Below are positions 1 through 64,000 of a stretch of 64,000 nt of DNA, piece by piece. The stretch is from Polyangiales bacterium. Lineage in GTDB: Bacteria; Myxococcota_A; Polyangia; Polyangiales; Polyangiaceae. The notes beneath the pieces are model-generated. The model was not told the DNA's origin and ran no database searches. It saw nothing but the letters and a program-made list of their open reading frames with translations. The stretch spans positions 576,001-640,000 of the forward strand of contig JBBRLQ010000002.1 in NCBI GenBank assembly GCA_038231275.1, read 5' to 3'. The stretch's first letter is position 1. Every line of letters starts with the position of its first letter. The translations under genes and the position numbers were made by a program.

Positions 1-513
1 GGCGACCAATGTCCGCGCCTCCGCGAGGCACGTCGCCGAGCCGAGGAGCACGATCCCCGCGTCGCGCAGCGCCCGCATGCGATCCGGCGCCGGCACGCCG
101 AGGTGAAAGCTCACGACCTTCGGACGCTCCGCCACGAGCGCCGCGAGCATGTCGTCGTCGACGAGGAAGCTCCTGCAAATCTCGGAGAGCGACTCCGGCG
201 CCGGTGCACCCAAGCGGTCGAGCTCAGGGCGGAGCCGGGCGATCCACGCCGCCTCGCGCGCCGCGTCCGCCTTCGCCGGCGAATGGCAAAAGACGTTCAC
301 GTTGAAGGGCCGGCTCGAGCGTGCGCGGACCGCGGCGATCATCTCGCGCGCGGCCGCCGCGTTCGTTGCGCCGATGCCGATCGCGCCGAGCGCTCCAGAA
401 TCGGCCACCGCCGCCGCCATCGCTGGCGTGGACACACCGGCCATCGGGGCCTGAAGGATGGGATGCTCGATCGCCAAGAGACGAAGGAGCGCGTTCGGAG
501 AGGACGGCGGCAT
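1..513 (-). CDS. Nitronate monooxygenase family flavoprotein (5' part; runs off the window start)
   Basis: Not in the ORF track. Manual reverse translation from ATG 513 gives ...IEHPILQAPMAGVSTPAMAAAVADSGALGAIG...RPFNVNVF...RPKVVSFHLG...GIVLLGSAT, typical NMO/2-nitropropane dioxygenase motifs. Confidence 0.9.
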   Translation of the reverse strand, partial: MPPSSPNALLRLLAIEHPILQAPMAGVSTPAMAAAVADSGALGAIGIGATNAAAAREMIAAVRARSSRPFNVNVFCHSPAKADAAREAAWIARLRPELDRLGAPAPESLSEICRSFLVDDDMLAALVAERPKVVSFHLGVPAPDRMRALRDAGIVLLGSATCLAEARTLVA

Positions 514-611
514 TGGCGCGGCTCTCAATTTACCCGACGGACGGGACGTCGGCGAGGCTCCCGATGGGGCTGGCTGGCGGGAGCGGGGTCAGCGTACTGT
601 GGCGGGCTCGC

Positions 612-2099
612 GTGTCGGATTCGAAGAAGGCGATCGTCATCGGTGCCGGAGGCGCCGGTCTCGCCGCGCTTCACGCCATGACGCAGGCGGGGTTCGACGC
701 GGTCGCGCTCGAGCAGAACGGGGAAATCGGCGGCGTTTGGGCGACGACGCGCTACCCCGGGCTGACGATTCATTCCAAGTCGTTCAACTACCGATTCCAC
801 GACTTCCGTCCGGTCGCGAGCGTGGGACCGAGCGCCACTCGAGAAGAGATCGGCGCCTACTTCGCCGACTACGCGCACGAGAAGGGCATCGCCGGAAAAA
901 TCGTCCGCCGCCGCCGCGTCGATCGCATCGTGCACCGGCCGGGCCTGGAGTCGGGTAGGTGCCTAGTCCTCGCGAACGACGCGCGCAGCGGCGAAGCGAC
1001 CGAGCACGTGTGCGACGTGGTCGTGTGCGCGACGGGGTTCGCGAACGCAGGCCGCCCGCACGTGCCGCGATTCGCGGGCCAGGCAACGTCACGCGTCAAG
1101 GTCCTCCACTCCAGCGATCTCTCGCCGGAGATCCTCGACGACATCGTGACGCACCGGCGAAAGGTCGTCGTCCTCGGCGCCGGCAAGTCGGCGCACGAGA
1201 TCCTCTGGCTCTTTCGCGAGACGGATCTCGTGGCCGATCTCACGTGGGTCTACGTGAAGAGCCTGTGGTCGATTCGGTACGAGACGCTCTACGCGTCGTC
1301 GGCCATTCCGTGGAACGTGCCCCTTTACGTCTACTACCTCGCCCTCGCCCGGCTCCGGCGCCGCGTCGGCTTCGGCCTCCCGATGAAGGTGCTTCAGGCG
1401 CCGCTCCGGTGGTCGGGGCTCCTCGTCAACCCGCTCGAGCCGCGATCCGACGTGTGCGTGAACCGCACCGCCATCATGAGAGACGAGCAGCTCGCGTACT
1501 TGAAGACGCTGCGCAGTGTGAAGGCCGAGGTGACGGGACTCGGCGAGCGCACCGTAAAGCTCTCGAACGGCGACGAAATCGATGCGGACTACCTCGTCTC
1601 TGCCACCGGCTACGACCGCACTCTCGGTCTCCCGTCGCTGGAGATCGAGGGGCCGGACGGGACGTCGAGGTCCCACGCCCTCACCGACCAGCACGGCTTT
1701 TACCACCAGATGGTCGACCTCGCGGTTCGGGACGTCTCCGTCCTCGCGGCGAACGTCCTCTATCCGCAGCAGCTACTCGGTTACTCGCTCGGCGCGCAAT
1801 GGCTCGCGCGCTTTCACGCGGGCCGGCTGGCGCGTCCGCCGACCCACGGCGAAATGACCGCGTCGCTCGCGCGCGACGTCGCCAAGTTCTCGGCCTGGGG
1901 ATCCTCGGAGTACCTGAGCCGCGGTCAACCCTATGCGCACGAGCGCAACGAGGACGTGCTGCCGCGCCTGTTCGAGCAGATGGGGCTGGCGCCGGGTCTC
2001 GCGCGATCGCTCGTCACGAGCGGCGCGAACGAGCGGAAGTTCTCGGACCTCTGCGACACCGTCACGCGGCAGCTTGATCAGCGCGGGCGCGGCATGTAG
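612..2099 (+). CDS. Class B flavin-containing monooxygenase (FMO/BVMO-like)
   Basis: GTG start at 612. IGAGGAG FAD motif, IGGVW..TRYPG, CATG, FAG...LHSSDL (variant FxGxxxH fingerprint), VVVLGAGKSA NADPH motif, ATGY. Confidence 0.85.
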   Translation: MSDSKKAIVIGAGGAGLAALHAMTQAGFDAVALEQNGEIGGVWATTRYPGLTIHSKSFNYRFHDFRPVASVGPSATREEIGAYFADYAHEKGIAGKIVRRRRVDRIVHRPGLESGRCLVLANDARSGEATEHVCDVVVCATGFANAGRPHVPRFAGQATSRVKVLHSSDLSPEILDDIVTHRRKVVVLGAGKSAHEILWLFRETDLVADLTWVYVKSLWSIRYETLYASSAIPWNVPLYVYYLALARLRRRVGFGLPMKVLQAPLRWSGLLVNPLEPRSDVCVNRTAIMRDEQLAYLKTLRSVKAEVTGLGERTVKLSNGDEIDADYLVSATGYDRTLGLPSLEIEGPDGTSRSHALTDQHGFYHQMVDLAVRDVSVLAANVLYPQQLLGYSLGAQWLARFHAGRLARPPTHGEMTASLARDVAKFSAWGSSEYLSRGQPYAHERNEDVLPRLFEQMGLAPGLARSLVTSGANERKFSDLCDTVTRQLDQRGRGM

Positions 2100-5000
2100 C
2101 CGCGGACGACGAACCGCTCGACGTAACGCCGCACCAGCGCTTCGTCGACGGGCGGACAGGCGATCCCGGTTCCTTCGAGGGCGCACGCGGTCCGCGCCTC
2201 GTCGTATGTGGGGAGATGGAGCCAGTCGGTGTCCTCGTGGCCGACGAAGAGCGGCAAGAGCGGCGCGAGCGCGTTCCCCGTCGCCTCGGCGCGTTCCACG
2301 AGGACCGAGCGCCACTCCGCGTACGGCAGCTCCTCGAGCGGATACCCGAGGTCACGGATCCACGCGACGAGATCCGTCCACGGGACCGCGCGCGGGCCGA
2401 CGAGGTGATGGTTCCCCGACGACGGCGTCGACGTCAGCGCGATTCGGACGAGCGCGCTGCTCACGTAGTCGACCGGCGCCAGGTTGATCGGCGCGTCGAC
2501 GCGCGGCGCGAGACCGAGCTCCACGCAGCCCTTCATGAGCGCACAGACGAAGTCGTCGGGGTTGAACGCGCCGGAGGACGAGTGACCGGAGATGGTGCCA
2601 GGTCGATAGATCGTCGCGTCGAGGCCGCGCTGCCGTGCCTGCACGACGAGCTCCTCCGCCACCCACTTCGCGCGCATGTAGCCGAGCGGCAGTCGCTCGG
2701 GCTGGTCGGCGCGTGCGTCCTCGAGGACGGCGCCGTGACGGCCGAGCCCGCCGGGAAAGACGCCGATCGTCGACACATGGTGGAGACGCGCGCCCGCAGC
2801 AGCTGCGAGCCGCAGCACCTCCTCCGTGCCGCCCACGTTGCTCGCCTCGAGCGCCTCGTACGGGAAGACGAAATTCACCGAAGCGCCGCTGTGAAAAATG
2901 GTGTCGACGGTTCCCGAGAGCCGGTCGAACGCCAGAGGCTCGAGGCCGAACCGCGCCTTCGAGAGATCGCCGGGCACACACGCGACGCGCGCGGCGAGCT
3001 TCAACGCAGGGAGATCGTAGCGGGAGAGGATGCCCTCGAGGCGCCGAATGCCCTCGCTCGCGGTCCGCGCGCGGACGAGGCAGTGGACCGTCGCGTCGGT
3101 GCGCTCGAGCAGCTCGGCGAGCACGAACGCGCCGAGGAATCCTGTCGCGCCGGTGAGGAAGATCGCGCGAGGTGGGGTAGCGACGTGCGGCCTGAACGTG
3201 ATCGACTCGTCGAGGCGCGCCCTCTCGCGGAGCGAGAGAGGCACGTTCGTAGGCGACGGCAGGCTCTCTCCACCCAGCCGCGCCGACAGCTCCGCCGCGA
3301 GCTCGCGGATCGTGGGGCCGCGGAGGAGCCGCTCGGTCGGCAGCTCGATCTTCAGGTCCTCCGCCATCTTCGACTGGAGCTCGAGCGCGGTCAGCGAGTC
3401 GACGCCGAGGTCGATCAGCGATCGCTGCGGCGAAATCGGCTCGGGATCGTGAAGCACGGCGCCGGCGATCGTGCACAGATACGCCTCGAGCGCGGCGATG
3501 CGCTCGGGTGCCGTGCGGGATTGCAGCTTTGCGGCGAGCGCGCCGTCCGCTCGCGCCGCGGCGGGCTCGCCGAGCGGCACGAGGCGGGGCATGGACTTCG
3601 CGTGCGGATAGAACGAGGCCCACCGTCGCGCGTCGAAGGTCACTACGCCCACGGTCGGCGGTGCATCGACGGCGAGAACGTTTTCGAGGAGATCCGTGGC
3701 GTGCCGAACCGCGAGGCTCGAGACGCCGCGATCCGCGAGCTGCGCCACGGCCTTGGCGCCTGCGTTCGCAGCCATGCCGGTGTCCTCGATCACGGTCCAC
3801 GCGATGCTCGTCGCAGCCAAACCGCGCGCGCGCCGGTGCTCCGCGAGCGCGTCGAGGTACGCGTTGCCGGCGGCGTACGCGCTCTGACCCGGCATCCCGA
3901 GCAGCGTCGCCACCGACGAGTACATCACGAAGAAGTCGAGCGGCTGCGACGCCAGGAGCTCGTGGAGGTTTCGGGCGCCCGCCACCTTCGCGGCGTTCGA
4001 CGCGTCGAGCTGCTCGGGGTCGATCGCGGAGATCATGGCGGGCGACATCACGCCGGCCGCGTGGATGACGCCGCAGACGGGATGCTTGCGCACCACCGCT
4101 TCGAGCGCGTCGCGATCGGCCACGTCGGCGCGCTCGACCACCACGGTCGCCCCTCGAGCGGTCATCTCGGCGACCGCGGCGCGCGCCTCGTCCGTGGCGA
4201 CGCCGCGGCGGCCCACGAGTACGACTGTCTTCGCGCCGCGTTCGACGAGGCGCCGCGCCGCCGCGAGGCCCAAGCCGCCGAGGCCTCCCGTCACGAGGTA
4301 GGCCCCCTCACTGCGCAGCCGGAGGCGCGACGTCGGCGAAGGGAGCGGTTTGCGCTCGAGACGCGCGACGTACCGATCCGCTCCGCGAAGCGCCACCTCG
4401 AGCTCGCCGTCGTCGGACGACAGCTCGGCGAACAGCATGTCCGCATCTGCAGCGCGCTCGCCTCGCGCCAGATCGACGAGCGAGCAGCGAAGCCTAGGGA
4501 GCTCGTTCACGACGACGCGCCCAAATCCCCAGATCGTCGCGCCCGCGAGCGCCGACATGCTGGACTCGTCACCGACCACCTGCGCGCCTCGGGTGAGCAG
4601 CCACAGTCGCGGCTGCGCGGCCTCCCCCCGCCGCGCGAGCGCCTGAACGAGCCGCACCGTCGCGCCGAGATCGCCGTCGCAGAACTGGATGACGCCGGAC
4701 ACCGCATCGGAGGGCGCCAGCTCTCGGGCCATGCGCGCGCTGTGGCCGGCGCGCGCGAGCCGAAGGACGAGGGCCTTTGCGGTCGCGCCGCCGTCGCCGA
4801 GCACGAGCCACTCCCCCGGATCGTGCGGCGCCGACGACGGGCGGCCCGCGCGCATCCAGCTCGGCACGAGCACACCTTGCGGCAGCACGGTCGCGGCGTT
4901 CGGGGGCGCGAGATCGAGCCAGCTGTGCTCACGCTGCCACGGGTAGCTCCCGAGCGCGACGAAGCGCGCCTCCGCGTCGTCCAGGCGCTTCCAATCGACG

Positions 5001-6850
5001 TCGATGCCGAGGCAGTACAGCTCGCCGATCGCCTTCCGGATCGACGCGCGCTCGCCGAGCTCCGGCGCCCCCGACGCGATCACCGCGCCAGGGACGGCCG
5101 CGCGCGCGAGCACGTCGCGCAGCTCCTCGGTCAAGATGGGACGCGGGCTCAGCTCGACGAACACGGTGCCGTCCTCGCCGAGGCTGGCCGTCGCGGCCGA
5201 CAGATCGCGATGCGACGCATGGACGATCGCGTCCGGCACGACGCCGAGCTCGCGCCACACTTCGACGAGCGCGCGACCGCTCGCGGGATCGCACGCAGCC
5301 TCGTCGGGGAGGACGAAGACGAGCTTGTGCGCGCGACCCGGCACGACGCTGCCGGAGACGATCGACGCGATCTCTCTGGACGGCAGCACCACAATCGCGC
5401 GGCGGTGATCGTGATGGTCGCGGCGCGTCGCTGCGGTGTGGGCCAGGTCGACGAGCTCCACGACGGCGGACGCCAGGACCTCGCGGGTCCGATGTTCGAG
5501 CACGTCGAGCGCGGCGACGCTGCGCGCGGAGATGGGGATGAGCGACGCGCGTGGCGAGAGCTTCCTCGCGGTGGCCGGCGCGTCCGACGCGGCGAGGACG
5601 ATGTGCGCGTTGGTGCCGCCCATCCCGAACGAGCTCACCCCGGCAACGCGCTCGCCGTCGGGCCACGGCGCAGCCCGCGCCTGGACGTGGAGCCCACGCT
5701 CGTCGAGGCGCAGGTAGGGGTTCGGCGTCTCGAAGTTCAGGCTGGGCGCGAGCGTCCGGTGCTCGAGCGAAAGCACCGCCTTCATGAGACTCGCCACGCC
5801 CGCCGCCGACTCGAGGTGACCGAGATTCGTCTTCACCGAGCCGATCGCGCACGAGCGACCATGCACGCGCCCCTCGCCGACCACAGCGCCGAGCGCTGCC
5901 ACTTCGATGGGATCGCCGATGAGCGTGCCGGTGCCGTGCGCCTCGATGTAGGAGACGTCGCTCGGCGTCACGCCGGCGCGTCGGTACGCCGTGCGGAGCA
6001 CCTCTTCCTGTGACCACCGACTCGGCGACGTGAGCCCGTTCGAGCGTCCGTCCTGGTTCACCGCCGACCCACGAATGACGGCGTGGACGCGGTCGCCGTC
6101 GGCGAGGGCGCGCGACAGGCGCTTGAGCACGAGCAGCCCGACCCCCTCCCCTCGCACGATACCGCGGGCGCCCGCGTCGAACGCGCGGCACCGTCCATCC
6201 GTCGCGAGGAGCCCCGCGCGCCCGTAGAACACGTCCATCGTGCGATCGAGGATCACGTTCACGCCGCCGGCGATCGCGACGGGGCTCGACTCGTCGGCCA
6301 GGAGGCTCTGGCACGCCAGATGGACTGCGACGAGAGACGACGAGCACAATGTGTCGACGGAGAGGCTCGGCCCGCGCAAATCGAGGAGGAACGAGATCCG
6401 GTTCGATGCAATGGCGAGTGAGCATCCGGGTCCGAGCTGCGCGTCGATCTTGGAGAGATCCTGCGCGTGCCGCCGCGCGAAGTCCGCGTTCATGACGCCG
6501 ACGAAAACGCCGGTGGTGGTTCCCGAAAGCCCGGCGATCGGCTGACCGGCGTCCTCGAGCGCCTCCCACGCGACCTCCAGCAGCAGGCGCTGTTGCGGAT
6601 CCATTCGCGCCGCCTCGCGCGGCGAAATCCGAAAAAAACCGGCGTCGAAGCGATCCAGGCTTTCGAGGAAGCCACCGCGACGGCACGACGGCGCTTGCGC
6701 GACGAGCCACGGCGGCGGTTCGAGCTCCGGACGTTCCGCGGGCGGCTCACGAACGGCCTCGGCGCCGCGGACGAGGAGGTCCCAATACGCTGCCGGGCTC
6801 GGCGCGCCGGGGAATCGGCAGGCCATCCCTACGATAGCGACGGACTCCAT
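2078..6850 (-). CDS. Single-module type I PKS: KS - degenerate AT remnant - KR - ACP - thioester reductase (R)
   Basis: KS: MDPQQR, DTLCSSS, HGTGT, NLGHLESAAG. KR: GGLGGLG, YAAGN. ACP: GVDSL. R: FLTGATGFLG, GYMRAKWVAE, YRPG. ATG 6850 overlaps the ACP stop (TAATG). Confidence 0.93.
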   Translation of the reverse strand: MESVAIVGMACRFPGAPSPAAYWDLLVRGAEAVREPPAERPELEPPPWLVAQAPSCRRGGFLESLDRFDAGFFRISPREAARMDPQQRLLLEVAWEALEDAGQPIAGLSGTTTGVFVGVMNADFARRHAQDLSKIDAQLGPGCSLAIASNRISFLLDLRGPSLSVDTLCSSSLVAVHLACQSLLADESSPVAIAGGVNVILDRTMDVFYGRAGLLATDGRCRAFDAGARGIVRGEGVGLLVLKRLSRALADGDRVHAVIRGSAVNQDGRSNGLTSPSRWSQEEVLRTAYRRAGVTPSDVSYIEAHGTGTLIGDPIEVAALGAVVGEGRVHGRSCAIGSVKTNLGHLESAAGVASLMKAVLSLEHRTLAPSLNFETPNPYLRLDERGLHVQARAAPWPDGERVAGVSSFGMGGTNAHIVLAASDAPATARKLSPRASLIPISARSVAALDVLEHRTREVLASAVVELVDLAHTAATRRDHHDHRRAIVVLPSREIASIVSGSVVPGRAHKLVFVLPDEAACDPASGRALVEVWRELGVVPDAIVHASHRDLSAATASLGEDGTVFVELSPRPILTEELRDVLARAAVPGAVIASGAPELGERASIRKAIGELYCLGIDVDWKRLDDAEARFVALGSYPWQREHSWLDLAPPNAATVLPQGVLVPSWMRAGRPSSAPHDPGEWLVLGDGGATAKALVLRLARAGHSARMARELAPSDAVSGVIQFCDGDLGATVRLVQALARRGEAAQPRLWLLTRGAQVVGDESSMSALAGATIWGFGRVVVNELPRLRCSLVDLARGERAADADMLFAELSSDDGELEVALRGADRYVARLERKPLPSPTSRLRLRSEGAYLVTGGLGGLGLAAARRLVERGAKTVVLVGRRGVATDEARAAVAEMTARGATVVVERADVADRDALEAVVRKHPVCGVIHAAGVMSPAMISAIDPEQLDASNAAKVAGARNLHELLASQPLDFFVMYSSVATLLGMPGQSAYAAGNAYLDALAEHRRARGLAATSIAWTVIEDTGMAANAGAKAVAQLADRGVSSLAVRHATDLLENVLAVDAPPTVGVVTFDARRWASFYPHAKSMPRLVPLGEPAAARADGALAAKLQSRTAPERIAALEAYLCTIAGAVLHDPEPISPQRSLIDLGVDSLTALELQSKMAEDLKIELPTERLLRGPTIRELAAELSARLGGESLPSPTNVPLSLRERARLDESITFRPHVATPPRAIFLTGATGFLGAFVLAELLERTDATVHCLVRARTASEGIRRLEGILSRYDLPALKLAARVACVPGDLSKARFGLEPLAFDRLSGTVDTIFHSGASVNFVFPYEALEASNVGGTEEVLRLAAAAGARLHHVSTIGVFPGGLGRHGAVLEDARADQPERLPLGYMRAKWVAEELVVQARQRGLDATIYRPGTISGHSSSGAFNPDDFVCALMKGCVELGLAPRVDAPINLAPVDYVSSALVRIALTSTPSSGNHHLVGPRAVPWTDLVAWIRDLGYPLEELPYAEWRSVLVERAEATGNALAPLLPLFVGHEDTDWLHLPTYDEARTACALEGTGIACPPVDEALVRRYVERFVVRGYMPRPR

Positions 6851-7098
6851 TATTTCGTGCTCACCGCCGCGGCGAGATGACGTGCGAGCGCTTCGATCGT
6901 GGAGTGATCCCAGAGGAGCGTCGGATCGAGGCTGAGCCCGAGCCACTTCTCGAGCACGCCGACGAGGTGCACGGCTTCGATCGACGCGATCTCGTAGCTC
7001 GCGAAGGGCTCGCGCACATCCACGCGCTCGATGGGAATGCGCGCGGCAGCGGCGACTTCCACGACGATGCGATCGCGGATCTCTTTCTCGGTGGGCAA
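6850..7098 (-). CDS. Stand-alone acyl carrier protein
   Basis: TTG start after GAGGAG. 82 aa, VDVREPFASYEIASIEAVHLVGVLEKWLG...PTLLWDHSTIEALA. Lies between the FAAL and the PKS. Confidence 0.85.
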   Translation of the reverse strand: MPTEKEIRDRIVVEVAAAARIPIERVDVREPFASYEIASIEAVHLVGVLEKWLGLSLDPTLLWDHSTIEALARHLAAAVSTK

Positions 7099-7100
7099 CG

Positions 7101-8765
<1,665 letters not shown>

Positions 8766-8871
8766 CAGCAGAAGACTCTACGCGGCGCCGCAGGCTCAGG
8801 CATCGGAAGGACTCCCCATATTGCGCGATGGGCCTCCCCACGTTGCCGTTTGTTGGTACCATTATCCCGAC

Positions 8872-10032
8872 GTGGATAGTCCGCAAAACATCGACGAGTT
8901 CCGAAGATACGTGCGCGCGTTCATCGAGGGGGAGGTCGCGCCCAACGCCGAGCAGTGGACGCGCGAGCGCTCCGTCCCGAGAGCGCTCCACCTCGCAGCC
9001 GGTCGCGCGGGGCTCCTCGGCCTCAAGTATCCCGTCGCATGGGGAGGGCTGAACCGCCCGTACGCGTTCACCCACGTGATGCTCGACGAGTTCGGGCGGT
9101 CCGGCGCGATGGGCTGCCTCCTCAGCCTCGCGCTGCAGTCGGAGTTCTCGACGCCGCACCTGGCGCTCTACGGCGGCGAGTCGCTCCAGCGGCGCTTCCT
9201 CGCACCTGCGATCGCCGGCACCTGCATCCTCGCGATCGCGATGACCGAGCCCGAGGGCGGCTCCGATCTCGGGAGCTTGCGGACGACCGCCACGCCGGTC
9301 GACGGCGGCTACCGCGTCTCCGGACGAAAGTGGATGATCGGCAACGGGTCCTTGGCCGACGCGCTCTGCGTGGTGTGCCGCGCGTCGGATCACGTCGAAG
9401 GACAGCTGCCGCGCGCGACGATGGTCCTCGTCGAGGCGACGACGCCGGGCTTCTCCGTGGTCAAGCAACTCGAGAAGACCGGCCTCCACGCCACGCCGAA
9501 CTGCGAGCTCCTCTTCGACGACTGCTTCGTCCCCGCGGAGAACGTGCTCGGTCGGCCCGGGTTGGCGATTCCGCAAGGGCTCGTCGCGAACGCGTACGAG
9601 CGCGTCGCCCTCGCGATCCTGGCGACCGGCGCGATGCGCGCAGGATGGGAGAGTGCGGTGCGATTTCTAGGGTCACGCGGCGCCGGCGGTCGCGCATTGC
9701 TCGACCGTTCGCCGTGGCGCCATCGCCTCACGCAGGACTATCTCTTGATCGAGGGAGCCGCGCGCATCGTGAAAGACGCCGTCCTCAGCCTCGAGGGCCA
9801 AAAACCCGACCAAGCGCTGGTGCTCATGGCGAAGATCGCCGCGACCGAGGCTTGCCAAGAGGTCCTCCAGCACGCGTCGCAGGCGCACGGCGCGCGCGGG
9901 TTTCTCGCCGAGGAGCACATCGGCCGACTCTGCGCGGACGCGCGGGCGCTCACGATCGGCGGCGGCGCGACCGAGGCGTTGCTCGAGGCGCTCTCACGGA
10001 TCGTGCTGCCGGCCGTGATGCGGTCGGGCTGA
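8872..10032 (+). CDS. Acyl-CoA (possibly acyl-ACP) dehydrogenase
   Basis: AIAMTEPEGGSDL, SGRKWMIGNG, KTGLHA...ELLFDDCFVP, TIGGGATE. Divergent from the FAAL. Confidence 0.9.
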   Translation: MDSPQNIDEFRRYVRAFIEGEVAPNAEQWTRERSVPRALHLAAGRAGLLGLKYPVAWGGLNRPYAFTHVMLDEFGRSGAMGCLLSLALQSEFSTPHLALYGGESLQRRFLAPAIAGTCILAIAMTEPEGGSDLGSLRTTATPVDGGYRVSGRKWMIGNGSLADALCVVCRASDHVEGQLPRATMVLVEATTPGFSVVKQLEKTGLHATPNCELLFDDCFVPAENVLGRPGLAIPQGLVANAYERVALAILATGAMRAGWESAVRFLGSRGAGGRALLDRSPWRHRLTQDYLLIEGAARIVKDAVLSLEGQKPDQALVLMAKIAATEACQEVLQHASQAHGARGFLAEEHIGRLCADARALTIGGGATEALLEALSRIVLPAVMRSG

Positions 10033-10771
10033 TCGACGCCCCTCCTACGAACTCCGATGCCTCCTTCGCGAGGACGACCCATGACGCCTTCGCGCTCGTG
10101 ACCGTGAGCCACTCCTTCATGAGCCGCCCGTGCCCGGGGTCGAACGCCTGGCCGGTACCCCGCGCAATCAACGCGGCGACGCGCTCCTTGGGGAGCTTCA
10201 CGACGAGCGTGCTCTGCGTGAAGAGGGCGAAGAGCTTCCCGTCGATCTTGAGCCCATTCTTGCCGAACGTCCGACCACCGGCGACCCTCGTGCGCGCTTC
10301 GAAGTCGCGGACGATCGGCGCGAGCTCCGGGTCGGTGCGAAGCGCGTCAAGGAGACCAGCGACCTTGGTCTGCGGCGCCGACGCCGGCTTCCGCTTGCGC
10401 CACCCACCCGCGCGGTTGTTGGCGATGATCTGCCGAAACATCGCGGTCAGACCCGCGGCGTCGGGCTCCTCGCCTTCGCGGATCGCGACGGTGCGGGCGG
10501 TCTTGTTGCCGTGGCCGCCGGTGATGATGCCGCGAGGATCCGGCACGATTCCGCCGTCGTAGAGGAAGACGTTCACGTGGTCCTTTGCGACAAGCAGCGC
10601 GCACACGTTCCCGGCGAGAACGAAGTATGGCTGCCTCGTCCGCTTGATGGTCTCCTGGACCTCCGGATCGGCCGCGTGCACCAGGTCGCGCACCTGCTGA
10701 CAGATCGCCTGCGCCCACTCCGGAAACGCGCGAATGTAGACATCGACTCGGGGATCCTTGACGTACTTCAC
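9950..10771 (-). CDS. DUF1801 domain fused to a TfoX/MmcQ-like C-terminal domain
   Basis: N-half DPRVDVYI...VRDLVHAADPEVQETIK (DUF1801-like). C-half FGKNGLKIDGKLFA...LVVKLP...GHGRLMKEW. Confidence 0.7.
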   Translation of the reverse strand: MKYVKDPRVDVYIRAFPEWAQAICQQVRDLVHAADPEVQETIKRTRQPYFVLAGNVCALLVAKDHVNVFLYDGGIVPDPRGIITGGHGNKTARTVAIREGEEPDAAGLTAMFRQIIANNRAGGWRKRKPASAPQTKVAGLLDALRTDPELAPIVRDFEARTRVAGGRTFGKNGLKIDGKLFALFTQSTLVVKLPKERVAALIARGTGQAFDPGHGRLMKEWLTVTSAKASWVVLAKEASEFVGGASISPTASRPAARSVRAPRATPRSRRRRS

Positions 10772-10809
10772 CGCCGCATTGTCACCCAACGACGCGTGCT
10801 ACGGCAACG

Positions 10810-11259
10810 TCAACGCGGGGCGCTGCTCTCCAGGATCGTCTTCAGCTTGGCGAGGTCCTTGCGGTTGGCGCGTCGCATCGCGCTCGCCATGAACGGCGCG
10901 ACGAGCTTGCCGAAGCCGCTCGGTTCGCCTCGGTTTCGCAAGGTCATCTTCGTTCGCCCGCCAGGCTGCGCTTCCCAGGTGTACGTCGTCTCCATCGGGA
11001 AGGGCCCCTCCTCGGTGCGCATGACCAAGCGCTCTTCGGGCAGGAGCTCGACGATCTCGTAGGTGTACGCGAGGCGTCGGCCGAGAAAGTGCGCGACGAA
11101 TGCCACGCGCGAACCGGTCGCGAGCTCGGCGGGGGTCTTCCACTCCACCGACTCGATGTTGACGTACCAGCTCGGGGCGTTGTCCGGCTCGCGCGCGAAG
11201 GCCGCGACCTCTGCGGGGGGCCGGTCGATCACGATCTCGGTCAACACGTCGACGGGCAC
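10810..11259 (-). CDS. SRPBCC (polyketide cyclase/dehydrase) family protein
   Basis: [37 protein letters not shown]-terminal helix. GGAGAG RBS before GTG. Confidence 0.88.
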
Positions 11260-11325
11260 GTTCTCTCCTCGCCTTCGAGATGTATCGTCCCCCGTGCAAG
11301 GAGACAATCCGCTGTTTTTGAGACG

Positions 11326-11349
11326 CATTGTCACATCTATGGGACAATG
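11326..11349. promoter_or_regulatory. Probable LysR recognition site (imperfect inverted repeat)
   Basis: CATTGTCAC-atctat-GGGACAATG in the AT-rich gap between the divergent SRPBCC and LysR genes. Confidence 0.5.
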
Positions 11350-11372
11350 AAAGGGTGACCAAGATACTCGGC

Positions 11373-12302
11373 ATGCCGACGCTCGCGCGCACGGAGGCGC
11401 GCATCGAGGACATGCGGCTCTTCGCCAAGGTCGCCGAGGCCAAGACGTTCACGGCCGCTGCGCTTCTCCTCGAGATGCCGAAGCAGACGCTGAGCCGCCG
11501 CGTCGCCGAGCTCGAACGCGCGCTCGGCGTCGTGCTCCTTCATCGGACGACGAGGCGCCTCCACCTCACCGAGGCCGGCGCGGCCTACGCGCAGCGGTGC
11601 GCCGAGATCGTGCGCTTGGCCGAAGAGGCCAACCACGCCATCACCGACGACGTGGCGATCCCCAAGGGCGTCTTGCGTGTCACCGCCGATCCGCTGTTCG
11701 GCGAGACCTTCCTCGCGCCGCTCGTCGTCGCGTACGCGAAGCGATGGCCGGCTGTGCACGTCGAGGTGACGCTTACGCCGAGGCGCGTCGACCTGGTGGA
11801 GGAGGGTTTCGACGTCGCGTTTCGAGTCGGTGTGCTGGGCGAGTCCGACCTCTCCGCGAAGAACCTGGGGCCAGCGCGCGTGCGGTATTGCGCGAGCCCC
11901 GGCTATCTGTCGCGACGCGGCGCGCCGAAGACGCCCAAGCAGCTCGCCTCCCACGAGTGCGTCTTGGTGCACGCGGAGGGCGGGACGACGCGGTGGCCGT
12001 TCCGCGGGCCACGTGGCATCGAGCTCGTCTCCGTTACCGGACGCCTGCGCTTCAACAGCTTCGCCATGGGGAGGAGCGCCGTTCTGGGCGGCCTCGGCAT
12101 CGCCATCTTCCCCGAGTTCGCGTGCGAGGACGACGTCCGCCGGAAGCGGCTGGTGCCCGTCCTCGAAGATTGGACGGTGGACGTCGGCGCGGTGTGGCTT
12201 CTCCACCCGGCGGGGCGGTACCTGACCGCGCGCGTCCGCACCTTCGTCGAGCTGGCGCGCGAGCGCCTCGAGCGCGAGCCACCGTGGGCTTCCCACGACT
12301 GA
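11373..12302 (+). CDS. LysR family regulator (CrgA-like)
   Basis: [41 protein letters not shown]. Substrate domain [13 protein letters not shown]. Confidence 0.95.
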
Positions 12303-12322
12303 GAGCGGGCGTTCGTCGCCGC

Positions 12323-12703
12323 TCAGGTCGCCGTCGCGAGCTTGTCCCAATAGTTGGACTGCCACCCTTTCGCCAGGTGCTCCTTCATGTCCGCCGGAAA
12401 GCCATCGTGGTCGAAGACGACCTTGGTCCCCGCTCCGTCACCCTCCAGCTCGAACCGTACGATCGAGTAGAGCCCCTCCGGCCACGTCTTCGCGCGCCAG
12501 GCCTGCACGACGCGCTTTCCCGGTACCAGCTCCACGTGGCGGCCGGTGATGTGCCCGCCGAACGACGTGAACGGCGCGCCCTCGGTGGAGTCGCCGGTCG
12601 CAGGCGCCCCGGTCACCTCCGCGAAGCGCTTCGCGTCGACGAGGGCTTGGAAAATGCGTGCCGGTGCGGCGCCGAGCGTCACGACCTGATGAATGTTCGA
12701 CAT
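12323..12703 (-). CDS. SRPBCC/AHSA1-like protein
   Basis: IHQVVTLGAAPARIFQAL, LVPGKRVVQAWR, GWQSNYW. Confidence 0.88.
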   Translation of the reverse strand: MSNIHQVVTLGAAPARIFQALVDAKRFAEVTGAPATGDSTEGAPFTSFGGHITGRHVELVPGKRVVQAWRAKTWPEGLYSIVRFELEGDGAGTKVVFDHDGFPADMKEHLAKGWQSNYWDKLATAT

Positions 12704-12759
12704 GGCGAGATCTCCTTGTGGCGAATCGTTAAACCATTCGGTATAGTGATCCTCACTGC

Positions 12760-13128
12760 ATGTCAACGCGCAACGCCGCTACCCGTCGCGACGAAAAGTT
12801 GGACCTCGTCTTCTCCGCGCTGGGTGACACGACGCGGCGGCACATCCTCGCGCGCCTCGCCCGTGGGCCCCTGTCGATCACGGCGATCGCGGCGCCCTTC
12901 GAGATCACCCTCCCCGCCGTCTCCAAGCACCTCCGCGTCCTCGAGCGCGCGGGACTGCTCCGCCGCGAGCGCGACGGGTGGTACCACCGCTGCCACCTGG
13001 AGACGCGGCCGCTCGAGAGCGCCGTCGCCTTCCTGGCGAAATACAGGCCGTTCTGGGAGGACACGCTCGAGGCGCTCGCGCAGCACGTGGAGGCACCCGT
13101 GAAGAGAGAGGGATCCGATCATGAGTGA
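12760..13128 (+). CDS. ArsR/SmtB family regulator
   Basis: VFSALGDTTRRHIL...PAVSKHLRVLERAGL. Confidence 0.93.
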   Translation: MSTRNAATRRDEKLDLVFSALGDTTRRHILARLARGPLSITAIAAPFEITLPAVSKHLRVLERAGLLRRERDGWYHRCHLETRPLESAVAFLAKYRPFWEDTLEALAQHVEAPVKREGSDHE

Positions 13129-13561
13129 AGGCATCACGCTCGTCACGAGACGCACCATTCGCGCGACGGCCGCGCGCCTCTTCGACGCGTGGACACAGCC
13201 CGAGCAGCTCCGCGCGTGGTGGGGCCCGCGACCGGTGACGTGCGCGGGCGCCGAGGTGGATCTGCGCGTCGGCGGTCGCTACCGCATCGCGAACGCGTTG
13301 CCGGACGGGAACACGCTGGTTATCGAAGGCGAGTTCCAGGTCGTCGATGCACCGCACAGGCTCGTCTACACGTGGCGCGCCGGAGATGACCAAGGCTCTC
13401 GCGTGACCGTTCGCTTCGAGCCGCGCGGAGACGCGACCGAGGTGATCGTCGTCCATGAGCAGATTCCGAACGAGCGCGTCCGCGAGTCGCACGAAGGCGG
13501 GTGGAACGGCTGCTTGGAGGGGCTCGAGGCCTTTTTCGACCGCAGCAGCGCCTCGGGTTAG
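13121..13561 (+). CDS. SRPBCC/AHSA1-like protein
   Basis: LFDAWTQPEQLRAWWGP, DLRVGGRY, RLVYTW, HEGGW. Overlaps the ArsR stop. Confidence 0.9.
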   Translation: MSEGITLVTRRTIRATAARLFDAWTQPEQLRAWWGPRPVTCAGAEVDLRVGGRYRIANALPDGNTLVIEGEFQVVDAPHRLVYTWRAGDDQGSRVTVRFEPRGDATEVIVVHEQIPNERVRESHEGGWNGCLEGLEAFFDRSSASG

Positions 13562-13724
13562 TCTACGAGGTCGCCCAGTGCGTACCTTCTTCGACGACAT
13601 CCGGGAGATGCGGCATTATGCGGTCACGGACGTCGCGTCGCCGACGCCCTGAGAAACGCCATGGATCCCAGCACGGATGTCCCGACCGTGAAGGGCCAGT
13701 ACTCTCCGCCGAAGTGAACGCGAG

Positions 13725-14657
13725 ATGATCGTCCTCCTGACCGAACGGCTCATCCTCCGCTGGTTTCGTCCCGACGACGCGGCGGTGGCGTTCGAGCTGG
13801 TCAACGATCCCGATTGGATTCGCAACATCGGCGACCGCGGAGTGCGCTCGATCGACGATGCGAGGGCGTGGATCGAGAACCGCGTCTCGGCGTCGTACTT
13901 CGAGCACGGCTTTGGTTCCTGGGCGATGCAGCGGCGCGAAGATGGCGCGCTCCTGGGGACGTGCGGCCTCGTGCGGCGCGCTTCCCTCCCTACGCTCGAC
14001 CTCGGCTACGCTCTCCTGCCCCGCGCGCGCGGGCAAGGCTACGTGCGCGAGGCGGCGACGGCATGCCTCGCGTACGCGCGCGACGTCCTCGAGGAGCCGC
14101 GCGTCTTCGCCATCACCTATCCTTCGAACGTCGCCTCCGTCCGCGCGCTCGAGTCCATCGGGATGCAGCACGAGCAGACCACCATGCTGCCGGGCGAGGC
14201 GCGCGAGAGCGCCGTTTTTTCGTGGACTGGCGCGACGCCGACGACGGGCGATCGGCAGGCCATCGACGCGGTGGCGCGGCGCCTCTTCGCCGCGTTCGAC
14301 AACCGCGGCGGCAAAGTCCCAACCGTCGCCGCACTGCCGGCGCTCTTCGCCCCCGACGCGCGCGTCACGGTGGCCGACGCGCGAGGTGCAACCACGACGA
14401 ACGTGCGCGACTTCCTCCTGCCGCGCGCCGCGTTGCTCGAGTCACGCTTGCGAGAGTTCTCCGAGGACGAAATCGAAGCACGCACCGAGATCACCGGGGC
14501 GATCGCCCAACGCTGGTGCGTCTACGAGAAGGCGGGCATCCTCGACGGCGAACCATTTCGCGCCCGGGGCACGAAGGCGATGCAGCTCGTGAAGATCGCC
14601 GGGCGGTGGAAGCTCGTCGCCCTGGCGTGGCAAGACTATCCGGCGACGGTGGACTGA
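13725..14657 (+). CDS. RimJ/RimL-type GNAT acetyltransferase fused to a DUF4440/NTF2-like domain
   Basis: LTERLILR, GTCGL, DLGYALLPRARGQGY..EAA, NVASVRALESIG. C-domain ends MQLVKIAGRWKLVALAWQD. Confidence 0.85.
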   Translation: MIVLLTERLILRWFRPDDAAVAFELVNDPDWIRNIGDRGVRSIDDARAWIENRVSASYFEHGFGSWAMQRREDGALLGTCGLVRRASLPTLDLGYALLPRARGQGYVREAATACLAYARDVLEEPRVFAITYPSNVASVRALESIGMQHEQTTMLPGEARESAVFSWTGATPTTGDRQAIDAVARRLFAAFDNRGGKVPTVAALPALFAPDARVTVADARGATTTNVRDFLLPRAALLESRLREFSEDEIEARTEITGAIAQRWCVYEKAGILDGEPFRARGTKAMQLVKIAGRWKLVALAWQDYPATVD

Positions 14658-14689
14658 CGCCGCGCCTCGCCTGCCCTGCCCGTCGTGCG

Positions 14690-15619
14690 TCAGGTGGTCC
14701 CGGCCATGCTCTGCAGCTGCGTCGGCAAGAGCGCGGCGTAGATCGTCTCGTGCACGGGGACGTCCACGCCCAGCTCGCAGGCGATTCGCGACACGGCGCC
14801 GCTGAGCGCCTCGAGCTCCGAGGGACGACCCGCGACGATGTCGCGCTGGAGCGAGGAGGTCGCGTCCTCCGGCAGCGTATCGACGAAGGCTAAGGTCTTG
14901 GCCACCACGTCGGGCGCCACGGCGATCCCCTTCGCGACGGCCACGGCGCGCACTTCTTCGAACGCGTCGGTGAGGAGGCGCCGCGTCTCGGGGAGCCTGC
15001 GCAAGACGCCCGCGGTGGAGCGCGTGACCGCTCCGACCCCTCCGAACGAGGCGATGAAGAGGAGCTTCTCCCAGAGCGCCGCGGGGAAATCATGTGCAAT
15101 CTGCACATTCATGCCCGACGCCTCGAGCGCCGCCACGAGCGGCTCGGTGCGACCGGCGATGGGGGCGCGCCACGCGCCGATCGTCATCGTTGGTGGATTG
15201 CCGACGTGCTTCACCGCGCCAGGCTCTGCGATCCAGCCGATGAGGCGACAGAGCCCGCCAACGACGCGCTCGGGGCCGACCGCCGCGACACATTGGTCGG
15301 GCGCATCGACGCCATTTTGCAGTGGTACGACGAACCCGCCGGGACGAAGCCACGACGCCAGCGGCGCGGCGGCGACCGGCACTTGCCACGTCTTCACCGC
15401 GACGAGAGCCACGTCGACAGGCGAGAGCTCGCCCGTCGACGCCGCAGTCTCCACGCGCGCGTCGAACACGCCGAGCGGGCTGTCGACGCGGAGCCCTCGC
15501 GCCTGAATCGCGTCGAGCGCCGCTCCGCGTGCGACGAGCGCCACCTCGTGCCCCGCCCGCGAGAGCAGCCCGGCGACCAAGCCCCCGACGCCACCCGCAC
15601 CCACGACCCCAATTCGCAT
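14690..15619 (-). CDS. panE: 2-dehydropantoate 2-reductase (ketopantoate reductase family)
   Basis: MRIGVVGAGGVGG, VAVKTWQ, LQNGVD, LWEKLLF, SSLQRDIVAGRPSELE. Confidence 0.88.
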   Translation of the reverse strand: MRIGVVGAGGVGGLVAGLLSRAGHEVALVARGAALDAIQARGLRVDSPLGVFDARVETAASTGELSPVDVALVAVKTWQVPVAAAPLASWLRPGGFVVPLQNGVDAPDQCVAAVGPERVVGGLCRLIGWIAEPGAVKHVGNPPTMTIGAWRAPIAGRTEPLVAALEASGMNVQIAHDFPAALWEKLLFIASFGGVGAVTRSTAGVLRRLPETRRLLTDAFEEVRAVAVAKGIAVAPDVVAKTLAFVDTLPEDATSSLQRDIVAGRPSELEALSGAVSRIACELGVDVPVHETIYAALLPTQLQSMAGTT

Positions 15620-15734
15620 GAGACCAGCTTGCCACGAAGCGACGGCGACGGCGTTCGCCCGGTCGCTGTCGCACGTTTCCACGCAATCGTGGAGGGATGC
15701 GCCGCCGCGTGCGATGATGAAGAAGGAGGCGCCG

Positions 15735-16745
15735 ATGCGAGAGCTACCGGGTTGCGTGGTGAGGTCCGCGATCGTGCCCTTCGTCGTGCTGGCGCTCGCG
15801 GGGTGCGGCGGCGATTCGTCGACCGGCACGGCACCGGACTCCGGCGCCAGCTCGAGCGGCACGTCGGGCTCCTCGTCCTCCAGTGGATCGAGCGGGTCCA
15901 GTGGCTCAAGCGGATCGAGCGGCTCCAGCGGGTCGAGCGGCGGCACCGACTCCGGATCCGGAAACGACGCCGGCACCGACGCGGCGCCGATCGATCCTTG
16001 CAGCGGCGCGCTCTTCTGCGAAACGTTCGACGGCTACGGGGGCACGACGGCGATCGCCGACAAACAGAAGTTCGGACCGTGGCACGCGGCGCTCCAGGCC
16101 GGCGCCACCATGGGTCTCGACGGCACGCACACGACCTCAGGGGCGAGCGCGCTCCACGTCCACATCGACAACGCCGCAACCGCAGGCGGACGCCTCTTCG
16201 CGGACGGCGCGCAGCCGATCTTCGCCGGCGCGCCCACGCACGTGTATGGCCGCCTCCGCATGTACATCGACCCGAACGGCACCAGCATCCACTGGACCTT
16301 CTTCGGCGTGAACGGGCCCGCCGATCCGTCGTCCCCTGCCGTCGGACGCAACGCGTCGTACATCCTGAGCTCGCTGCCGAAGGCGAACGTCAACACCTAC
16401 AGCTTCGTCTACGGCCTCTCGTCGACGGCAGCCAACGGCTTTCACGACTGCTCGTCCCAGAGCGCGACGTCGATGCCGTCGACCTGGGCGTGCGTCGCGT
16501 TCGAGCTCGACTCGGTGGCGCGAAAGCTCCGCATGTACCAGGGCGCGTCGAGCACGGCGATCCTGTCCGTCGACGATCACGGCAAGGCCTGCGTGCCCCC
16601 CACGCCGGTTACCGATCCCTGGTACGGACCGACGGTCACGCAGCTCTTCGTCGGCGCGTGGAGCTTCCACGCGATGAACGCGCCGCTCGACGTATGGATC
16701 GACGACGTCGTCGTCGACACGAAGCCAGTCGCCTGCCCGCCCTGA
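15735..16745 (+). CDS. Lipoprotein with Ser/Gly linker and Cip1/ConA-like beta-sandwich domain
   Basis: AAGGAGG RBS, lipobox LAGC, (SSG)n linker, LFCETFD...YGRLRMY...WACVAF...WIDDVVV. Confidence 0.65.
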   Translation: MRELPGCVVRSAIVPFVVLALAGCGGDSSTGTAPDSGASSSGTSGSSSSSGSSGSSGSSGSSGSSGSSGGTDSGSGNDAGTDAAPIDPCSGALFCETFDGYGGTTAIADKQKFGPWHAALQAGATMGLDGTHTTSGASALHVHIDNAATAGGRLFADGAQPIFAGAPTHVYGRLRMYIDPNGTSIHWTFFGVNGPADPSSPAVGRNASYILSSLPKANVNTYSFVYGLSSTAANGFHDCSSQSATSMPSTWACVAFELDSVARKLRMYQGASSTAILSVDDHGKACVPPTPVTDPWYGPTVTQLFVGAWSFHAMNAPLDVWIDDVVVDTKPVACPP

Positions 16746-16902
16746 CTACGGCGCAACCATTCCCGATACTTACAGAATTTTCGCCGTCCGTGTCGATCCC
16801 CATGCGGCTCGCTTGGTCGTGTACGTGAAGGCGCCGGCAGTTGCTGCTCGGACCATTGGCCTTCTCGTTTTCCTCCCGCTACGAACCGCTCAGGAGTCGA
16901 CC

Positions 16903-17631
16903 ATGCGCTTCATGATCATGCACAAGAACGACGCGAACACCGAAGCAGGCCTCGCGCCCCCGATGGACATCGTTACCAAGATGGGCGCGTTCGTCGGCGC
17001 GCACGCGCAGGCCGGCCGGTTCATCGACGGCGCCGGGCTGGCCGGCAGCAAGACACGCACGCGTCTCACCTTTCGCGAAGGCCGGTCGACCGTGAAGCAC
17101 GGCCCCTACCGCGGCGAGAACGAGCTGCCGGCCGCGACGCTCCTCCTCAAGGTCCGCACGCGCGAGGAGGCCATCGGCTGGGCCGAGCGCTACGGGAAGA
17201 TCTTGGGCGACGGCGAGATCGAGCTCGGGAAGGTCAACGAACCGTGGGACATCGGCCTCATGCCTGCGCCCGAAAATCCGCCGCTCCAGATGCTCCTGAT
17301 CGAAAAAGCGGACGCCGTCACCGAAGCCGGCGGACGCAGCGCAAAGCAGAAGGCCGAGCTCACGCGCCTCAAGACGGAGATGACGAAGGCGGGCGTGCTC
17401 GTCCGCACGATCCCGCTGAAGCCGAGCCGCGACGCCAAGCGCTTGGTCTTCACGAGCGGCGATCTGCGCGTGTTCGACGGGCCGTTCGCGGAGACGAAGG
17501 AGCTGCTGGGTGGATTCTCGGTGATGGAGCTACCGGGAATGGACGACGCGATCGAGCTGTGCCGAACGTACGCGGCGATCCTGGGGGGTACGTTGGAGAT
17601 CGACGTTCGCACGATCGACACGACGGACTGA
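16903..17631 (+). CDS. YciI family protein (tandem YCII-related domains)
   Basis: MRFMIMHK, GAGL, REEAIGWA, DGPFAETKELLGGF. Confidence 0.85.
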   Translation: MRFMIMHKNDANTEAGLAPPMDIVTKMGAFVGAHAQAGRFIDGAGLAGSKTRTRLTFREGRSTVKHGPYRGENELPAATLLLKVRTREEAIGWAERYGKILGDGEIELGKVNEPWDIGLMPAPENPPLQMLLIEKADAVTEAGGRSAKQKAELTRLKTEMTKAGVLVRTIPLKPSRDAKRLVFTSGDLRVFDGPFAETKELLGGFSVMELPGMDDAIELCRTYAAILGGTLEIDVRTIDTTD

Positions 17632-17642
17632 AGTGGACGCTC

Positions 17643-18284
17643 CTACCCGCGACGCTTCGCTCGAACCGCTTTACGCGCGGGACCCGACGCGACCTTTCCG
17701 TTCGGGTAGATCGTTTCGCCCTTCATCAGCATCGCCACGAAGGTCGCGATCTTCTTCTTCCGCCCGGCCTCGGTCTTCATCCCGAGCGTGCGGAACGTCA
17801 ACGAGAAGCGGTTCTGGGACGTCAGCGTCTCGTACATCGCGAGCGCCTTTGGCTCCGCGCGGACCGCGGCGAGGAGATCTGCGGGCGGCTCCGTCTTCGT
17901 CATGCTGTAGGCCTTTGCCCATCGTCCGTCGGCCTTCGCGGCGGCGACCTGGGCGAGGCCTGGAGGCTTCATCCTTCCGGCCTTGGTCAACCGCGCGACG
18001 TTGGCGACGTTGACCTGGCTCCAAACGCTCTTCTTGCCGCGCGGCGTGTAGCGCTGGAGGAAACTCTGGTCGTCGAAGCCCTTGCGAAGTCCGTCGATCC
18101 ACCCCCAGCAAAGCACCACGTCGATGGCCTCGACGGGCGTGATCGACGCGCGTCCCGAGCGGATCTTGTGGATCTTGATCCAGACCTCGGTCTCCGTGTC
18201 CCAATGCGTGCCGAGCCACGCGGCGAAGCTGCGCTCGTCCTCGAACTCGAAGAGCCTCTTGGGATCGACGCGAAAGGGCGGCAT
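17643..18284 (-). CDS. YdeI/OmpD-associated family protein
   Basis: WIKIHK, EAIDVVLCWGWIDG, QRYTPR..KSVWSQVN, GRMKPPG. Confidence 0.92.
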   Translation of the reverse strand: MPPFRVDPKRLFEFEDERSFAAWLGTHWDTETEVWIKIHKIRSGRASITPVEAIDVVLCWGWIDGLRKGFDDQSFLQRYTPRGKKSVWSQVNVANVARLTKAGRMKPPGLAQVAAAKADGRWAKAYSMTKTEPPADLLAAVRAEPKALAMYETLTSQNRFSLTFRTLGMKTEAGRKKKIATFVAMLMKGETIYPNGKVASGPARKAVRAKRRG

Positions 18285-18461
18285 CCGGCGATGATAGACC
18301 GCGCCGCCTCCACCGCGCTCGACACGCGCTACTTCGCCTTGGCTTTGCTCCTCGCTCCGTTGCGTTTGGTCCCGCCGTAACCCCGGGATGGTCGAGACTG
18401 CGTCGAGGTCGGCATCGCGCCGACCGTCGGCGTCACGTTTGGACGACGCTTCGCCCGTCCA

Positions 18462-19094
18462 TCAGCACCCCTTGTTGCACTCGAGGTTGCCGCTGCTCGA
18501 TCGGCAGTCGTGACACGTGTCCTTCTTGCAGGCCTGGTTGATCGTCGCAACGTTGCATACGACGCAGAGGCCGAGCGCACAGACCTCCTCGTCGGCGCAG
18601 TCCGCAGCGGTCTTGCACGTGCACCCCGAGGGGCCGCACTGGCCGGCGTTCGAGCAATAGAGCGCGCCGGGGGCACCGGGCGGGCGGCACTCCCAACAGC
18701 TATTTTGATTGCTCGGGCATTTGGAGCAATCGCTCGCGCACAGGCCGTTCTCGACGCACAGCGGCTTGGAGCCACACGACGACAGCGCATCGGGAACGTT
18801 CGCGTCCCCCGTCGCGGCGTCGCCGCTGCTCGAGGCATCGCTGGTGCCACTGGTCCCGCTCGCTCCGCTGCTCCCCCCGCTCGCGCCGCTCGACGCGCCG
18901 GAGCTCGTGGAGCCTGAGCTCACGCCGCTGGCGCCAGAGCTCGCGGAGCCTGAGCTGACGCCGCTGGTGCTCCCGCCTCCGCCTGCGTCGTCCGCGCCGG
19001 TCTGCGCGGTGCCCGTGAGGCCGAGCCCGCAAGCGACGAGCGCCACAGGAAGGACGAGGACCAAGCGCGACTTGACCACCCCCATACCGACCAT
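18462..19094 (-). CDS. Cys-rich secreted lipoprotein, hypothetical
   Basis: Lipobox LVAC, Ser/Gly low-complexity linker, dense Cys C-terminus. Start could be 19085. Confidence 0.7.
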   Translation of the reverse strand: MVGMGVVKSRLVLVLPVALVACGLGLTGTAQTGADDAGGGGSTSGVSSGSASSGASGVSSGSTSSGASSGASGGSSGASGTSGTSDASSSGDAATGDANVPDALSSCGSKPLCVENGLCASDCSKCPSNQNSCWECRPPGAPGALYCSNAGQCGPSGCTCKTAADCADEEVCALGLCVVCNVATINQACKKDTCHDCRSSSGNLECNKGC

Positions 19095-19142
19095 TGTAGC
19101 AGGACCCGAGAGCGCGTCGCGCGTCCTCGAGACTGCGCTCTC

Positions 19143-20264
19143 TCAGGGGATTTCGCCGGCGGCGATCGAGGTGAACCAAGGGGCGAGCCCGGCGTCGTAT
19201 TTGTTCGGCTGATCACCGTGGAGCGTGCTCGCGAACGCGCCGGCGTCGGGATCGTAGATGTAGGCCTCGGTCCGCCATCCGGCTGCGGCGAAGACGCCGC
19301 CCGCGAAGACGATCCCCGCCTGCGCGCCGCGGCCTCGCTTCGTCCATGCGGCGCCGTCCTTGCTCTCGAACGCGTTGCAGCAGTCGCTCGCGACGAAGAC
19401 GCCGTTGCCGAACGCGATGCCGCCGAAGCCGGTCTGGTACGACGTCGCGACGGGCGCCTGATCTTGCCAGGTCACGCCGTTGGCCGACGTGCGGACGCGC
19501 GCCATGCCGTTCGCGGCGCCGACCGCGACGAAGGCGCCGTTTCCATAGGCGACGTCGGCGAGTGGATTCGGATCGGCGGCGACATCGTAGTCGTGCCACG
19601 AGAGGCCATCCTCCGACGTCTTGGTGTGCCCGTCGCCGATCGCGACCCAGTGGCCGCCGCCCTGCGCGACCTGTTGCCAGTGGCCCGAGTCGCCGGTCGC
19701 GGCAGCGTGAGTCCACGTCGCGCCGTCGGCGGAGCGGAACGCGTCGGCGTGCGCGACCATCACGAACACACCGGCGCCCGCGACGATCTTCGAGCCATGA
19801 AGCGACACCTGAACGGGCAACGTGACCGGCGCCCACGCCTTACCATCGGTGGAGCGCACGACGCCGGGATCGCCGGAGAGGACGATCGCACCGTTGCCGA
19901 TCGCCGCGCCCGAGTACCCGTTGTCCAAACCGTTCGGAGCGACGTAGGTGTCGTCCCTCCACGTCTTGCCATCGTCCGAGACGATGCGCCGGAGATCCTG
20001 TCCGCCGATGACGAAGAAGGGACGACCGGGAGGCGTCGCGTCCACGACCGCCGCCGCGTCACCTCCCCCGTCGCTGCCGCCGTCGCCCGGAACGGTGCTG
20101 TCCGGGGCAGCGTCCGTCGACGGAGCGACCGAGCCGTCGCCGCCGCCCCCGTCCGAGCTGGGGCCGGCGGCGGAAGCCGCGGGGCCCGAGCATGCGGCGA
20201 GGCCGAGGAGGGCCAAGACGCACACGGACGGAGGTCGAAGAGGGGTCGGGATCGTCTCGCGCAT
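19143..20264 (-). CDS. Lipoprotein with BNR/Asp-box-like beta-propeller repeats
   Basis: Lipobox LAAC, repeated S.DG..W and (Y/F)GNG.FVAVG motifs. Confidence 0.75.
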   Translation of the reverse strand: MRETIPTPLRPPSVCVLALLGLAACSGPAASAAGPSSDGGGGDGSVAPSTDAAPDSTVPGDGGSDGGGDAAAVVDATPPGRPFFVIGGQDLRRIVSDDGKTWRDDTYVAPNGLDNGYSGAAIGNGAIVLSGDPGVVRSTDGKAWAPVTLPVQVSLHGSKIVAGAGVFVMVAHADAFRSADGATWTHAAATGDSGHWQQVAQGGGHWVAIGDGHTKTSEDGLSWHDYDVAADPNPLADVAYGNGAFVAVGAANGMARVRTSANGVTWQDQAPVATSYQTGFGGIAFGNGVFVASDCCNAFESKDGAAWTKRGRGAQAGIVFAGGVFAAAGWRTEAYIYDPDAGAFASTLHGDQPNKYDAGLAPWFTSIAAGEIP

Positions 20265-20328
20265 CACTTGGGTAGAGGCGTCGAGGGGACCCGATCGGCT
20301 CACTTTTTCGCAAAAAAACGCTGCGCCG

Positions 20329-21819
20329 TCATTTGGGCTTGGCGGACCCCGGCGGAGGCGGCGCGCTCGAGCCCGAGGGGGCCGGCGACGCGCCTCCAAC
20401 GAGCATCGCGTCGGTGACGTCGTCCTTGGTGAACAGGTCCTTCACTTGCGCGATCGGGAACTCTGCCTGCTGCGGGCCGAGGACGTAGGGGCCGATCTCG
20501 TACGCGTCGAAGTCGACCTCGATCCAGCCATCGCCGAGGCAGAGATCGCTGTCTTTGGTGAGCGTGATCGCGTCGTCGTTGAAGCCGGCCTCGGTCAGCT
20601 TCGCCACGCCGAACTTCTTCGCGAACGCCGCGACGACCATGTCGGCGAGCTTTGCGCGCCCTGCGTCCGAGAGCTTGGGCGCGAGCTTGAAGTGCGTCGC
20701 GGTCTTGGTGTCGATGACGTCGCACTGCGTCCCTCCGCCGCCGTGCACTCCGCCCGTGTACGCGTAGCCGTTGCGGCGAACGCCGACGAAGCGTCCCTTC
20801 TTGGTGTCGAGCGCGTAGCCCTCCGAGGTCTCGTAGTCCGGAATGTTCGGATCGTCCGGACCTTCGCAGGTCTTGGCCTTTGCGCCGTCACCGTGGAAGT
20901 AGTCATTGAGCGCCTTGGCGGCCGTCTTGTCCGCCACGCCGCGTACCTGAGGGAAGAGGATGTCGGTCTTGCATCGCTTTCCGTCGATCATGCGCTCTTG
21001 CGGGAAGACGACCACGCCGTTGTCGTACGTCCGCGTCTCGGGATAACCGGAGCCCTTCTCGAGCGACAGCGCCGCGACGCGGGAACCGTCGGGCGCCTGC
21101 CACTGGCCGAGGATGGCGCCGGTCGTCGCGAAGGCGCCCACGATCTTGCCCGTCGACTTGCCGCCCGACTTCTCGGTGAGCTCGAACCGGCCGTCGTCGT
21201 GCACGAGGCCGTCGAGCTTGAGGTCGGTCGCGCTCGAGGCGTACCGGTAGATGCCGCTGAGCGTGCCCGTGTGGCGCGTGAGCTTCATGCGGACGAACTG
21301 CTTGCCGATCGTCCCCATGTACTCCCCGTCGAACGTCGCAGGCAGCGCGCCGGACGCGCCGGACGAGAGCGTCTGCGCCTTGCCGGACTGATCGGTGAAC
21401 GTGCCCTTCAGCGAGGCCGCGCCGAGCTCGCCGGTGAGCGTCGCCGCCTTCTCCCCCTTCGCGACCTTGGACCTCAACGAGAAGTGCGCGTCGTCGGACA
21501 TCTTGCCGAACATCGCCAGCGGCGTGCCCGTGTCGAAGACGGCACGCACATCATTCCCGACGCGCTCGATGGCGACGTGGAAGGAGGCCTTGGTGCTCGT
21601 CTGGCCGGCGAACACCGCATACACCGGCGCGGCCTTCGTGGCGCCATCGGCGGAGGCATCGGCCGCGGCCATCGCGGCGCCCGCGTCGGAGGAGGCCGCG
21701 GCAGCGGACCCATCGTCGGCCGCATCGGCGCCGGCGTCCTTGGGCTTGGGGCAGCCTACGAGCAGGGGGAGACACGTGAGGCCAGTGATGCCGGTGAGGA
21801 AGAGGACGCGGCTCTTCAT
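20329..21819 (-). CDS. Lipoprotein with C-terminal RsiV/DUF3298-like domain
   Basis: Lipobox LVGC, YAYTGGVHG, FDAYEIGPYVLG. Confidence 0.7.
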   Translation of the reverse strand: MKSRVLFLTGITGLTCLPLLVGCPKPKDAGADAADDGSAAAASSDAGAAMAAADASADGATKAAPVYAVFAGQTSTKASFHVAIERVGNDVRAVFDTGTPLAMFGKMSDDAHFSLRSKVAKGEKAATLTGELGAASLKGTFTDQSGKAQTLSSGASGALPATFDGEYMGTIGKQFVRMKLTRHTGTLSGIYRYASSATDLKLDGLVHDDGRFELTEKSGGKSTGKIVGAFATTGAILGQWQAPDGSRVAALSLEKGSGYPETRTYDNGVVVFPQERMIDGKRCKTDILFPQVRGVADKTAAKALNDYFHGDGAKAKTCEGPDDPNIPDYETSEGYALDTKKGRFVGVRRNGYAYTGGVHGGGGTQCDVIDTKTATHFKLAPKLSDAGRAKLADMVVAAFAKKFGVAKLTEAGFNDDAITLTKDSDLCLGDGWIEVDFDAYEIGPYVLGPQQAEFPIAQVKDLFTKDDVTDAMLVGGASPAPSGSSAPPPPGSAKPK

Positions 21820-21865
21820 GGAAGCCGCAGAATACACGGCCCGCATCCTGATATCGTCCGCGTTC

Positions 21866-22643
21866 ATGAGCACGCTCGAATTCGTGGACGTCGCGACCGC
21901 GCGCAGCGCGCCGGGCGTGCGGATGGTCGTCTCCGGCCTCGTGCCGAGCCCGTGGTCCGAGGCCGCCAAGGGTGTCTTCAAGATCGCCGGGGTCCCGGTG
22001 GTCGGCGTTCGCCGGATGCGCGACGGGGCCGAGATCGCCGCGTGGACCGGCGCCGATGCCGGTGGTGGTGTACGGCGCCGAGCCCGTACGCACGCATTGG
22101 GCGGCGATCACCACGCTCGCGGCGCGCCTCGCCGGACCCGACGTGGTGCTCCCCACGGAGGTCGCGGCGCGCGCCGAGACGATGGGCATCCTCCACGAGC
22201 TCGCGGGCGAGGGCGGCCTCGGCTGGAACGCGCGCCTCGCGATGATCGACATCACCCTCACCACCGGCGGCGCGCGCGGCTTTCCCCTCCCGGTCGGCCA
22301 GCGTCTCGCGGAGCGCTACGGGTACACGCCGGAGGGTGCGCAGACCAGCCGCGCCCGGGTCGAGCAGCAGCTAAAGTGGCTCCACGCACGTCTCCGCGCG
22401 CAGCACGCGCTCGGGCACGCCTACCTCGGCGGCGCGCGCATCTCCGCGCTCGACGTCTATCTCGCGACGTTTCTCACTCCCCTCTCGGAGATCCGGGCCG
22501 AGGACTGTCCCGATCTCGTGCCGCTGCTGCGCCAAGCGTTCGGCTGCGCGCACGAGGTGCTCGGCGCGCTCGTCCCCGCGGAGCTCGCGGCGCACCGCAA
22601 GATGATCTTCGAGCGTCACCTCACATGGCCGATCGCGCTCTGA
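21866..22643 (+). pseudogene. Glutathione S-transferase-like gene split by a frameshift near 22050-22058
   Basis: First frame MSTLEFVDV...PSPWSEAAKGVF...AAWTGA. Continues in the +1 frame as PVVVYGAEPVRTHW...YLGGARISALDVYLATF. Confidence 0.72.
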
Positions 22644-22667
22644 TCGCAGCAGAGCGACGCGCAATGC

Positions 22668-23096
22668 TCACTTTTTGGTGGTCTTCTTCGTGCTCTTCTT
22701 CGTGGCGCGCGCGGCGGAGTTGGCCGCCACCGCTGCGCGAACGAGCTGTTTGAAGGCAGTTGCGTTGATCTTCTCGCCCTCGCGGACATCGATCGCGCGC
22801 CGCGTGTTCCCTTCCAAGCTGGAGTTGAAGAGCTTCTTCGGATCGGCGAGGGAGGCGCCGCGCGCGAAGGTGAGCTTCACGACCTGCTTGTACGACTCCC
22901 CGGTGCAGACGATCCCGTCATGGGAAAAGACGGGAGTCCCCATCCACTTCCACTCCTCCACGATCTCCGGCTCGGCGTCGTGAATGAGCGTACGGAGGTG
23001 AGCGAGCGTCTCTCCTCTCCAATCCCCGAGCTCTTCGATCCGCTCGGTGATCTTCGCGGAGGCGTCGTCGCCATTCGGATGCACTTTGGGAGTCAT
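22668..23096 (-). CDS. DUF1801 domain protein
   Basis: LGDWRGETLA, EEWKWMGTPVFSHDG, KLTFARGASLADP..LFNSSLEGNTRRAID. Confidence 0.92.
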   Translation of the reverse strand: MTPKVHPNGDDASAKITERIEELGDWRGETLAHLRTLIHDAEPEIVEEWKWMGTPVFSHDGIVCTGESYKQVVKLTFARGASLADPKKLFNSSLEGNTRRAIDVREGEKINATAFKQLVRAAVAANSAARATKKSTKKTTKK

Positions 23097-23119
23097 GATC
23101 TCTGCGCTCCTTCGTAGCG

Positions 23120-23530
23120 TCAGCCCGCCGTGGCCAACGCCGACGTCTTCCGTCGATAGAAATAGTAGGAGAGGGCTTCGAGGACGAACGTTCCCACCGA
23201 CCAGCCCCACGCCGCCACGCCCTCACCCACCGAGAGGTGCGCGATCAGCGCCGAGACGAGGACGATGGCGAACCCCGCATAGGCCCACTCCTTCAGCACC
23301 CGCGGGGCCATGGGCAGGACCAGGACGGCGATCCCAAGGAGCTTCGCGACGCAGAGCTCGATGCGAAAGTAGTCCGGGAATCCGAGGCGGGCGAAGACTT
23401 CGGCGGCTTGGGGGATGCGAAGGTGCGCGTACGCCGTGAAGCCCATCTGGAGCGCGAACAGCGCCGTGAAGACCCAGTACGCGGTCACTGCGCCCTTGGA
23501 ATTCTTCGTGCTGCCGTCCCGCGCCTTCAC
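23120..23530 (-). CDS. DoxX family membrane protein
   Basis: AYWVFT, FARLGFPDYF, AKLLG, LKEWAYAGF. GTG start overlaps the upstream stop (GTGA). Confidence 0.9.
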   Translation of the reverse strand: MKARDGSTKNSKGAVTAYWVFTALFALQMGFTAYAHLRIPQAAEVFARLGFPDYFRIELCVAKLLGIAVLVLPMAPRVLKEWAYAGFAIVLVSALIAHLSVGEGVAAWGWSVGTFVLEALSYYFYRRKTSALATAG

Positions 23531-23967
23531 GCAATCTCCGCCAGAACCGCGCCCAAGCGCTGGCCCACCATGAACTGCCAGCCCATCTTGGCGCCTTGGA
23601 AAAACCTCGCCTCCCCTTTGCCGGTCCGGAAGCCCGAGTGCTCCAGACGCAGCAACGTGCCGCCGGTCCTGGTCGGCGTCAGCGTCCACGTGACCACCGT
23701 GTCGTCGAGGCCGCCGCCTCCCCACGAATAACGAAGGCGCGTGTGCGGCTCGATCTCCTGCATTTTGCAATTCACGGTCCCATCCCACCCCGGGCCCGAC
23801 GGCGCCTTGAACGTGAAGGCTTTCCCGATGACAGGGTCCAGATCGGTCGACATGAGCCACTTCGCGAGCAGCGCGGGCTCGGTGAGCGCGCGCCACACCT
23901 TCGCGGGTGCGTGGGGGAGGTCGAGCTCCATCGAGATCGACTGTGTCTCTTCGGCCTTGTCGTTCAT
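23527..23967 (-). CDS. SRPBCC/AHSA1-like protein
   Basis: LPHAPAKVWRALTEPALLAKWLM, RLRYSW, LRLEHSGF, GW. Confidence 0.9.
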   Translation of the reverse strand: MNDKAEETQSISMELDLPHAPAKVWRALTEPALLAKWLMSTDLDPVIGKAFTFKAPSGPGWDGTVNCKMQEIEPHTRLRYSWGGGGLDDTVVTWTLTPTRTGGTLLRLEHSGFRTGKGEARFFQGAKMGWQFMVGQRLGAVLAEIA

Positions 23968-24281
23968 TCGTCCATCTCCTCGAGCAACGCTCGAAGCCCT
24001 TCGAGCCGTTCGACCCAGAACGCTTGGTAGTGCGCGATCCAATCGACGAGCGGGCGCAGCCCCGTCAGCTTGACGCGGTAGTAGACGAGGCGGCCCTCGC
24101 GACGCTCGTCGACGAGGCCCGCCTCACGAAGCACCGCGAGGTGCTGGGACACGGCCGGCTGCGAAATGCCCGCGCGAGGGGTGAGGTCCCGCACGGCCGC
24201 CTCGCCCTTCGTCAGCTGCTCGAAGAGCGCTCTGCGACTCGGGTCGGCCAAGGCGCGGAAGACACGGTCCTGGCTGAGCAC
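23964..24281 (-). CDS. ArsR/SmtB family regulator
   Basis: VFRALADPSRR...SQPAVSQHLAVLREAGLV..RREGR. Confidence 0.93.
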   Translation of the reverse strand: MLSQDRVFRALADPSRRALFEQLTKGEAAVRDLTPRAGISQPAVSQHLAVLREAGLVDERREGRLVYYRVKLTGLRPLVDWIAHYQAFWVERLEGLRALLEEMDE

Positions 24282-24285
24282 GTCA

Positions 24286-24311
24286 AATCAATAAGCCACG
24301 GCTTATTGATT
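24286..24311. promoter_or_regulatory. Probable ArsR operator (perfect 12-2-12 inverted repeat)
   Basis: AATCAATAAGCC-AC-GGCTTATTGATT a few bp upstream of the ArsR start. Confidence 0.7.
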
Positions 24312-24329
24312 GTCAAGTCAGCCCCGCGC

Positions 24330-26114
24330 TCAGAGCCGTGGGCGCCACATCGCGGTGCCGAGGACCATGAAGGCCTTCACGTCGTCGCCGGTGATGGCCT
24401 CGCCTTGCACCGTGAAGAGGAGCACCGAGCTCGGAAAGATCATCGCGGTGCCGCCGAACGCCGACTGCACGAGCGAGGAATGGATCGAGCGGTATTGAAT
24501 GGTCGCGTAGCGGTAGTAGCTCGAGAGATCGAGGACATCGCGGAAGAGGCTCACGCCCGGGCCCGCGCTGCCGCCGTACATGTCGAGGTAGGTCGCGTGC
24601 GAGTAGTTCGCGGACGCGTCGATGCGAAGGATCTTGGCGATGCGAACGACCCGGGCCGCGGCGAAACCGCCCGTCATGCTCGGCTCGTCGCTCACGCCGA
24701 GATCGCCGACCCTGGTGCCGCCGAGGACCAGCGAGAACGTGCCCAGCTCGACGCCGGCGTCGATCGCGCCGACCGCCCGCTTGCTCACCTTTCCGTCGCA
24801 CACCTCGGGGGCCGGAGGAGCGCCGACGGCGGCGGGGATGGTTCGGCAGAACCAGGTGATGGGCAGGTACGAGGCGAGCCAGCGCGAGCGAATCGGTTGG
24901 CGAATGTCGGTACGGACGCCGAATTGGAAGGGGCCGATGCGCGTCGACGCGTCGAAGCCCGCGGCGGTGAGCTCGATCGCCGAAGCTCCCCAAGGGTTGT
25001 CCTTCGAAAAATTCGTGACCTCGAACGTGCCGCCGATGCGCGCGGGTCCTGGGTAGATCCCGACCACGCCCGAGACGCGGCGCTCGTCGAGAGATCCGCC
25101 GAACGTCGTGCCGTGCGCGACGAGCGCGGCTTCGGGGCGCAGGTCCGCCTCCGGTCGACTGAACGCTGCTTCTACGCCGAAGCGCTGCGCGTCGACGGCC
25201 GGCGCGCCGCTCAGCGGATCGGGCAAGACGCCGCCGAACGCGCCGACCGAGAATCCGCCGCCGACGGGCGCCCGCAGGCGGAGACCGTCGAGCGTGCCCA
25301 GCGTGCTCGCCGCGTAGCGCATGCGCCCGATCCCCGCGAAATAGCCGGCGCGGCTGTAGCTGGCGAGGGCCTCGCGGAGCCAGATCGTCGGACGCGCCGA
25401 TCCCCCATCGCGTGTGCTGAGGGGCGTCGCGGCCCAACGCTGGACCGACGCGTCGAAGTCGAACGCGACCGGCGCGGCGAACGGCTCGGCGTGGATGCGC
25501 GCGTTGATCTCCACGTGGCCGATCCCCGCGCCACGCGGCCCGATCGGGAGCAGCGCGCCCGCCGATGTCGACAGACGAACGTCCCAACGCCGGCTGCGCT
25601 CCGCGTCACCCAGGGGGACATACTTCGGCTTCTGCGCGCTCGCCGGCGCGGTCTCGTCCGTCCACCCCTGCTGCCACGTCGCCAGCGGCCGCGGCGGCGG
25701 GAGCTCCTTCGCCTTCTCGGTATCCTCGCCGACGATCGAAGCCTTCCCCTTCTCCTGCTCGCGGAGGAGATCGTCGCCGGTGTCCACGATCGCGAACGAC
25801 GCGGTCGATTGGACCACCGGGTATTCTTTGCGATCGATCGTGACCTTCGATCCTCTGTGCACGCCGCCCGCGGTGCCCGGCTTCACGTACGCCGCGCGGC
25901 CCGCGACTTCGACGACGACGACGTCGATCGACGTGGCGCCGCGCGGAGGAGGAGCCGGCGGAGGCACCGACACTGGACCGGGGGCTGGCGCGGGGACGTG
26001 CGCAGGCGCGGGCAGAGGCTTGGGCTTCGGCTTCCGCTGCGCCGCGGCCGTCGACGCGACGAGGCTCACGGCGAGCGCGAGGAGGCTCGCGACGTGGAGG
26101 ATCGAGAGCCTCAT
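24330..26114 (-). CDS. Predicted outer-membrane beta-barrel protein (porin of a porin-cytochrome module)
   Basis: Sec signal, Pro-rich linker, then many alternating amphipathic strands (FSVGAFGG, RFGVEAAF, LRIDASANY) and a terminal strand FMVLGTAMWRP. ATGA-coupled to the decaheme gene. Confidence 0.7.
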   Translation of the reverse strand: MRLSILHVASLLALAVSLVASTAAAQRKPKPKPLPAPAHVPAPAPGPVSVPPPAPPPRGATSIDVVVVEVAGRAAYVKPGTAGGVHRGSKVTIDRKEYPVVQSTASFAIVDTGDDLLREQEKGKASIVGEDTEKAKELPPPRPLATWQQGWTDETAPASAQKPKYVPLGDAERSRRWDVRLSTSAGALLPIGPRGAGIGHVEINARIHAEPFAAPVAFDFDASVQRWAATPLSTRDGGSARPTIWLREALASYSRAGYFAGIGRMRYAASTLGTLDGLRLRAPVGGGFSVGAFGGVLPDPLSGAPAVDAQRFGVEAAFSRPEADLRPEAALVAHGTTFGGSLDERRVSGVVGIYPGPARIGGTFEVTNFSKDNPWGASAIELTAAGFDASTRIGPFQFGVRTDIRQPIRSRWLASYLPITWFCRTIPAAVGAPPAPEVCDGKVSKRAVGAIDAGVELGTFSLVLGGTRVGDLGVSDEPSMTGGFAAARVVRIAKILRIDASANYSHATYLDMYGGSAGPGVSLFRDVLDLSSYYRYATIQYRSIHSSLVQSAFGGTAMIFPSSVLLFTVQGEAITGDDVKAFMVLGTAMWRPRL

Positions 26115-27145
26115 CGGCGCGCTCCTCCCGGGTGGCAGCTGAGGCACGAGGCACCGTCGCTCGCGACCGGTTTCTTGTGCTGCTGCATCAGGCGCATCGG
26201 ATCGTGCGTGTGGCAGCCGATGCATCGCACCGCGCGGGGCACCGCCGGCGAGGAGTGGCAGTCCTCGCAGGTCGCGGTGCGGTGCACGCCGAACGAAATC
26301 GGGAACCGCAGATCGTGGCCGGCCGGCGCAGCACGCAGACCGCTCGTCACCGCGCTCGTCCCGGTTCCTGGGATCGTCGCCGGCACCCACGCGATCGCGC
26401 GGTGGCAAAGGCTGCAATCGCGAGGGAACGGCGGGGTCGTGGCGTCACCCACGTGAGAAGGCCGCAGATCAGGCCGGCGGAAGTCCTTCTCGTGACAGGC
26501 GAAGCACTCGATGGGCGCGCCCGTCCAGCGGTGCTCGCTGGCGCGGCGATGGCACTCCGAGCAGTCCGCGAGCACGTGCATCCCGGTCAGCGGGAAGCGC
26601 GTCATGCGATGGATCTCGAGCGGCCTCGTCACCTTCCATCCGGCCGGCGAGTGGCAGTTGTCGCAGGATCGCGAGAGGCGCCCGCGATGGAAGTCCTCGT
26701 GGCAGCTGATGCACGATCGCTTGATGGCGCGCGTGCTGTTGTGGCACGAGACGCACGACGCGTGAATGTGCTGTCCGGTGAGCGGAAAGCCGGTGGTCGA
26801 GTGATCGAACTTCACCTCGCCGCCCGCCGCGTCCTTGTCCTTCCACGCGGTGGTGGAGTGGCATGCGCTGCACGCAACCGCGTCGGTGAAGCTCCGCTTG
26901 GCGGCCGCGCCCGCGGGGGATGGCGAGGTCGCGGCCTGCGTTGCGGACGGGGCCGGTGCGGCGGGCGGGGGGGACGAGGCCGACGGCGGCGGCGGGGCGG
27001 ACGAAGCGGACCACGCGGACGGCGCCGGCGCGAGAGGCGGGGGGCCGCCCGCCGGGGTTGCGCCCGGCTGCGCAAACGCGATCGGAGCGAGCGCGGCCAC
27101 GAACAGGCACAGCGCGAGCGCGAGGGTGCGGGGCGCGGTCGTCAT
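26111..27145 (-). CDS. Decaheme c-type cytochrome
   Basis: Signal peptide, Pro/Ala linker, 10 CxxCH, FDH..TGFPLTG.H repeats. Confidence 0.92.
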   Translation of the reverse strand: MTTAPRTLALALCLFVAALAPIAFAQPGATPAGGPPPLAPAPSAWSASSAPPPPSASSPPPAAPAPSATQAATSPSPAGAAAKRSFTDAVACSACHSTTAWKDKDAAGGEVKFDHSTTGFPLTGQHIHASCVSCHNSTRAIKRSCISCHEDFHRGRLSRSCDNCHSPAGWKVTRPLEIHRMTRFPLTGMHVLADCSECHRRASEHRWTGAPIECFACHEKDFRRPDLRPSHVGDATTPPFPRDCSLCHRAIAWVPATIPGTGTSAVTSGLRAAPAGHDLRFPISFGVHRTATCEDCHSSPAVPRAVRCIGCHTHDPMRLMQQHKKPVASDGASCLSCHPGGARR

Positions 27146-28983
27146 AGCTCCGCCCGCGCTTCGTGAGGGTTGGCGTGGCAGAACTTGCACTCGTTCGACG
27201 AGAGCCGCCACCGGATGGTCGGCTTGGCTTCACCGCGTACCGGCGCCATCGCGTGGCACTTCACGCACTCGGCCTTCGCGTGCTTCCCGGTCAACGCCCA
27301 GCCGGTGATCGCGACGTGATCGAAGCCCGGGATCTTGAACGCCTTCGTCGAGTGACACTTGTCGCACTCCTGCACCGGGGCCTTCATGCGGAACTGGCCG
27401 AGGTGAATGTCCTCGTGGCAGCCGCCGCAGTTGCGTGGCACGCCGCGGTAGCTCGCGCCGCTTCCCTTCTTGCGATCTTCGGGCGTCGGGTGGTGGCAGC
27501 TGTCGCACTGGGCCGTGGCGTGCACGCCGGTCAGCGGCCAGATGCGGTGATCGATCTTCGGGAGCTTCCATCCATTCGACTCGTGGCACTGCGCGCAGCC
27601 CCCGATCGCCATCTCTTTCGCGAACTGGTTGCCGTGCGGATTCGCGTGGCAGTCGGCGCACACTTGCTTGACGACGTGGAGATCCATGCGCGGGCGCGCC
27701 GCCTTGTGGCACTCGGAGCACGGCGTCGCGATGTGCTTGCCGATGAGCGGGAAGCGCGTCGTCGCGTGCGAGACCACGCTGAAGAGCGTGGGATAGAACC
27801 CCGGCGTCGCGTGGCACGGAGCGCACTCGCCTTTGTCCGCCTTGACGAACTCGCCCTTGTGCTTGTCCTCGTGGCAGTCTGCGCAGCGACCGAACGCGAG
27901 CTTTCGGTAGCGTGCCTCTCGTGGGATCTCCGGTTTGTGGCAGCCCGCGCACGGCGTGGCCTCGTGCTTGCCGGTGAGCGGGTACTCTGTCCGCGGATGG
28001 GCGGCGAGGCCGACGGACCGCGCCAGACCGAGCCACTGGATCGACGCGTGGCAGCTCCCGCACGCGCGTCCGAACGGCGCCTTGTGGATCGGCCGATGGC
28101 ACGACGCGCACTCTCGTCCCTTCGAAGGTGCGACGAGGTTGCCCTTGTCGTGGCACGTCTTGCACGCGACCTGCGCGTGTCCGTTGCCGAGGCTCGTGCC
28201 CGGATGCTTCGCGCCGCCGTGCTTGAACGTCACCGGCTTCCACTTCGTGTCCTCGTGGCAGTCGGGGCACGACGGACCGAGGCGCCCGTCGTGGACGTCC
28301 TTGTGGCAATCCTGGCAGACGGCGAACTTGAGCCCGACGTACTTCGGCGGCTCCATGTGGCACTTCGCGCAGAGGACCTTCTGGTGCGCGCCGCGCAGCG
28401 GAAACTTCGAGAGATCGTGGTCGAAGGTCTTGAGGTTGAGCTCCTTCCACGCCGTCTCGTTGTGGCAGTTGAGGCACGTCGCTCCGAAGCGCCCTTGGTG
28501 TTGATCCTTGTGGCACGGCACGCACGTCGTCCCGAGGCCGAGGAACGTCGGGTTGCCGCGCGCGTTGCTCTTGGTGTGGCACTTGTTGCACGCCGTCGTC
28601 TGGTGCGCGCCGTTCAGCGGCCAGCCGGTCTGCGCGTGATCGAGCTTGGTCTGATCTCCACCGGGCCATCGCATGAGCGCCCTCGCGCCCAGGTGCTCGG
28701 CGTGGCATTTCTCGCACGCCTGCCCCTTGAACTGGCGGCCGTGGAGGCCTTGCCCCGCCGCGATCCGCCCGCCGAGATCGCCGTGGCACTTGAGGCAGCC
28801 GCTCTGGTCGACGCGCTTTCCGGAGCTGTGGCATTCGCTGCAGTGCGTGTCTCCTTCGAGCGAGGCGTGCGCCTTCGACATCGGCCCCGGCGAAAGAAGC
28901 TGCGCGCGCGCGACACGGGCGGACACCATCACCAGAAAGGCGACCGCAACGCCGAGGACCACGCGGACGAGCGTCCGCTTCAT
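27142..28983 (-). CDS. Multiheme c-type cytochrome, 23 CxxCH (periplasmic)
   Basis: MKRTLVR signal, LSPGPMSKAH, 23 CxxCH in triheme repeats H..T.(F/W)PL.G.H. ATG overlaps the upstream TAA. Confidence 0.93.
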   Translation of the reverse strand: MKRTLVRVVLGVAVAFLVMVSARVARAQLLSPGPMSKAHASLEGDTHCSECHSSGKRVDQSGCLKCHGDLGGRIAAGQGLHGRQFKGQACEKCHAEHLGARALMRWPGGDQTKLDHAQTGWPLNGAHQTTACNKCHTKSNARGNPTFLGLGTTCVPCHKDQHQGRFGATCLNCHNETAWKELNLKTFDHDLSKFPLRGAHQKVLCAKCHMEPPKYVGLKFAVCQDCHKDVHDGRLGPSCPDCHEDTKWKPVTFKHGGAKHPGTSLGNGHAQVACKTCHDKGNLVAPSKGRECASCHRPIHKAPFGRACGSCHASIQWLGLARSVGLAAHPRTEYPLTGKHEATPCAGCHKPEIPREARYRKLAFGRCADCHEDKHKGEFVKADKGECAPCHATPGFYPTLFSVVSHATTRFPLIGKHIATPCSECHKAARPRMDLHVVKQVCADCHANPHGNQFAKEMAIGGCAQCHESNGWKLPKIDHRIWPLTGVHATAQCDSCHHPTPEDRKKGSGASYRGVPRNCGGCHEDIHLGQFRMKAPVQECDKCHSTKAFKIPGFDHVAITGWALTGKHAKAECVKCHAMAPVRGEAKPTIRWRLSSNECKFCHANPHEARAEL

Positions 28984-29891
28984 TAGAAGATCCACCGAAA
29001 GCCGTAGTACCAGGCGACGCCGATGTGCACCGACACGCTGAGGACCATCAAGAGCGCGAGGAAGCGATGAATCGAGCGCCACGAGCGCATCACCGCTCCG
29101 CCGGCGTGCGTGTCGACTTCCGAGGCCGCGAGCTGGCCGAGCTCCTCGATGAGCGCGCGAACGAACTTGGGGTCTTTTACTTCGACCACGCGCGCGAGCT
29201 TGTCGCCTCGAACGGCCTCTCCCATTCCGCGCCGCCGTTGCCTGGCCTCGAGGATCCAACGCGGCATCGTCACAACCGCGCGAAAGATCGACGCGTCGGC
29301 CGGGAGCCGCGTCACCGGCGCCGTCTTGACGAACTCCTCCACGCGCTTCGCGACGCCGGGCAACAGCGGCTGAATCTCCGCGAGTCGGTCCTTGAGCGGC
29401 TTGAGACCCGCCTTTGGGACGAGCGCGTAGAGGTAGAGGCCGATGAGGCCCGTGAGGACCACGATGCCGAGGCTCACCGACGTGAGCGTCGCGATCGGCG
29501 TGCGCAGCTGGAACGCCGAGTGGAACACCACGAGCAGCGACCCCACGAGCCCGGTGAAGACGTGGATGTTGAGCCACGTCTTCATGGTGCCGAACGAGTC
29601 TGGGATGTAACGGGCGAACCGCCGCCGCACGAGGTAGAGCAGGTTCGTCAGGATCAGCGCGGTCCCGACGATGCCGTAGCCGTGGCCCAAGAACCCGGAG
29701 GGGCTCAGCGTCCGGAAGTCCTGATGGTCGACGCGGGCGTCGAGGGAGAGCCGGTAGTAGCTCATGCCGCGCCAGAAGAGGAGCGCGGTCAGGAGCACGA
29801 GAATGAGCACCGTGAGGACCAGCGCGATGCGCCGCGGCTTCGCCGGCTCCGGCCCACCCGCGGGTCCGCTCGTCGTGACGACCTGGCTCAT
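28983..29891 (-). CDS. Integral membrane protein with four intramembrane His (cytochrome b/ferric-reductase-like, inferred)
   Basis: About 5 TM segments. WLNIHVFTG, VVFHSAF, WRSIHRF, SVHIGV. Coupled to the 23-heme gene. Confidence 0.7.
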   Translation of the reverse strand: MSQVVTTSGPAGGPEPAKPRRIALVLTVLILVLLTALLFWRGMSYYRLSLDARVDHQDFRTLSPSGFLGHGYGIVGTALILTNLLYLVRRRFARYIPDSFGTMKTWLNIHVFTGLVGSLLVVFHSAFQLRTPIATLTSVSLGIVVLTGLIGLYLYALVPKAGLKPLKDRLAEIQPLLPGVAKRVEEFVKTAPVTRLPADASIFRAVVTMPRWILEARQRRRGMGEAVRGDKLARVVEVKDPKFVRALIEELGQLAASEVDTHAGGAVMRSWRSIHRFLALLMVLSVSVHIGVAWYYGFRWIF

Positions 29892-30011
29892 TGGCTCCCC
29901 AGGAGACCAGAGACGCGCGCGCTCGTACCAGACAAATCCGGCGCACTCCTGCCCTCCGCGATCGATCCTCGAGCGGATCTTCGGCTCAGCGTCATCCGTG
30001 CCTGGTGTGAA

Positions 30012-30635
30012 TCAGAATCCGTCGGAGCGGCGCGCCGCGAGTGCGACCGCGCTCACCGTCTGCGGCGGCGCCCGGCGAGGCGCGCGAGTGGCCTTGCGCG
30101 AGTTTCTCTTCTCCGGCGTCGCGGTGGCCGACGGCGCGTCCTTCGCCGGCTTCGCCTCCGGCGTGATCGGCTTGGCGGCAGGGGCGACCGGAGAGACCGC
30201 AGCGAGCGGCGAGACCGGTGCGACGTTGGTGACCGTCGGCGGTGCAGCGATCGGCGCGGCGACCGGCGCAGGTGCAGGCGCGGCTACCGCGGCGACGACT
30301 GCAGGAGCAGCGACGGGCGCATCCGTCGCGCCGCGCCCCAGAACGATCGCGTGCCCTCGCTCGACGATGAACGACCGCGTCGACCCATCCACGAAGATCG
30401 CGCCGACGACGACGAGGAGGGCCGCGGCGATTACGTACCGGACCTTCCCGTGACGCTTCTTCGGGGCGATGCCCTGAAGCGCGTTGAAGAACGCCGGGCT
30501 CAGCTCGACGAGGGCCGTCTGAATTTCCGTGAGCGACTCGAACGCCCTGCGGATGACCGGCGGGTCGTAGTCCGTCGCGTCTAGGAGGGCCAATCGACGC
30601 GCGCTCGAGGGGGGAGGGTTAGCCACGTTCGACAT
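30012..30635 (-). CDS. Hypothetical single-pass membrane protein with Pro/Ala-rich tail
   Basis: One hydrophobic helix VIAAALLVVVGAIFV and a low-complexity C-terminus. Confidence 0.55.
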   Translation of the reverse strand: MSNVANPPPSSARRLALLDATDYDPPVIRRAFESLTEIQTALVELSPAFFNALQGIAPKKRHGKVRYVIAAALLVVVGAIFVDGSTRSFIVERGHAIVLGRGATDAPVAAPAVVAAVAAPAPAPVAAPIAAPPTVTNVAPVSPLAAVSPVAPAAKPITPEAKPAKDAPSATATPEKRNSRKATRAPRRAPPQTVSAVALAARRSDGF

Positions 30636-30788
30636 GCGCTCTGTAGGTGGGGTGCCAGCCTTTGGAGGCGGCAGGAAAGAGCAGTCACCGGCAAAAAATC
30701 GCCTGCTTACCTGGATCTTCGACGCACCGGCGGCGTCGCGCCGCGCGCTTGAGCTATCGCCAAATGACCATGAATCGCGTAGTTAGAG

Positions 30789-30806
30789 TGGATCGTAAAC
30801 GATCCA
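30789..30806. promoter_or_regulatory. Palindrome GGATCG-N4-CGATCC (copy 1), candidate operator or hairpin
   Basis: TGGATCGT-AA-ACGATCCA in an AT-rich gap. Related copy at 35355-35370. Confidence 0.4.
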
Positions 30807-30841
30807 GCCGCTCGTTGCTCCTCTAGTTAGTACTCCAACGC

Positions 30842-32005
30842 CTACTTCACGCCGGCCGCGTGGCACTTCAGGCAATAGTTCGTCGTCACGTCCCCGGTCG
30901 GGTAGTTCGGGACGGGGCCTCCGCCGTCGGGCCGTGAGAGGTGCCAGGCGTCGATGGCCGGGCTGACGTGCGAGCCGAGGTGGCAGTGGATGCAGTCGGT
31001 GTTCGCGCCGCCGGCCGAAACGCCCTTCGCGAGGACGTGGCAATCCTGGCAGGTGATGCCGGGGTTCGCGTGGATGCCCGTAGTCACCGCGAACTTCGCC
31101 TCGGGGTGAGGCCCAGTGATCGCCGGCTTCCAGCCCGCCATCTGGTGGCAGTTGAGGCACGTATGCGGGAACGTCGAGTGGTTCGGGAACGTGCTCGCAT
31201 CCGCAGCCGCCTTGTGACACGCGTAGCAATCGGTCGTCGTGCCTTTGTACACGGGCGTCGGGCCCGTATGGCAGCCGACGCACGCGACGAGGACGTGCTT
31301 CCCCTGAAGCGGCCACGTGTGATTGTAGGAGCTCGGCTTCCATCCGGCTGCCGTGTGGCAATCCGAGCAGCTCGTGGAGAGCCCCTTGTGGATCGGGCTC
31401 GCCGCCTTGTCGGCATCCTTCTGGTGGCAGTCGGTGCACCCCTTGGGCGTGCCCTTGTAGAGCGGCGGATCGCCGGTGTGGCAGGAGTTGCACGGCGTGG
31501 TCGCGTGCACGCCGTCGAGCGGCCACGGATGCTGGAACGTCGACGGCTTGAACCCGACGTCGTTGTGGCAAAGCTTGCAGTCGAGCGGAAAGCCGGTGTG
31601 CTTCGGAGCGGTCGCGCCGTCGTAATCTTTTTTGTGGCACCCCTGGCAGTCCGTCGGCGTTTCGTTTGGATGGAAGCCGGTCGTGTGGCACGCCGTGCAC
31701 GTCGGGCCCACGTGCTTGTTCTGGAGCGGCCACCAGAAGTGGTTCTGCACTTGGGCGGGAACCCAGCCCTGCGTCGAGTGGCAGTCGTTGCACGTGTTCG
31801 GCAATTTGCCGACGTGCACGGGGTTCGCCGCCGCGTTGTAGCCCGCGGCGTGACACGAGTAGCACGCGGTGTTCTTCGCCTCCGCCGTGTCGTGGATGTT
31901 CTGCTGCCGGCCACACGCGAACGCGGCGACGAGCGCGGCGACGCCCAACGAAATCGTCAGGGCCGCGTGCGCTCGTCCTTTGGGGAGTGTGGCCGGTGGC
32001 TGCAT
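30842..32005 (-). CDS. 14-heme c-type cytochrome lipoprotein
   Basis: Lipobox-like AAFAC, 14 CxxCH, H.WPL.G.H triheme repeats. Start could be 32032. Confidence 0.9.
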   Translation of the reverse strand: MQPPATLPKGRAHAALTISLGVAALVAAFACGRQQNIHDTAEAKNTACYSCHAAGYNAAANPVHVGKLPNTCNDCHSTQGWVPAQVQNHFWWPLQNKHVGPTCTACHTTGFHPNETPTDCQGCHKKDYDGATAPKHTGFPLDCKLCHNDVGFKPSTFQHPWPLDGVHATTPCNSCHTGDPPLYKGTPKGCTDCHQKDADKAASPIHKGLSTSCSDCHTAAGWKPSSYNHTWPLQGKHVLVACVGCHTGPTPVYKGTTTDCYACHKAAADASTFPNHSTFPHTCLNCHQMAGWKPAITGPHPEAKFAVTTGIHANPGITCQDCHVLAKGVSAGGANTDCIHCHLGSHVSPAIDAWHLSRPDGGGPVPNYPTGDVTTNYCLKCHAAGVK

Positions 32006-32043
32006 CTCGTTCCGTTGCCTCGATGAGTCCACCTAGCCGCGGC

Positions 32044-35000
32044 TCACCACTTCGAGGCGCCGTGGCATGTGCTCGTGCACGCCAACGTCGTCGTATTGTA
32101 CGTCGTCATCTTCGGGCCCGCGACGTCCTTCACCCCATTGAGGTGAAGGGTCATGTTGACGGTGCCCGCCCCGTTCTTGTGAGTGTAGCCGGTGCCGTGG
32201 CAATCGCCGCATACGTTGCCGCTGTGCGTGCCGTGCTTACCCGTGCTCGGCGGCGTGGTGTGGCAGGAGCCGCAGACCATCGCTCCGCCGGTCCAGGACG
32301 GCGCGAAGGCGGTGGTGCCACCGGGGAAGTCGCCGTGGCAATACGAGTTCGTGCAGGTGGTGCCGTTCCACGCGGGGACGACGCCTCCGGTCTTCGCGAA
32401 CGCGCCGAAGTTCACCTGCACGACGCCGTCGCTGTGGAGGTTGGTCGACGGGACGGCGTGGCAGTCGTTGCACTGCACCGGCTTGGCGGCGAATGTGGCC
32501 TTGTTCAAGTGGCCCTGGTGAGCGCCGACCGCGAGGGTCGTCGTCGCGGTCTCGCCCTTGGTGCCGAGCGGAGGCGCCGAGGTCTGGCGGGTGTCGGCGC
32601 CTGCGATTCCGACGCGCGTGCCGTCGCCGTGGCACGAGTAGCAGCTGAGCGAGCTCTGATCGACATCGATGACGCCGTTGATGTGCGTCGTCTTGTTGAC
32701 CGTTTTGCCAGTCGCCGAATAACCGGCGCCGTGGCACGCGGAGCAAACGATCGCGGGGTTCGCGTGCGGCGGAGTGGCGGGAGGCGCTCCGTGGCACGAG
32801 GCGCACCCGATGGTGAGGTTGGTCCACGTCGCCGTGGCGTTCGCGCCGCCGGAGAAGTCGCCGTGACAGTACGACGTCGTGCACGTCGCGCCGCTCCACA
32901 CCGGCGTCACACCGCCGGTCTTGGCGAGCGTGCCCCAGGACATGTCCACCTTGCCGTTGCTGTGGCTGTTGCTGATCGGGACCACGTGGCACTCGTTGCA
33001 CTGGGTGGGCGTGGCGAACGTTCCGGTGTTGACGTGGCCGTCGTGCGCGCCGACCGCGCGCGTCGAGGTCGCGGTTTCACCCTTCGAGCCGTTCGGCGGC
33101 GACGCCTTCACCTGAGGATCGGCGCCTGCAACGCCCGCGCGCGCCGTCGTGCCGTGGCACGAGCTGCACGTCATCGTGGTCTGGTCGACGTCGATGACGC
33201 CGTTGATGTGGGTGGTCTTGTTGACCGTCTTCGCGGTCGCGTCGTAGCCAGCGCCGTGGCACGACGCGCACGGGGTCGCCGGGTTCGTGTGCGCCGGAGT
33301 CGCGGGCGGCAACGCGTGGCACGAGCCGCACGTGACCGTCCCGGTGCCCGTCCAGGTTGGCGCGGCCGCGGTGTTTCCACCGGTGAAGTTGCCGTGACAG
33401 TACGACGCCGTGCACGACGTTCCGTTGAACGCCGGAGCGACGCCGCCCGTCTTGGCGAGCGCACCGAAGAGCATGTCGATCTTGCCGTTGCTGTGCGCCG
33501 TGCTGATCGGAACGACGTGGCACTCGTTGCACTGGATCGGTGTGCTGAAGGTCCCCGTGTTGACGTGCGCTTGGTGCGCGCCGACCGGGAGCGTCGATCC
33601 CGCAGGCGAGACCGGTGGAGACGCCGCCACATCCAAGTCCGCGCCGGCCACGCCAACGCGCGTCGCCGTCCCGTGGCACGAGGTGCACGTGAGGTTGCCG
33701 TTGCCGGTGGGCGTGTCGATGACGCCGTTGATGTGCGTGGGCTTGTTGACGGTCTTCGCCGTCGCGTCGTAGCCGGCGCCGTGGCAGGTCGCGCACGGAG
33801 TCGCGGGGTTCCCGTGCGGCGCGACGCCGGGGTTGGGCGGCAACGCGTGGCACGAGCCGCACGCCTGCGCGCCGGGAACCGCCCACGACGGAGTGTTCGC
33901 GTTGGCGCCGCCGGTGAAGTTGCCGTGGCAGTAGTTGTTGCAGCCGGTGCCGTTCCACGTCGGCACGGCGCCCGCGGTCTTCGCCAACGCGCCGAACAGA
34001 ATGTCCACGACGCCGTTGCTGTGGTTCATGCTCGTCGGCACGACGTGGCAATCCGCGCACTGCAGCGGCTTGCCGGTGAGATCGAGGGCATTGACGTGCG
34101 CCGCGTGCGCGCCGACCGCGCGCGTCGTGGCGAGCGTCTCGCCCTTCGAGCCGATCGGCGGCGCCGACTTGATGTTCGGATCTGCGCCCGCGACGCCGAC
34201 GCGGGTGAGATCGCCGTGGCACGAGCTGCACGTGGCCGACGTAGTGTTCACGTTGACGGCGCCGTCGATGTGCGTCGCCTTGTTGACCGTCTTCGCGGTC
34301 GCCGAGTAGCCCGCGCCGTGGCAGGTGGAGCACTCCATCGCCGGGTTCGAGTGCGGCGGCGTCGGGGGCGGCGTTCCGTGGCACGAGCCGCAGTTCATCG
34401 GCCCGCTGGTCCACACCGGGGCCGACGTCGTCGCGCCTCCGGGGAAGTTGCCGTGGCAATAGCTGCTCGTGCAGGAGTTGCCGTCCCACACGGGAGACGC
34501 GCCCGCGGTCTTCGCCATGCCACCGAACGCGATGTCCACGATGCCGTTGCTGTGCGACATGGCCGTGGGGATGACGTGGCAGTCCGCGCATTGGAGCGGA
34601 TTGGCAGACCAGTCGGATTTGTTCACGTGCGCTTGGTGCGCGCCGACGGCGCGATCGGTCGTGAGGACCTCGCCGTTGGTGCCCTTCGGCGGAGCCACCT
34701 TCAGGCTCGGATCGGCGCCCGCGATGGCGACGCGCGTGGCGTCACCGTGGCACGTCGTGCACGTCGCGTTCGGGGGAACCGCGCCGGCGCAGAACCCGAC
34801 GTAGTCGGCCTGCATCCACGCTTCGAACGCCTGGAGCTCGGCGGCCGTGGCGGGGTTGTTGAATGCCGACGGCGGCATCGGCGTCTGGATCTGCTGCATC
34901 CTCTCGAACGCGACCTCTCCGACGGTCTTGCTCTTGTCCACGGTCGACCACTGGACCATGTCGGCCGCGGTCATGAGCGGGACGAGCGCGCCGCCCGCCG

Positions 35001-35271
35001 GCGGGTTCGAGTGACACACCTGGCATTTGGTGGTGAGGAGCGTCTTCACCTCGCACGTGAAGCCCGCGCCTTTCGGCAGCTGCGCCACCGGCCGGGGCGG
35101 ACCGCCGAGCTCGTTCGGAATGCGATTCGCAGCCGTCGGCCCGGGGACTCCGATCCCGTCGGCGCCCGCATCCTGCGCGCCCGCGTCGTCGGATTTGGCG
35201 CTGCACCCGAAGAGGAGCGCGCAGGCGACGAGGCCGGCGGCGAACCATGCGAAGGGCGAGCGGACGACCAT
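32044..35271 (-). CDS. Giant CxxxxCH/CxxCH-type multiheme cytochrome lipoprotein (27 motifs)
   Basis: Lipobox LFGC. 21 CxxCH, 4 CX4CH and 2 CX3CH. Five tandem pentaheme repeats. Confidence 0.92.
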   Translation of the reverse strand: MVVRSPFAWFAAGLVACALLFGCSAKSDDAGAQDAGADGIGVPGPTAANRIPNELGGPPRPVAQLPKGAGFTCEVKTLLTTKCQVCHSNPPAGGALVPLMTAADMVQWSTVDKSKTVGEVAFERMQQIQTPMPPSAFNNPATAAELQAFEAWMQADYVGFCAGAVPPNATCTTCHGDATRVAIAGADPSLKVAPPKGTNGEVLTTDRAVGAHQAHVNKSDWSANPLQCADCHVIPTAMSHSNGIVDIAFGGMAKTAGASPVWDGNSCTSSYCHGNFPGGATTSAPVWTSGPMNCGSCHGTPPPTPPHSNPAMECSTCHGAGYSATAKTVNKATHIDGAVNVNTTSATCSSCHGDLTRVGVAGADPNIKSAPPIGSKGETLATTRAVGAHAAHVNALDLTGKPLQCADCHVVPTSMNHSNGVVDILFGALAKTAGAVPTWNGTGCNNYCHGNFTGGANANTPSWAVPGAQACGSCHALPPNPGVAPHGNPATPCATCHGAGYDATAKTVNKPTHINGVIDTPTGNGNLTCTSCHGTATRVGVAGADLDVAASPPVSPAGSTLPVGAHQAHVNTGTFSTPIQCNECHVVPISTAHSNGKIDMLFGALAKTGGVAPAFNGTSCTASYCHGNFTGGNTAAAPTWTGTGTVTCGSCHALPPATPAHTNPATPCASCHGAGYDATAKTVNKTTHINGVIDVDQTTMTCSSCHGTTARAGVAGADPQVKASPPNGSKGETATSTRAVGAHDGHVNTGTFATPTQCNECHVVPISNSHSNGKVDMSWGTLAKTGGVTPVWSGATCTTSYCHGDFSGGANATATWTNLTIGCASCHGAPPATPPHANPAIVCSACHGAGYSATGKTVNKTTHINGVIDVDQSSLSCYSCHGDGTRVGIAGADTRQTSAPPLGTKGETATTTLAVGAHQGHLNKATFAAKPVQCNDCHAVPSTNLHSDGVVQVNFGAFAKTGGVVPAWNGTTCTNSYCHGDFPGGTTAFAPSWTGGAMVCGSCHTTPPSTGKHGTHSGNVCGDCHGTGYTHKNGAGTVNMTLHLNGVKDVAGPKMTTYNTTTLACTSTCHGASKW
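32130..34770 (-). repeat. Five tandem intragenic repeats of about 520-545 bp (pentaheme unit)
   Basis: Units start near 34765, 34233, 33690, 33171 and 32647, each CxxCHG...GAH..H...CxxCH...HSNG...CX3-4CHG...CxxCH...CxxCHG.GY...H(I/L)(N/D)G. Confidence 0.9.
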
Positions 35272-35331
35272 GGTGTCCGTGAGTGCCGCGGGCTCTCCGA
35301 AAGGTTGCACCAACGTTGGCGGAAAATCGCC

Positions 35332-35370
35332 ACGGGTGGATCCACCCGTATCCAGGATCGCTTACGATCC
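35332..35370. promoter_or_regulatory. Two adjacent palindromes upstream of the 27-heme gene
   Basis: ACGGGTGGATCCACCCGT (35332-35349, perfect 18-mer) and GGATCG-CTTA-CGATCC (35355-35370). Confidence 0.45.
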
Positions 35371-35390
35371 AACGAAATTCGGCCGATTTT

Positions 35391-36125
35391 TCAATGTTGC
35401 ACGAGGGTCCCCATCATCGTGTCGAACTCGGCGCGCGCCGCGAGGACCGTCTTCGCCGGGCCGGTGATCTTGAAAAAGTGGGGCATTCCGGCCGTCGCGA
35501 CGATGGACCCGAGCAACGCCCAGCCCGCGCCGCCATCCTTCCCCATGCCGCCTTCGAACTTGCCCTGGACCTCGACGATCGTGACGGCGAGCGCGCCGAC
35601 GTTGCGTGTGCTGCGCTTCGCCGTCTTGCGCGATTCGGCGTCGAACTGGCCGACCCATCTGTCCGCGTTCGCTTCGACCGAGCCGCCTGCTTGCGTGATC
35701 GAGAGCTCCGCGTCCTCGGTGTCCCCCGGCGCGCGCGGCACGCGGTAGGTGGCGAGGCGCATCGTGCTCGCGTTCGGAACGAGCACCCACCGCGCCGGCG
35801 CCTTGTACTCGAGCGACGACTGCGCTCCGGCGGGAGACGGATTCAGCTGCGAGCCCGTGGGATCCAGCGGATCGACCGCAGGATGCCCCGCCGGCAACGG
35901 CTGCGCGCCCATCGGATCGGCGCCGCCCGTCGGCGGGTGCCCGGGCGGCAGCGGCTGGTCGTTGTCGACGAACGGCATCGCCGCAGGCGGCGGGCTCGAC
36001 GGAGGAGACGTGGACATCGCCTCTGAGGCAGGCGGCGCCATCGATTTACCTGCGGCGAACGCAGCCGCAGAGGCGATGGCGACGAGGGCGAAGACCGAGG
36101 GGAGGCTGAGGCGCACATTGGTCAT
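35391..36125 (-). CDS. Exported hypothetical protein with two LP(P/A)GHP motifs
   Basis: Signal peptide, PLPPGHPP and PLPAGHP, globular domain P..W...MRLATY...GGSVEANADRWVGQF...FFKITGP. Confidence 0.75.
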   Translation of the reverse strand: MTNVRLSLPSVFALVAIASAAAFAAGKSMAPPASEAMSTSPPSSPPPAAMPFVDNDQPLPPGHPPTGGADPMGAQPLPAGHPAVDPLDPTGSQLNPSPAGAQSSLEYKAPARWVLVPNASTMRLATYRVPRAPGDTEDAELSITQAGGSVEANADRWVGQFDAESRKTAKRSTRNVGALAVTIVEVQGKFEGGMGKDGGAGWALLGSIVATAGMPHFFKITGPAKTVLAARAEFDTMMGTLVQH

Positions 36126-36255
36126 GACGTTAAGTGCATCCTACCGTCAGTTTTGCTCCACCGTTGTTCGCAGAATCTCCGTGATCCATCTTTGGGGATC
36201 GGAGTCGCGGCCTGCTACTGAGTAAATAAGGTGGAACATGGTGGAGAACGACCCG

Positions 36256-36906
36256 ATGAAGACGAAGAGGCGTGCGCTCCGTGACTCGTTCATGCACATG
36301 TGGCCCCTCGTGCTCGCCGTACCGCTCTCTGCGCTCGCGTGCAGCAGCAGCAGCGCCAGCAAGTCCCAACCGGGCAACGATGGCGGCGCGCCGGGAGACG
36401 ACGGTGGCCTGGCCGACGGCGCCGCAGGGGACGGCGGGCACGGCGATCTCGACGCGGGGATCGATCCGTCGCTCAACCCCGATCCCAAGGACCTCGACCC
36501 GACCAACGGCGACCCGTCGCTCGACATCGGTGGCTCGCAGATCTACTTCGACAAGGGCGCTCCGTGGGTGCGCGTCGAGTTTTACGGGGCGTGGCCGCCG
36601 GCCGCGACGGTGTACTCGTGGGCGTGCTCGGTGATCCTCGGCACGCAGAACGCGCCCGTGGTCACCTACACGGTTCAGTCCACGAAGGGAAAGCAGACCG
36701 ATGCCGTCGACGGAATGGACAAGGCGAAGGTCACGCTCGCCGTCGAGCCGAGGGGCTTCCGCGTGCTGCTCGGGGACGCGACGCTCGTGTTCGATCGCTA
36801 CGCCCTCGAGTGCAACGTCGAGTCGACGGACACCGGCACGATGGTCCAGGACACGAGCGGCTCCTTCGTCATCACCACGAAAATCGATCGCGCCTTCGGA
36901 CCCTGA
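36256..36906 (+). CDS. Hypothetical lipoprotein
   Basis: Lipobox ALAC, DGG-rich linker, beta-rich domain. Confidence 0.65.
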   Translation: MKTKRRALRDSFMHMWPLVLAVPLSALACSSSSASKSQPGNDGGAPGDDGGLADGAAGDGGHGDLDAGIDPSLNPDPKDLDPTNGDPSLDIGGSQIYFDKGAPWVRVEFYGAWPPAATVYSWACSVILGTQNAPVVTYTVQSTKGKQTDAVDGMDKAKVTLAVEPRGFRVLLGDATLVFDRYALECNVESTDTGTMVQDTSGSFVITTKIDRAFGP

Positions 36907-36942
36907 CGCGAATCGAACGGACGCCCTCTTCGAGCGTCGGTC

Positions 36943-38286
36943 TTACTTCGACAACGGCTCTCCGTAGAGCGTTCGTATCCCGATTCCCATGCTCTTCAAG
37001 AAGTCGAAGGGCGGAATCGTCCCCATGAACAGGATGATGTAGTCGTTCGGGATCTCGACGCGCTCGCCCTTCTTGTCGAGGACCAACCTGTCCGGATGGA
37101 TCTCCTTCACGCCGGTCGAGTAGAAAATGTGGACGAGCCCGGCCTTCTCCATCTGCTCGATTTTGATCTTGTTGTCGTCTTTGCAACGTGAGAGCGCGTC
37201 TCCACGCACGAGCAGGTGGACGGTGTTCCCGAGCTTCTGATCTCCCACGCGCTGCGCCGCCTCGACCGCCGAGTCGCCGGCGCCGACGACGACGATCTTG
37301 CACCCCTGGTACTGCTCGGGGTCGCTCAGCTTGAAGGTGACCTTCTCGGTGTCCTCGTTCGGTAGCCCGAGCTTCCTCGGCGTGCCGCCCACGCCGACCG
37401 CGAGGATGACCTTCCTCGCGCGCACGATCCCGGCGCTCGTCTCGACCTCGAAAACCTTTCCGTTGGTCTTCGCGTTGACGAACTTCACGCGCTCGTCGAC
37501 TTGGAGGCCCACCTTCGCGCAGACGTCCTTCCAGTACTTGAGGAGGTCCTCCTTCACGATGCGGTTCTTCGGAAAGCTCATTTTCCCGATGAGCGGCAGC
37601 GCGGCGGGGTGGCTCATGACCAACTTTTGGCGGGGGAAGTTGTAGACGGTGCCGCCGAACGTATTTTGCTCGATGCAGCGGAACTTGGCCTTGAGCTCGA
37701 TGCACTTCAGCGACGCCGCGATCCCCGCGGGGCCCGCGCCGACGACGAGGACGTCCACGTCGGCGGGAGCGGACCTGTCCAGGTTGGCGACCGCGTGGGT
37801 CGCCGCGTAGACGCCTTGCTTGATCGCGTTGGCGATGAGGCCCATCCCTCCGAGCTCGCCGGCGATGTAGAGACCGTGGACGTTCGTCTCGTAGTTCTCG
37901 TTGTAGTCGGGGACCTGCTTGCCGGTCTTCTCGCTGCCGAAGACCATCGTGATCGCGTCGACGGGGCACGAGCGGTAGCAGAGCGTGTGGCCCACGCACT
38001 TGGTGGGGCTCACCAGCGCGGGTAGGCCGTTGACCATCTGCAAGATGTCCCCTTCGGGACAGACCTGAGTGCAAATGCCGCAGCCCGAGCACTTGTCGAG
38101 ATCGATCTTCGGGTAGAGGGCGTACGCGTCCGTCTTGCCGGACTTGATGGTGGCTTGGAGCTTCTCTTCGGCCTTCTTATTTGCCTTCGCTCGGCGCCTT
38201 CCAAATATCGCGTAGATCACGATGGTGACGAGGATCACCAGGACGACCGACAGACTGGTCTTGCTCAGGTTCGCTAAGAAATGCAT
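36943..38286 (-). CDS. Membrane-anchored 2x[4Fe-4S] ferredoxin fused to a TrxR-fold FAD/NAD(P) oxidoreductase
   Basis: N-terminal TM helix, CSGCGICTQVCP, CVGHTLCYRSCP, VVGAGPAG, VVGAGDSAVE. No redox CxxC in the flavin domain. Confidence 0.88.
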   Translation of the reverse strand: MHFLANLSKTSLSVVLVILVTIVIYAIFGRRRAKANKKAEEKLQATIKSGKTDAYALYPKIDLDKCSGCGICTQVCPEGDILQMVNGLPALVSPTKCVGHTLCYRSCPVDAITMVFGSEKTGKQVPDYNENYETNVHGLYIAGELGGMGLIANAIKQGVYAATHAVANLDRSAPADVDVLVVGAGPAGIAASLKCIELKAKFRCIEQNTFGGTVYNFPRQKLVMSHPAALPLIGKMSFPKNRIVKEDLLKYWKDVCAKVGLQVDERVKFVNAKTNGKVFEVETSAGIVRARKVILAVGVGGTPRKLGLPNEDTEKVTFKLSDPEQYQGCKIVVVGAGDSAVEAAQRVGDQKLGNTVHLLVRGDALSRCKDDNKIKIEQMEKAGLVHIFYSTGVKEIHPDRLVLDKKGERVEIPNDYIILFMGTIPPFDFLKSMGIGIRTLYGEPLSK

Positions 38287-38708
38287 CTCACGACCTCACC
38301 GTCCTTCGAAAATTCCAGCGTCACGAGGGGATCGTAGAGGGTCTCCTTGTACTTCCACTTCTTGCTCGCCCACGGGTTCCACGAGGAGTGCGCGGCGAGC
38401 GTCATCGTGCGGACCGTGCCGCTCTCGTGGAAGTCGAGCGGCGCGTTCGCCTTGACGTGAGCCATGACCCCGTAGGCGTCCAGCGTCGCCTCCTCGCAGA
38501 GGACGCACGACTTCAAGGTCCCGTCGGGGAAGAACTTCACGGCGTCACCCGCCCTCAGCTTCACCTGACTCTTGGCGATCATCCACTCGGTGTCGATCTC
38601 CGGCACGAACGATTTGTAGCTGCCGTCCGGGTAGAGCTCGACGTGAGTATAGCCCGAGTTGTCCACCCAGTTCGTGGCGTCCTTCTTCTTCTCGTCTTCC
38701 TCGCCCAT
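38274..38708 (-). CDS. Hypothetical cytoplasmic protein
   Basis: Coding-like codon use, repeated (Y/F)..DG..KS motifs, overlaps the oxidoreductase start by 13 bp. Confidence 0.65.
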   Translation of the reverse strand: MGEEDEKKKDATNWVDNSGYTHVELYPDGSYKSFVPEIDTEWMIAKSQVKLRAGDAVKFFPDGTLKSCVLCEEATLDAYGVMAHVKANAPLDFHESGTVRTMTLAAHSSWNPWASKKWKYKETLYDPLVTLEFSKDGEVVRCIS

Positions 38709-38796
38709 GGTGCCCCCGCGCGTCCGCGTCAGGCTTCACGTTACCGCGAGGCATGGCACCACGACAGCTCCGGCTCGGATGGGCGCGCGGTCAGGG

Positions 38797-39909
38797 CTAC
38801 CCGGTGCGCTCGGCCGCGAGCGGAAGCGTGAAGCGCAGTGCGGTACCTCCGCCCTCGCGCCGCTCTGCCCAGATCCTGCCTCCGTGAGCCTCGACGATGC
38901 ACTTCGAGATGTACAAGCCGAGCCCGTGTCCGCGCCGATCCCTCTTGACCTGCCCGAAGCGCTCGAAGATCGCCTCCTTGTGATCCTCGGGAATGCCCAC
39001 ACCCGTGTCGGTCACGGAGAAACGAACCTCCGAGCCCGTCACCGTGACCGAGGACACGACGCGGCCTCCGGGCTCCGTGAATTTCAGGGCGTTGCTCAGG
39101 ATGTTTGCGAGAACCTGGAGGATGCGATTGTGATCGAAGTTCGCGATGATCGGGTCCAGCGCCATGTCCGCCGCCAGCACGATTTGCTTGGCCGAGAAGG
39201 AAGGCTGGAAGGCTTCGATGGCTTCGTTCACCACTTGGACCGCGTCGTGCGGCTGTAGCGTCACACGGAGCTTGCCCGCTTCGAGGCTCACGACGTCGAG
39301 AAGATCGCCAACGAGTCGGTTCATCCGCGCGGCGCCGCGTTGAATGCGACCGGTCTGCGCCTTCGTCTCTGCGCCGCCATCTTTCTCGGTGGCCGCTCGT
39401 TTGGCGAGCATGGCCGCGCTCATCGCGATGGTCCCGAGGATATTTCGCAGATCGTGGCTGACGATTCCCAGGAAGTCGTCCCGCGTGGCGACGACCTCGT
39501 CTGCGCGCGCGCGCTCGACGAGGAGCCCGTCATCGGTGGCCTCGCGCTCGAGTCGAAGCAGAGCCGAGAGCGCACGCTGGTGCTCTTCGCGATCCGCACG
39601 AAGGCGTTCTTCGGCAATGGTTCGCTCATCGGCGACGACTCTGTCTGCCAACGTGCGCTCGACCTCGACCTCGTGCTGGACCTTCCGCGGCGTGCCCGCC
39701 ACCGCCATGGCCTGATCCGCGAGCTCTCGTGCTTTGCCGAGGGTCTGCTCGGCGCGTTCGCGGGCCACCTCCACGAGGTGATCCTCTTCTTCCTCGGCGG
39801 ACGCTCTTTTCCTGACGAGCTCGGCGTCCGTCCTGATTCGCTCGGCGAGGAGGCTCGCGTCGGTATCTTCGCGCTCCTTCGTCGGCTTCGGCGGATGGGG
39901 ATCGCTCAC
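38797..39909 (-). CDS. Soluble sensor histidine kinase
   Basis: VSHDLRN H-box, NILSNALKFT, DTGVGI, GHGLGL. Coiled-coil N-terminus, no TM. Confidence 0.93.
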   Translation of the reverse strand: MSDPHPPKPTKEREDTDASLLAERIRTDAELVRKRASAEEEEDHLVEVARERAEQTLGKARELADQAMAVAGTPRKVQHEVEVERTLADRVVADERTIAEERLRADREEHQRALSALLRLEREATDDGLLVERARADEVVATRDDFLGIVSHDLRNILGTIAMSAAMLAKRAATEKDGGAETKAQTGRIQRGAARMNRLVGDLLDVVSLEAGKLRVTLQPHDAVQVVNEAIEAFQPSFSAKQIVLAADMALDPIIANFDHNRILQVLANILSNALKFTEPGGRVVSSVTVTGSEVRFSVTDTGVGIPEDHKEAIFERFGQVKRDRRGHGLGLYISKCIVEAHGGRIWAERREGGGTALRFTLPLAAERTG

Positions 39910-39968
39910 GGCGTAATCCTACGCGAGATTCACCGGTGGAGCGATCCTCGCCACCGACACAGGCAGAG

Positions 39969-40493
39969 TCACACCAGCGCGCGCTCGGTCGCTTGGTAGA
40001 GCGCCTTCACGGACGGGCGGCTCAGCGCCAGGAGCGTCGCGATCCCGAGCGCGGTCCCGAACGGCACGTTCAAGCACGTGAGACACGCGACCACGAAGCT
40101 CAGCGTCGAGCGGCGATGGGAGCGAAGGCTGACCCCAGACCACACGACGAGCGCCGCCTTCCCCCACATGAGGAACATCGCGAACGCGCCGATCGCCGCG
40201 AAAATCCCCCCGATCGCCTCGGGCGGCGGCCCGCCAGCACTACCCCCGCTCGGCGGCGGCGCGGTCGCCATCGCGACGCCGAGGATGATGTAGATGACGA
40301 AGAAGAGGCCCATGAGCCCGAGGAAGCCGGCATAGACGAAGTGGAGCACGGCGAGCAGCTTCAGGTGCGATGCGTCCTGCGCCGATGTGTCCGGCGCGTA
40401 CGGGTACGCCTGCTGCGGATAGACCGGGTAGCCAGGCGGGGCGCCATAGGGCCCGGGCGGCGGGTACCTTCGCGGATCGTAGCCTTGATTCAT
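39969..40493 (-). CDS. Hypothetical membrane protein (Pro/Tyr-rich N-terminus)
   Basis: HLKLLAVLHFV, CLNVPFGTALG, 3-4 TM segments. Confidence 0.75.
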   Translation of the reverse strand: MNQGYDPRRYPPPGPYGAPPGYPVYPQQAYPYAPDTSAQDASHLKLLAVLHFVYAGFLGLMGLFFVIYIILGVAMATAPPPSGGSAGGPPPEAIGGIFAAIGAFAMFLMWGKAALVVWSGVSLRSHRRSTLSFVVACLTCLNVPFGTALGIATLLALSRPSVKALYQATERALV

Positions 40494-40637
40494 CGGCCCA
40501 GACCTTAGCGCGCACGCGGCCCTGAGGCGAACGGAGCCGGACGGGACGCAGTGGAGTCCGAGCTGTCAGGCTTCACGTTCGCGATCTCTTGCGCATCCGC
40601 GTCGAGATCCTCCGTGTTCACGGCCACGACGCCCAGC

Positions 40638-41726
40638 TCAGAAGCGCTCTGCGTCGCTCTGCGGCGCTTGCGGCCACGCCTTCGACGCCTGACCGTTGAT
40701 GGTCGTGCCGCCAAAGACGAACGCGGGAACCATGGTGAGCATGTCCACCGGGAACGGCAGCGACGGCGTGCTCGCCTTGTCGAGCGCCTCGATCTCCGCG
40801 GGCGTGAGCTTCACGTCGAGGGCGCCGATGTTGTCGTCCAGCTGCTCGATCGTGCGGGCGCCGATGATCGTCGACGTGACGCCAGGGCGACCCTGGACCC
40901 ACGCGAGCGCGACCCGCGCCACCGTCGTGACATGCGTTTTTGCGATGCCTTCGAGGATGTCGAGGAGGTCGAACGTGCGGTCATCCAGATAGTTCGTCAC
41001 GCGAACGCCGCGCGCCGCCTCGTGCTTTCCTTTGTCGGCCCGCTTGTACTTGCCGCTGAGCGCGCCGCCGCGTAGGGGGCCCCACGGCGTGATGCCGAGC
41101 CCGAGCTCCTGTGCCATCGGGACGAGCTCGCCTTCTACCGTGCGCTGGAGGAGCGAGTATTCGATCTGGAGCGCGACGAGCGGCGACCACGCCCGGAGCG
41201 CGGCCATCGTCTGCGCCTGCGCGACCTTCCACGCCGGCGTGTCGCTGAATCCCAAATAGCGAACCTTGCCCTGCTCGACGAGAGTATCGAGCGCGCGCAT
41301 CGTCTCTTCGATGGGCGTCGTCTTGTCCCAGGCGTGCATCCAATAGAGATCGATGTAGTCGGTGCGAAGTCGGCGGAGCGATTCTTCGCATTGGGCGACG
41401 ATCGCTTTCCGACTCGCGCCACCGCCGTTCGGATCTCCCAAGTAGAGGTTCGTCACGAACTTGGTGGCGATCACCACACGGTCTCGCTTCTTGCGATCGT
41501 GCGCGAGGTGGTCGCCGATGATCACTTCGGAGTGGCCCTTGGTGTAGCCGTTCGCGGTGTCGATGAAGTTGCCCCCCCGCTCGATGTAGCGGTCGAGGAT
41601 GCGGGTTGCGTCCGCCGGCTCCGAGCCCCAGGCCCCCCATTCCTTGCCGAAGGTCATGGTGCCGAGGCAGAACGGACTGACACGAAGCCCCGAGTGACCG
41701 AGCGTGACGTAGTGGGCGAGCGACAT
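40638..41726 (-). CDS. Aldo/keto reductase
   Basis: LGTMTFG, NFIDTANGY, SLRRLRTDYIDLY, GKVRYLG, QIEYSLL, IIGART. Confidence 0.96.
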   Translation of the reverse strand: MSLAHYVTLGHSGLRVSPFCLGTMTFGKEWGAWGSEPADATRILDRYIERGGNFIDTANGYTKGHSEVIIGDHLAHDRKKRDRVVIATKFVTNLYLGDPNGGGASRKAIVAQCEESLRRLRTDYIDLYWMHAWDKTTPIEETMRALDTLVEQGKVRYLGFSDTPAWKVAQAQTMAALRAWSPLVALQIEYSLLQRTVEGELVPMAQELGLGITPWGPLRGGALSGKYKRADKGKHEAARGVRVTNYLDDRTFDLLDILEGIAKTHVTTVARVALAWVQGRPGVTSTIIGARTIEQLDDNIGALDVKLTPAEIEALDKASTPSLPFPVDMLTMVPAFVFGGTTINGQASKAWPQAPQSDAERF

Positions 41727-41776
41727 GCGCTCGTCGTACTGCGTCCGCCTAGTAGCGTCGAGAAGGATGCTTCAGA

Positions 41777-42181
41777 CTATCCTCCGCCCGCCGGGCGCGG
41801 GTCGATGAGGTCGAAGCGGTTGCCGTAGAGATCCTCGAAGACGGCCACGGTGCCGTACGCCTCCTTCGTCGGCGGGCGCACGAACGTCACGCCTCGCGCA
41901 ACCAGGTCCCGGTAGTCTCGCCAGAACTGGTCCGTCTCCAAGAAGACGAAGACTCGGCCGCCGGTTTGGTTTCCGATACAGGTCATCTGCTCTTCCGAAA
42001 CGGCCCGCGCCAGCAGAATGCCTGAACCCGTCGAGCCCGCCGGACGTACACGGACCCAGCGTTTGCCGCCCCCGAGATCCGTGTCCTCGAGGCGCTCGAA
42101 GCCGAGCTTGTCGACATAAAAGGAGAGGGCTTCGTCGTAATCGCGAACGACCACCGAGAACTGGGCGATGTGCTGGGCCAT
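41777..42181 (-). CDS. VOC/glyoxalase family protein
   Basis: VVVRDYDEALSFY, IGNQTGGRVF, AVFEDLYGN. Confidence 0.92.
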   Translation of the reverse strand: MAQHIAQFSVVVRDYDEALSFYVDKLGFERLEDTDLGGGKRWVRVRPAGSTGSGILLARAVSEEQMTCIGNQTGGRVFVFLETDQFWRDYRDLVARGVTFVRPPTKEAYGTVAVFEDLYGNRFDLIDPRPAGGG

Positions 42182-42382
42182 GGCGATGCTACGTGGAGCG
42201 GTTCTTCGCTCCTCGAAGACCTACCACGCCTCGAACAAGAGGACTTAGAGGCCGCCGGTCCGGTGGAATCGTGCGGCCTTCATCGCGTACCGTCCGTCGT
42301 CGCGAGCGCCGTCACCGCATCGAGCCTCAGGTTCTTCCTGATTCCCGCCTCCACCGGCCCCCCTTCGCCGCTGCAGCGCTCC

Positions 42383-42501
42383 GAACGCGCGCGTCGGAGG
42401 AAGCAAGTGCGCAGATGCTCCGTGCGCGCGAGCACGATCGCACCGCGCTCGAGGTGCTTGTCAGACTGATGGGTACCGACATGGAGCTCACGCTCAGGTG
42501 A
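42383..42501 (+). repeat. 119-bp direct repeat copy A (orphan gene 3' end)
   Basis: Aligns without gaps to 44367-44485. Encodes TRASEEASAQMLRAREHDR...LMGTDMELTLR-stop. Confidence 0.9.
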
Positions 42502-42654
42502 CGCGCGAGCTTCGAGCTCCATGTCGCGATCGTCCCAGCGAACGGCGGCGCCGACGATGACGCCATGAAGAACGAGCGCCGCTCCGCGCCCATCGACACG
42601 CGCTCTCGTGTCGCGCGCGTGCTCGCGCCGAAATGGTAAGATCGTCGAAGCATC

Positions 42655-43137
42655 ATGACGGACAGACATCAGACGCGGGCGGCAGAGGCCATGGTCGCCG
42701 CGCTGAAGCGCTTTCAGGACTCCGTCGATTTGTTCGACGCCACGGCCGCCGCCTCCCTGGGGATCAATGCGACGGACCTGCGTTGTTTGACGGCGCTTCG
42801 CGACCGAGGCGCCATGAAAGCCAGTGAAGTGGCGGACGGGCTCGGACTAACGCGCGGAGCGACGACGACGGCGCTCGACCGACTGCAGGCGCGAGATTAT
42901 CTCACGCGCAGCGCGAACGCCGACGACGGGCGCAGCGTGGTCGTGGATTTGACGGACGAAGGGCGGGGTCGCCTCGATGCAATCTGGGGCCCCATGCGAC
43001 GGCGCGGCAGCGAGCATTTGCGGTCGTATTCGGTCCCTGAGCTCCAGCTGCTCGAGCGATTCTTCAACCGGTCTGTCGAGCTGCAGACGCATTGCACCAA
43101 GAACATGCGCGCCTCTGATCGGCGATCGGCCCGCTAG
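42655..43137 (+). CDS. MarR family regulator
   Basis: LGINATDLRCL, GLTRGATTTALDRL, DGRSVVVDLT. Confidence 0.92.
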   Translation: MTDRHQTRAAEAMVAALKRFQDSVDLFDATAAASLGINATDLRCLTALRDRGAMKASEVADGLGLTRGATTTALDRLQARDYLTRSANADDGRSVVVDLTDEGRGRLDAIWGPMRRRGSEHLRSYSVPELQLLERFFNRSVELQTHCTKNMRASDRRSAR

Positions 43138-43143
43138 CGATCG

Positions 43144-43590
43144 TCACTTCTCCGCGTCGATGACCTTTCCGAAGCCGGAGTCCTTCGTCTGGTTCTGGCC
43201 ACGTTTTCCTTGTGCGAACTCGACGGCGTACCCGTCGGGATCGAAAGCCGTCATCGATCGCTCCCACGGCTCGTCGTGCGGGGGCTGGTGGAAGACGACG
43301 CCCTTGCTCTTCAAGTCTTCGTAGAGACCACCCAGGTCATCGGTCGTGAACTCGACATGGATGGCCGACTTCTGCGCCGGTGAGGATGCCTCCACGCCCT
43401 CTTTTTGCGCCTCGGCCATGGCGAGCAGCCCGATCGTACCCGCACCCAGGCGGAGCATCGCGAAGGCAGGCACAGAGTTCCAAGCGACCTTCAGCCCGAG
43501 CTTGCCGCTGTAGAAATCGATCGACCGTTGGACGTCCGCCACAGTCAGCGTCAGGCCCTCGAACCGCATCTTGTCCGTCGTCTCGGGCAT
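43144..43590 (-). CDS. VOC/glyoxalase family protein
   Basis: VADVQRSIDFY, PHDEPW, DPDGYAVEF. Confidence 0.92.
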   Translation of the reverse strand: MPETTDKMRFEGLTLTVADVQRSIDFYSGKLGLKVAWNSVPAFAMLRLGAGTIGLLAMAEAQKEGVEASSPAQKSAIHVEFTTDDLGGLYEDLKSKGVVFHQPPHDEPWERSMTAFDPDGYAVEFAQGKRGQNQTKDSGFGKVIDAEK

Positions 43591-43674
43591 CTCTTTACTC
43601 CACCGTCAGGCGCGGCTTGCGCAAGGTGCTCGATACCCGCGTCACCGCGGCACGGGCTTCACCGAGTCGCCAAT

Positions 43675-43697
43675 TATGGTTTTACAATAAAACCATA
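43675..43697. promoter_or_regulatory. AT-rich inverted repeat, candidate operator
   Basis: TATGGTTTT-ACAAT-AAAACCATA between the divergent VOC and YdeI genes. Confidence 0.5.
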
Positions 43698-43848
43698 TGA
43701 TACGATTGTCAAAGGATCACCGCTTGTGACCGATCCCCTTCGGCACCATCACCCTCCGTCGGATGCAGCGTGAGAGTGTGTAGACGAGGCGGGCGATGCG
43801 AACGTCGTACTCCTGACGCGAACGCGAAGCTGGGCTAAGCGTGATCTC

Positions 43849-44115
43849 GTGAGTAGCCGTAGAGTGCCCGGTGGCGTCGTGCACGAGCTTCCTGAAGACC
43901 TGCGCACGGCCCTGGTCGCCCATCCTGCGGCGCTCGCGGCCTGGAATGACATCACGCCTCTGGCCCGCAACGAGTTCATCTGCTGGGTGGAGGATGCAAA
44001 GCAGGCGAAGACCCGGGAACGCCGCATTCGCCGAACCCGGGAGGAGCTCGAGGAAGGCCAGCGTCGGCCCTGCTGCTGGCCCGGGTGCAGCCACCGCGAA
44101 CGCACCGGAAAGTAG
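43849..44115 (+). CDS. Small YdeI/OmpD-associated protein
   Basis: LPEDL..AL, ITPLARNEFICWVEDAK..TRERRI, RPCCWPGC.HR. Confidence 0.9.
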   Translation: MSSRRVPGGVVHELPEDLRTALVAHPAALAAWNDITPLARNEFICWVEDAKQAKTRERRIRRTREELEEGQRRPCCWPGCSHRERTGK

Positions 44116-44366
44116 CTGCGCGTGTCGTTCCTGCGTGAGCAGGCTCAGCTGCGGACGGGCGGGCGGCGCGTCGAACGAGAGTGTGCCAAAGTAAGACGAG
44201 ATGCCGCGAGCTACGATCCTCCCTGGCCCGCATCGGGGCGATCCGGACGTCGATCCGACCAAGACCGAGCGCTGGGCGCCAAGCTCCGGCGCGCGGCGCA
44301 TGGTCGATCGTGCGAGCTCGCCCTCGGCCTTCCCCGAGGCACGACGTTTCGAGACCATCTATCCTG

Positions 44367-44485
44367 GAACGCGCGCATCGGAGGAAGCCAGCGCGCAGAT
44401 GCTCCGTGCGCGCGAGCACGATCGCGCCGCGCTCGAGAGCCTTGTCAGATTGATGGGCACCGACATGGAGCTCACGCTTCGGTGA
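44367..44485 (+). repeat. 119-bp direct repeat copy B
   Basis: Diverged copy of 42383-42501. Confidence 0.9.
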
Positions 44486-44603
44486 GTGGAGCGAAGCGCA
44501 GCGCAGCGAAACGCTCCTGAATCTCCTGAACCTAACGCGACGCCGCCGGCCCTGGAGAGCTCGGCGACGGACTCCCCTTGCATGCCGCCCATCCGTGCGT
44601 TAC

Positions 44604-44627
44604 ATACTGAACCATATGGTTCAGTAT
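44604..44627. promoter_or_regulatory. Perfect 24-bp palindrome over the ArsR start, probable autoregulatory operator
   Basis: ATACTGAACCATATGGTTCAGTAT. Confidence 0.72.
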
Positions 44628-44981
44628 TCGAAAGCCCGCCTCGATGAATCGTTCGCCGCGCTCTCGGACGCCACCCGACGCGGCGTTCTGGAGCAGCTCG
44701 GACGTGCAGACGCTTCGATCACGGACCTTGCCGAAAAGTTCCACATGACCTTGACGGGCATGAAGAAGCACGTCGGCGTTTTGGAGCAGGCCGGTCTCGT
44801 GACCACGGAGAAGGTCGGTCGCGTGCGGACGTGCAAGCTCGGGCTGCGCCGGCTGGAGGATGAGACGGCGTGGATCGAGAGGTATCGCCAGCTATGGGAC
44901 GCCCGCTTCGACGAGCTGGACAAGGTTATCGATGAACTGAAACGGAAGGAGAAGGTCGATGGACGCAAGAAAAGACAGTGA
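44616..44981 (+). CDS. ArsR/SmtB family regulator
   Basis: FAALSDATRR...MKKHVGVLEQAGLV..EKVGRVR. Confidence 0.92.
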   Translation: MVQYSKARLDESFAALSDATRRGVLEQLGRADASITDLAEKFHMTLTGMKKHVGVLEQAGLVTTEKVGRVRTCKLGLRRLEDETAWIERYRQLWDARFDELDKVIDELKRKEKVDGRKKRQ

Positions 44982-45479
44982 GCCCACCCCCATGAAGAAC
45001 CGCACGACGGTGAACGGAAGTCCGAGCGTGAGCTCGTCGTCACGCGAGCCTTCAACGGCCCGGCGCGCATCGTGTTCGAGGCGTGGACCAAGCCCGAGCT
45101 GCTCAAGCAGTGGTGGGTACCGAAGTCGAGTGGCTTGTCCTTGCTTTCCTGCGAGGCGGATGCGCGTGTCGGGGGCAGGTACCGTTTGGTGTTCAGCCAC
45201 GGCGCCTCGACCATGGAGTTCTTCGGTAGGTACCTCGAAGCGACACCGCACTCGCGCCTCGTGTGGACCAACGACGAAGGTGGTGACGGTGGGGCCGTCA
45301 CGACAGTGACCTTCGAGGAAAAGGGCGGCAAGACGCTGGTGGTCATGCGCGATCTCTATCCCTCGAAGGAAGCTCTCGACGCTGCGATCGCCTCCGGGGC
45401 GACGGCCGGGCTGCCCGAGACGCTCGAGCAACTGGAGGAGCTTCTCGTCACCCTCGGCGCGAGCATGGGACGGGCCTGA
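44959..45479 (+). pseudogene. SRPBCC/AHSA1-like gene with a 1-bp frameshift near 45012
   Basis: MDARKDSEPTPMKNRTTV, then restoring one G (GTG GAA CGG AAG TCC) gives ERKSERELVVTRAFNGPARIVFEAWTKPE in frame with 45072-45479. Confidence 0.8.
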
Positions 45480-45640
45480 GGTCATCGACCTACCGCATTA
45501 TTTAGCCTCTACGCAAATGATTTAGGCTTGCAAACATTAGCATGTGCGCTAAACGTTGTCTCGCGATGACCGTGGGGGCGCCGCCGTCGACGACCGAAGA
45601 TCCCCGCATCCGTGACCGCCACGTAGAAAGGAGCCAGAAC

Positions 45641-45979
45641 ATGAGCGCAGACGTGAAAAAGCCGATGTGGGTGCACTGCATTTACCGCCCAAAGGTCGGC
45701 CAGGAAGAGGCGCTCTTCGCCCTGGTCAAGAAGCACTGGCCGGCGGTCCGCCGCTCCGGGCTCGGCGCGGACGCGAAGCCAATCGTCTACCGCGCGACCG
45801 ACAAGCGAACCGGGCGCCCGTTCTTCGTGGAGATCTTCGCGTGGCGCGACGAGGACGCGCCGCGCCTCGCCCACCAGACGCCCGAGATGATGGCGATCTG
45901 GGAGCCGATGGGGCCGATGATCGAAGGCGGCCCCTCGCCGGAGCTCGCGGTCCTCGAAGCCGTGAGTGTCGAAGAGTAG
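45641..45979 (+). CDS. Small hypothetical protein (dimeric alpha-beta barrel-like)
   Basis: AGGAG RBS, IYRPKVGQEEAL..LV..HW, FVEIFAW...AHQTPE..IW. Confidence 0.7.
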   Translation: MSADVKKPMWVHCIYRPKVGQEEALFALVKKHWPAVRRSGLGADAKPIVYRATDKRTGRPFFVEIFAWRDEDAPRLAHQTPEMMAIWEPMGPMIEGGPSPELAVLEAVSVEE

Positions 45980-46331
45980 TGCCGAGGAGCGCCTCGACGC
46001 GCTCGAGGCCGTGTGCGCCGCGCTTGCCCACGCGGCGCGGCGTCAGATCCTGCTCACCGTGCACTTTCGGGGCGGAGCGATGCCGGCGGGGGAGATCGCG
46101 GGGCGCTTCGCACACGCGTGGCCAACGACGACGCGCCACTTGAAGGTGCTCGAAGCGGCCGGCTTGCTCGTCCACGAGAAGGTCGGTCGCACGGTGGTCT
46201 ACTCCATCAACCGCGAGCGCCTGGCGGTGCTCCAGGAGTGGCTCGCGTGGTTCGGGCCGTTGCCGGAGCGCGCCCCGCCGCAAGGCGACGCCCCGCGGCG
46301 CGCGAAAACGAGAACCGCGCGGCACGATTAG
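45966..46331 (+). CDS. ArsR/SmtB family regulator
   Basis: ALAHAARRQIL...WPTTTRHLKVLEAAGL..EKVGR. Confidence 0.9.
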   Translation: MSKSSAEERLDALEAVCAALAHAARRQILLTVHFRGGAMPAGEIAGRFAHAWPTTTRHLKVLEAAGLLVHEKVGRTVVYSINRERLAVLQEWLAWFGPLPERAPPQGDAPRRAKTRTARHD

Positions 46332-46372
46332 ACCGTTTGGAAAGTTCGAACTGGACACTGGGAGAAGAAGCG

Positions 46373-46774
46373 ATGCCGCGAGCGAAAAACCCCTCCAACG
46401 CCGTGCTCAAGGACCTGCGCGCGTACGGCCTGGCGTACCCCGGAGCTCACACGAAGAGCCCTTGGCCGGGTCACCTCGATCTGGCGGTCAACGACAAGAC
46501 GTTCGCGTACTTAAACGTGGAGGGCGAGCCGTTCGGGATCTCGTGCAAGCTCCCGCACTCCGCCGCGGCCGCGTTGATGCTCCCGTTCGTAACGCCCACC
46601 GCCTATGGCCTGGGGAAGAGCGGGTGGGTCTCGGCCAAGTTCCCCGAGGGGAAGCCGCTGCCGGTCGACATGCTCAAGTCGTGGATCGACGAGAGTTACC
46701 GCGCGCAGGCGCCGAAGAAGCTCGTGGCCACGCTGCCGTCGAAGGGCGCAGTGTTCGCGTACCGCTCGAGGTAG
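46373..46774 (+). CDS. MmcQ/YjbR family protein
   Basis: PWPG..LAVNDKTFA, YGLGKSGWV, WIDESYRAQAPKKL. Confidence 0.88.
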   Translation: MPRAKNPSNAVLKDLRAYGLAYPGAHTKSPWPGHLDLAVNDKTFAYLNVEGEPFGISCKLPHSAAAALMLPFVTPTAYGLGKSGWVSAKFPEGKPLPVDMLKSWIDESYRAQAPKKLVATLPSKGAVFAYRSR

Positions 46775-46866
46775 ACGCGCGTGGACGTACAGATAGCGGC
46801 AGCGGGCACCGACGATCAAACGCGTGCGGCGATATCGACGCCGCGGGGTCGGCGTGCGCGCAGCTG
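46757..46866 (+). pseudogene. Internally deleted relic of the GNAT gene at 57887-58384
   Basis: 46757-46819 matches 57863-57925 (2 mismatches). 46825-46866 matches 58164-58205 (2 mismatches). Confidence 0.85.
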
Positions 46867-47010
46867 GCTTCCAGCGGCCGTCGCACGGGGCTGTCCCCGG
46901 CACCCTTCGCATCCAGTCTTTCGCGCGTCATCCTGCGATGTGCGTCAGGGGCGCCGAAAAGATCTCGTGGCGCTGGCCGATTTCCGCTTTTCCCGCGCTA
47001 CAATGGAAAG

Positions 47011-48246
47011 ATGCGCCTGATCCACGCGCTCGCGCTCATGCCGCTCGCGGCATGTACGTCACTCGCCGGCCTCTCCGCGAGCGATCCGCCTTCGGGTGAC
47101 GACGCGGGAGACTCCGGAAATGGAGTGCCCGACTCGTCGATTCCGCCCACCCCGCCCGGCAACGACGCCGCATCGGATACCGCGACGCCGGACGGAGGAT
47201 GCTCCGGTGCATCGTGCGGGCCGGCGTGCGACGGCGGGCTGACCTCATGCTCGGGAGCATGTGTCGACACGCGGGTGGACAAGCTGAACTGCGGCGCTTG
47301 CGGCCACTCGTGCCTCGGCGCCACGTGCACCGCGGGCAAATGCGATCCGGTCACCCTCACGACGACGCTCGCTCTGCCCTCGGCCGTTCGTGGCGTGGGC
47401 CAGAACCTGTACGTCCTTCGCACGGGCGGGATCGATCGCGTTCCAAAGGCCGGCGGCGCTCCGGTCTCCCTCGTTACCCCCGGCACGTTGAGCGGCGTCG
47501 TATCGCTGCCCTACGCCCTCGCCGTCGATCCCAACTACGCCTACTTCTTCGCGGCGGGCGGCGCTGCGACCACGGTCTTCCGGTGCGCGCTCGGCGGATG
47601 CTTCACCATTCCCCAGGCGCTGGTCCCGACCGGCATCTCCAACCCGCTCGCGATCGATGTGGACGCGACGACCCTCGCGTGGGGCGCGACCTACCAGGAG
47701 ATCAAGTCCTGCGCGAGCGCGAGCTGCACCGCCGCGAGCACGCTCGCCCCGTCCGAAGAGGGGAGGACGCAGATCTCGCTGACGAAGGGCTACGTCGTCT
47801 GGGCGAACGAGTTCAATCGCGCGGTCTACCGTTGCGAGCGCGTCGGTTGCACCGCGCCCACCGAGCTCGCCGGCTCCAACGTGCTGGCGTCGCCGCCGGG
47901 CCCGCTCGTCGTGTACGGAGACACTGCTTATTTTGCGACGAGCGCGTCGATCTACTCCTGCGCGGTCGCGGGGTGCGGAGGCGCACCGACCGCGATCGCC
48001 CAGATGCCCGGCGTCGCATCGGCGATCGCGGCAGATGCGTCGGGGGTCTATTGGACGGTCCCCGCCGCGGGCAACGCGGGAGTGGTGGCTTCGTGCGGCG
48101 CCGGCAAGACCTGCGGGGCAACCCCTGTCCTCGTCGCGTCTGCGCGCGCCAACCCGGTCTCCTTGGCCCTGGACGACACCGCGGTTTATTGGGTCGAGGC
48201 AGACGGCGCGAACAACAAGGGAAGCGCGTTCAAGCTCGCAAAGTGA
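47011..48246 (+). CDS. Myxobacterial-type lipoprotein with STIG1-like Cys motif and beta-propeller-like repeats
   Basis: Lipobox LAAC, CSGACVDT..D..NCGACGHSC, repeated (I/L)A.D...VYW. Confidence 0.8.
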   Translation: MRLIHALALMPLAACTSLAGLSASDPPSGDDAGDSGNGVPDSSIPPTPPGNDAASDTATPDGGCSGASCGPACDGGLTSCSGACVDTRVDKLNCGACGHSCLGATCTAGKCDPVTLTTTLALPSAVRGVGQNLYVLRTGGIDRVPKAGGAPVSLVTPGTLSGVVSLPYALAVDPNYAYFFAAGGAATTVFRCALGGCFTIPQALVPTGISNPLAIDVDATTLAWGATYQEIKSCASASCTAASTLAPSEEGRTQISLTKGYVVWANEFNRAVYRCERVGCTAPTELAGSNVLASPPGPLVVYGDTAYFATSASIYSCAVAGCGGAPTAIAQMPGVASAIAADASGVYWTVPAAGNAGVVASCGAGKTCGATPVLVASARANPVSLALDDTAVYWVEADGANNKGSAFKLAK

Positions 48247-48445
48247 GTCGGTCTTCCCGCCGGGCCCGATGGGTTCGCCGCCGGGGCGCGCACGGCGCGG
48301 CGATCTACCCTGATTCGTGCATCGCGCAGGCCGCCGCCGCGCTACCTACGCGCGTTGGGCGACAACGCGACTTTCGGGGCACGATCGCGGACGATGCAGC
48401 AGTAGCGCGACGCGACGATCGCGCTGAGGTTATAAGCGGAGTGCC

Positions 48446-49897
48446 ATGAACGTCACTCGCCTGCCGCTGCGCCTTACCGCCGACCCGCAGCGAGTCATCG
48501 CTCGGTCGTTTCTTCCCGGTGGCCCATCGCGGATCCGCGCCGTGATCGAGCGCGTAAAGGCGCTTCCGGACGCCGAGATCTCGACGATGGTGACGGCCCT
48601 CGTCAACGACTACCGGCAGCGCCACAAGGACATCCGCGGCATCTTCCGGCAGAACTACGCGACCGCCCTCGACGTGATCGGCGACCTCCCCGACCCGAGC
48701 GAGGAGCGCCGCCTGCTCCTTGGCGCCTACTTCACGAGCGAATACTCGCTCGAGTCCGTCGCGCTCTTCAACCCATCGATGGTGGAGCACCCCGATCAGA
48801 ACGGCGCGCCCACCGGCTCGGTCCGCTTCGTGATGAGTCTTCGCGCATGCGGTGAAGGGCACATCTCGTCAATCGAGTTTCGCACCGGATCGGTGGGCGC
48901 CGACCATGGCATCGTCGTCGATCCACCGACGCGATTCGCGGTCACAGCGCGCCCCGTCCACGACGCGCTCTATGACAAGGAGAGCTACGTCCTCAAGCTC
49001 CGCGAAATGAAAGCTCACCGGCCGCTGGCCGAGCCGATCCTCGCGATCCTCGACTCACGCTTCACGATCAGTGACCTGAACTACGCCATCGACCGCTGCC
49101 GACCGCAGACGGGGCACACGCAGTACAAGGAGCTCGCCGACAACATGCTCTGGCTTGCTCACTCGAACTACCAACTCGAGTTCTCGCCCGACGTCCCCAT
49201 CTCCGAGCGCGTGATCTTCCCCGTGAGCGAGAGCGAGAGTCGCGGAATCGAGGATGCGCGCTTCGTGCGCTTCGTCCATCCCGATGGGCGCGTGACCTAT
49301 TACGCGACGTACACCGCTTACAACGGCCTCCGCGTCCTTCCTCAGCTCATCGATACGAGCGACTTTCGCCACTTCAAGATCAACACCCTGAACGGCGCGT
49401 GCGTGCAGAACAAGGGAATGGCCCTGTTCCCGCGCCACGTCGGCGGCCAATTCATGATGGCGTCGCGGCTGGACGGCGAGAATATTTTCCTGCTCGCGTC
49501 CGACAACATTCACTTCTGGAACGAGTCAAAGCTCATCTATCGGCCGAAGCACCCATGGGAATTCGTCCAACTCGGCAACTGCGGCTCGCCGATCGAGACA
49601 GAGGCCGGCTGGATCCTGCTGACCCACGGCGTCGGCCCCATGCGCCAGTACTGGCTTGGCGCGCTACTCCTCGACCACGCGGACCCGTCGAAGGTGATCG
49701 GTTCGCTGAGCGAGCCGATGCTCGTGCCCAACGCGAACGAACGCGACGGCTACGTGCCGAACGTCGTTTATTCGTGCGGCGCGTTGCTCCATGGCGATCG
49801 TCTCGTCATTCCGTACGCGGTCTCCGACAGCCTCACCACCATCGCCACGGTCTCCGTCACCGAGCTTCTCGAGCGCCTAACCTCGTCATCGATCTGA
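48446..49897 (+). CDS. Glycoside hydrolase family 130 (PH1107-like) protein
   Basis: ALFNPSMV, GIEDARF, YYATYTAY, NKGMALFP, QLGNCGSPIET, GYVPNVVYSCG. Confidence 0.92.
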   Translation: MNVTRLPLRLTADPQRVIARSFLPGGPSRIRAVIERVKALPDAEISTMVTALVNDYRQRHKDIRGIFRQNYATALDVIGDLPDPSEERRLLLGAYFTSEYSLESVALFNPSMVEHPDQNGAPTGSVRFVMSLRACGEGHISSIEFRTGSVGADHGIVVDPPTRFAVTARPVHDALYDKESYVLKLREMKAHRPLAEPILAILDSRFTISDLNYAIDRCRPQTGHTQYKELADNMLWLAHSNYQLEFSPDVPISERVIFPVSESESRGIEDARFVRFVHPDGRVTYYATYTAYNGLRVLPQLIDTSDFRHFKINTLNGACVQNKGMALFPRHVGGQFMMASRLDGENIFLLASDNIHFWNESKLIYRPKHPWEFVQLGNCGSPIETEAGWILLTHGVGPMRQYWLGALLLDHADPSKVIGSLSEPMLVPNANERDGYVPNVVYSCGALLHGDRLVIPYAVSDSLTTIATVSVTELLERLTSSSI

Positions 49898-50028
49898 ACG
49901 ACACGTGGTGGCAGCGCGGGGTCATCCGGCCGGTGGAACTGGACGGAGAGGCTGATGGTCGGTCGGCGCCAGCGCCATCTTCCCCGGGTGCGCCCGAAGG
50001 CCGGAGGGCAAGCTCGCCAAGTGAGTCG

Positions 50029-51057
50029 TCATTTGCGGTCGACCAATCGCCAGATGCGCATCGCGAAACTGCCGTCGTCGTTTCTACGTGACTCGAGAAA
50101 GCTATCGCTGCTGACGGCGTCGACGATCTCGAGGCCGGCGTCGTCCTGGGCGTCGCCGAAGCCACGGCCGACCCAAGGGATGAGCGCCTTCTCCTCGAGC
50201 GTCGGCAGCGCGAGGATCCACAACGCCGAGTCATGCGTTTCGCGGGCTTCTGCGGTCTGCGTTTTGGGGTCGTAGACGATCTCCGCCTTCGAGTGGCGTT
50301 CGGTCACGAGGTGGTCTCCGACGATCATTCCGACCGGACGGCCCTCGTGGTCTGGCTCGAAGGACGCCTCTTCGCCCGGCGCATAGGTTGGCCAGGAGAA
50401 CGCCATCAGCCGCGTGAACGGATCGAGGCCGATGAGGAAGCGGCCATCCTGGGTAAAGCCGAGACACGGGTAGTCGATGTCTCCTTCGTCGAAGACGATC
50501 GTGGCCTCTCCTTGCACGATCCGGACGCCCACGCGGCGTGCGCCCGCCTGAGGATCGTCCTGATCCTCACTCAACGTGAGCACGAACGCGTCTTCGCTCG
50601 GATGGACCTGGATGGGCCAGCCCGCCGGGGACAAGGTGAGCGGCGGGCGGTAGTCGCCGACCAGCGCCAGCGCGCGATCGTACGCAAGCGCACGAAAGGT
50701 GGAGTCGACGAAGCCGAACAACCAGAGCCGCTCACCGTCCAGCCGAAAGCAGAGGAGCTCGAGGGAGATTTCGTGCGGCACCTGCACAGCCGCCACCTCG
50801 GCCCCCGTCATGCCGAGAAGAGAGAGGCGCCCGCCGTCGAGACAGGCGACCACCTCGCCGCGAGGATCGAGCGCGAGCTGCGCGTTCGCCGGCAAGCTCA
50901 GCGACGCGACGACCGGCGCGCCCGCGACCGGCCTTCGAACCGTCAGCGATCCGTCGCCGAGGAACACGCCGACCATGCCCGGGACGACCTTCAGCCACTG
51001 ATGCTGAAATTCCCGGTCCGGGGTGCACGACCACGACGCGACGAGCTCGAGCTGCAT
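50029..51057 (-). CDS. Hypothetical protein (beta-propeller-like)
   Basis: Long ORF with (F/L).P/.DG beta-turn repeats. Start could be 51072. Confidence 0.55.
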   Translation of the reverse strand: MQLELVASWSCTPDREFQHQWLKVVPGMVGVFLGDGSLTVRRPVAGAPVVASLSLPANAQLALDPRGEVVACLDGGRLSLLGMTGAEVAAVQVPHEISLELLCFRLDGERLWLFGFVDSTFRALAYDRALALVGDYRPPLTLSPAGWPIQVHPSEDAFVLTLSEDQDDPQAGARRVGVRIVQGEATIVFDEGDIDYPCLGFTQDGRFLIGLDPFTRLMAFSWPTYAPGEEASFEPDHEGRPVGMIVGDHLVTERHSKAEIVYDPKTQTAEARETHDSALWILALPTLEEKALIPWVGRGFGDAQDDAGLEIVDAVSSDSFLESRRNDDGSFAMRIWRLVDRK

Positions 51058-51114
51058 GCGCTCTCGTATCACGGGCCGCCGACCCGGCGGATGGCCACCG
51101 CGAGCGCGACCCGG

Positions 51115-52404
51115 TCACTCTCCGACCATGGCGAACCAGGTCGTGGCACGGCCCTCGAGCGTCGAGGTGATCTGGAACGAGTGGTACCGCGTTCGGAAGA
51201 TGCGCGGGTTGCGCGTGATCGTGAGGTGGAGGACGTCGCCATTCACGCCCTGGCGTGCGTCGAGCGCGAACGCGAGCGAGTCGGGGTCCGCCCCCACGAG
51301 GTGCCCATCACCTTGGTCGACCTCGACGGTGATCGGGCTCGTCGTCGGCGCGTCGCTGAAGACGCGTAGCGCGATCGTACGCGACTGACCCGGCGGGATC
51401 GCCACGCCGAGGACGGGAGCGTTGGCGACGCCGTGCACGGTGTCGGCGAGGTCCGGCGCGGCGCCGAACGCGGGCCCGAGGGGCGCTGGGACGCATGGAT
51501 CGTGTCCGAGAAGCGCCGCGGCGTTCGACCAGGTTCTTTGGACGACGTACGGCGTACCTGCGAGCGGGACGACGGCCCCGCTCACGAAGGTGCACATGTC
51601 CCCGAGCTCCGAGCCCGTCGCTCCCGTAGCCAGCGCCCAGCCGCTGCCCCCGAAGTCGGTGCCAATGAGGGCCGGCGCGCCATCCGGATCCGGATCGGTG
51701 GCACCCTCGACGATCTCGTGCGAGAGCGATTCGGTCAACGCGTCGATCCCGAAGAGCCCTCGGTGCTCCGCGCATCGCGGGAGAACGGCGTACGCCACGC
51801 CATTGAGTACCGTTCCCGCGTGGTATCCGCCGTAGCTCGCGCACGACTTCAAGCCTGGAAACGTGATGCTCGTGCTCTCGGGAAAAAAGAGGAGGTAGTA
51901 GGAGCTCGCGTCGTAAGGCGGAAGCGGCGACGTCGGGATCGAGGACGCTCCGTCCGCCCCGGCGTCCGAGGGGCCGAAACCCAGCGAGGCTTCGAGCCAG
52001 GTCTCCACGTCTCGGCCGCTGATCGACGTCGGCGGGCTGCTCGGCACGTGCACGACGGGCGCGACCGTCGGCACGCCGATGGAGTACTCGCCTAGCGTCG
52101 CGCCCCAATACGAGGACGCGGCGAGCTTCCCCAAGAAGTCCAGCACCTGACCCTCGAGCGGATCGTTCGGGAAAAAGACGGGGATGAGCGTCGGGCTCGT
52201 GAGACGACGACGCCCGTGCGACGTTACCTGTGGCAATGCGGCGTGAGGCGCGGGATAGGGCCCGTCGTTCCTTGCCGCGTCCGCGAGCGGCGTCGCGCCC
52301 GCGTCGTCGGACGGGGGTGCGCTCGTCGCGGCGCCGCGCGAGCACGCGAGCGCAAGGAGCAAAGAGAGAGAGGCCCAGACGGCGCGAAGCGGAGGTGCGG
52401 ACAT
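51115..52404 (-). CDS. Lipoprotein with GYH...SHEIVE.ATDP motif (Phi-1-like/zincin-like)
   Basis: Lipobox ALAC, YGGYH, SHEIVEGATDP, ELGDMC, VQRTWSN. Confidence 0.7.
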   Translation of the reverse strand: MSAPPLRAVWASLSLLLALACSRGAATSAPPSDDAGATPLADAARNDGPYPAPHAALPQVTSHGRRRLTSPTLIPVFFPNDPLEGQVLDFLGKLAASSYWGATLGEYSIGVPTVAPVVHVPSSPPTSISGRDVETWLEASLGFGPSDAGADGASSIPTSPLPPYDASSYYLLFFPESTSITFPGLKSCASYGGYHAGTVLNGVAYAVLPRCAEHRGLFGIDALTESLSHEIVEGATDPDPDGAPALIGTDFGGSGWALATGATGSELGDMCTFVSGAVVPLAGTPYVVQRTWSNAAALLGHDPCVPAPLGPAFGAAPDLADTVHGVANAPVLGVAIPPGQSRTIALRVFSDAPTTSPITVEVDQGDGHLVGADPDSLAFALDARQGVNGDVLHLTITRNPRIFRTRYHSFQITSTLEGRATTWFAMVGE

Positions 52405-52700
52405 GCCGCGCCCCTGAGCAATCGCCGCGCCATCTCCTCGCGTTCGGCGGGAACGAGGGTACGCGCCGAGGATCGCCACGCGCGGCGCTCGCCGGCTCGC
52501 GCGCGGCACTGGCACGTTGTCCCTCAGCGGGAGCGCGGGTGAGACGCCGCGACCGCCTCTGCGTCCTTGTCGCCGAAAGAGACGCCGTTTGGATTTTTCG
52601 CCCGGCGCGGGCCCGTGCAGCGTTTCTACGGCGTGAGGTGATCGCGTACGGGATACGTCGGTGCTCCAGCGCGACGATGCGCGCCAGCGACATGCGCATC

Positions 52701-55682
52701 TCACGGCGCCGAGAGCATGCTCGTCATCTCTGCGACCGCCAAGACGGTCATGTCGACGAGCCTCCACGCGTCCGCGACCCGCTTCGCGAGTGTTCGGGCG
52801 CGTTCTTTGTCACCCTTCGTCCAGGCGCGGCGCGCGGTCCTCAACGTGGCCAAGCTCGCGCCGTGGAGGTTGCGGTCGTCGACGTGCGGGAGATCGAACG
52901 CCTCCGCGAGCTCGGGCACGTTGCCGCGATCGAAGACGTCGACCAGAAAGTCGCCCATGCGAACGCCGTAGTACGCGTAGTAGCGCGAACCCATGAAGCC
53001 GCGTGCAACGTCGGCCGCCTTCGCGAAGTCGCCGACGACGTAGCGTTCGACGACTTGCTGGATGAGACGCCAATCCTCGCGCTGAAGTTTCGGCGCGTCC
53101 GCAGAGGGCGCCAACGCCGCCAGGCATCGGGCCGCGAGGGAGGCCTCGGCCAGCGCACACGATGCCGCGAGGTTCGCACGCACCGTCACGTTGGTCGTGG
53201 CGATGCGAAGAGCCGTCGTGCCTTCTGCGATCCCGCGCGCCACCGCGTTTCCAATCGATCGCTCGGCCCCGATGGCATAGGCAAGCTCGCGGGCCGACGT
53301 GATCCGCGGGTTGTCATCGTCGGTGTCCCCGAGCACGGCTCCCGGGGCGGTGAGCTCCTGGCTCCACCGCGCGAGCGTCCGCGCGAAGGCGCCATCGAGC
53401 ACCGCCGCCCGACTCGAGAGGAGCCGGCCCAGCTCCCGAGCGTCACCGTCGGCGGATCCTTCCAGGTACGCAATGACGACACCCAACTCGCCCGCGTTGC
53501 CCTCTCGCAGAAGCGAGTCCGCGTAGAGGGCGGGAACCACGTCGTAAGGAAACAAGAGGAACTCGCGCCGAAGAAACTCGGAGGTGCCGGCGCGGTCGGA
53601 TGGCGCGAGCGCACGCGTCGCCGTAAGCCACCAGTCCGGATGGTCCGGCGCCCACATGAGGGCACTCGAGATGACGGTCGGGTTCGCGGTCCCCATTCCC
53701 TCCCGGACGGCGTTCCAACCCGTTCGCGGTTCGGCGCTGACCACGGCGAGGATGCCGGTGTGCTCGTCGTCGCCCGTTGGGTCCTCCATCGACAAGGCGG
53801 TGGCGAGGGCGAGGGCTTTGCGTTGTCCCGGTGGGCCGGAGGCGATTTCGTGGTCGAAGCGCGTACGCAGCGCGGGCGTGATCACGCTCGGCTCCTGGGC
53901 AATCGCACGTGCCAGAGCCGCGGCCGGGAGCGTCGAATCAACGGCGTGACCCGCACACGACTCCTGCAGGGCCACGCGCCACGACGCGGGAAGACGCGGG
54001 GGCGTTGCGACCTTGCAGCGCACCGGAGCCTGGCGGCCACGGGTCGCCAGCTCAAGATCGGCGATCGCATCCTGCTCTTCCGCCGAGCCCACGCCTTGCC
54101 ATGCGCGGTACTCCGGATCCATCGCGTGCGGACGGCCGAGCGCGCCGGTCGCCCGCAGCTTGCGGCTTACGTCGAGCGCCACCGCACGCAGTGGAGTGCC
54201 GCTCCCACTGGCGCGCCCGAGCTCGCGGCCGCTCGGACTCCGCACGATCACGGTCAGCGCGACCACCGTGCCATGCGCGTGGGCCTGGCCGTCGATCCAC
54301 GGCAAGCCCGAGCTCGCGGCGGCTCGCAGACTTTGCTCGCGCAGCCCCGGCACCGCCCAGGGATCGAGCTCACGGGCGTCCTGGGAATAGCCCCGGCGCG
54401 CGAGGAGCGCTCCGGGCACGCGGACGTGCTCGTTGAAGCCTCCGAGCATCGGCGCGAGGTCGTCGGCGAGTGCGTACGCCGCCGCAGCCCCCAGCCACGG
54501 CGCCGGCTTTCCATCGATCGTGCCGTCGAGCACGGGACAGGCGAGAACAGGAACGGCGGTATCGAGCGGGTTGGCCCGGGTTCGCCAGAGCCCCAACGCC
54601 AAGGCCGCCACCGCGAGCGAAAGCGCGCCGCCCAGGAGCAGCCTCCACGCGCGACGTGAGCGAGGCGCGACCCCGACGTTTGAGCTCGGCGCAATGACCG
54701 TCTGCGCGAGCGCCGCATGCGCGAGGTCCATTCGCGCCGTCGACGCGAGGCCATCCGCAGGCACGCCAATGTCAGGAGGTCGATGTTGCAGCACTGCGGG
54801 GCCGGACTTCGGCGATGGCGGGACGCCCGCCGCGTGCGCGAGCGCATCGGCAAACGCGTCGGCGTCGGGGTACCGATCGTCTCGTCGTTTTTGCAGCGCG
54901 CGCTCGATCACGGGACGGATCGCGTCGGCGAGCGCCGCGTCCGAGAGCCGCAGGTGTGTGGGGGGATCGTTGAGGATGGCCGCGACGACCGCCATCGTCG
55001 ACGTTGCCGACCACGGAATGGAGCGTGAGAGCAGCTCGTACGCCGTGACGGCGAGTGAGAACTGATCGGTACCCGCATCGAGGGGTTGGTTGCGCGCTTG
55101 TTCGGGCGAGAGATACGAAGGCGTACCCACGACGTCGCCACTGCTCGTGAGGTTCCTCTCCACCGAGCCGACGGTCGGCTTGACGATGCCGAAGTCGAGC
55201 AGCACGACGCGACCGTCCTGCCGCAGCATGAGGTTGTCCGGCTTCACGTCGCGATGGATGAGGCCGGCGCGATGAGCCGCGGCGAGCGCACGCGCGGCTT
55301 CGATGATGGCGAAAACGCGCTGCCTCGTGGTCCAAGCGTCATCGCCGATGAGGGCGCGAAGAGAGGTGCCGTTGATCAGCTCCATCACGAGGAACGCGCC
55401 GCCATCCTCGGTTTCGCCAACGTCGTAGACGTGAACGATCCCTGGATGCTGGAGGGCTGCGCACGCGAGCGCCTCACGGACGAGCCGTTGCCGCGCGGCC
55501 TGATCTCCCAGCGCTTTGGCGGGCAGGACCTTGATCGCGACGTCGCGCTTGAGCCGCGTGTCGGTCGCGACATGCACGGCGCCCATACCGCCGACCCCAA
55601 TGCGCACACCTAGGCGGTAACGACCGGCGAGCAATTGGCCCTCGCTGTCGACTCCGCCGGTCACATACGCAGGATAGGCCAA
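52701..55682 (-). CDS. Membrane Ser/Thr protein kinase (Hanks type)
   Basis: IGVGGMGAV, VAIKVL, HRDVKPDN, DFGI, GTPSYLSPEQ, TM helix, large C-terminal domain. Confidence 0.93.
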   Translation of the reverse strand: MAYPAYVTGGVDSEGQLLAGRYRLGVRIGVGGMGAVHVATDTRLKRDVAIKVLPAKALGDQAARQRLVREALACAALQHPGIVHVYDVGETEDGGAFLVMELINGTSLRALIGDDAWTTRQRVFAIIEAARALAAAHRAGLIHRDVKPDNLMLRQDGRVVLLDFGIVKPTVGSVERNLTSSGDVVGTPSYLSPEQARNQPLDAGTDQFSLAVTAYELLSRSIPWSATSTMAVVAAILNDPPTHLRLSDAALADAIRPVIERALQKRRDDRYPDADAFADALAHAAGVPPSPKSGPAVLQHRPPDIGVPADGLASTARMDLAHAALAQTVIAPSSNVGVAPRSRRAWRLLLGGALSLAVAALALGLWRTRANPLDTAVPVLACPVLDGTIDGKPAPWLGAAAAYALADDLAPMLGGFNEHVRVPGALLARRGYSQDARELDPWAVPGLREQSLRAAASSGLPWIDGQAHAHGTVVALTVIVRSPSGRELGRASGSGTPLRAVALDVSRKLRATGALGRPHAMDPEYRAWQGVGSAEEQDAIADLELATRGRQAPVRCKVATPPRLPASWRVALQESCAGHAVDSTLPAAALARAIAQEPSVITPALRTRFDHEIASGPPGQRKALALATALSMEDPTGDDEHTGILAVVSAEPRTGWNAVREGMGTANPTVISSALMWAPDHPDWWLTATRALAPSDRAGTSEFLRREFLLFPYDVVPALYADSLLREGNAGELGVVIAYLEGSADGDARELGRLLSSRAAVLDGAFARTLARWSQELTAPGAVLGDTDDDNPRITSARELAYAIGAERSIGNAVARGIAEGTTALRIATTNVTVRANLAASCALAEASLAARCLAALAPSADAPKLQREDWRLIQQVVERYVVGDFAKAADVARGFMGSRYYAYYGVRMGDFLVDVFDRGNVPELAEAFDLPHVDDRNLHGASLATLRTARRAWTKGDKERARTLAKRVADAWRLVDMTVLAVAEMTSMLSAP

Positions 55683-55704
55683 CGGCAGTGGGATCGCACC
55701 GAAA

Positions 55705-56400
55705 CTAGCGGGCGAGCTTTCGCGCGCGGAGGTGGAGGAAGAGCGGAAGCCGGCTCCAGGACGCGTGTCCCTCGGTGACGGGCTCGCGGAGCGCGTCGAC
55801 GACGAGCCCTGCGGCCGCGAGCGCGTCGAAGTACGCGGAGATCGGCCGATGCTGGCTCTCGAACGTCATGGTGAGCTCGTCGCGCGCGACCACGTCGGAG
55901 GTGCGAAACGAGTCGAGGTAGCTTCCGCGAATCACGAATCGGCCGTGCTTCTCGAAGCGGCCCGCCGAATTGAGCGGATGGACGACCGCGAGGCAGGCGA
56001 CGCCACCGGGCTCGAGCACGCGCGCGATTTCCAGGACCGCGCCGCCGAGGTCATCGACATCATGCAGGCACATGAACGAGACGACCTGATCGAACGACGC
56101 ATCGTCGAAGGTGAGCGCAGATGCATTGGCGACGTGAAGCTCCATGTCCGGTGCCACGTCGCGCGCGGCGGCGACGAGCGTGGGAGACGCGTCGATGCCG
56201 ACCACGCGATGGCCGAGCGATGCGAGGTGCCGCGTGAGCCTCCCCTCTCCGCAGCCGACGTCGAGCGTACGCCGGCCGGGCGGAGGGACGAGCGGGAGGA
56301 ACTGATCGCGATGGTAGCGGTCGTAGCTATCGTGCCCTGGCTTCCGTACCCACGTGATCCAATCTCGCGCGTGCGTCTCCCAGGCCTCGCTCAACGTCAT
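55705..56400 (-). CDS. Class I SAM-dependent methyltransferase
   Basis: LDVGCGEG, GIDAS, SFDQV, RVLEPGG. Confidence 0.92.
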   Translation of the reverse strand: MTLSEAWETHARDWITWVRKPGHDSYDRYHRDQFLPLVPPPGRRTLDVGCGEGRLTRHLASLGHRVVGIDASPTLVAAARDVAPDMELHVANASALTFDDASFDQVVSFMCLHDVDDLGGAVLEIARVLEPGGVACLAVVHPLNSAGRFEKHGRFVIRGSYLDSFRTSDVVARDELTMTFESQHRPISAYFDALAAAGLVVDALREPVTEGHASWSRLPLFLHLRARKLAR

Positions 56401-56498
56401 GCGCCATCGGTATGTGGCTCACGGGACCTGGGCAAGCTTGGATCGCTGATCATGACGCTCCTTGCGCCTCTCGAGCGCGGAGATCATATACTCCCGGC

Positions 56499-57428
56499 AT
56501 GTGTGACGACGACTCCTTCGACGACATGGTCGCGTACCGCCTTCGCTCCGAGCTCGTCTCGCGGCGGGCCTTCAGCTCGCTCTCGCTCGGCGCTGGCCTC
56601 GCGTCGCTCCTGCCGATCGGGTGCAAGTCGACCGATCCGACGCCGGGCCCGGTGCCCGCACCGACCGCAGCGACAGCGGCGATCGCGACGGCCGAGTCGG
56701 AGGTCAGCATCACGACACCGGACGGCGCGTGCGACTCGTACTTCGTCCATCCGACGACCGGCACGGCTCCGGCCGTCCTCGTCTGGCCGGACATCTTCGG
56801 GCTCCGTCAGGCGTTCCGTCAGATGGGAAGGCGGCTCGCCGAGTCGGGATATGCCGTGCTCGTGGTGAATCCCTTCTACCGCACGAAGAAGGCGCCGACG
56901 GCACCTCCTCATCCGAACTTCGACGATCCGGCGACGCGCGACGCGCTGATGGGTCTGGCCCATTCGCTCACCGCGGAGACCGCGGTCACTGACGCGAAGG
57001 CGCTGACGGCGTGGCTCGACCAGCAACCGTCCGTGGACAAGTCTAGAAAGATGGGGACGACGGGCTACTGCATGGGCGGGCCGCTCGTCATGCGCACGGC
57101 GGCGACGAATCCGGAGCGCATCGGAGCCGCCGCGACGTTCCACGGCGGAGGCATGGTGACGGACAAGCCGGACAGCCCGCACCTTCTGATCCCGAAGATG
57201 AAGGCGCAGTTCCTCGTCGCGATCGCCGCCAACGACGACGCGAAGCAACCGGATGCAAAGGCGACGCTCAAGGCCGCGTTCGCCCAAGCGTCTCTCCCCG
57301 CGAAGGTCGAAGTGTACGAAGGAGCCATGCACGGCTGGTGCCCGCCTGATTCGCACGTGTATAACCGCGACGCAGCGGAGAAGGCATGGGGCGAGCTCTT
57401 GACGCTGTTCAAGACAGCGCTCGGGTAG
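56499..57428 (+). CDS. Tat-exported dienelactone hydrolase family protein
   Basis: SRRAF twin-arginine, WPDIFGLR, GYCMGG, HGW. Confidence 0.92.
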   Translation: MCDDDSFDDMVAYRLRSELVSRRAFSSLSLGAGLASLLPIGCKSTDPTPGPVPAPTAATAAIATAESEVSITTPDGACDSYFVHPTTGTAPAVLVWPDIFGLRQAFRQMGRRLAESGYAVLVVNPFYRTKKAPTAPPHPNFDDPATRDALMGLAHSLTAETAVTDAKALTAWLDQQPSVDKSRKMGTTGYCMGGPLVMRTAATNPERIGAAATFHGGGMVTDKPDSPHLLIPKMKAQFLVAIAANDDAKQPDAKATLKAAFAQASLPAKVEVYEGAMHGWCPPDSHVYNRDAAEKAWGELLTLFKTALG

Positions 57429-57429
57429 A

Positions 57430-57816
57430 TTAGAGGGCCTTCCCGTCGATGACCTGGAGTTCGAGCGAGAGCACATCGAGGTCACGAACGCACCCGAGGT
57501 TGACCCGATAGGCGCCCGGCCTTGCGGGTCCTCGATAGTCGGGTGGCACCGAGGCCACCGTGCTGAACGGAGAGATGCCGCAGGTGCGGCAGAAGAAGTG
57601 GTTCATGTCCTTGTCGCCGAACTGGTACAGCGCCAGGCGCTCTTTGCCTTCCACCTCGACGTCCGATGGGCGGAGGTAGCTCGAGGACATCACCGCCCCT
57701 CTGCGGATGCAGATGGAGCAGTTGCACCGTTGGCCGCTCGTGATCTCCTCGCAGGCGAACGTGAAACGGATGTCACCACAATGGCAACTGGCACTGTAGG
57801 TTCTCGGCGTCGTCAT
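57430..57816 (-). CDS. GFA (CENP-V) family protein
   Basis: SCHCG, CNCSIC, FCRTCG, VNLGC. Confidence 0.93.
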   Translation of the reverse strand: MTTPRTYSASCHCGDIRFTFACEEITSGQRCNCSICIRRGAVMSSSYLRPSDVEVEGKERLALYQFGDKDMNHFFCRTCGISPFSTVASVPPDYRGPARPGAYRVNLGCVRDLDVLSLELQVIDGKAL

Positions 57817-57886
57817 GTTCGTTCCCGATCGGAAGCTGTCTCAACGTCTCGGCACACTGCTAGCGTACCGCGCGAGGTAGACGCGC

Positions 57887-58384
57887 GTGGACGTACAGGT
57901 AGCGGCAGCGGGCACCGACGATCAAGAGCGCTTGGCGGGGCTCTTCGCGCTCTACACGTACGACTTCAGTGAGATCCTGGGCATCGATGTCGAGGAGGAT
58001 GGTCGCTTTCAGCTGCCGGCGCTCGGACCTTACTGGACTGTTCCTGGACATCACCCGTTCCTGATACGGGTTGACGCGAAGCTTGCCGGCTTCGCGCTCG
58101 TCCAGGAAAGGAGTCGGCTCACCGGCCACGAGGGGGTGCGCGACATGGCCGAGTTCTTCGTCATGCGGCGATATCGACGCCGCGGCGTGGGCGTGCGCGC
58201 AGCTGTATTCCTCTTCGATCGATTTCGGGGACCGTGGGAAGTGCGCCAGAGGCCAGAGAACCTCGACGCGACCGCGTTCTGGCGCCCCGCAATTGCGCGT
58301 TACACCGGCGGACGATTCGACGATGTGCTGTGGAACGACGAACAGTGGCGTGGGCCCGTTCAACGTTTCGACAGTGCGAGGTGA
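57887..58384 (+). CDS. GNAT family acetyltransferase
   Basis: LYTYDFSE, AGFALV, EFFVMRRYRRRGVG, N..ATAFW. Confidence 0.9.
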   Translation: MDVQVAAAGTDDQERLAGLFALYTYDFSEILGIDVEEDGRFQLPALGPYWTVPGHHPFLIRVDAKLAGFALVQERSRLTGHEGVRDMAEFFVMRRYRRRGVGVRAAVFLFDRFRGPWEVRQRPENLDATAFWRPAIARYTGGRFDDVLWNDEQWRGPVQRFDSAR

Positions 58385-58394
58385 GGGCGTTCGC

Positions 58395-59414
58395 TCACCA
58401 GTGCGGCGCCGCGCCCGCTTCGGCCATCGCATCGATCTCCGTCTGACCGCCGTGCACGAACACCGCCTGCCCCGTCGGGCCGTACTTCCCGGCGATCTTG
58501 GCGCTCGCGTCGAGCGCGGCGCGGAGCTCCTTCGACACGACCCAAGGTTTCGACGGCGGGAGTGGCCCCCACTTGTCGCCCATCGTGTACTCCTGCGGAA
58601 TCTCGTCGCCGTTCCAGTCGTACTCGAGGACGACCCAACGCGACGAAGCGCGCGGATCGGGCGCGGCCGGCTCGCCTCGCTCGTTGGTCACCGCGATCGT
58701 CGTGGGCATCGCGCCGGTGCGCATCGCGCTCACCAGGACCCCGTCCTTCCGCTGCGCGCCGTCCAGCGGCTTCCATTGAAGCGTGGGCGCGGTCCCCTCC
58801 TGCGCGAGCACGTTCTCGGCGCGCACCAGGACGCGCAGCGCCTTGGCGTCCTTCGTGAATCGCGTCACGGCGTAGCGCGGGAGCTTCGGCCACACGGACC
58901 CGTCGTCGGCGAGCGTGAGGGGCGTCTCGCACCGGACCTCGTCCCCGATCGTCTGGCTCCGCGTGACGAGCTTCATCTTGGACGTCCCCTTTGGCACCGC
59001 GCCGATCGCCACCACGTCGAGCGGTCCCGTGTACGCGGTCGTCCGGCCATGGAAGCGGTCGAGCGGCGCCCCCTTGGCGTCTGCCCGCACGAGCTGCATC
59101 TCCGTGTCGAAGCGCTCGCCCTTCTCGTCGGCGAAGCCCACCACGATCCCCTCGCGCGCGCGCGTCGTGACGTACACCGCGGCGACGTCGGCCACCGCGC
59201 TCGGGACGAGGGTCGACTCGCCGCGAAATCGCCACGCGCGATGCAGCGTGACCTGATCGCACGCGAAGCCCCCGTCCGTCGCGGCGAGAGGGACCGTCGC
59301 AGGCGCGGCGTCCACCGGCAGCCCGTAGCTCTCGGCGATCGACGTGTCGCGTTTCTTGTCGCACGCGCTCGACATCAGCGAAAGGAGGCCCAGAGCGACC
59401 GCAGTCTGACGCAT
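58395..59414 (-). CDS. Hypothetical lipoprotein
   Basis: Signal with SSAC lipobox-like motif and coding-like composition. Confidence 0.65.
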   Translation of the reverse strand: MRQTAVALGLLSLMSSACDKKRDTSIAESYGLPVDAAPATVPLAATDGGFACDQVTLHRAWRFRGESTLVPSAVADVAAVYVTTRAREGIVVGFADEKGERFDTEMQLVRADAKGAPLDRFHGRTTAYTGPLDVVAIGAVPKGTSKMKLVTRSQTIGDEVRCETPLTLADDGSVWPKLPRYAVTRFTKDAKALRVLVRAENVLAQEGTAPTLQWKPLDGAQRKDGVLVSAMRTGAMPTTIAVTNERGEPAAPDPRASSRWVVLEYDWNGDEIPQEYTMGDKWGPLPPSKPWVVSKELRAALDASAKIAGKYGPTGQAVFVHGGQTEIDAMAEAGAAPHW

Positions 59415-59494
59415 CCTCGTATCCTAACGCCGGCAGCGCATCACGTTGAACCCGCCGTGGTGACACCACCGAAGGAAGGGCGCAGGTGCGCGCG

Positions 59495-59773
59495 TCAATC
59501 CTTGCCGTGACCTTTTCCGTGGCCACGCGGGGATGGACCGCCGGTCGGGGGAGCGGGCACGGGCGCGGGCGCGGGCGCGGGCGCGGGCGTCGCGACGGCA
59601 GGCGCGGATGGGCGTTGCGGCGCCGGTGCGGCCTTCGTCCGATCCGCGTAGCTCAGCCACGCCATCACTGCGGAGAAGATCCCGAAGGCGAGGGAGATGC
59701 TGATCCCGATCAGCCAGCGCCGATGATCGGCCGTATCTGGCTTAGGAGAAGGCGCATCGGCGTTGCTGTTCAT
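59495..59773 (-). CDS. Small single-TM protein with (PA)n tail
   Basis: WLIGISISLAFGIFSAVMAWL and PAPAPAP. Confidence 0.6.
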   Translation of the reverse strand: MNSNADAPSPKPDTADHRRWLIGISISLAFGIFSAVMAWLSYADRTKAAPAPQRPSAPAVATPAPAPAPAPVPAPPTGGPSPRGHGKGHGKD

Positions 59774-59946
59774 CGGAAGACGCCAGGTGTTTCCGAATCA
59801 GACCACGACATCGCTGCGGGCGATCGTTCGGTGTTCCTTTGCTCGCGTTTGCTCGACGAATTCGCCTTCGTGCAGATCACCGCGTCGAGAGTATCCGAAC
59901 GCCGGCCAGCGCGCGACCGGATCCAAGGTTCAATCCGGCACGCTGC

Positions 59947-60025
59947 TCCAGCCGAAAGCAGAGGAGCTCGAGGGAGATTTCGTGCGGCACCTGACCCGTG
60001 CAGCGTTTCGGCAGTGCGAGGTGAG
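59947..60025. repeat. Chimeric relic: 47 bp of the 50029-51057 gene joined to the 3' end of the GNAT gene
   Basis: 59947-59993 is identical to 50738-50784. 59995-60025 matches 58355-58385 (3 mismatches). Confidence 0.85.
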
Positions 60026-60067
60026 TCCGTGCGAGGGCGCGCCGGCCCCGCGGCGTTCCGCCGACGG

Positions 60068-60442
60068 CTAATCGTGGTGGCTGAGCGACAGCAGGTGACC
60101 CTCGGGGTCCTTGAACCACACCACCCGTGTGCCTGAAGGGGCCTTCCAGATTCCCAGATCGTCCTGAACCATGCCCGGGAAGCGCTCGAACGTCACGCCG
60201 CGATCCATCAGCGAGCGGACCGTGGTCTCCATGTTCTCGACGTCCCAACCGAGCGCGGTGAACGGATGCGGCGTGACTTCCTTCACGACCTGGATTCGAA
60301 TCTTCGTGCCGTTCGCGCCGTAAACCAGTGCCACCGGGTCTGAGTGGATGAGAGGAAGGCCGAGCGTGGTGCCGTAGAAGGCCTTCGCCCTTTCGACGTC
60401 TCGCGTGGAGATGAAGGCTACGAGTCTCTGGTTCGAAAGCAT
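60068..60442 (-). CDS. VOC/glyoxalase family protein
   Basis: DVERAKAFYGTTLGL, FTALGW, WFKDPEG. Confidence 0.92.
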   Translation of the reverse strand: MLSNQRLVAFISTRDVERAKAFYGTTLGLPLIHSDPVALVYGANGTKIRIQVVKEVTPHPFTALGWDVENMETTVRSLMDRGVTFERFPGMVQDDLGIWKAPSGTRVVWFKDPEGHLLSLSHHD

Positions 60443-60613
60443 CGCCGCGAGGTTACGTCACGAATGCTCACGCAGGCAACGGAACCCCGTAGAGCTCCGG
60501 CGCGATCCGAAGCCCGCAACAGAAGTAGGCGACGGTTCTGTAGAAGCCGGCCAGGGCGATCAGGGCGTCACCCATCCGCGGCCGCATGGACCCTTTCGTG
60601 CATCCCGTGGCGC

Positions 60614-60787
60614 ATGTCGTTCGGAATCTACGTCGGCGGACTCCTGCTCGTCATCGGCGGTCTCGTGTACGGAGCTGCAATTCTCCACGCGCCGACCCAT
60701 TGGATCGTCGTCGGTGCACTCGTCCTTCTCGGATTCGGAGTCCTGGCGGCCGTCAAAGCGACACGCCAAAAAGACTCACCGAGCTGA
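60614..60787 (+). CDS. Small two-TM membrane protein
   Basis: MSFGIYVGG...GLVYGA..LH.P..WI...TRQKD. Confidence 0.75.
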   Translation: MSFGIYVGGLLLVIGGLVYGAAILHAPTHWIVVGALVLLGFGVLAAVKATRQKDSPS

Positions 60788-60873
60788 ACGCGTGGCGGTC
60801 CTGCTCTGCGTCCGTCGCGCGGACGATGTCGGTGGCGTCGGACCCGTGGACACACACGGTCTCTCCGGTGACC

Positions 60874-61710
60874 ATGACCACCATGTTGGCACCACGCCCC
60901 ATCCTCGCTCCGGAAGACGTTTGGCGAGCGTATGACCCGATGGAGGCGCGCCTGACCGCGCCCCTCACGGAGCGGATGCTCGATCTCGCGCGGGTCGGCC
61001 TCGGAATGCGGGTCCTCGACTTGGCGAGCGGCCGCGGTGAGCCCGCGATTTCCGCCGCACATCGGGTGGGACCGCGCGGAAGCGTCTTCGGCGTCGACGT
61101 CTCGTCGAGCATGCTCGCGATGGCCGCCGAGCGCGCGACGCGTGAGGGGCTTTCCAACCTCGAGCTCCACGCGACGGACGCCGCTTCTGCCACCGACCTC
61201 CCGCCCGCCCACTTCCACGCAGCCCTCGCGCGCTGGGGGCTCATGTACATGGACGCGCCGGTCGCGGCCCTCACCCACGCGTGTCGCGCGCTATTGCCTC
61301 GAGGCCTGTTGGTCGCGGCGGTGTGGGTCGAGCCGGCGCGGGTGCACTACTTTTCATGGCCTCGGCGGCTGCTCGAAACGTATCGATCGCTCCCGCCGAT
61401 CGACTTCGACGCGCCCGGAACGTTCTATTACGCAGATCGCGACCGGCTGCACCGCGACCTCCGCGCCGCGGGATTCCATGTGGAGCACACCGAGGAGTTG
61501 GAGGTCCCCGTCGTCGAAGTGGACACCCCCGCCGAGCTCCTCGCCTGGACGCGCGCGTTCGGGCTCACGCGCCTTTTGAACGATCTCTCCGATCGAGACC
61601 AGCGCGCGTGGGAGGAGGATCTGACCGCGGCAGCGGAATCGCTACGGAGCGAGCATGGAATCCGCCTCGGCGGCGTCACGCGGATCGTCGTCGCCAGCGG
61701 CCGAGCTTGA
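60874..61710 (+). CDS. Class I SAM-dependent methyltransferase
   Basis: RVLDLASGRGEP, GVDVSSSML, RWGLMY. Confidence 0.9.
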   Translation: MTTMLAPRPILAPEDVWRAYDPMEARLTAPLTERMLDLARVGLGMRVLDLASGRGEPAISAAHRVGPRGSVFGVDVSSSMLAMAAERATREGLSNLELHATDAASATDLPPAHFHAALARWGLMYMDAPVAALTHACRALLPRGLLVAAVWVEPARVHYFSWPRRLLETYRSLPPIDFDAPGTFYYADRDRLHRDLRAAGFHVEHTEELEVPVVEVDTPAELLAWTRAFGLTRLLNDLSDRDQRAWEEDLTAAAESLRSEHGIRLGGVTRIVVASGRA

Positions 61711-61743
61711 CCGCCGCGGGCAGAGCGACCGGCGGCCTTTTTT
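61711..61743 (+). terminator. Possible intrinsic terminator
   Basis: CCGCCG...CGGCGG stem followed by a T6 run just after the methyltransferase stop. Confidence 0.4.
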
Positions 61744-61916
61744 GCCCTACGAGCGCGGAACGGCGTTACGTTCATCACGCTTTCCTTCGCCGACACTCAA
61801 ACGGTCACGGGAAGTCGACGGCGCGCAACCTGCCCACCGCGTGGGGAGCGACGCGGCGCCGCGACCCCGCGACGGATGGAGCCCTAGCGCCGTCGCCCAC
61901 CGACCGAGGAGACACC

Positions 61917-62183
61917 TTGACACTAGAAACCATGCTGTTGTGGGCCGTCGTTGGACTCTTCGCCGGGTGGTTGGCCTCGGTGGTCGTTGGAGGCAGCCTC
62001 GGCGTGCTTGGCGACATCATCGTCGGTATCGTCGGCTCGTTCCTCGGTGGGCTCATCTTTCACGCGCTGCACATCAACGCCCCCTTCACGGGGCTGGCAC
62101 AGACCATCTTCGTGGCGTTCTGCGGGGCGGTCGTGCTGCTGCTCATCTTCAGGCTGCTTCGTCGCCATAAGAGCTGGCGCTGA
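61917..62183 (+). CDS. GlsB/YeaQ/YmgE family membrane protein
   Basis: GAGGAG RBS, TTG start, GLFAGWLAS...DIIVGIVGSFLGG...GAVVLL. Confidence 0.92.
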   Translation: MTLETMLLWAVVGLFAGWLASVVVGGSLGVLGDIIVGIVGSFLGGLIFHALHINAPFTGLAQTIFVAFCGAVVLLLIFRLLRRHKSWR

Positions 62184-62301
62184 CTTTTTTCGCGGGGGCC
62201 TGATGCCGCGACTGCTGGCTGGATCGACTCCCTCGTAATCGCCCCGATTGCGGGAGAGCAAAGGCCCGCGCGCGGCTCGGATGGTGCTAGACCGCGAGAG
62301 C

Positions 62302-63519
62302 ATGCCCGTGCACCGTCGTCGCGCTCTGACCCCCCTCACCACCGCGCTCGTACTCGCGCTCTTCGCGTGCGGGGGCGAGCCGCCTACCTCGGCGCCGCAA
62401 CTCCGCGAAGCCTCGCTGAATCTCGCGGGGGAGCGTGGCAATGCGGACGACGACGAGGACGCGCCGGGGCCGGTTTACCAATATCCGGGCCAGTTCCCGT
62501 CGCTGCAAGACGCGGTCGACGCGGCGCCGCGTGGTGCGACGATCCAGATCGCGGCGGGCAGGTACTACGAGCAGGTCCACGTGTTCGGCAAGCGCCTGAC
62601 GCTCGCGGGGGCGGGGCGTGGCCAGACGACGTTCGACGGGAGCAACCTCTCGGGAGCCCTCGTCGTCATCGGCGGGTCGGCGAACCTCACCTTGCGCGAT
62701 CTCTCGCTCTCCAGCGCCGCGGACGCGCTCGTCGGCGGTGGCCCCAACGGTGGCACGCCCCCGAGCCTGCGCGCCACGCGCGTCGGCGTCGACCATGCGG
62801 TGCGCGGCATCGGCGGAACGTTCTCGCGCCTCGTGCTGAACGACGTCGTCCTCCGTGGCATCGCGTTCGCGCCCCTCGACGTCATCGATACCCCCATCAG
62901 CGTGTTCCGACACCTGACCGCCGACGCGACCGGCTCGACCGGCTCGATCATCTACAACACGCACAAGCCGGCGCCGGTCTGCGCGATCCGGATCACCGAC
63001 TCCGAGTTCATCGGTGGGGAGCTCGGAGGCCTCATGGTCGTCGGCGGGGCGTGCCCCGTGTTCATGCAAGACGTACGCGTGCACGACGCCGCGATCGCCG
63101 GCATCGGCCTGTTCAACGTGAGCGGGGGCCGCCTGCTACGCACCACCGTCGAGCGAACGCGCGCCGACGCCACGGGCAGGTGGGGCGACGGCATCATCGT
63201 CTGGGGCACGGTCATGGACATTTTCGACCCGACGCTGAGCGATAACGCGCGCGAAGGGCTCACCGAGTTCGGCTGCGACGTCGCCGGCGCGATCTCCAGC
63301 GTGCGGCTCAGCGGCGGCTCGTTTTCGTGCAACAGGGGCGGCGACATCGACGTCGAGCAGGCTGACCTCGACAAGGGCGGGGCGCCCTGCGGCCCCGGCT
63401 CCGCGACGCTCAACGACGAAGGCCTGAACACGTGCCTCGCGTGCGGCTCCACGACTCCCACCCACTGCGTCGCTCAGTCCTCGCGCATCGACCCTCCCGC
63501 AACTCCGCCGGAACGTTGA
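62302..63519 (+). CDS. Lipoprotein with right-handed parallel beta-helix (pectin lyase-like fold)
   Basis: Lipobox LFAC, FPSLQDAVDAA..GATIQIAAGRYYE, LTLAGAG..T, GDGI. Confidence 0.8.
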   Translation: MPVHRRRALTPLTTALVLALFACGGEPPTSAPQLREASLNLAGERGNADDDEDAPGPVYQYPGQFPSLQDAVDAAPRGATIQIAAGRYYEQVHVFGKRLTLAGAGRGQTTFDGSNLSGALVVIGGSANLTLRDLSLSSAADALVGGGPNGGTPPSLRATRVGVDHAVRGIGGTFSRLVLNDVVLRGIAFAPLDVIDTPISVFRHLTADATGSTGSIIYNTHKPAPVCAIRITDSEFIGGELGGLMVVGGACPVFMQDVRVHDAAIAGIGLFNVSGGRLLRTTVERTRADATGRWGDGIIVWGTVMDIFDPTLSDNAREGLTEFGCDVAGAISSVRLSGGSFSCNRGGDIDVEQADLDKGGAPCGPGSATLNDEGLNTCLACGSTTPTHCVAQSSRIDPPATPPER

Positions 63520-63706
63520 AGCCCCGCCGGTCGTCCGATGTTCGCGCGTGGACTCCCACGCCAAGCCCGGAGCCGTATCGAGCTCGTCACGGTGACAAAG
63601 GGCCGATCCGTTCCGGAACCGAGCCTTCTTCGTGTGTGCTGGATCGACGTGTCGTCATCCAGCGAGAGTTGCGCGGGGGTGCTACGCGCGCTGGAACACG
63701 ATGCGC

Positions 63707-64000
63707 TCAGAGCAACTGCGCAATCTCGGCTGCGGCGCGGGCGGCGCCGCGCACCTCCACTGCCGCGTTGACTACAGGCCTCGCGATCTCCGCGACGATC
63801 GCGGCGGCGATCTCAGAGGGCCCCGAGAGCTGGAAATCCATGCAGCGGCCAGCGCCCAGTTGCTCGAGCCGGTGACGCACGTGGAAGTTCTGCTCGAAGT
63901 GGTGGCGAAGTGGGAAATAGAGGAACGGACGCCGATTTGCAGTTAGCTCCATCGTCGTCGTCAGGCCTCCCTGCACAACGGCGAGATCGCACGCCGCGAG
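63707..64000 (-). CDS. C-terminus of a GT-B glycosyltransferase-like domain (partial)
   Basis: LAACDLAVVQGGLTTTMEL...PFLYFPLRHHFEQ. Confidence 0.75.
   Translation of the reverse strand, partial: LAACDLAVVQGGLTTTMELTANRRPFLYFPLRHHFEQNFHVRHRLEQLGAGRCMDFQLSGPSEIAAAIVAEIARPVVNAAVEVRGAARAAAEIAQLL

Follow-up and report, generated by a model that had tools for sequence, protein, structure and literature searches.

We found that a gene cluster from a Polyangiales bacterium probably encodes a PCC3-like porin-cytochrome conduit with a NOX-like, two-part NAD(P)H dehydrogenase as its input, through which electrons would flow outward independently of quinones. The cluster lies within a 64,000-nucleotide stretch of DNA (GCA_038231275.1 JBBRLQ010000002.1:576001-640000), referred to here as the window. 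Our reading builds on gene content, motifs, a barrel fold, co-conservation, and gene fusions, all of which are shown here. The genes, A to K, were found at the coordinates given in the original prediction, and its total of 74 heme motifs was recovered (i.e., 23 in B, 10 in C, 14 in F, and 27 in G). All are on the minus strand except I (36238-36906, plus strand). The translational coupling claimed for A, B, C, and D was read directly from the sequence as TAATG at A/B, ATGA at B/C, and ATGA at C/D, and co-conservation of the locus genes was found across related loci. Cytochrome c maturation is represented in the host genome by three PF01578 matches above cut-off. O2-dependent flavoenzymes had been listed among the neighbors as a hint of an aerobic host; these reduce to one FMO-like ORF (306-2099), 22 kb away, and the four matches to heme-copper oxidase subunit I in the host genome are a better sign of aerobic capacity.

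Gene A (28983-29891) encodes an inner-membrane protein of 302 aa with five hydrophobic helices, its N-terminus inside and its C-terminus outside, and loop charges that obey the positive-inside rule. The motif W-x3-H-x13-H occurs twice, on TM3 (W106, H110, H124) and on TM5 (W271, H275, H289), while T-G-x-x-G lies on TM4 (T147, G148, G151); all nine residues are invariant across 22 sequences. From its sequence, A is predicted to be a di-heme-b transmembrane electron carrier. Pfam searches gave no match for A at threshold, with DUF4405 and cytochrome b561 appearing only below it. DUF4405 (PF14358) reached 22.5 bits against a gathering cut-off of 26.7 and covered residues 268-294 (i.e., TM5) only, Ferric_reduct (PF01794) gave no match at E ≤ 0.01, and a PDB sequence search found no relative. 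The AF2 model of A (pLDDT 81.8) gave a best Z of 9.2 in a fold search, a generic helical and uninformative match. At E ≤ 0.001, the A family comprises 3645 representatives, and those of its clusters whose names were looked up carry only Myxococcota or Deltaproteobacteria labels.

The membrane-anchored ferredoxin/FAD protein of the original prediction is J (36943-38286; 447 aa), a cytoplasmic Fer4/FAD flavoprotein and the predicted electron entry point. Its N-terminal TM helix is followed by a +6 charge, residues 59-115 form a ferredoxin-like 4Fe-4S dicluster region (CxxCxxCxxxCP and CxxHxxCxxxCP), and residues 180-436 match Pyr_redox_3 (E 1.7e-38), a thioredoxin-reductase-fold FAD/NAD(P)H domain. 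The closest solved structures to the flavin domain are YpdA/Bdr and TrxR-type ferredoxin-NADP reductases (7a76, 7a7b, 2zbw, and 3ab1; E 9.4e-39 for 7a76_A to 2.7e-25); J differs from these by its TM anchor and by a ferredoxin-like domain of its own. The YpdA/Bdr bacillithiol disulfide reductase family (TIGR04018) scored 163.7 bits against J, under its curated cut-off of 339.9. Judging from these sequences, members of the A and J families would bind heme b, FAD, and Fe-S clusters. Within the host genome J is the top match to the J family (588.8 bits), and the sole other match scored 315.1. The J of the window shares about 50% identity with Bdellovibrionales proteins and only 32-38% with the J genes that adjoin ABCD elsewhere, so its orthology to the latter is positional rather than clean; the family to which it belongs may pair with other proteins.

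Judged from the window alone, an input through J and A would be a guess, as J sits 7 kb from ABCD. Five genes lie between J and A, one on the opposite strand, so the two do not form one transcript. We found a J homologue within 22 of the 26 distinct related loci identified through the barrel; its placement varies among upstream in the same orientation, divergent, and downstream of D. The four loci without J within their bounds are two contigs shorter than 3.7 kb, one barrel remnant, and the closest related locus, L034, in which a 92% identical J lies just past the locus end and gene order is as in the window. A sample of 401 Myxococcota genomes gave 95 strong J matches (E ≤ 1e-110), of which 84 have an A match no more than 10 kb away and 63 no more than 3 kb, whereas only two of 52 weaker matches to J-like paralogues, which served as the control, fall within 3 kb. 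A matches occur in 113 of these genomes, and J is within 10 kb in 77 of the 113. Among 20 loci chosen by A match alone, 19 contain J and 17 contain ORFs with at least 10 CXXCH motifs.

Fusions link the two genes further. An A domain at the C-terminus occurs in 13 proteins of 739-761 aa, every one of which carries N-terminal Fer4 and Pyr_redox domains, and one protein has the reverse order (A-J); both orders are found in species-representative genomes. Between the two parts, A-J fusions contain an additional TM helix and, after it, a run of Arg, which the predicted topologies of A and J need. Complex prediction for J and A gave a median score of 0.53 (runs 0.55, 0.53, and 0.52; best of three controls 0.01), with contacts agreeing by at least 63% and a partner pLDDT of at least 74. 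Of 80 solved complexes, 58 scored at or above the mark used, as did two of 110 mismatched pairs, and scores at the mark but no higher than 0.60 were seen for only seven of the 80 solved complexes and for both of those mismatched pairs. The score of J with A falls in the range that the tool classes as weak, and the modeled complex lends weak support to the pairing. The proposed input by a flavoprotein and a cytochrome b-like protein has therefore gained support from synteny, phylum-wide co-localization, fusions, and a weak complex score. Judged by gene neighborhoods and fusions, J is a genuine partner of A.

The pair can be compared with the NADPH oxidase / ferric reductase domain superfamily (NOX, FRE), reportedly described by Zhang et al. 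in 2013. The likeness is in the path from NAD(P)H to flavin, to two stacked b hemes, and to an acceptor across the membrane. In A, two helices each carry a His pair spaced by 13 residues, this bis-His spacing being all that is common, and in fusions the J helix adds a sixth TM. In contrast to NOX/FRE, the dehydrogenase J has a TrxR fold and an Fe-S domain rather than an FNR fold, the acceptor would be a multiheme cytochrome rather than O2, and J and A are usually two separate genes. DUF4405, MsrQ-like, and PepSY-like proteins are likewise described as small, heme b-binding membrane proteins that have four His at their center and move electrons outward from the cytoplasmic membrane (PMC11334425); in the portion of that source drawn on here, these systems serve flavinylated proteins and not multiheme conduits.

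A precedent for the ABCD core comes from PCC3 (He et al. 2017, PMC5566968; Hoover et al. 2023, PMC9900912), a cluster known to date from bioinformatic prediction alone, in Proteobacteria that include Sideroxydans and Leptothrix. As outlined in the sections consulted, its inner-membrane protein has about 300 aa, five TM regions, SGxxG on TM4, and W-x3-H-x13-H on TM3 and TM5 (PMC5566968), and it is accompanied by a periplasmic cytochrome with 21-27 hemes, a second cytochrome with 10-35 hemes, and a barrel (PMC5566968, PMC9900912). A fits in length, in its five helices, and in both W-x3-H-x13-H motifs, with Thr replacing Ser in TGxxG; the 23 and 10 CXXCH motifs of B and C are within the PCC3 ranges; and D is a cluster-encoded barrel of 22 strands whose gene overlaps C by ATGA. 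By motif and heme-count description, rather than by reference sequences, the ABCD core matches the PCC3 signature. The novelty that had been left possible for this core therefore does not hold, its precedent being that bioinformatically proposed signature. No end-to-end match to an experimentally characterized system, which had been named as a refuter, was found, and the literature searched yielded no description of an NAD(P)H-fed input to a porin-cytochrome conduit. PCC3 was modeled as quinone-linked, with flow inward to quinones in iron oxidizers, and as described in those sections it includes no flavoprotein (PMC5566968, PMC9900912). In contrast, an NAD(P)H-type flavoprotein is co-conserved with A here and in some genomes is fused to it.

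We reasoned that the locus could instead be a quinol-fed PCC3-type conduit, in which A would act as a quinol dehydrogenase or quinone reductase and J, not being the main input, as an accessory that maintains A or the cytochromes in the reduced state or has a regulatory or repair role. This agrees with the proposal of the PCC3 inner-membrane protein as a quinone-active cytochrome b (He et al. 2017, PMC5566968), with the four genes of Sideroxydans PCC3 in that account, where a flavoprotein goes unmentioned, with the 29 of 113 A-match genomes that have no strong J match, and with the one A-chosen locus (L084) that contains A and ORFs of 21 and 27 hemes without J. We consider it improbable, as independent fusions in both orders and the placement of most strong J matches near A fit poorly with an accessory J, and as the His pairs of A are laid out as in NOX-type through-membrane carriers.

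Our data indicate that D (24330-26114; 594 aa, signal peptide, no CXXCH) folds as an outer-membrane beta-barrel, as had been predicted. The AF2 model has a mean pLDDT of 80.9 and 22 strands over residues 177-590, preceded by a small N-terminal beta domain (residues 62-126). Structure searches (Foldseek, VIA) returned outer-membrane barrels, the best a 22-strand match with Z 18.4 to 5t3r_D; MtrB (6r2q_B) came at rank 32, under TonB-dependent-type barrels, with Z 13.9 over 352 residues. D has no match to a Pfam or NCBIfam family or to a plug family, and its homologues, at least 181, are all unnamed or hypothetical. Its gene neighbor C (26111-27145; 344 aa, 10 CXXCH) encodes a secreted cytochrome c with a Pro/Ala/Ser linker of about 70 residues after the signal peptide and Pfam matches to Cytochrome_C7 and class III, and has an orthologue in every related locus with sufficient flank. 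C is a candidate for a cytochrome seated in or passing through the barrel. The secreted 23-heme cytochrome c encoded by B (27142-28983; 613 aa, 23 CXXCH) has 26.7 aa per heme and matches Cytochrome_C7 (E 4.5e-24), and is a candidate periplasm-spanning wire.

MtrCAB of Shewanella (6r2q) has a common logic with this arrangement, in which an outer-membrane barrel encloses a decaheme cytochrome and a lipoprotein cytochrome is placed externally. MtrB has 26 strands, and Mtr is fed from quinol by CymA. PDB profile searches gave no sequence relation to MtrCAB for B or D, the D profile finding no match to MtrB, and the DmsE/MtrA decaheme family (TIGR03508; cut-off 192.2 bits) gave no match for C and only 29.9 bits for F and 47.8 for G. 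As no relation to MtrA or MtrB was detectable in the sequences of B, C, or D, a barrel-with-cytochrome arrangement of C and D is proposed by analogy only.

Two putative lipoprotein cytochromes are also encoded. F (30842-32005; 387 aa counted from Met, 14 CXXCH) has a cysteine after an AFA sequence, and F-like cytochromes with 4-14 hemes adjoin J in most related loci; F is a candidate cell-surface partner. G (32044-35271; 1075 aa, LFGC lipobox) has 27 heme motifs (21 CXXCH, two CX3CH, and four CX4CH) in five repeats, matches the TIGR01904 CxxxxCH/CxxCH domain in five stretches (E 3.1e-53), and was found in the closest relative only, at 86% identity. It is a candidate extracellular terminal cytochrome.

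A chain that stops in the periplasm or outer membrane, with J-A-B(-C) feeding NAD(P)H electrons to a periplasmic or envelope process and D acting as a substrate channel or unrelated porin instead of a cytochrome sheath, is unlikely. MsrQ-like, PepSY-like, and DUF4405 cytochromes are described as serving extracytosolic enzymes in the relevant part of one study (Huang et al. 2024, PMC11334425), a weak D-like match occurs in only seven of the 20 distant loci chosen by A, and D, which has no sequence relation to MtrB, ends atypically in ...WRPRL without the usual terminal aromatic residue. Against this, D is translationally coupled to C, is kept with A-B-C in all 22 loci that have an A match, and is a large barrel with no plug family match. 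Lipoprotein cytochromes are present in the locus, and at least 33 hemes are too many for a periplasmic hand-off. The periplasmic or envelope processes considered were reductive detoxification, MsrQ-type repair, and deliberate superoxide or peroxide production.

For the preferred NAD(P)H-fed conduit we infer the cofactors, the use of NAD(P)H, the carrier order, the direction of flow, and the acceptor as follows. NAD(P)H would be oxidized at the FAD in the cytoplasmic domains of J, held by its one-helix anchor, and the two Fe-S clusters of J would relay electrons singly to A. Two b hemes, with a His pair on TM3 and TM5 as the ligands of each, would carry the electrons over the inner membrane. 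The 23-heme B would span the periplasm, the 10-heme C inside the barrel D would cross the outer membrane, and F and G would distribute electrons on the outside of the cell, with an external or insoluble oxidant as acceptor; the quinone pool would be bypassed. NAD(P)H has a potential of about -320 mV, and electron export runs with the inside-negative membrane potential. The original prediction held that direction is undeterminable from sequence, and this stands in part, as the redox potentials and the membrane potential would favor outward flow. Inward uptake, in which extracellular Fe(II), Mn(II), or a cathode is oxidized and J-A runs in reverse to reduce NAD(P)+, is highly improbable, since on general grounds the reduction of NAD(P)+ by Fe(II), whose couples lie near 0 mV or higher, is steeply uphill and electrons entering a negative cytoplasm cost more energy, J-A has no evident coupling site, and the hosts resemble organotrophs with aerobic respiration, even though direction had been left open and PCC3 was discovered in Fe(II) oxidizers and modeled as an uptake path in the parts of the studies drawn on (PMC5566968, PMC9900912).

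Outward, quinone-free flow would draw down the membrane potential instead of adding to it, and the conduit would therefore more likely serve redox balancing or extracellular reduction than energy-conserving respiration. To our knowledge, every characterized Gram-negative extracellular electron transfer pathway draws on the quinol pool (CymA, ImcH, CbcL, or similar). A conduit with a cytoplasmic NAD(P)H flavoprotein as its direct source would, if true, be a different bioenergetic design, and would assign a testable function to the unannotated PCC3/PCC4-type inner-membrane protein, an open point since 2017. We tentatively propose that J-A may be an unrecognized, widespread, NOX-like NAD(P)H:multiheme-cytochrome oxidoreductase, split or fused and quinone-free, in aerobic Myxococcota of soils and sediments and at least one member of Bacteroidota, where it would connect the pyridine nucleotides of the cytoplasm to the cell surface by way of a porin-cytochrome conduit. 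Such an outlet, which would not conserve energy, could be used to balance redox when oxygen is limiting, to reduce minerals or humics, or for predation-linked extracellular reactive-oxygen chemistry. The J-A module is common in Myxococcota, lineages usually seen as aerobic predators or degraders, and these hosts would broaden the electroactive bacteria expected in soils and sediments. For engineered electron export, too, an NAD(P)H-to-periplasm fusion in one polypeptide would be attractive as a building block.

Beyond Myxococcota, plasmid pEMTOL02 of Emticicia oligotrophica DSM 17448 (Bacteroidota) encodes a set of A-like (E 1.5e-47), J-like (E 5.4e-161), 23-heme, and 40-heme proteins, together with ccsA and a 538-aa hypothetical protein. 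The 23-heme protein is a homologue of B with the same number of CXXCH motifs. As this strain is cultured, genetics and biochemistry of the system are feasible. On a Methylophaga plasmid, an A-like protein occurs with an FNR-type FAD/NAD/2Fe-2S protein and a 7-heme cytochrome.

Three further genes lie in the locus. It is doubtful that K (38274-38708; 144 aa), whose stop overlaps the start of J, belongs to the conduit system; it does not adjoin J in the closest relative, and in L034 a 50% identical copy lies at a different place in the locus and on the other strand. E (30012-30635; 207 aa, one to two TM regions, Pro/Ala-rich tail) has a weak DUF3040 match and was found in the closest relative only, as a 54% identical copy. 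H (35391-36125; 244 aa) is secreted and has no Pfam family match; a resemblance to PsbP/DcrB (score 0.87) is a lead only. The H gene often neighbors the barrel gene in related loci, and its homologues adjoin D or J in L035, L037, L043, L045, L046, and L049.

The region has a G+C content of approximately 68-70%, which crowds six-frame ORF lists, and real genes were told apart by third-position G+C and haem motifs. On the minus strand lie the outer-membrane barrel D (24330-26114, 594 aa), the cytochromes C (26111-27145, 10 CXXCH motifs) and B (27142-28983, 23 CXXCH motifs), and the membrane protein A (28983-29891, 302 aa), with TAATG at the A/B junction and ATGA at both the B/C and C/D junctions. 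These are followed, on the same strand, by the small membrane protein E (30012-30635), the putative lipoprotein cytochromes F (30842-32005, 14 CXXCH motifs) and G (32044-35271, 21 CXXCH, two CX3CH, and four CX4CH motifs), and the secreted protein H (35391-36125). Beyond the plus-strand gene I (36238-36906) lie the flavoprotein J (36943-38286) and the 144-aa protein K (38274-38708), both again on the minus strand. The haem motif total over the locus is 74. We re-read coordinates, motif counts, and junctions and found every item of the original prediction's description (genes, haem motifs, and overlaps) to be correct. B, C, F, and G matched generic multihaem families only, with five copies of TIGR01904 (CxxxxCH/CxxCH domain) in G, and none of the four reached the DmsE/MtrA family cut-off. 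Protein K, which overlaps the start of J and is without a family, includes repeats of an 'xPDGxxKS'-like unit; the copy in the sister genome (50% identity) is encoded between F and E, in the reverse orientation and away from J. D is followed immediately, on its own strand, by an ArsR-family regulator (23964-24287), after which comes a DoxX-like membrane protein ORF (23120-23896). A small secondary-metabolite cluster with no relation to the conduit lies at 306-10032; it encodes an FMO-like flavin monooxygenase, an acyl-AMP ligase, an acyl-CoA dehydrogenase, and a polyketide synthase module of 1735 aa (KS-KR-ACP-terminal reductase).

The host genome (9.28 Mb, 164 contigs, 94% complete) contains three matches for cytochrome c maturation, in line with the original prediction, and four for haem-copper oxidase subunit I. 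The closest homologues are in MAGs labelled Polyangiaceae, Labilithrix, Sandaracinaceae, or Myxococcales. Among the sequencing runs listed, no RNA dataset contains the window's stretch; one sediment-metagenome run does and may be its source. Paralogues of H are found on contigs C3 and C42 of this genome, and H homologues adjoin the barrel gene or J in six related loci (L035, L037, L043, L045, L046, and L049); the sole lead to the fold of H is a PsbP/DcrB-like resemblance (score 0.87). The 57-kb contig C42 also carries a second 23-CXXCH frame (48186-49988, 601 aa, GC3 0.88), near an H-like gene (44568-45176) and a G-like 9-haem frame (51200-52732); the interval 40000-57080 has no matches to A, J, or D.

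That D would fold as a barrel was borne out by structure prediction. A 39-sequence alignment gave a model with a mean pLDDT of 80.9, comprising 22 strands preceded by a small beta domain at the N-terminus, and its structural matches were outer-membrane barrels. The best were 22-strand barrels of the TonB-dependent class (5t3r_D, Z 18.4, 369 residues aligned), and alignment to MtrB gave Z 13.9. D had no sequence family match in Pfam or NCBIfam and no plug family match, and its C-terminus is atypical. Approximately 19 weak barrel matches from other classes (E 1e-5 to 1e-3) were left out of the evidence; several of them fall within or next to J-A genes, in a different frame, and may reflect sequence composition.

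Membrane protein A has five helices, and loop charges put its N-terminus inside and its C-terminus outside. Four invariant histidines are arranged pairwise, one pair on TM3 and one on TM5; partners are 13 residues apart, and W-x3 comes before each pair. NOX and ferric reductases have this His-pair arrangement in common with A, and there it holds two stacked b haems. A NOX/ferric-reductase-like arrangement was also noted for the PCC3 and PCC4 membrane proteins by He et al. (2017, PMC5566968). PCC3 remains a bioinformatic proposal, supplemented by some expression data, and is described as a quinone-linked, inward-running system of four genes. A, B, C, and D agree with the published PCC3 signature (membrane-protein motifs, a 21-27-haem periplasmic cytochrome, a second cytochrome of 10-35 haems, and a porin), a match by description. 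Proteins of the locus fell below all curated thresholds for the Mtr, DmsE, YpdA, DUF4405, and Ferric_reduct families. PDB sequence searches with the A profile, the D profile, and the B sequence returned nothing meaningful. In a fold search with A the hits were confined to generic helical bundles, with a best Z of 9.2 (7.3 for FdnI, 1kqg_C, and 7.2 for a designed two-haem bundle), and this model comparison is uninformative, with no bearing either way on an FRD or cytochrome-b fold. At E<=0.001 the 22-sequence A profile matched 3645 representatives in a set of 1.84 billion proteins. Two A-family cluster look-ups gave few names, all with Myxococcota or Deltaproteobacteria labels; clusters of look-alikes in a protein atlas, which are leads only, were commonest in Acidobacteriota, Gemmatimonadota, and Myxococcota.

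The weakest step of the original prediction is the membership of J, which in the window lies 7 kb from A with E, F, G, H, and the opposite-strand gene I between them. Our starting view, which we then held to be probable, was that J is an unrelated neighbour; we abandoned it in view of a survey of related loci, natural fusions, and phylum-wide co-localisation of J and A. The barrel search gave 13 named MAG loci and 15 further loci, two pairs of which were the same contigs, leaving 26 distinct loci. A J homologue is present in 22 of the 26, either directly upstream of A in the same orientation, transcribed divergently from it, or downstream of D. The other four are accounted for by two contigs shorter than 3.7 kb, one barrel remnant, and L034, the closest relative, in which a 92% identical J lies just past the fetched end and the order J-I-H-G-F-...-E-A-B-C-D is that of the window. 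The genes are thus co-conserved, as had been predicted. In L061, a distant locus belonging to another class, the gene order is rearranged and J, B, C, an F-like cytochrome, D, and A are all retained. On two long-read MAG contigs (L043 and L046) the A, B, and D homologues are split over several frames, probably through assembly frameshifts rather than as pseudogenes, and L043 was excluded from the A and J alignments. All that is left in another locus (L060; G085:C1, 9425-10126) is the C-terminal third of a D-like barrel, with A, B, C, and J absent nearby; this looks like a decayed copy in a genus whose members mostly keep the system.

Co-localisation of J and A was also assessed in a sample of 401 Myxococcota genomes, which is less circular than the barrel-derived loci. 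An A match was found in 113 genomes, and strong J matches (E<=1e-110) occupied 95 places in 86 genomes. Strong J matches lay within 10 kb of A on the same contig in 84 of the 95 places, 63 of them within 3 kb, and the remaining 11 had no A match on the contig. As a control, weaker J-like matches lay within 3 kb of A in 2 of 52 cases. There were 29 genomes, out of the 113 with an A match, that had no strong J match. Among 20 loci picked non-randomly through A matches only, J was present in 19, five of these as fusions (three A-J and two J-A). ORFs with at least 10 CXXCH motifs were found in 17 of the 20, typically 36+10-16, 23+13, or 27+12, and a weak D-like match in seven.

We scanned for fusions 29 of the 150 listed A-family proteins, picked as being longer than A. 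All 13 proteins of 739-761 aa carry Fer4 and Pyr_redox_3 at the N-terminus ahead of the A domain; one 949-aa protein has the same J-A order and one 738-aa protein the reverse. Six shorter proteins have a partial flavin domain ahead of A, one is A fused to a multihaem cytochrome, and seven had no Pfam matches. The largest fusion cluster has 18 members from several sources, labelled Myxococcaceae or Archangiaceae, with a length of 750 aa in ten of the 15 listed. Between the two parts of the A-J fusions lie a sixth hydrophobic helix and then an arginine run, the layout required for A to end outside and J to work inside.

Complex prediction gave J and A a median score of 0.53, against 0.01 for the best of three controls. 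Of 80 solved complexes 58 reach the mark used, as do 2 of 110 mismatched pairs; scores that reach the mark but are 0.60 or lower came from only 7 of the 80 solved complexes plus both mismatches. Contact agreement between runs was at least 63%, with a partner pLDDT of at least 74. The modelled complex lends weak support to the pairing, for which the prior is already high given the natural fusions. Together, locus survey, phylum-wide co-localisation, fusions, and complex score support the flavoprotein and cytochrome b-like input that had been proposed. Our data support a system of the porin-cytochrome kind whose distinguishing part is an NAD(P)H entry module resembling NOX. In the openly accessible literature searched, we found no description of a porin-cytochrome conduit fed by an NAD(P)H flavoprotein, and the searched passages of a 2026 peat multihaem preprint and a 2024 MHCscan paper make no mention of the J-A module.

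After a single N-terminal helix and a stretch of charge +6, J has a two-cluster ferredoxin domain and then a flavin domain of thioredoxin-reductase fold, the nearest solved relatives of which are YpdA/Bdr and TrxR-type ferredoxin-NADP+ reductases. J looks like a ferredoxin-NADP+ reductase with its own ferredoxin domain. The second cluster motif, CxxHxxCxxxCP, is present in all 22 J sequences and suggests a His-ligated cluster. The first is canonical (CxxCxxCxxxCP) in the window's J; the 21 others all have CxxSxxC, 19 of them as CxxSxxCxxxCP, and in these related-locus proteins the motif may denote a 3Fe-4S cluster. Against the J proteins adjoining ABCD in other loci, the window's J has only 32-38% identity; with Bdellovibrionales proteins, in a family of more than 7800 scored members, it shares approximately 50%. 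The stretch of J, K, and a histidine kinase gene (38797-39909) has a G+C of 0.64, compared to approximately 0.69 around it (window 36000-40000). Given this low identity, the Bdellovibrionales similarity, and the lower G+C, the window's lineage may carry a replaced J type, possibly by horizontal replacement. The window's J is the best J match in its genome (588.8 bits, compared to 315.1 for the next), and the sister genome has its J in the corresponding place. An F-like cytochrome adjoins J in most loci, and in one (L056; G130:C2, 16511-18975) a second J copy and a 14-haem F-like cytochrome directly follow the first J.

Electrons would pass from NAD(P)H to FAD, through the Fe-S clusters to two stacked b haems of A, which the His pairs on TM3 and TM5 would hold, and then to B, to C inside D, and to F and G. 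NAD(P)H lies near -320 mV, and electron export runs with the inside-negative potential. On these textbook values we infer outward flow, since the reverse would be uphill on both potential and membrane charge. The J-A path would dissipate membrane potential, which favours a role in redox balancing or extracellular reduction rather than energy-conserving respiration.

The putative NOX-like entry module is widespread in Myxococcota and is present in at least one cultured member of Bacteroidota. We searched 72,556 plasmids with A by tblastn, and two records matched. The first (NC_018749.1, 78197-89995; L092) is the 100-kb plasmid pEMTOL02 of Emticicia oligotrophica DSM 17448, a cultured Bacteroidota strain. 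The genes there share one orientation in an operon-like row and encode ccsA, an A-like protein (E 1.5e-47), a NAD(P)-binding protein resembling J (E 5.4e-161), 23-CXXCH and 40-CXXCH cytochromes, and a 538-aa hypothetical protein. The plasmid location hints at a mobile system, and the cultured strain offers a ready experimental model. In the second, a Methylophaga pinxianii plasmid (NZ_CP095734.1, 25047-28401; L093), an A-like protein (E 1.4e-19) lies between a 612-aa FNR-type FAD/NAD/2Fe-2S protein and a 7-haem cytochrome. This is a second class of NAD(P)H dehydrogenase in the position of J, with the same A family, and the gene group adjoins a full ccm operon.

Follow-up and report, generated by a model that had tools for sequence, protein, structure and literature searches.

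A lipoprotein cytochrome with 27 heme motifs in a PCC3-like gene cluster of a Polyangiales bacterium

The window analyzed in this study, a 64,000-nucleotide stretch of contig JBBRLQ010000002.1 from a Polyangiales bacterium (assembly GCA_038231275.1), encodes a lipoprotein c-type cytochrome of 1075 aa (32044..35271), identified by its heme motifs and by matches to TIGR01904, PF09698, PF14522 and PF14537. This gene and all the other features described below lie on the minus strand. On balance we lean towards the view that the protein is the outermost multiheme conduit of an extracellular electron-transfer pathway, located at the cell-surface end of a PCC3-like cluster. Its sequence does not set it apart as a novel type of protein: it is an ordinary-sized, typical five-unit member of the large, annotated TIGR01904 / PF09698 family.

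Results

The reading frame of the 27-heme gene runs from an ATG at 35271 to a stop codon at 32044-32046, and its relatives share the same ATG start with the N-terminal pattern M-x-x-R-S-P-(F/L)-A-W. The protein contains 27 heme motifs (21 CxxCH, 2 Cx3CH and 4 Cx4CH) in the order 1 + 5x5 + 1, which agrees with the original prediction of a monoheme cap followed by five pentaheme units and a last CX3CH motif. The cap motif lies at residue 83 and the terminal motif at 1065, with the motifs of the five units, R1 to R5, in between at residues 171, 228, 267, 294 and 314 (R1), 348, 405, 444, 471 and 493 (R2), 529, 581, 620, 648 and 668 (R3), 702, 758, 797, 823 and 843 (R4), and 877, 934, 973, 1000 and 1021 (R5). 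The chain was also correctly described as Thr/Gly/Ala-rich, since it is composed of 12.6% T, 12.2% G and 13.6% A (38% for A+T+G), along with 5.4% C and 5.0% H. Because a protein of 1075 residues with this composition is calculated to contain about 0.16 CxxCH motifs and the identical 27-motif pattern recurs in relatives at 61-79% identity, a chance origin of the motifs is excluded.

The assignment as a lipoprotein is borne out by a signal peptide with a lipobox (residues 1-23, LLFG-C23; 35203..35271), whose Cys is preceded by a hydrophobic segment in each of the 16 listed proteins that share the 27-heme layout. It is followed by a low-complexity A/G/D/P-rich stretch (residues ~24-68; 35068..35202) that differs in sequence and length among relatives; these ~45 residues are probably a disordered, flexible tether. 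The monoheme cap (residues ~69-164; 34780..35067) has the elements FTCEV, KCQxCH and PMPP, which are invariant in 16/16 of the 27-heme-layout proteins, and two additional conserved cysteines, C73 and C160. It holds one His, that of its CQVCH motif, and five Met, leaving no spare His, so that its heme ligation is probably of the His/Met type, with a ligand suggested by the invariant PMPP. Its similarity to class I cytochrome c PF00034 is weak (E 0.028, under the cut-off), and its scores against SoxX and against class I cytochromes c were likewise all below their cut-offs. The potential of a His/Met heme is usually above that of bis-His hemes. Such a heme at the end of the chain speaks against an outward-directed wire, in which it would have no evident function. 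At the other end, the C-terminal tail (32044..32103) carries the 27th motif, CTSTCH, a Cx3CH motif present in 16/16 of the group. The sequence of this tail, LACTSTCHG, can be compared with LTCTSCHG at the unit starts, and in one relative (P0014) the unit profile gives six stretches; the terminal Cx3CH heme thus looks like what is left of a sixth unit cut short after its putative heme 1.

The five pentaheme units are 177, 181, 173, 175 and 186 aa long and are 53-68% identical in pairwise comparisons. They comprise R1 (residues 165-341; 34249..34779), with a motif spacing of 2,2,4,2,2, R2 (342-522; 33706..34248), R3 (523-695; 33187..33705), R4 (696-870; 32662..33186) and R5 (871-1056; 32104..32661). 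Four of the five units have the paired arrangement of a CxxxxCH followed by a CxxCH, the exception being R2, in which the third motif is a Cx3CH (CNNYCH); this variant is found in 3/16 of the group (P0003, P0004 and P0006), while the other 13 have Cx4CH at this position. Apart from the motifs, R1 through R4 contain exactly five His residues apiece, located in GAHxxH, HSNG, PxH and THI(N/D)G, so that the count originally made for these repeats is exact for each of them. R5 has seven non-motif His, two of which are conserved and sit between motifs 4 and 5. Overall, the 54 His of the protein consist of 27 motif His and 27 others, and 26 of the latter are at positions conserved among units or relatives, the single exception being the His of THKNG in R5. 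The His complement can accordingly be read as 27 proximal ligands, 26 putative distal ligands and one spare, with each repeat unit predicted to carry five bis-His hemes. The motif Cys and His residues and the distal His are at least 90% conserved across alignments of 123 and 66 sequences. The units have a density of 35 aa per heme and follow each other closely, with a gap of only ~6 residues between THINGVIDV and the CxxCH of the next unit; the Pfam triheme and tetraheme profiles span the unit boundaries (PF14522 at residues 490-585 and PF14537 at residues 292-353).

We predict that all 27 motifs would be loaded with covalent heme. The protein has a lipoprotein-type export signal, and CcmE of System I was matched twice in the genome, which is 94% complete and in which ResB was not found. 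CX3CH and CX4CH are among the heme-binding motifs that Soares et al. 2024 (PMC11492766) describe as known, and cytochrome c3 has been described as having two CXXXXCH sites.

The original prediction had tied the protein to the Geobacter-type CX4CH/CX2CH cytochromes, and this tie is confirmed by a match to TIGR01904 (NCBIfam, CxxxxCH/CxxCH cytochrome domain) of 177.5 bits, as compared to a cut-off of 27, with an E value of 3.1e-53 and five stretches. PF09698 (GSu_C4xC__C2xCH) likewise matches in five stretches (44.8 bits; cut-off 21.7), and the Pfam Cytochrome_C7 profile gives 77.3 bits. Among the listed relatives, the names given in the source include "CxxxxCH/CxxCH domain-containing protein" (Anaeromyxobacter, Labilithrix and Myxococcales). 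The cytochromes of this family in Geobacter, Anaeromyxobacter and other Myxococcota have the same paired Cx4CH...CxxCH signature. However, the curated 73-position family model describes only two of the five repeat hemes, whereas the period here is ~175 aa and five hemes, and the 27-heme protein adds the monoheme PMPP cap and the terminal Cx3CH. Of 40 related genomes, G001, from the same genus, was the only one with a full-length counterpart.

A search with a profile of the unit matched 2739 representative proteins at E <= 0.001, the largest of which is 5264 aa long, has 30 stretches and 151 heme motifs, and also possesses a lipobox. In the family, the number of unit copies per chain ranges from 2 to ~30. 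The comparison of repeat number among homologues that had been proposed as a check on the original prediction gave 3-10 full units per protein among the 120 homologues listed. The accompanying idea that the length of the chain is set by the number of repeats is consistent with this range and with the 30 stretches in a single chain, and so it stands for the wider family. It does not hold within the protein's own 27-heme-layout group, since all 16 listed members (the window's own included) have five units and the units cluster by position on a tree.

A PDB sequence search at E <= 1 returned no relative of the 27-heme protein except for one chance match, and a literature search under the family accession found no description of a TIGR01904/PF09698 member. 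We know of no member of the family that has been purified or structurally solved. An AF2 model of R3 and R4 together, calculated without hemes, was of moderate quality (pLDDT 72.3, pTM 0.53). With this model, Foldseek gave no matches at E <= 0.001 and VIA-align gave none at Z >= 2 among 48161 chains; given a heme-free model of moderate quality, these null results are weak negative evidence. The linear wire shape that we infer for the protein is of a kind already described: single-chain wires have been proposed for giant repeat cytochromes by He et al. 2017 (PMC5566968) and Soares et al. 2024 (PMC11492766), so the idea is not new, and the AF2 models of other giant cytochromes presented by Hoover et al. 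2023 (PMC9900912) and Soares et al. 2024 are long and linear.

The 27-heme gene is part of a cluster encoding four cytochromes, with 27, 14, 23 and 10 hemes. Upstream of it lies a gene for a secreted protein of 244 aa with no Pfam match (35391..36125), for which the Atlas gave a weak PsbP/DcrB lead (0.87). The gene for the 14-heme cytochrome, whose N-terminus is lipobox-like (VAAFAC), begins 12 bases downstream of the 27-heme gene (30842..32032) and is followed by genes for a 207-aa protein (30012..30635) and a 302-aa inner-membrane protein (28983..29891). The latter has two WX3HX13H motifs (residues 106 and 271), four distinct hydrophobic segments in a crude hydropathy scan, and weak matches to DUF4405 and cytochrome b561, and is a candidate di-heme b quinol/quinone module. 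The helix after its first motif contains TGLIG rather than SGXXG, and SGFLG occurs at residue 65. The 23-heme cytochrome (27142..28983; 613 aa, 26.7 aa per heme) has a signal peptide without a lipobox, and the 10-heme cytochrome (26111..27145) is secreted. The stop codon of the 10-heme gene overlaps the start of the gene for an outer-membrane beta-barrel (ATGA), and in two public records relatives of these two proteins have adjacent locus tags. The barrel (24330..26114), recognized by AF2 modeling and a fold search, has ~22 strands and a small N-terminal beta domain. Its model (pLDDT 85.0) has 22 long strands across residues 177-590 and matched 298 PDB chains at E <= 0.001; all of the top matches listed were outer-membrane barrels, the best being generic porins and ushers. 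No hematite-binding-type motif was found.

All eight genes of the cluster are syntenic in locus L001, where the 14-heme, 244-aa and 207-aa proteins are 81%, 82% and 54% identical to those described here. In locus L023 a 14-heme gene with 48% identity lies beside the 27-heme gene, and the pair is downstream rather than upstream of the same core, so the linkage of the pair to the core survives rearrangement. The core itself, consisting of the membrane protein, the 20-23-heme and 10-heme cytochromes and the barrel, usually occurs without a 27-heme-type protein: among 12 loci of at least 9 kb with a 10-heme relative and a barrel, of which two pairs seem to be duplicate sequences and several have short flanks, a unit-type cytochrome was present in only two (L001 and L023). 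For both the barrel and the 10-heme protein, every relative with a named source comes from Myxococcota.

Discussion

The gene cluster resembles the PCC3 porin-cytochrome clusters, a likeness based on the list of parts. As described by He et al. 2017 (PMC5566968) and Hoover et al. 2023 (PMC9900912), PCC3 clusters contain a barrel, which here has 22 strands; a periplasmic cytochrome of ~21 hemes, for which the counterpart here is the secreted 23-heme protein; a heme-rich cytochrome of Thr/Ser/Ala/Gly-rich repeats, a description that the 27-heme protein fits; and a ~300-aa membrane protein in which the WX3HX13H motif occurs twice, as it does in the 302-aa protein. In the account of He et al., this motif pair is the hallmark of the PCC3/PCC4 membrane proteins, and SGXXG lies on helix 4, where TGLIG takes its place here. 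That account reports PCC3 clusters in Alpha-, Beta- and Gammaproteobacteria, while the host here belongs to the Myxococcota and its cluster has two additional cytochromes with 10 and 14 hemes.

The same logic, in which translation of a secreted decaheme cytochrome is coupled to that of a barrel and one or more lipoprotein multiheme cytochromes are added, is seen in MtrCAB of Shewanella and OmbB-OmaB-OmcB of Geobacter, although the lipoprotein here has 27 hemes and not 10-12. Membership of the OmcA/MtrC family was rejected (29.5 bits for the MtrC/MtrF domain PF22113, cut-off 30; no match to TIGR03507), as was that of the DmsE/MtrA family (47.8 bits, cut-off 192.2) and of the NrfB pentaheme cytochromes (NF008659, 41.4 bits versus 184; TIGR03146, 23.5 versus 166.6). 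The GSU1996-type cytochrome c7 polymers, including the 12-heme "nanowire", are likewise single polypeptides of tandem multiheme modules, but their period is three hemes rather than five, and neither GSU1996 nor other PDB chains gave a sequence match at E <= 1 or a fold match to the R3-R4 model. The OmcS, OmcE and OmcZ subunits in the PDB showed no similarity in sequence, or in fold to this moderate, heme-free two-unit model. A parallel by description is the 27-heme single-chain "long wire" of G. metallireducens, for which Soares et al. 2024 (PMC11492766) give an AlphaFold length of ~350 Angstroms and a mass of 130.7 kDa, and which, together with GSU2884/OmcH/OmcG, shares the heme count of 27 and the proposed role as a monomeric extracellular wire. 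It is stated there to be outside any porin-cytochrome operon, and the terms PF09698, GSu_C4xC, IPR010176 and CxxxxCH do not occur in those supplementary files of the paper that were searched as text.

In the conduit that we favor, the 27-heme gene shares a cluster, or a transcript, with the components of a PCC3-like pathway, and its product would run from the lipid anchor through the ~45-residue linker, the monoheme cap and the five units to the last Cx3CH heme. Its closely spaced hemes would form an unbroken path for electrons, with the cytochrome inside the barrel at one end and, beyond the cell, insoluble or polymeric partners at the other, e.g., iron or manganese oxides, humic matter or other cells. 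The outer-membrane barrel and the secreted cytochromes encoded nearby hint at surface exposure, and electrons may flow outward. Against this role stand the moderate, heme-free R3-R4 model without a fold match, the frequent absence of a unit-type cytochrome beside the core, the single full-length counterpart among 40 related genomes, the failure to find a hematite-binding-type motif, and the His/Met heme at one end. Most bacterial lipoproteins face the periplasm by default, which would fit a different arrangement in which the protein is anchored in the inner membrane or in the periplasmic leaflet of the outer membrane and either connects the quinol module with the barrel complex or stores electrons between the two. 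In the Mtr and Geobacter porin-cytochrome systems, in contrast, the external cytochrome is the lipoprotein, and the two non-lipidated secreted cytochromes of the cluster, with 23 and 10 hemes, already suit the periplasmic leg. Long multiheme cytochromes are described as able to span the periplasm or store charge (PMC9900912; PMC11492766), and the presence of the core without a 27-heme-type protein in 10/12 loci is what might be seen for an accessory buffer, yet the Thr/Gly/Ala-rich repeats fit the extracellular PCC3 cytochromes as He et al. 2017 (PMC5566968) portray them. We consider a periplasm-facing protein to be unlikely, while still a serious competitor to the cell-surface conduit.

The units could instead fold back into a globular or plate-like capacitor that stores up to 27 electrons and whose reach is independent of the number of repeats. 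Charge storage is one of the two pressures suggested for very high heme counts (PMC11492766), but 35 aa per heme leaves scant polypeptide for a globular shell, there are no linkers between units, with profile matches crossing their boundaries, and scaling to 30 units and 151 motifs per chain is easier for a linear array. The published models of other giant cytochromes, to which this protein is likened by description, are also elongated (PMC9900912; PMC11492766), and a compact capacitor seems to us quite improbable. That both end hemes are unlike the 25 repeat hemes, and that weak matches of the cap under the cut-off include SoxX as well as class I cytochromes c, might point to a terminal reductase or oxidase in which a soluble substrate reacts at one special heme, that of the cap or of the terminal Cx3CH, with the other hemes feeding it. 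We give very little credence to such a catalytic role, since the count of His and Met would fill all six coordination positions of each heme, and neither CxxCK or another catalytic motif nor an above-cut-off match to NrfA/NrfB, octaheme or other enzyme families was found.

The evidence for the cell-surface conduit can be combined with that from the family into a broader proposal, which we offer tentatively and with some doubt: that the ~175-aa unit builds structurally unsolved single-chain heme cables, that the structural module is offset from the sequence repeat, and that in this organism such a cable forms the interchangeable outer attachment of a PCC3-like conduit. Cable length would be set by the number of units, from 2 to ~30 (~10 to 151 hemes), and heme 5 of each unit would sit against hemes 1 and 2 of its successor, an offset that would explain the orphan "heme 1" motif at chain ends. 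Here the cable would have five units and a His/Met end-cap.

Giant multiheme cytochromes are candidate one-molecule wires that could take respiratory electrons tens of nanometres past the cell. At 1075 aa, the 27-heme protein is small enough for practical expression and cryo-EM, and it has a clean fivefold internal symmetry and defined ends. The cluster indicates a PCC3-like conduit in Myxococcota outside Anaeromyxobacter, which matters for identifying the organisms behind the redox cycling of iron and humic matter in soil and sediment. If the cable proposal is true, soil Polyangia, which are usually seen as aerobic predators and polymer degraders, would gain the capacity for extracellular electron exchange.

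Reading frame and heme-binding motifs

The 27-heme lipoprotein cytochrome is encoded on the minus strand, where an ATG at 35271 and a stop at 32044 delimit a product of 1075 aa. The frame is already open at a TTG at 35313, and we have taken 35271 as the start because the relatives begin at the same methionine. On the plus strand, 32044..35271 yields an Arg/Ala-rich translation that is an artefact, so the gene was assigned to the minus strand; the coordinates of the original prediction do match a gene, though a minus-strand one. The window has a G+C content of approximately 64-73% and belongs to an assembly of 9.28 Mb in 164 contigs that is 94% complete, and the named relatives are records from Labilithrix, Polyangiaceae, Myxococcales and Anaeromyxobacter, which places the organism in Myxococcota.

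A motif count found all 27 predicted heme-binding motifs (21 CxxCH, four Cx4CH and two Cx3CH), arranged as had been proposed in a monoheme cap, five pentaheme groups and a final Cx3CH: the first motif is at residue 83, the next 25 form five groups of five, and the last is at residue 1065. The motif spacing per unit is 2,2,4,2,2, except in the second group, where it is 2,2,3,2,2. The units, R1 to R5, range from 173 to 186 aa in length and share 53-68% identity in pairs, with 61 invariant columns that include the ten motif cysteines, the five motif histidines and five other histidines, namely H44 and H47 (GAHxxH), H71 (HSNG), H139 (PxH) and H166 (THING). The original observation was sound and its structural parsing accurate, including the count of exactly five non-motif histidines in each of R1-R4 (R5 has seven) and the Thr/Gly/Ala-rich character of the chain (Ala 13.6%, Thr 12.6%, Gly 12.2%). 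The third motif of R2 (33706-34248, minus strand) is Cx3CH in the 27-heme protein and its two closest relatives and Cx4CH in 13 of the 16 proteins that share its layout, and in other relatives it is the fourth motif, in R2 or R4, that is Cx3CH; the cysteine spacing at these unit motifs therefore tolerates changes of one residue.

Heme ligands, the cap and maturation

Of the 54 histidines in the protein, 27 are within motifs and 27 are outside them. R5 has two extra histidines, one between motifs 4 and 5 that the relatives conserve and a non-conserved one in THKNG, and removal of the latter therefore leaves 26 conserved distal histidines for the 26 non-cap hemes. The cap (34780-35067, minus strand) contains five methionines, its sole histidine is that of the motif, and its PMPP, FTCEV and KCQxCH segments are invariant in 16/16 proteins of the same layout. 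Because the cap has no spare histidine, its PMPP is invariant and 26 distal histidines are conserved, the simplest reading, drawn from conservation, is that the protein would carry 26 bis-His hemes and one His/Met heme. The potential of a His/Met heme is normally above that of bis-His hemes, and a His/Met cap would give the 27-heme chain a puzzling polarity.

The cysteines can be accounted for similarly, since 54 of the 58 are in motifs and the others are C17 in the signal peptide, C23 in the lipobox, and C73 and C160 in the cap. The latter two (in FTCEV and G-x-C-x-G) are outside the heme motifs and invariant in 16/16 proteins, and a C73-C160 disulfide may staple the cap domain. At loose thresholds the cap gave weak family matches to PF00034 (E 0.028) and SoxX (E 0.089), both below their cut-offs. 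The genome (94% complete assembly) has two matches to CcmE and none to ResB, which indicates maturation by System I. Variant spacings such as CX3CH and CX4CH are matured by the Ccm system of E. coli. Both are listed among the known heme-binding motifs by Soares et al. 2024 (PMC11492766). In cytochrome c3, two of the sites are CXXXXCH.

Family membership and repeat number

The 27-heme protein, with its five units, is typical of a large family that is annotated but experimentally uncharacterised. It scores 177.5 bits against NCBIfam TIGR01904 (cut-off 27) and 44.8 bits against Pfam PF09698 (cut-off 21.7), in five stretches in each case, and two generic multiheme profiles, PF14522 (c7-like) and PF14537 (c3-like), match it as well. 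It falls just under the cut-off of 30 for the MtrC/MtrF domain, at 29.5 bits, and under those of the DmsE/MtrA and NrfB families. A sequence search of the PDB found no related chain, its sole match (E 0.53) being a cystathionine synthase, and the hematite-binding motif, [ST]-hydrophobic-[ST]-P-[ST], was looked for and not found. Our literature search on TIGR01904 returned no paper, the papers found on Myxococcota multiheme porin-cytochromes included nothing concerning this system as judged by title and abstract, and a 2026 peat preprint made no mention of Myxococcota, PCC3 or nanowires.

A whole-protein scan of the genome collection gave one true relative, in the Myxococcales MAG locus L001, and one weak match in Desulfovibrio. 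A search of 5.8 billion proteins, restricted to lengths of 591-1882 aa, gave 760 hits at E <= 0.001 among 8000 candidates scored. Among the 120 of these hits that were listed, motif counts range from 17 to 57 and the number of full units is three in 5 proteins, four in 9, five in 30, six in 18, seven in 29, eight in 21, nine in 7 and ten in 1. When a profile built from the five units was searched against 1.84 billion representatives, it returned 2739 proteins at E <= 0.001, with 1821 remaining at 1e-10 and 624 at 1e-30; 129 of the best 150 were newly returned, with 10-151 motifs (median 32). The largest of those 129, P0364, is a protein of 5264 aa with a lipobox-like N-terminus, 30 matched stretches and 151 heme motifs. 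A second giant member of the family has 4309 aa and 126 motifs.

It had been suggested that the length of the chain is set by repeat number. The spread of unit counts shows that repeat number does vary widely across the family; however, it is constant at five in 16/16 proteins of the 27-heme group. These 16 of the 120 listed relatives, the window's protein included, are 1063-1096 aa long and 61-79% identical, and share an architecture of 27 motifs, cap, five units and terminal Cx3CH. When 109 units were placed in a quick maximum-likelihood tree, those from the 16 proteins clustered by position, with 8 label changes where the minimum is 4 and shuffles average 49.2 (0/200 shuffles were as low as 8), and positions 1 and 2 are sisters, as are 3 and 4. 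The relative P0017 has three nearly identical adjacent units, evidence that tandem expansion continues in other parts of the family.

Module boundaries and shape

The Pfam triheme and tetraheme profiles find their best matches in the 27-heme protein across the unit borders, one at residues 292-353 taking in R1 hemes 4-5 and R2 heme 1, and one at residues 490-585 taking in R2 heme 5 and R3 hemes 1-2. Only about 6 residues separate the end of a unit from the first cysteine of the next, the C-terminal tail LACTSTCHG resembles the unit start LTCTSCHG, and the relative P0014 matches the unit profile in six stretches. From sequence only, we infer that the hemes could form one unbroken chain through successive units, and that the last motif could be heme 1 of a sixth unit that is truncated.

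An AF2 model of units R3-R4, built from a 66-row alignment, has a pLDDT of 72.3, a pTM of 0.53 and scant regular secondary structure, as is usual in heme-dominated folds. The model gave 0 matches at E <= 0.001 in a Foldseek search of the PDB and 0 at Z >= 2 in a VIA-align search of 48161 chains. The case for a linear heme array is indirect, and is made by the density of 35 aa per heme within units, the linker-free units, the scaling up to 30 units and the long, linear AF2 models published for other giant cytochromes (Soares et al. 2024, PMC11492766; Hoover et al. 2023, PMC9900912). The supplementary text of Soares et al. 2024 (PMC11492766) has no family identifiers that tie its 27-heme Geobacter protein to the one described here.

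Gene neighbourhood and its likeness to PCC3

All of the cluster neighbours of the 27-heme gene share its strand. In transcription order, a gene for a secreted protein of 244 aa that belongs to no known family (35391-36125) lies directly upstream of the 27-heme gene (32044-35271), which is followed after 12 bases by that of a 14-heme cytochrome with its own lipobox-like signal (30842-32032). Then come the genes for a 207-aa protein with no assigned function (30012-30635), a 302-aa membrane protein (28983-29891), a 23-heme cytochrome with an ordinary signal peptide (27142-28983), a 10-heme cytochrome (26111-27145) whose stop overlaps the next start (ATGA), and lastly a 594-aa protein without a Pfam match (24330-26114). 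Two genes upstream of the cytochrome cluster, 36943-38286 (minus strand) encodes a 447-aa fusion of a 4Fe-4S dicluster domain and a pyridine nucleotide-disulphide oxidoreductase, which is 92% identical and syntenic in L001.

The AF2 model of the 594-aa protein (pLDDT 85.0) has 22 long antiparallel strands at residues 177-590 and a small N-terminal beta domain. Foldseek matched it to 298 PDB chains (E <= 0.001), of which the top ones listed are all outer-membrane barrels (MOMP, FimD/PapC pores, AlgE and Occ porins). Pfam and NCBIfam at loose thresholds gave nothing above cut-off for the barrel, the 244-aa protein or the cap, and an Atlas look-up gave weak leads to BBP2_2 for the barrel (0.86) and PsbP/DcrB for the 244-aa protein (0.87). 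Complex prediction for barrel residues 52-594 with 10-heme residues 70-344 scored 0.80, 0.10 and 0.11, with a median of 0.11 where the mark is 0.32, values that count neither for nor against a complex.

The 302-aa membrane protein carries two copies of WX3HX13H, which lie at residues 106 and 271. This motif is described by He et al. 2017 (PMC5566968) as the hallmark of the PCC3/PCC4 membrane proteins, and the pair is taken there to bind two b hemes. The PCC3 class in that account consists of a porin, a periplasmic cytochrome (median 21 hemes), an extracellular Thr/Ser/Ala/Gly-rich repeat cytochrome and a roughly 300-aa membrane protein (PMC5566968), a parts list which the window cluster largely fits. 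It differs from PCC3 in having two additional cytochromes, and TGLIG in place of SGXXG.

Conserved core and movable accessories

Eight of eight cluster genes are syntenic in L001, at identities of 54-93%, with the 244-aa protein in the same place at 82%. A metagenome contig scan that used the 10-heme protein as its anchor retained 79 loci, 29 of them of at least 9 kb, and a close relative of the 10-heme protein occurs together with the barrel in 12 of these 29, among which two pairs seem to be the same sequence and many flanks are short. Eleven of the 12 add the two-motif membrane protein and either a 20-23-heme cytochrome or one 33-heme frame; the latter, a stop-to-stop reading and candidate fusion of the 20-23-heme and 10-heme cytochromes, is seen in L021 and L029. 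The four-gene core (24330-29891, minus strand, in the window) thus recurs with different or no extra cytochromes, its loci being L017, L021, L023, L026, L027, L029, L030, L031, L032, L035 and L041.

A unit-type cytochrome is present in only 2 of the 12 core loci, L001 and L023. In L023 the 27-heme protein is 63% identical, with a matching motif pattern and a lipobox, and the 14-heme relative is 48% identical; the pair lies downstream of the barrel, not upstream of the membrane protein. This changed position and the rarity of the pair at core loci argue that the 27-heme and 14-heme cytochromes behave as an accessory that can move relative to a conserved core, which fits the variable outer cytochrome of known conduits (Butler et al. 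2010; He et al. 2017, PMC5566968). Among 40 related genomes, a full-length counterpart is found only in the same-genus genome G001 (87% identical), and partial matches to the family occur in four more. One further family gene is present in the window's genome, a 511-aa frame with 12 motifs and two units in locus L088 (contig C42, 42000-57080), which shows no barrel or 10-heme relative within the available 15 kb, where the contig ends. This frame adjoins open frames of 25, 6 and 4 motifs.

A more distant core is present in L057 (15071-21406, plus strand), with a 779-aa two-WX3HX13H protein and 20-heme and 10-heme cytochromes. After it come a 14-heme frame and an open frame of 2112 aa or more with 59 heme motifs that runs off the locus and has no match to the unit profile. 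The 59-motif frame is a different giant cytochrome in an equivalent genomic role.

Proposed electron path

The idea of a single-chain wire is already published for giant repeat cytochromes. What is added here is the five-heme period as the real repeat of the TIGR01904/PF09698 family, the closed His/Met ligand bookkeeping of the 27-heme protein, a span across the family from 2 to 30 matched stretches in one chain, and a PCC3-like gene context in Myxococcota. The 27-heme protein may be linear and exposed at the surface.

In the path that we propose, electrons would leave the quinone pool through the 302-aa membrane protein, a candidate di-heme-b protein, pass along the 23-heme periplasmic cytochrome, cross the barrel by way of the 10-heme cytochrome within it, and be transferred onto the surface lipoprotein cytochromes. 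The flow could be in either direction, because PCC3 has been proposed for iron oxidation and the Anaeromyxobacter and Geobacter relatives reduce metals. By scaling from the 350 Angstrom estimate for a published 27-heme model (PMC11492766), the 27-heme chain would lengthen the reach of such a path by perhaps 25-35 nm.
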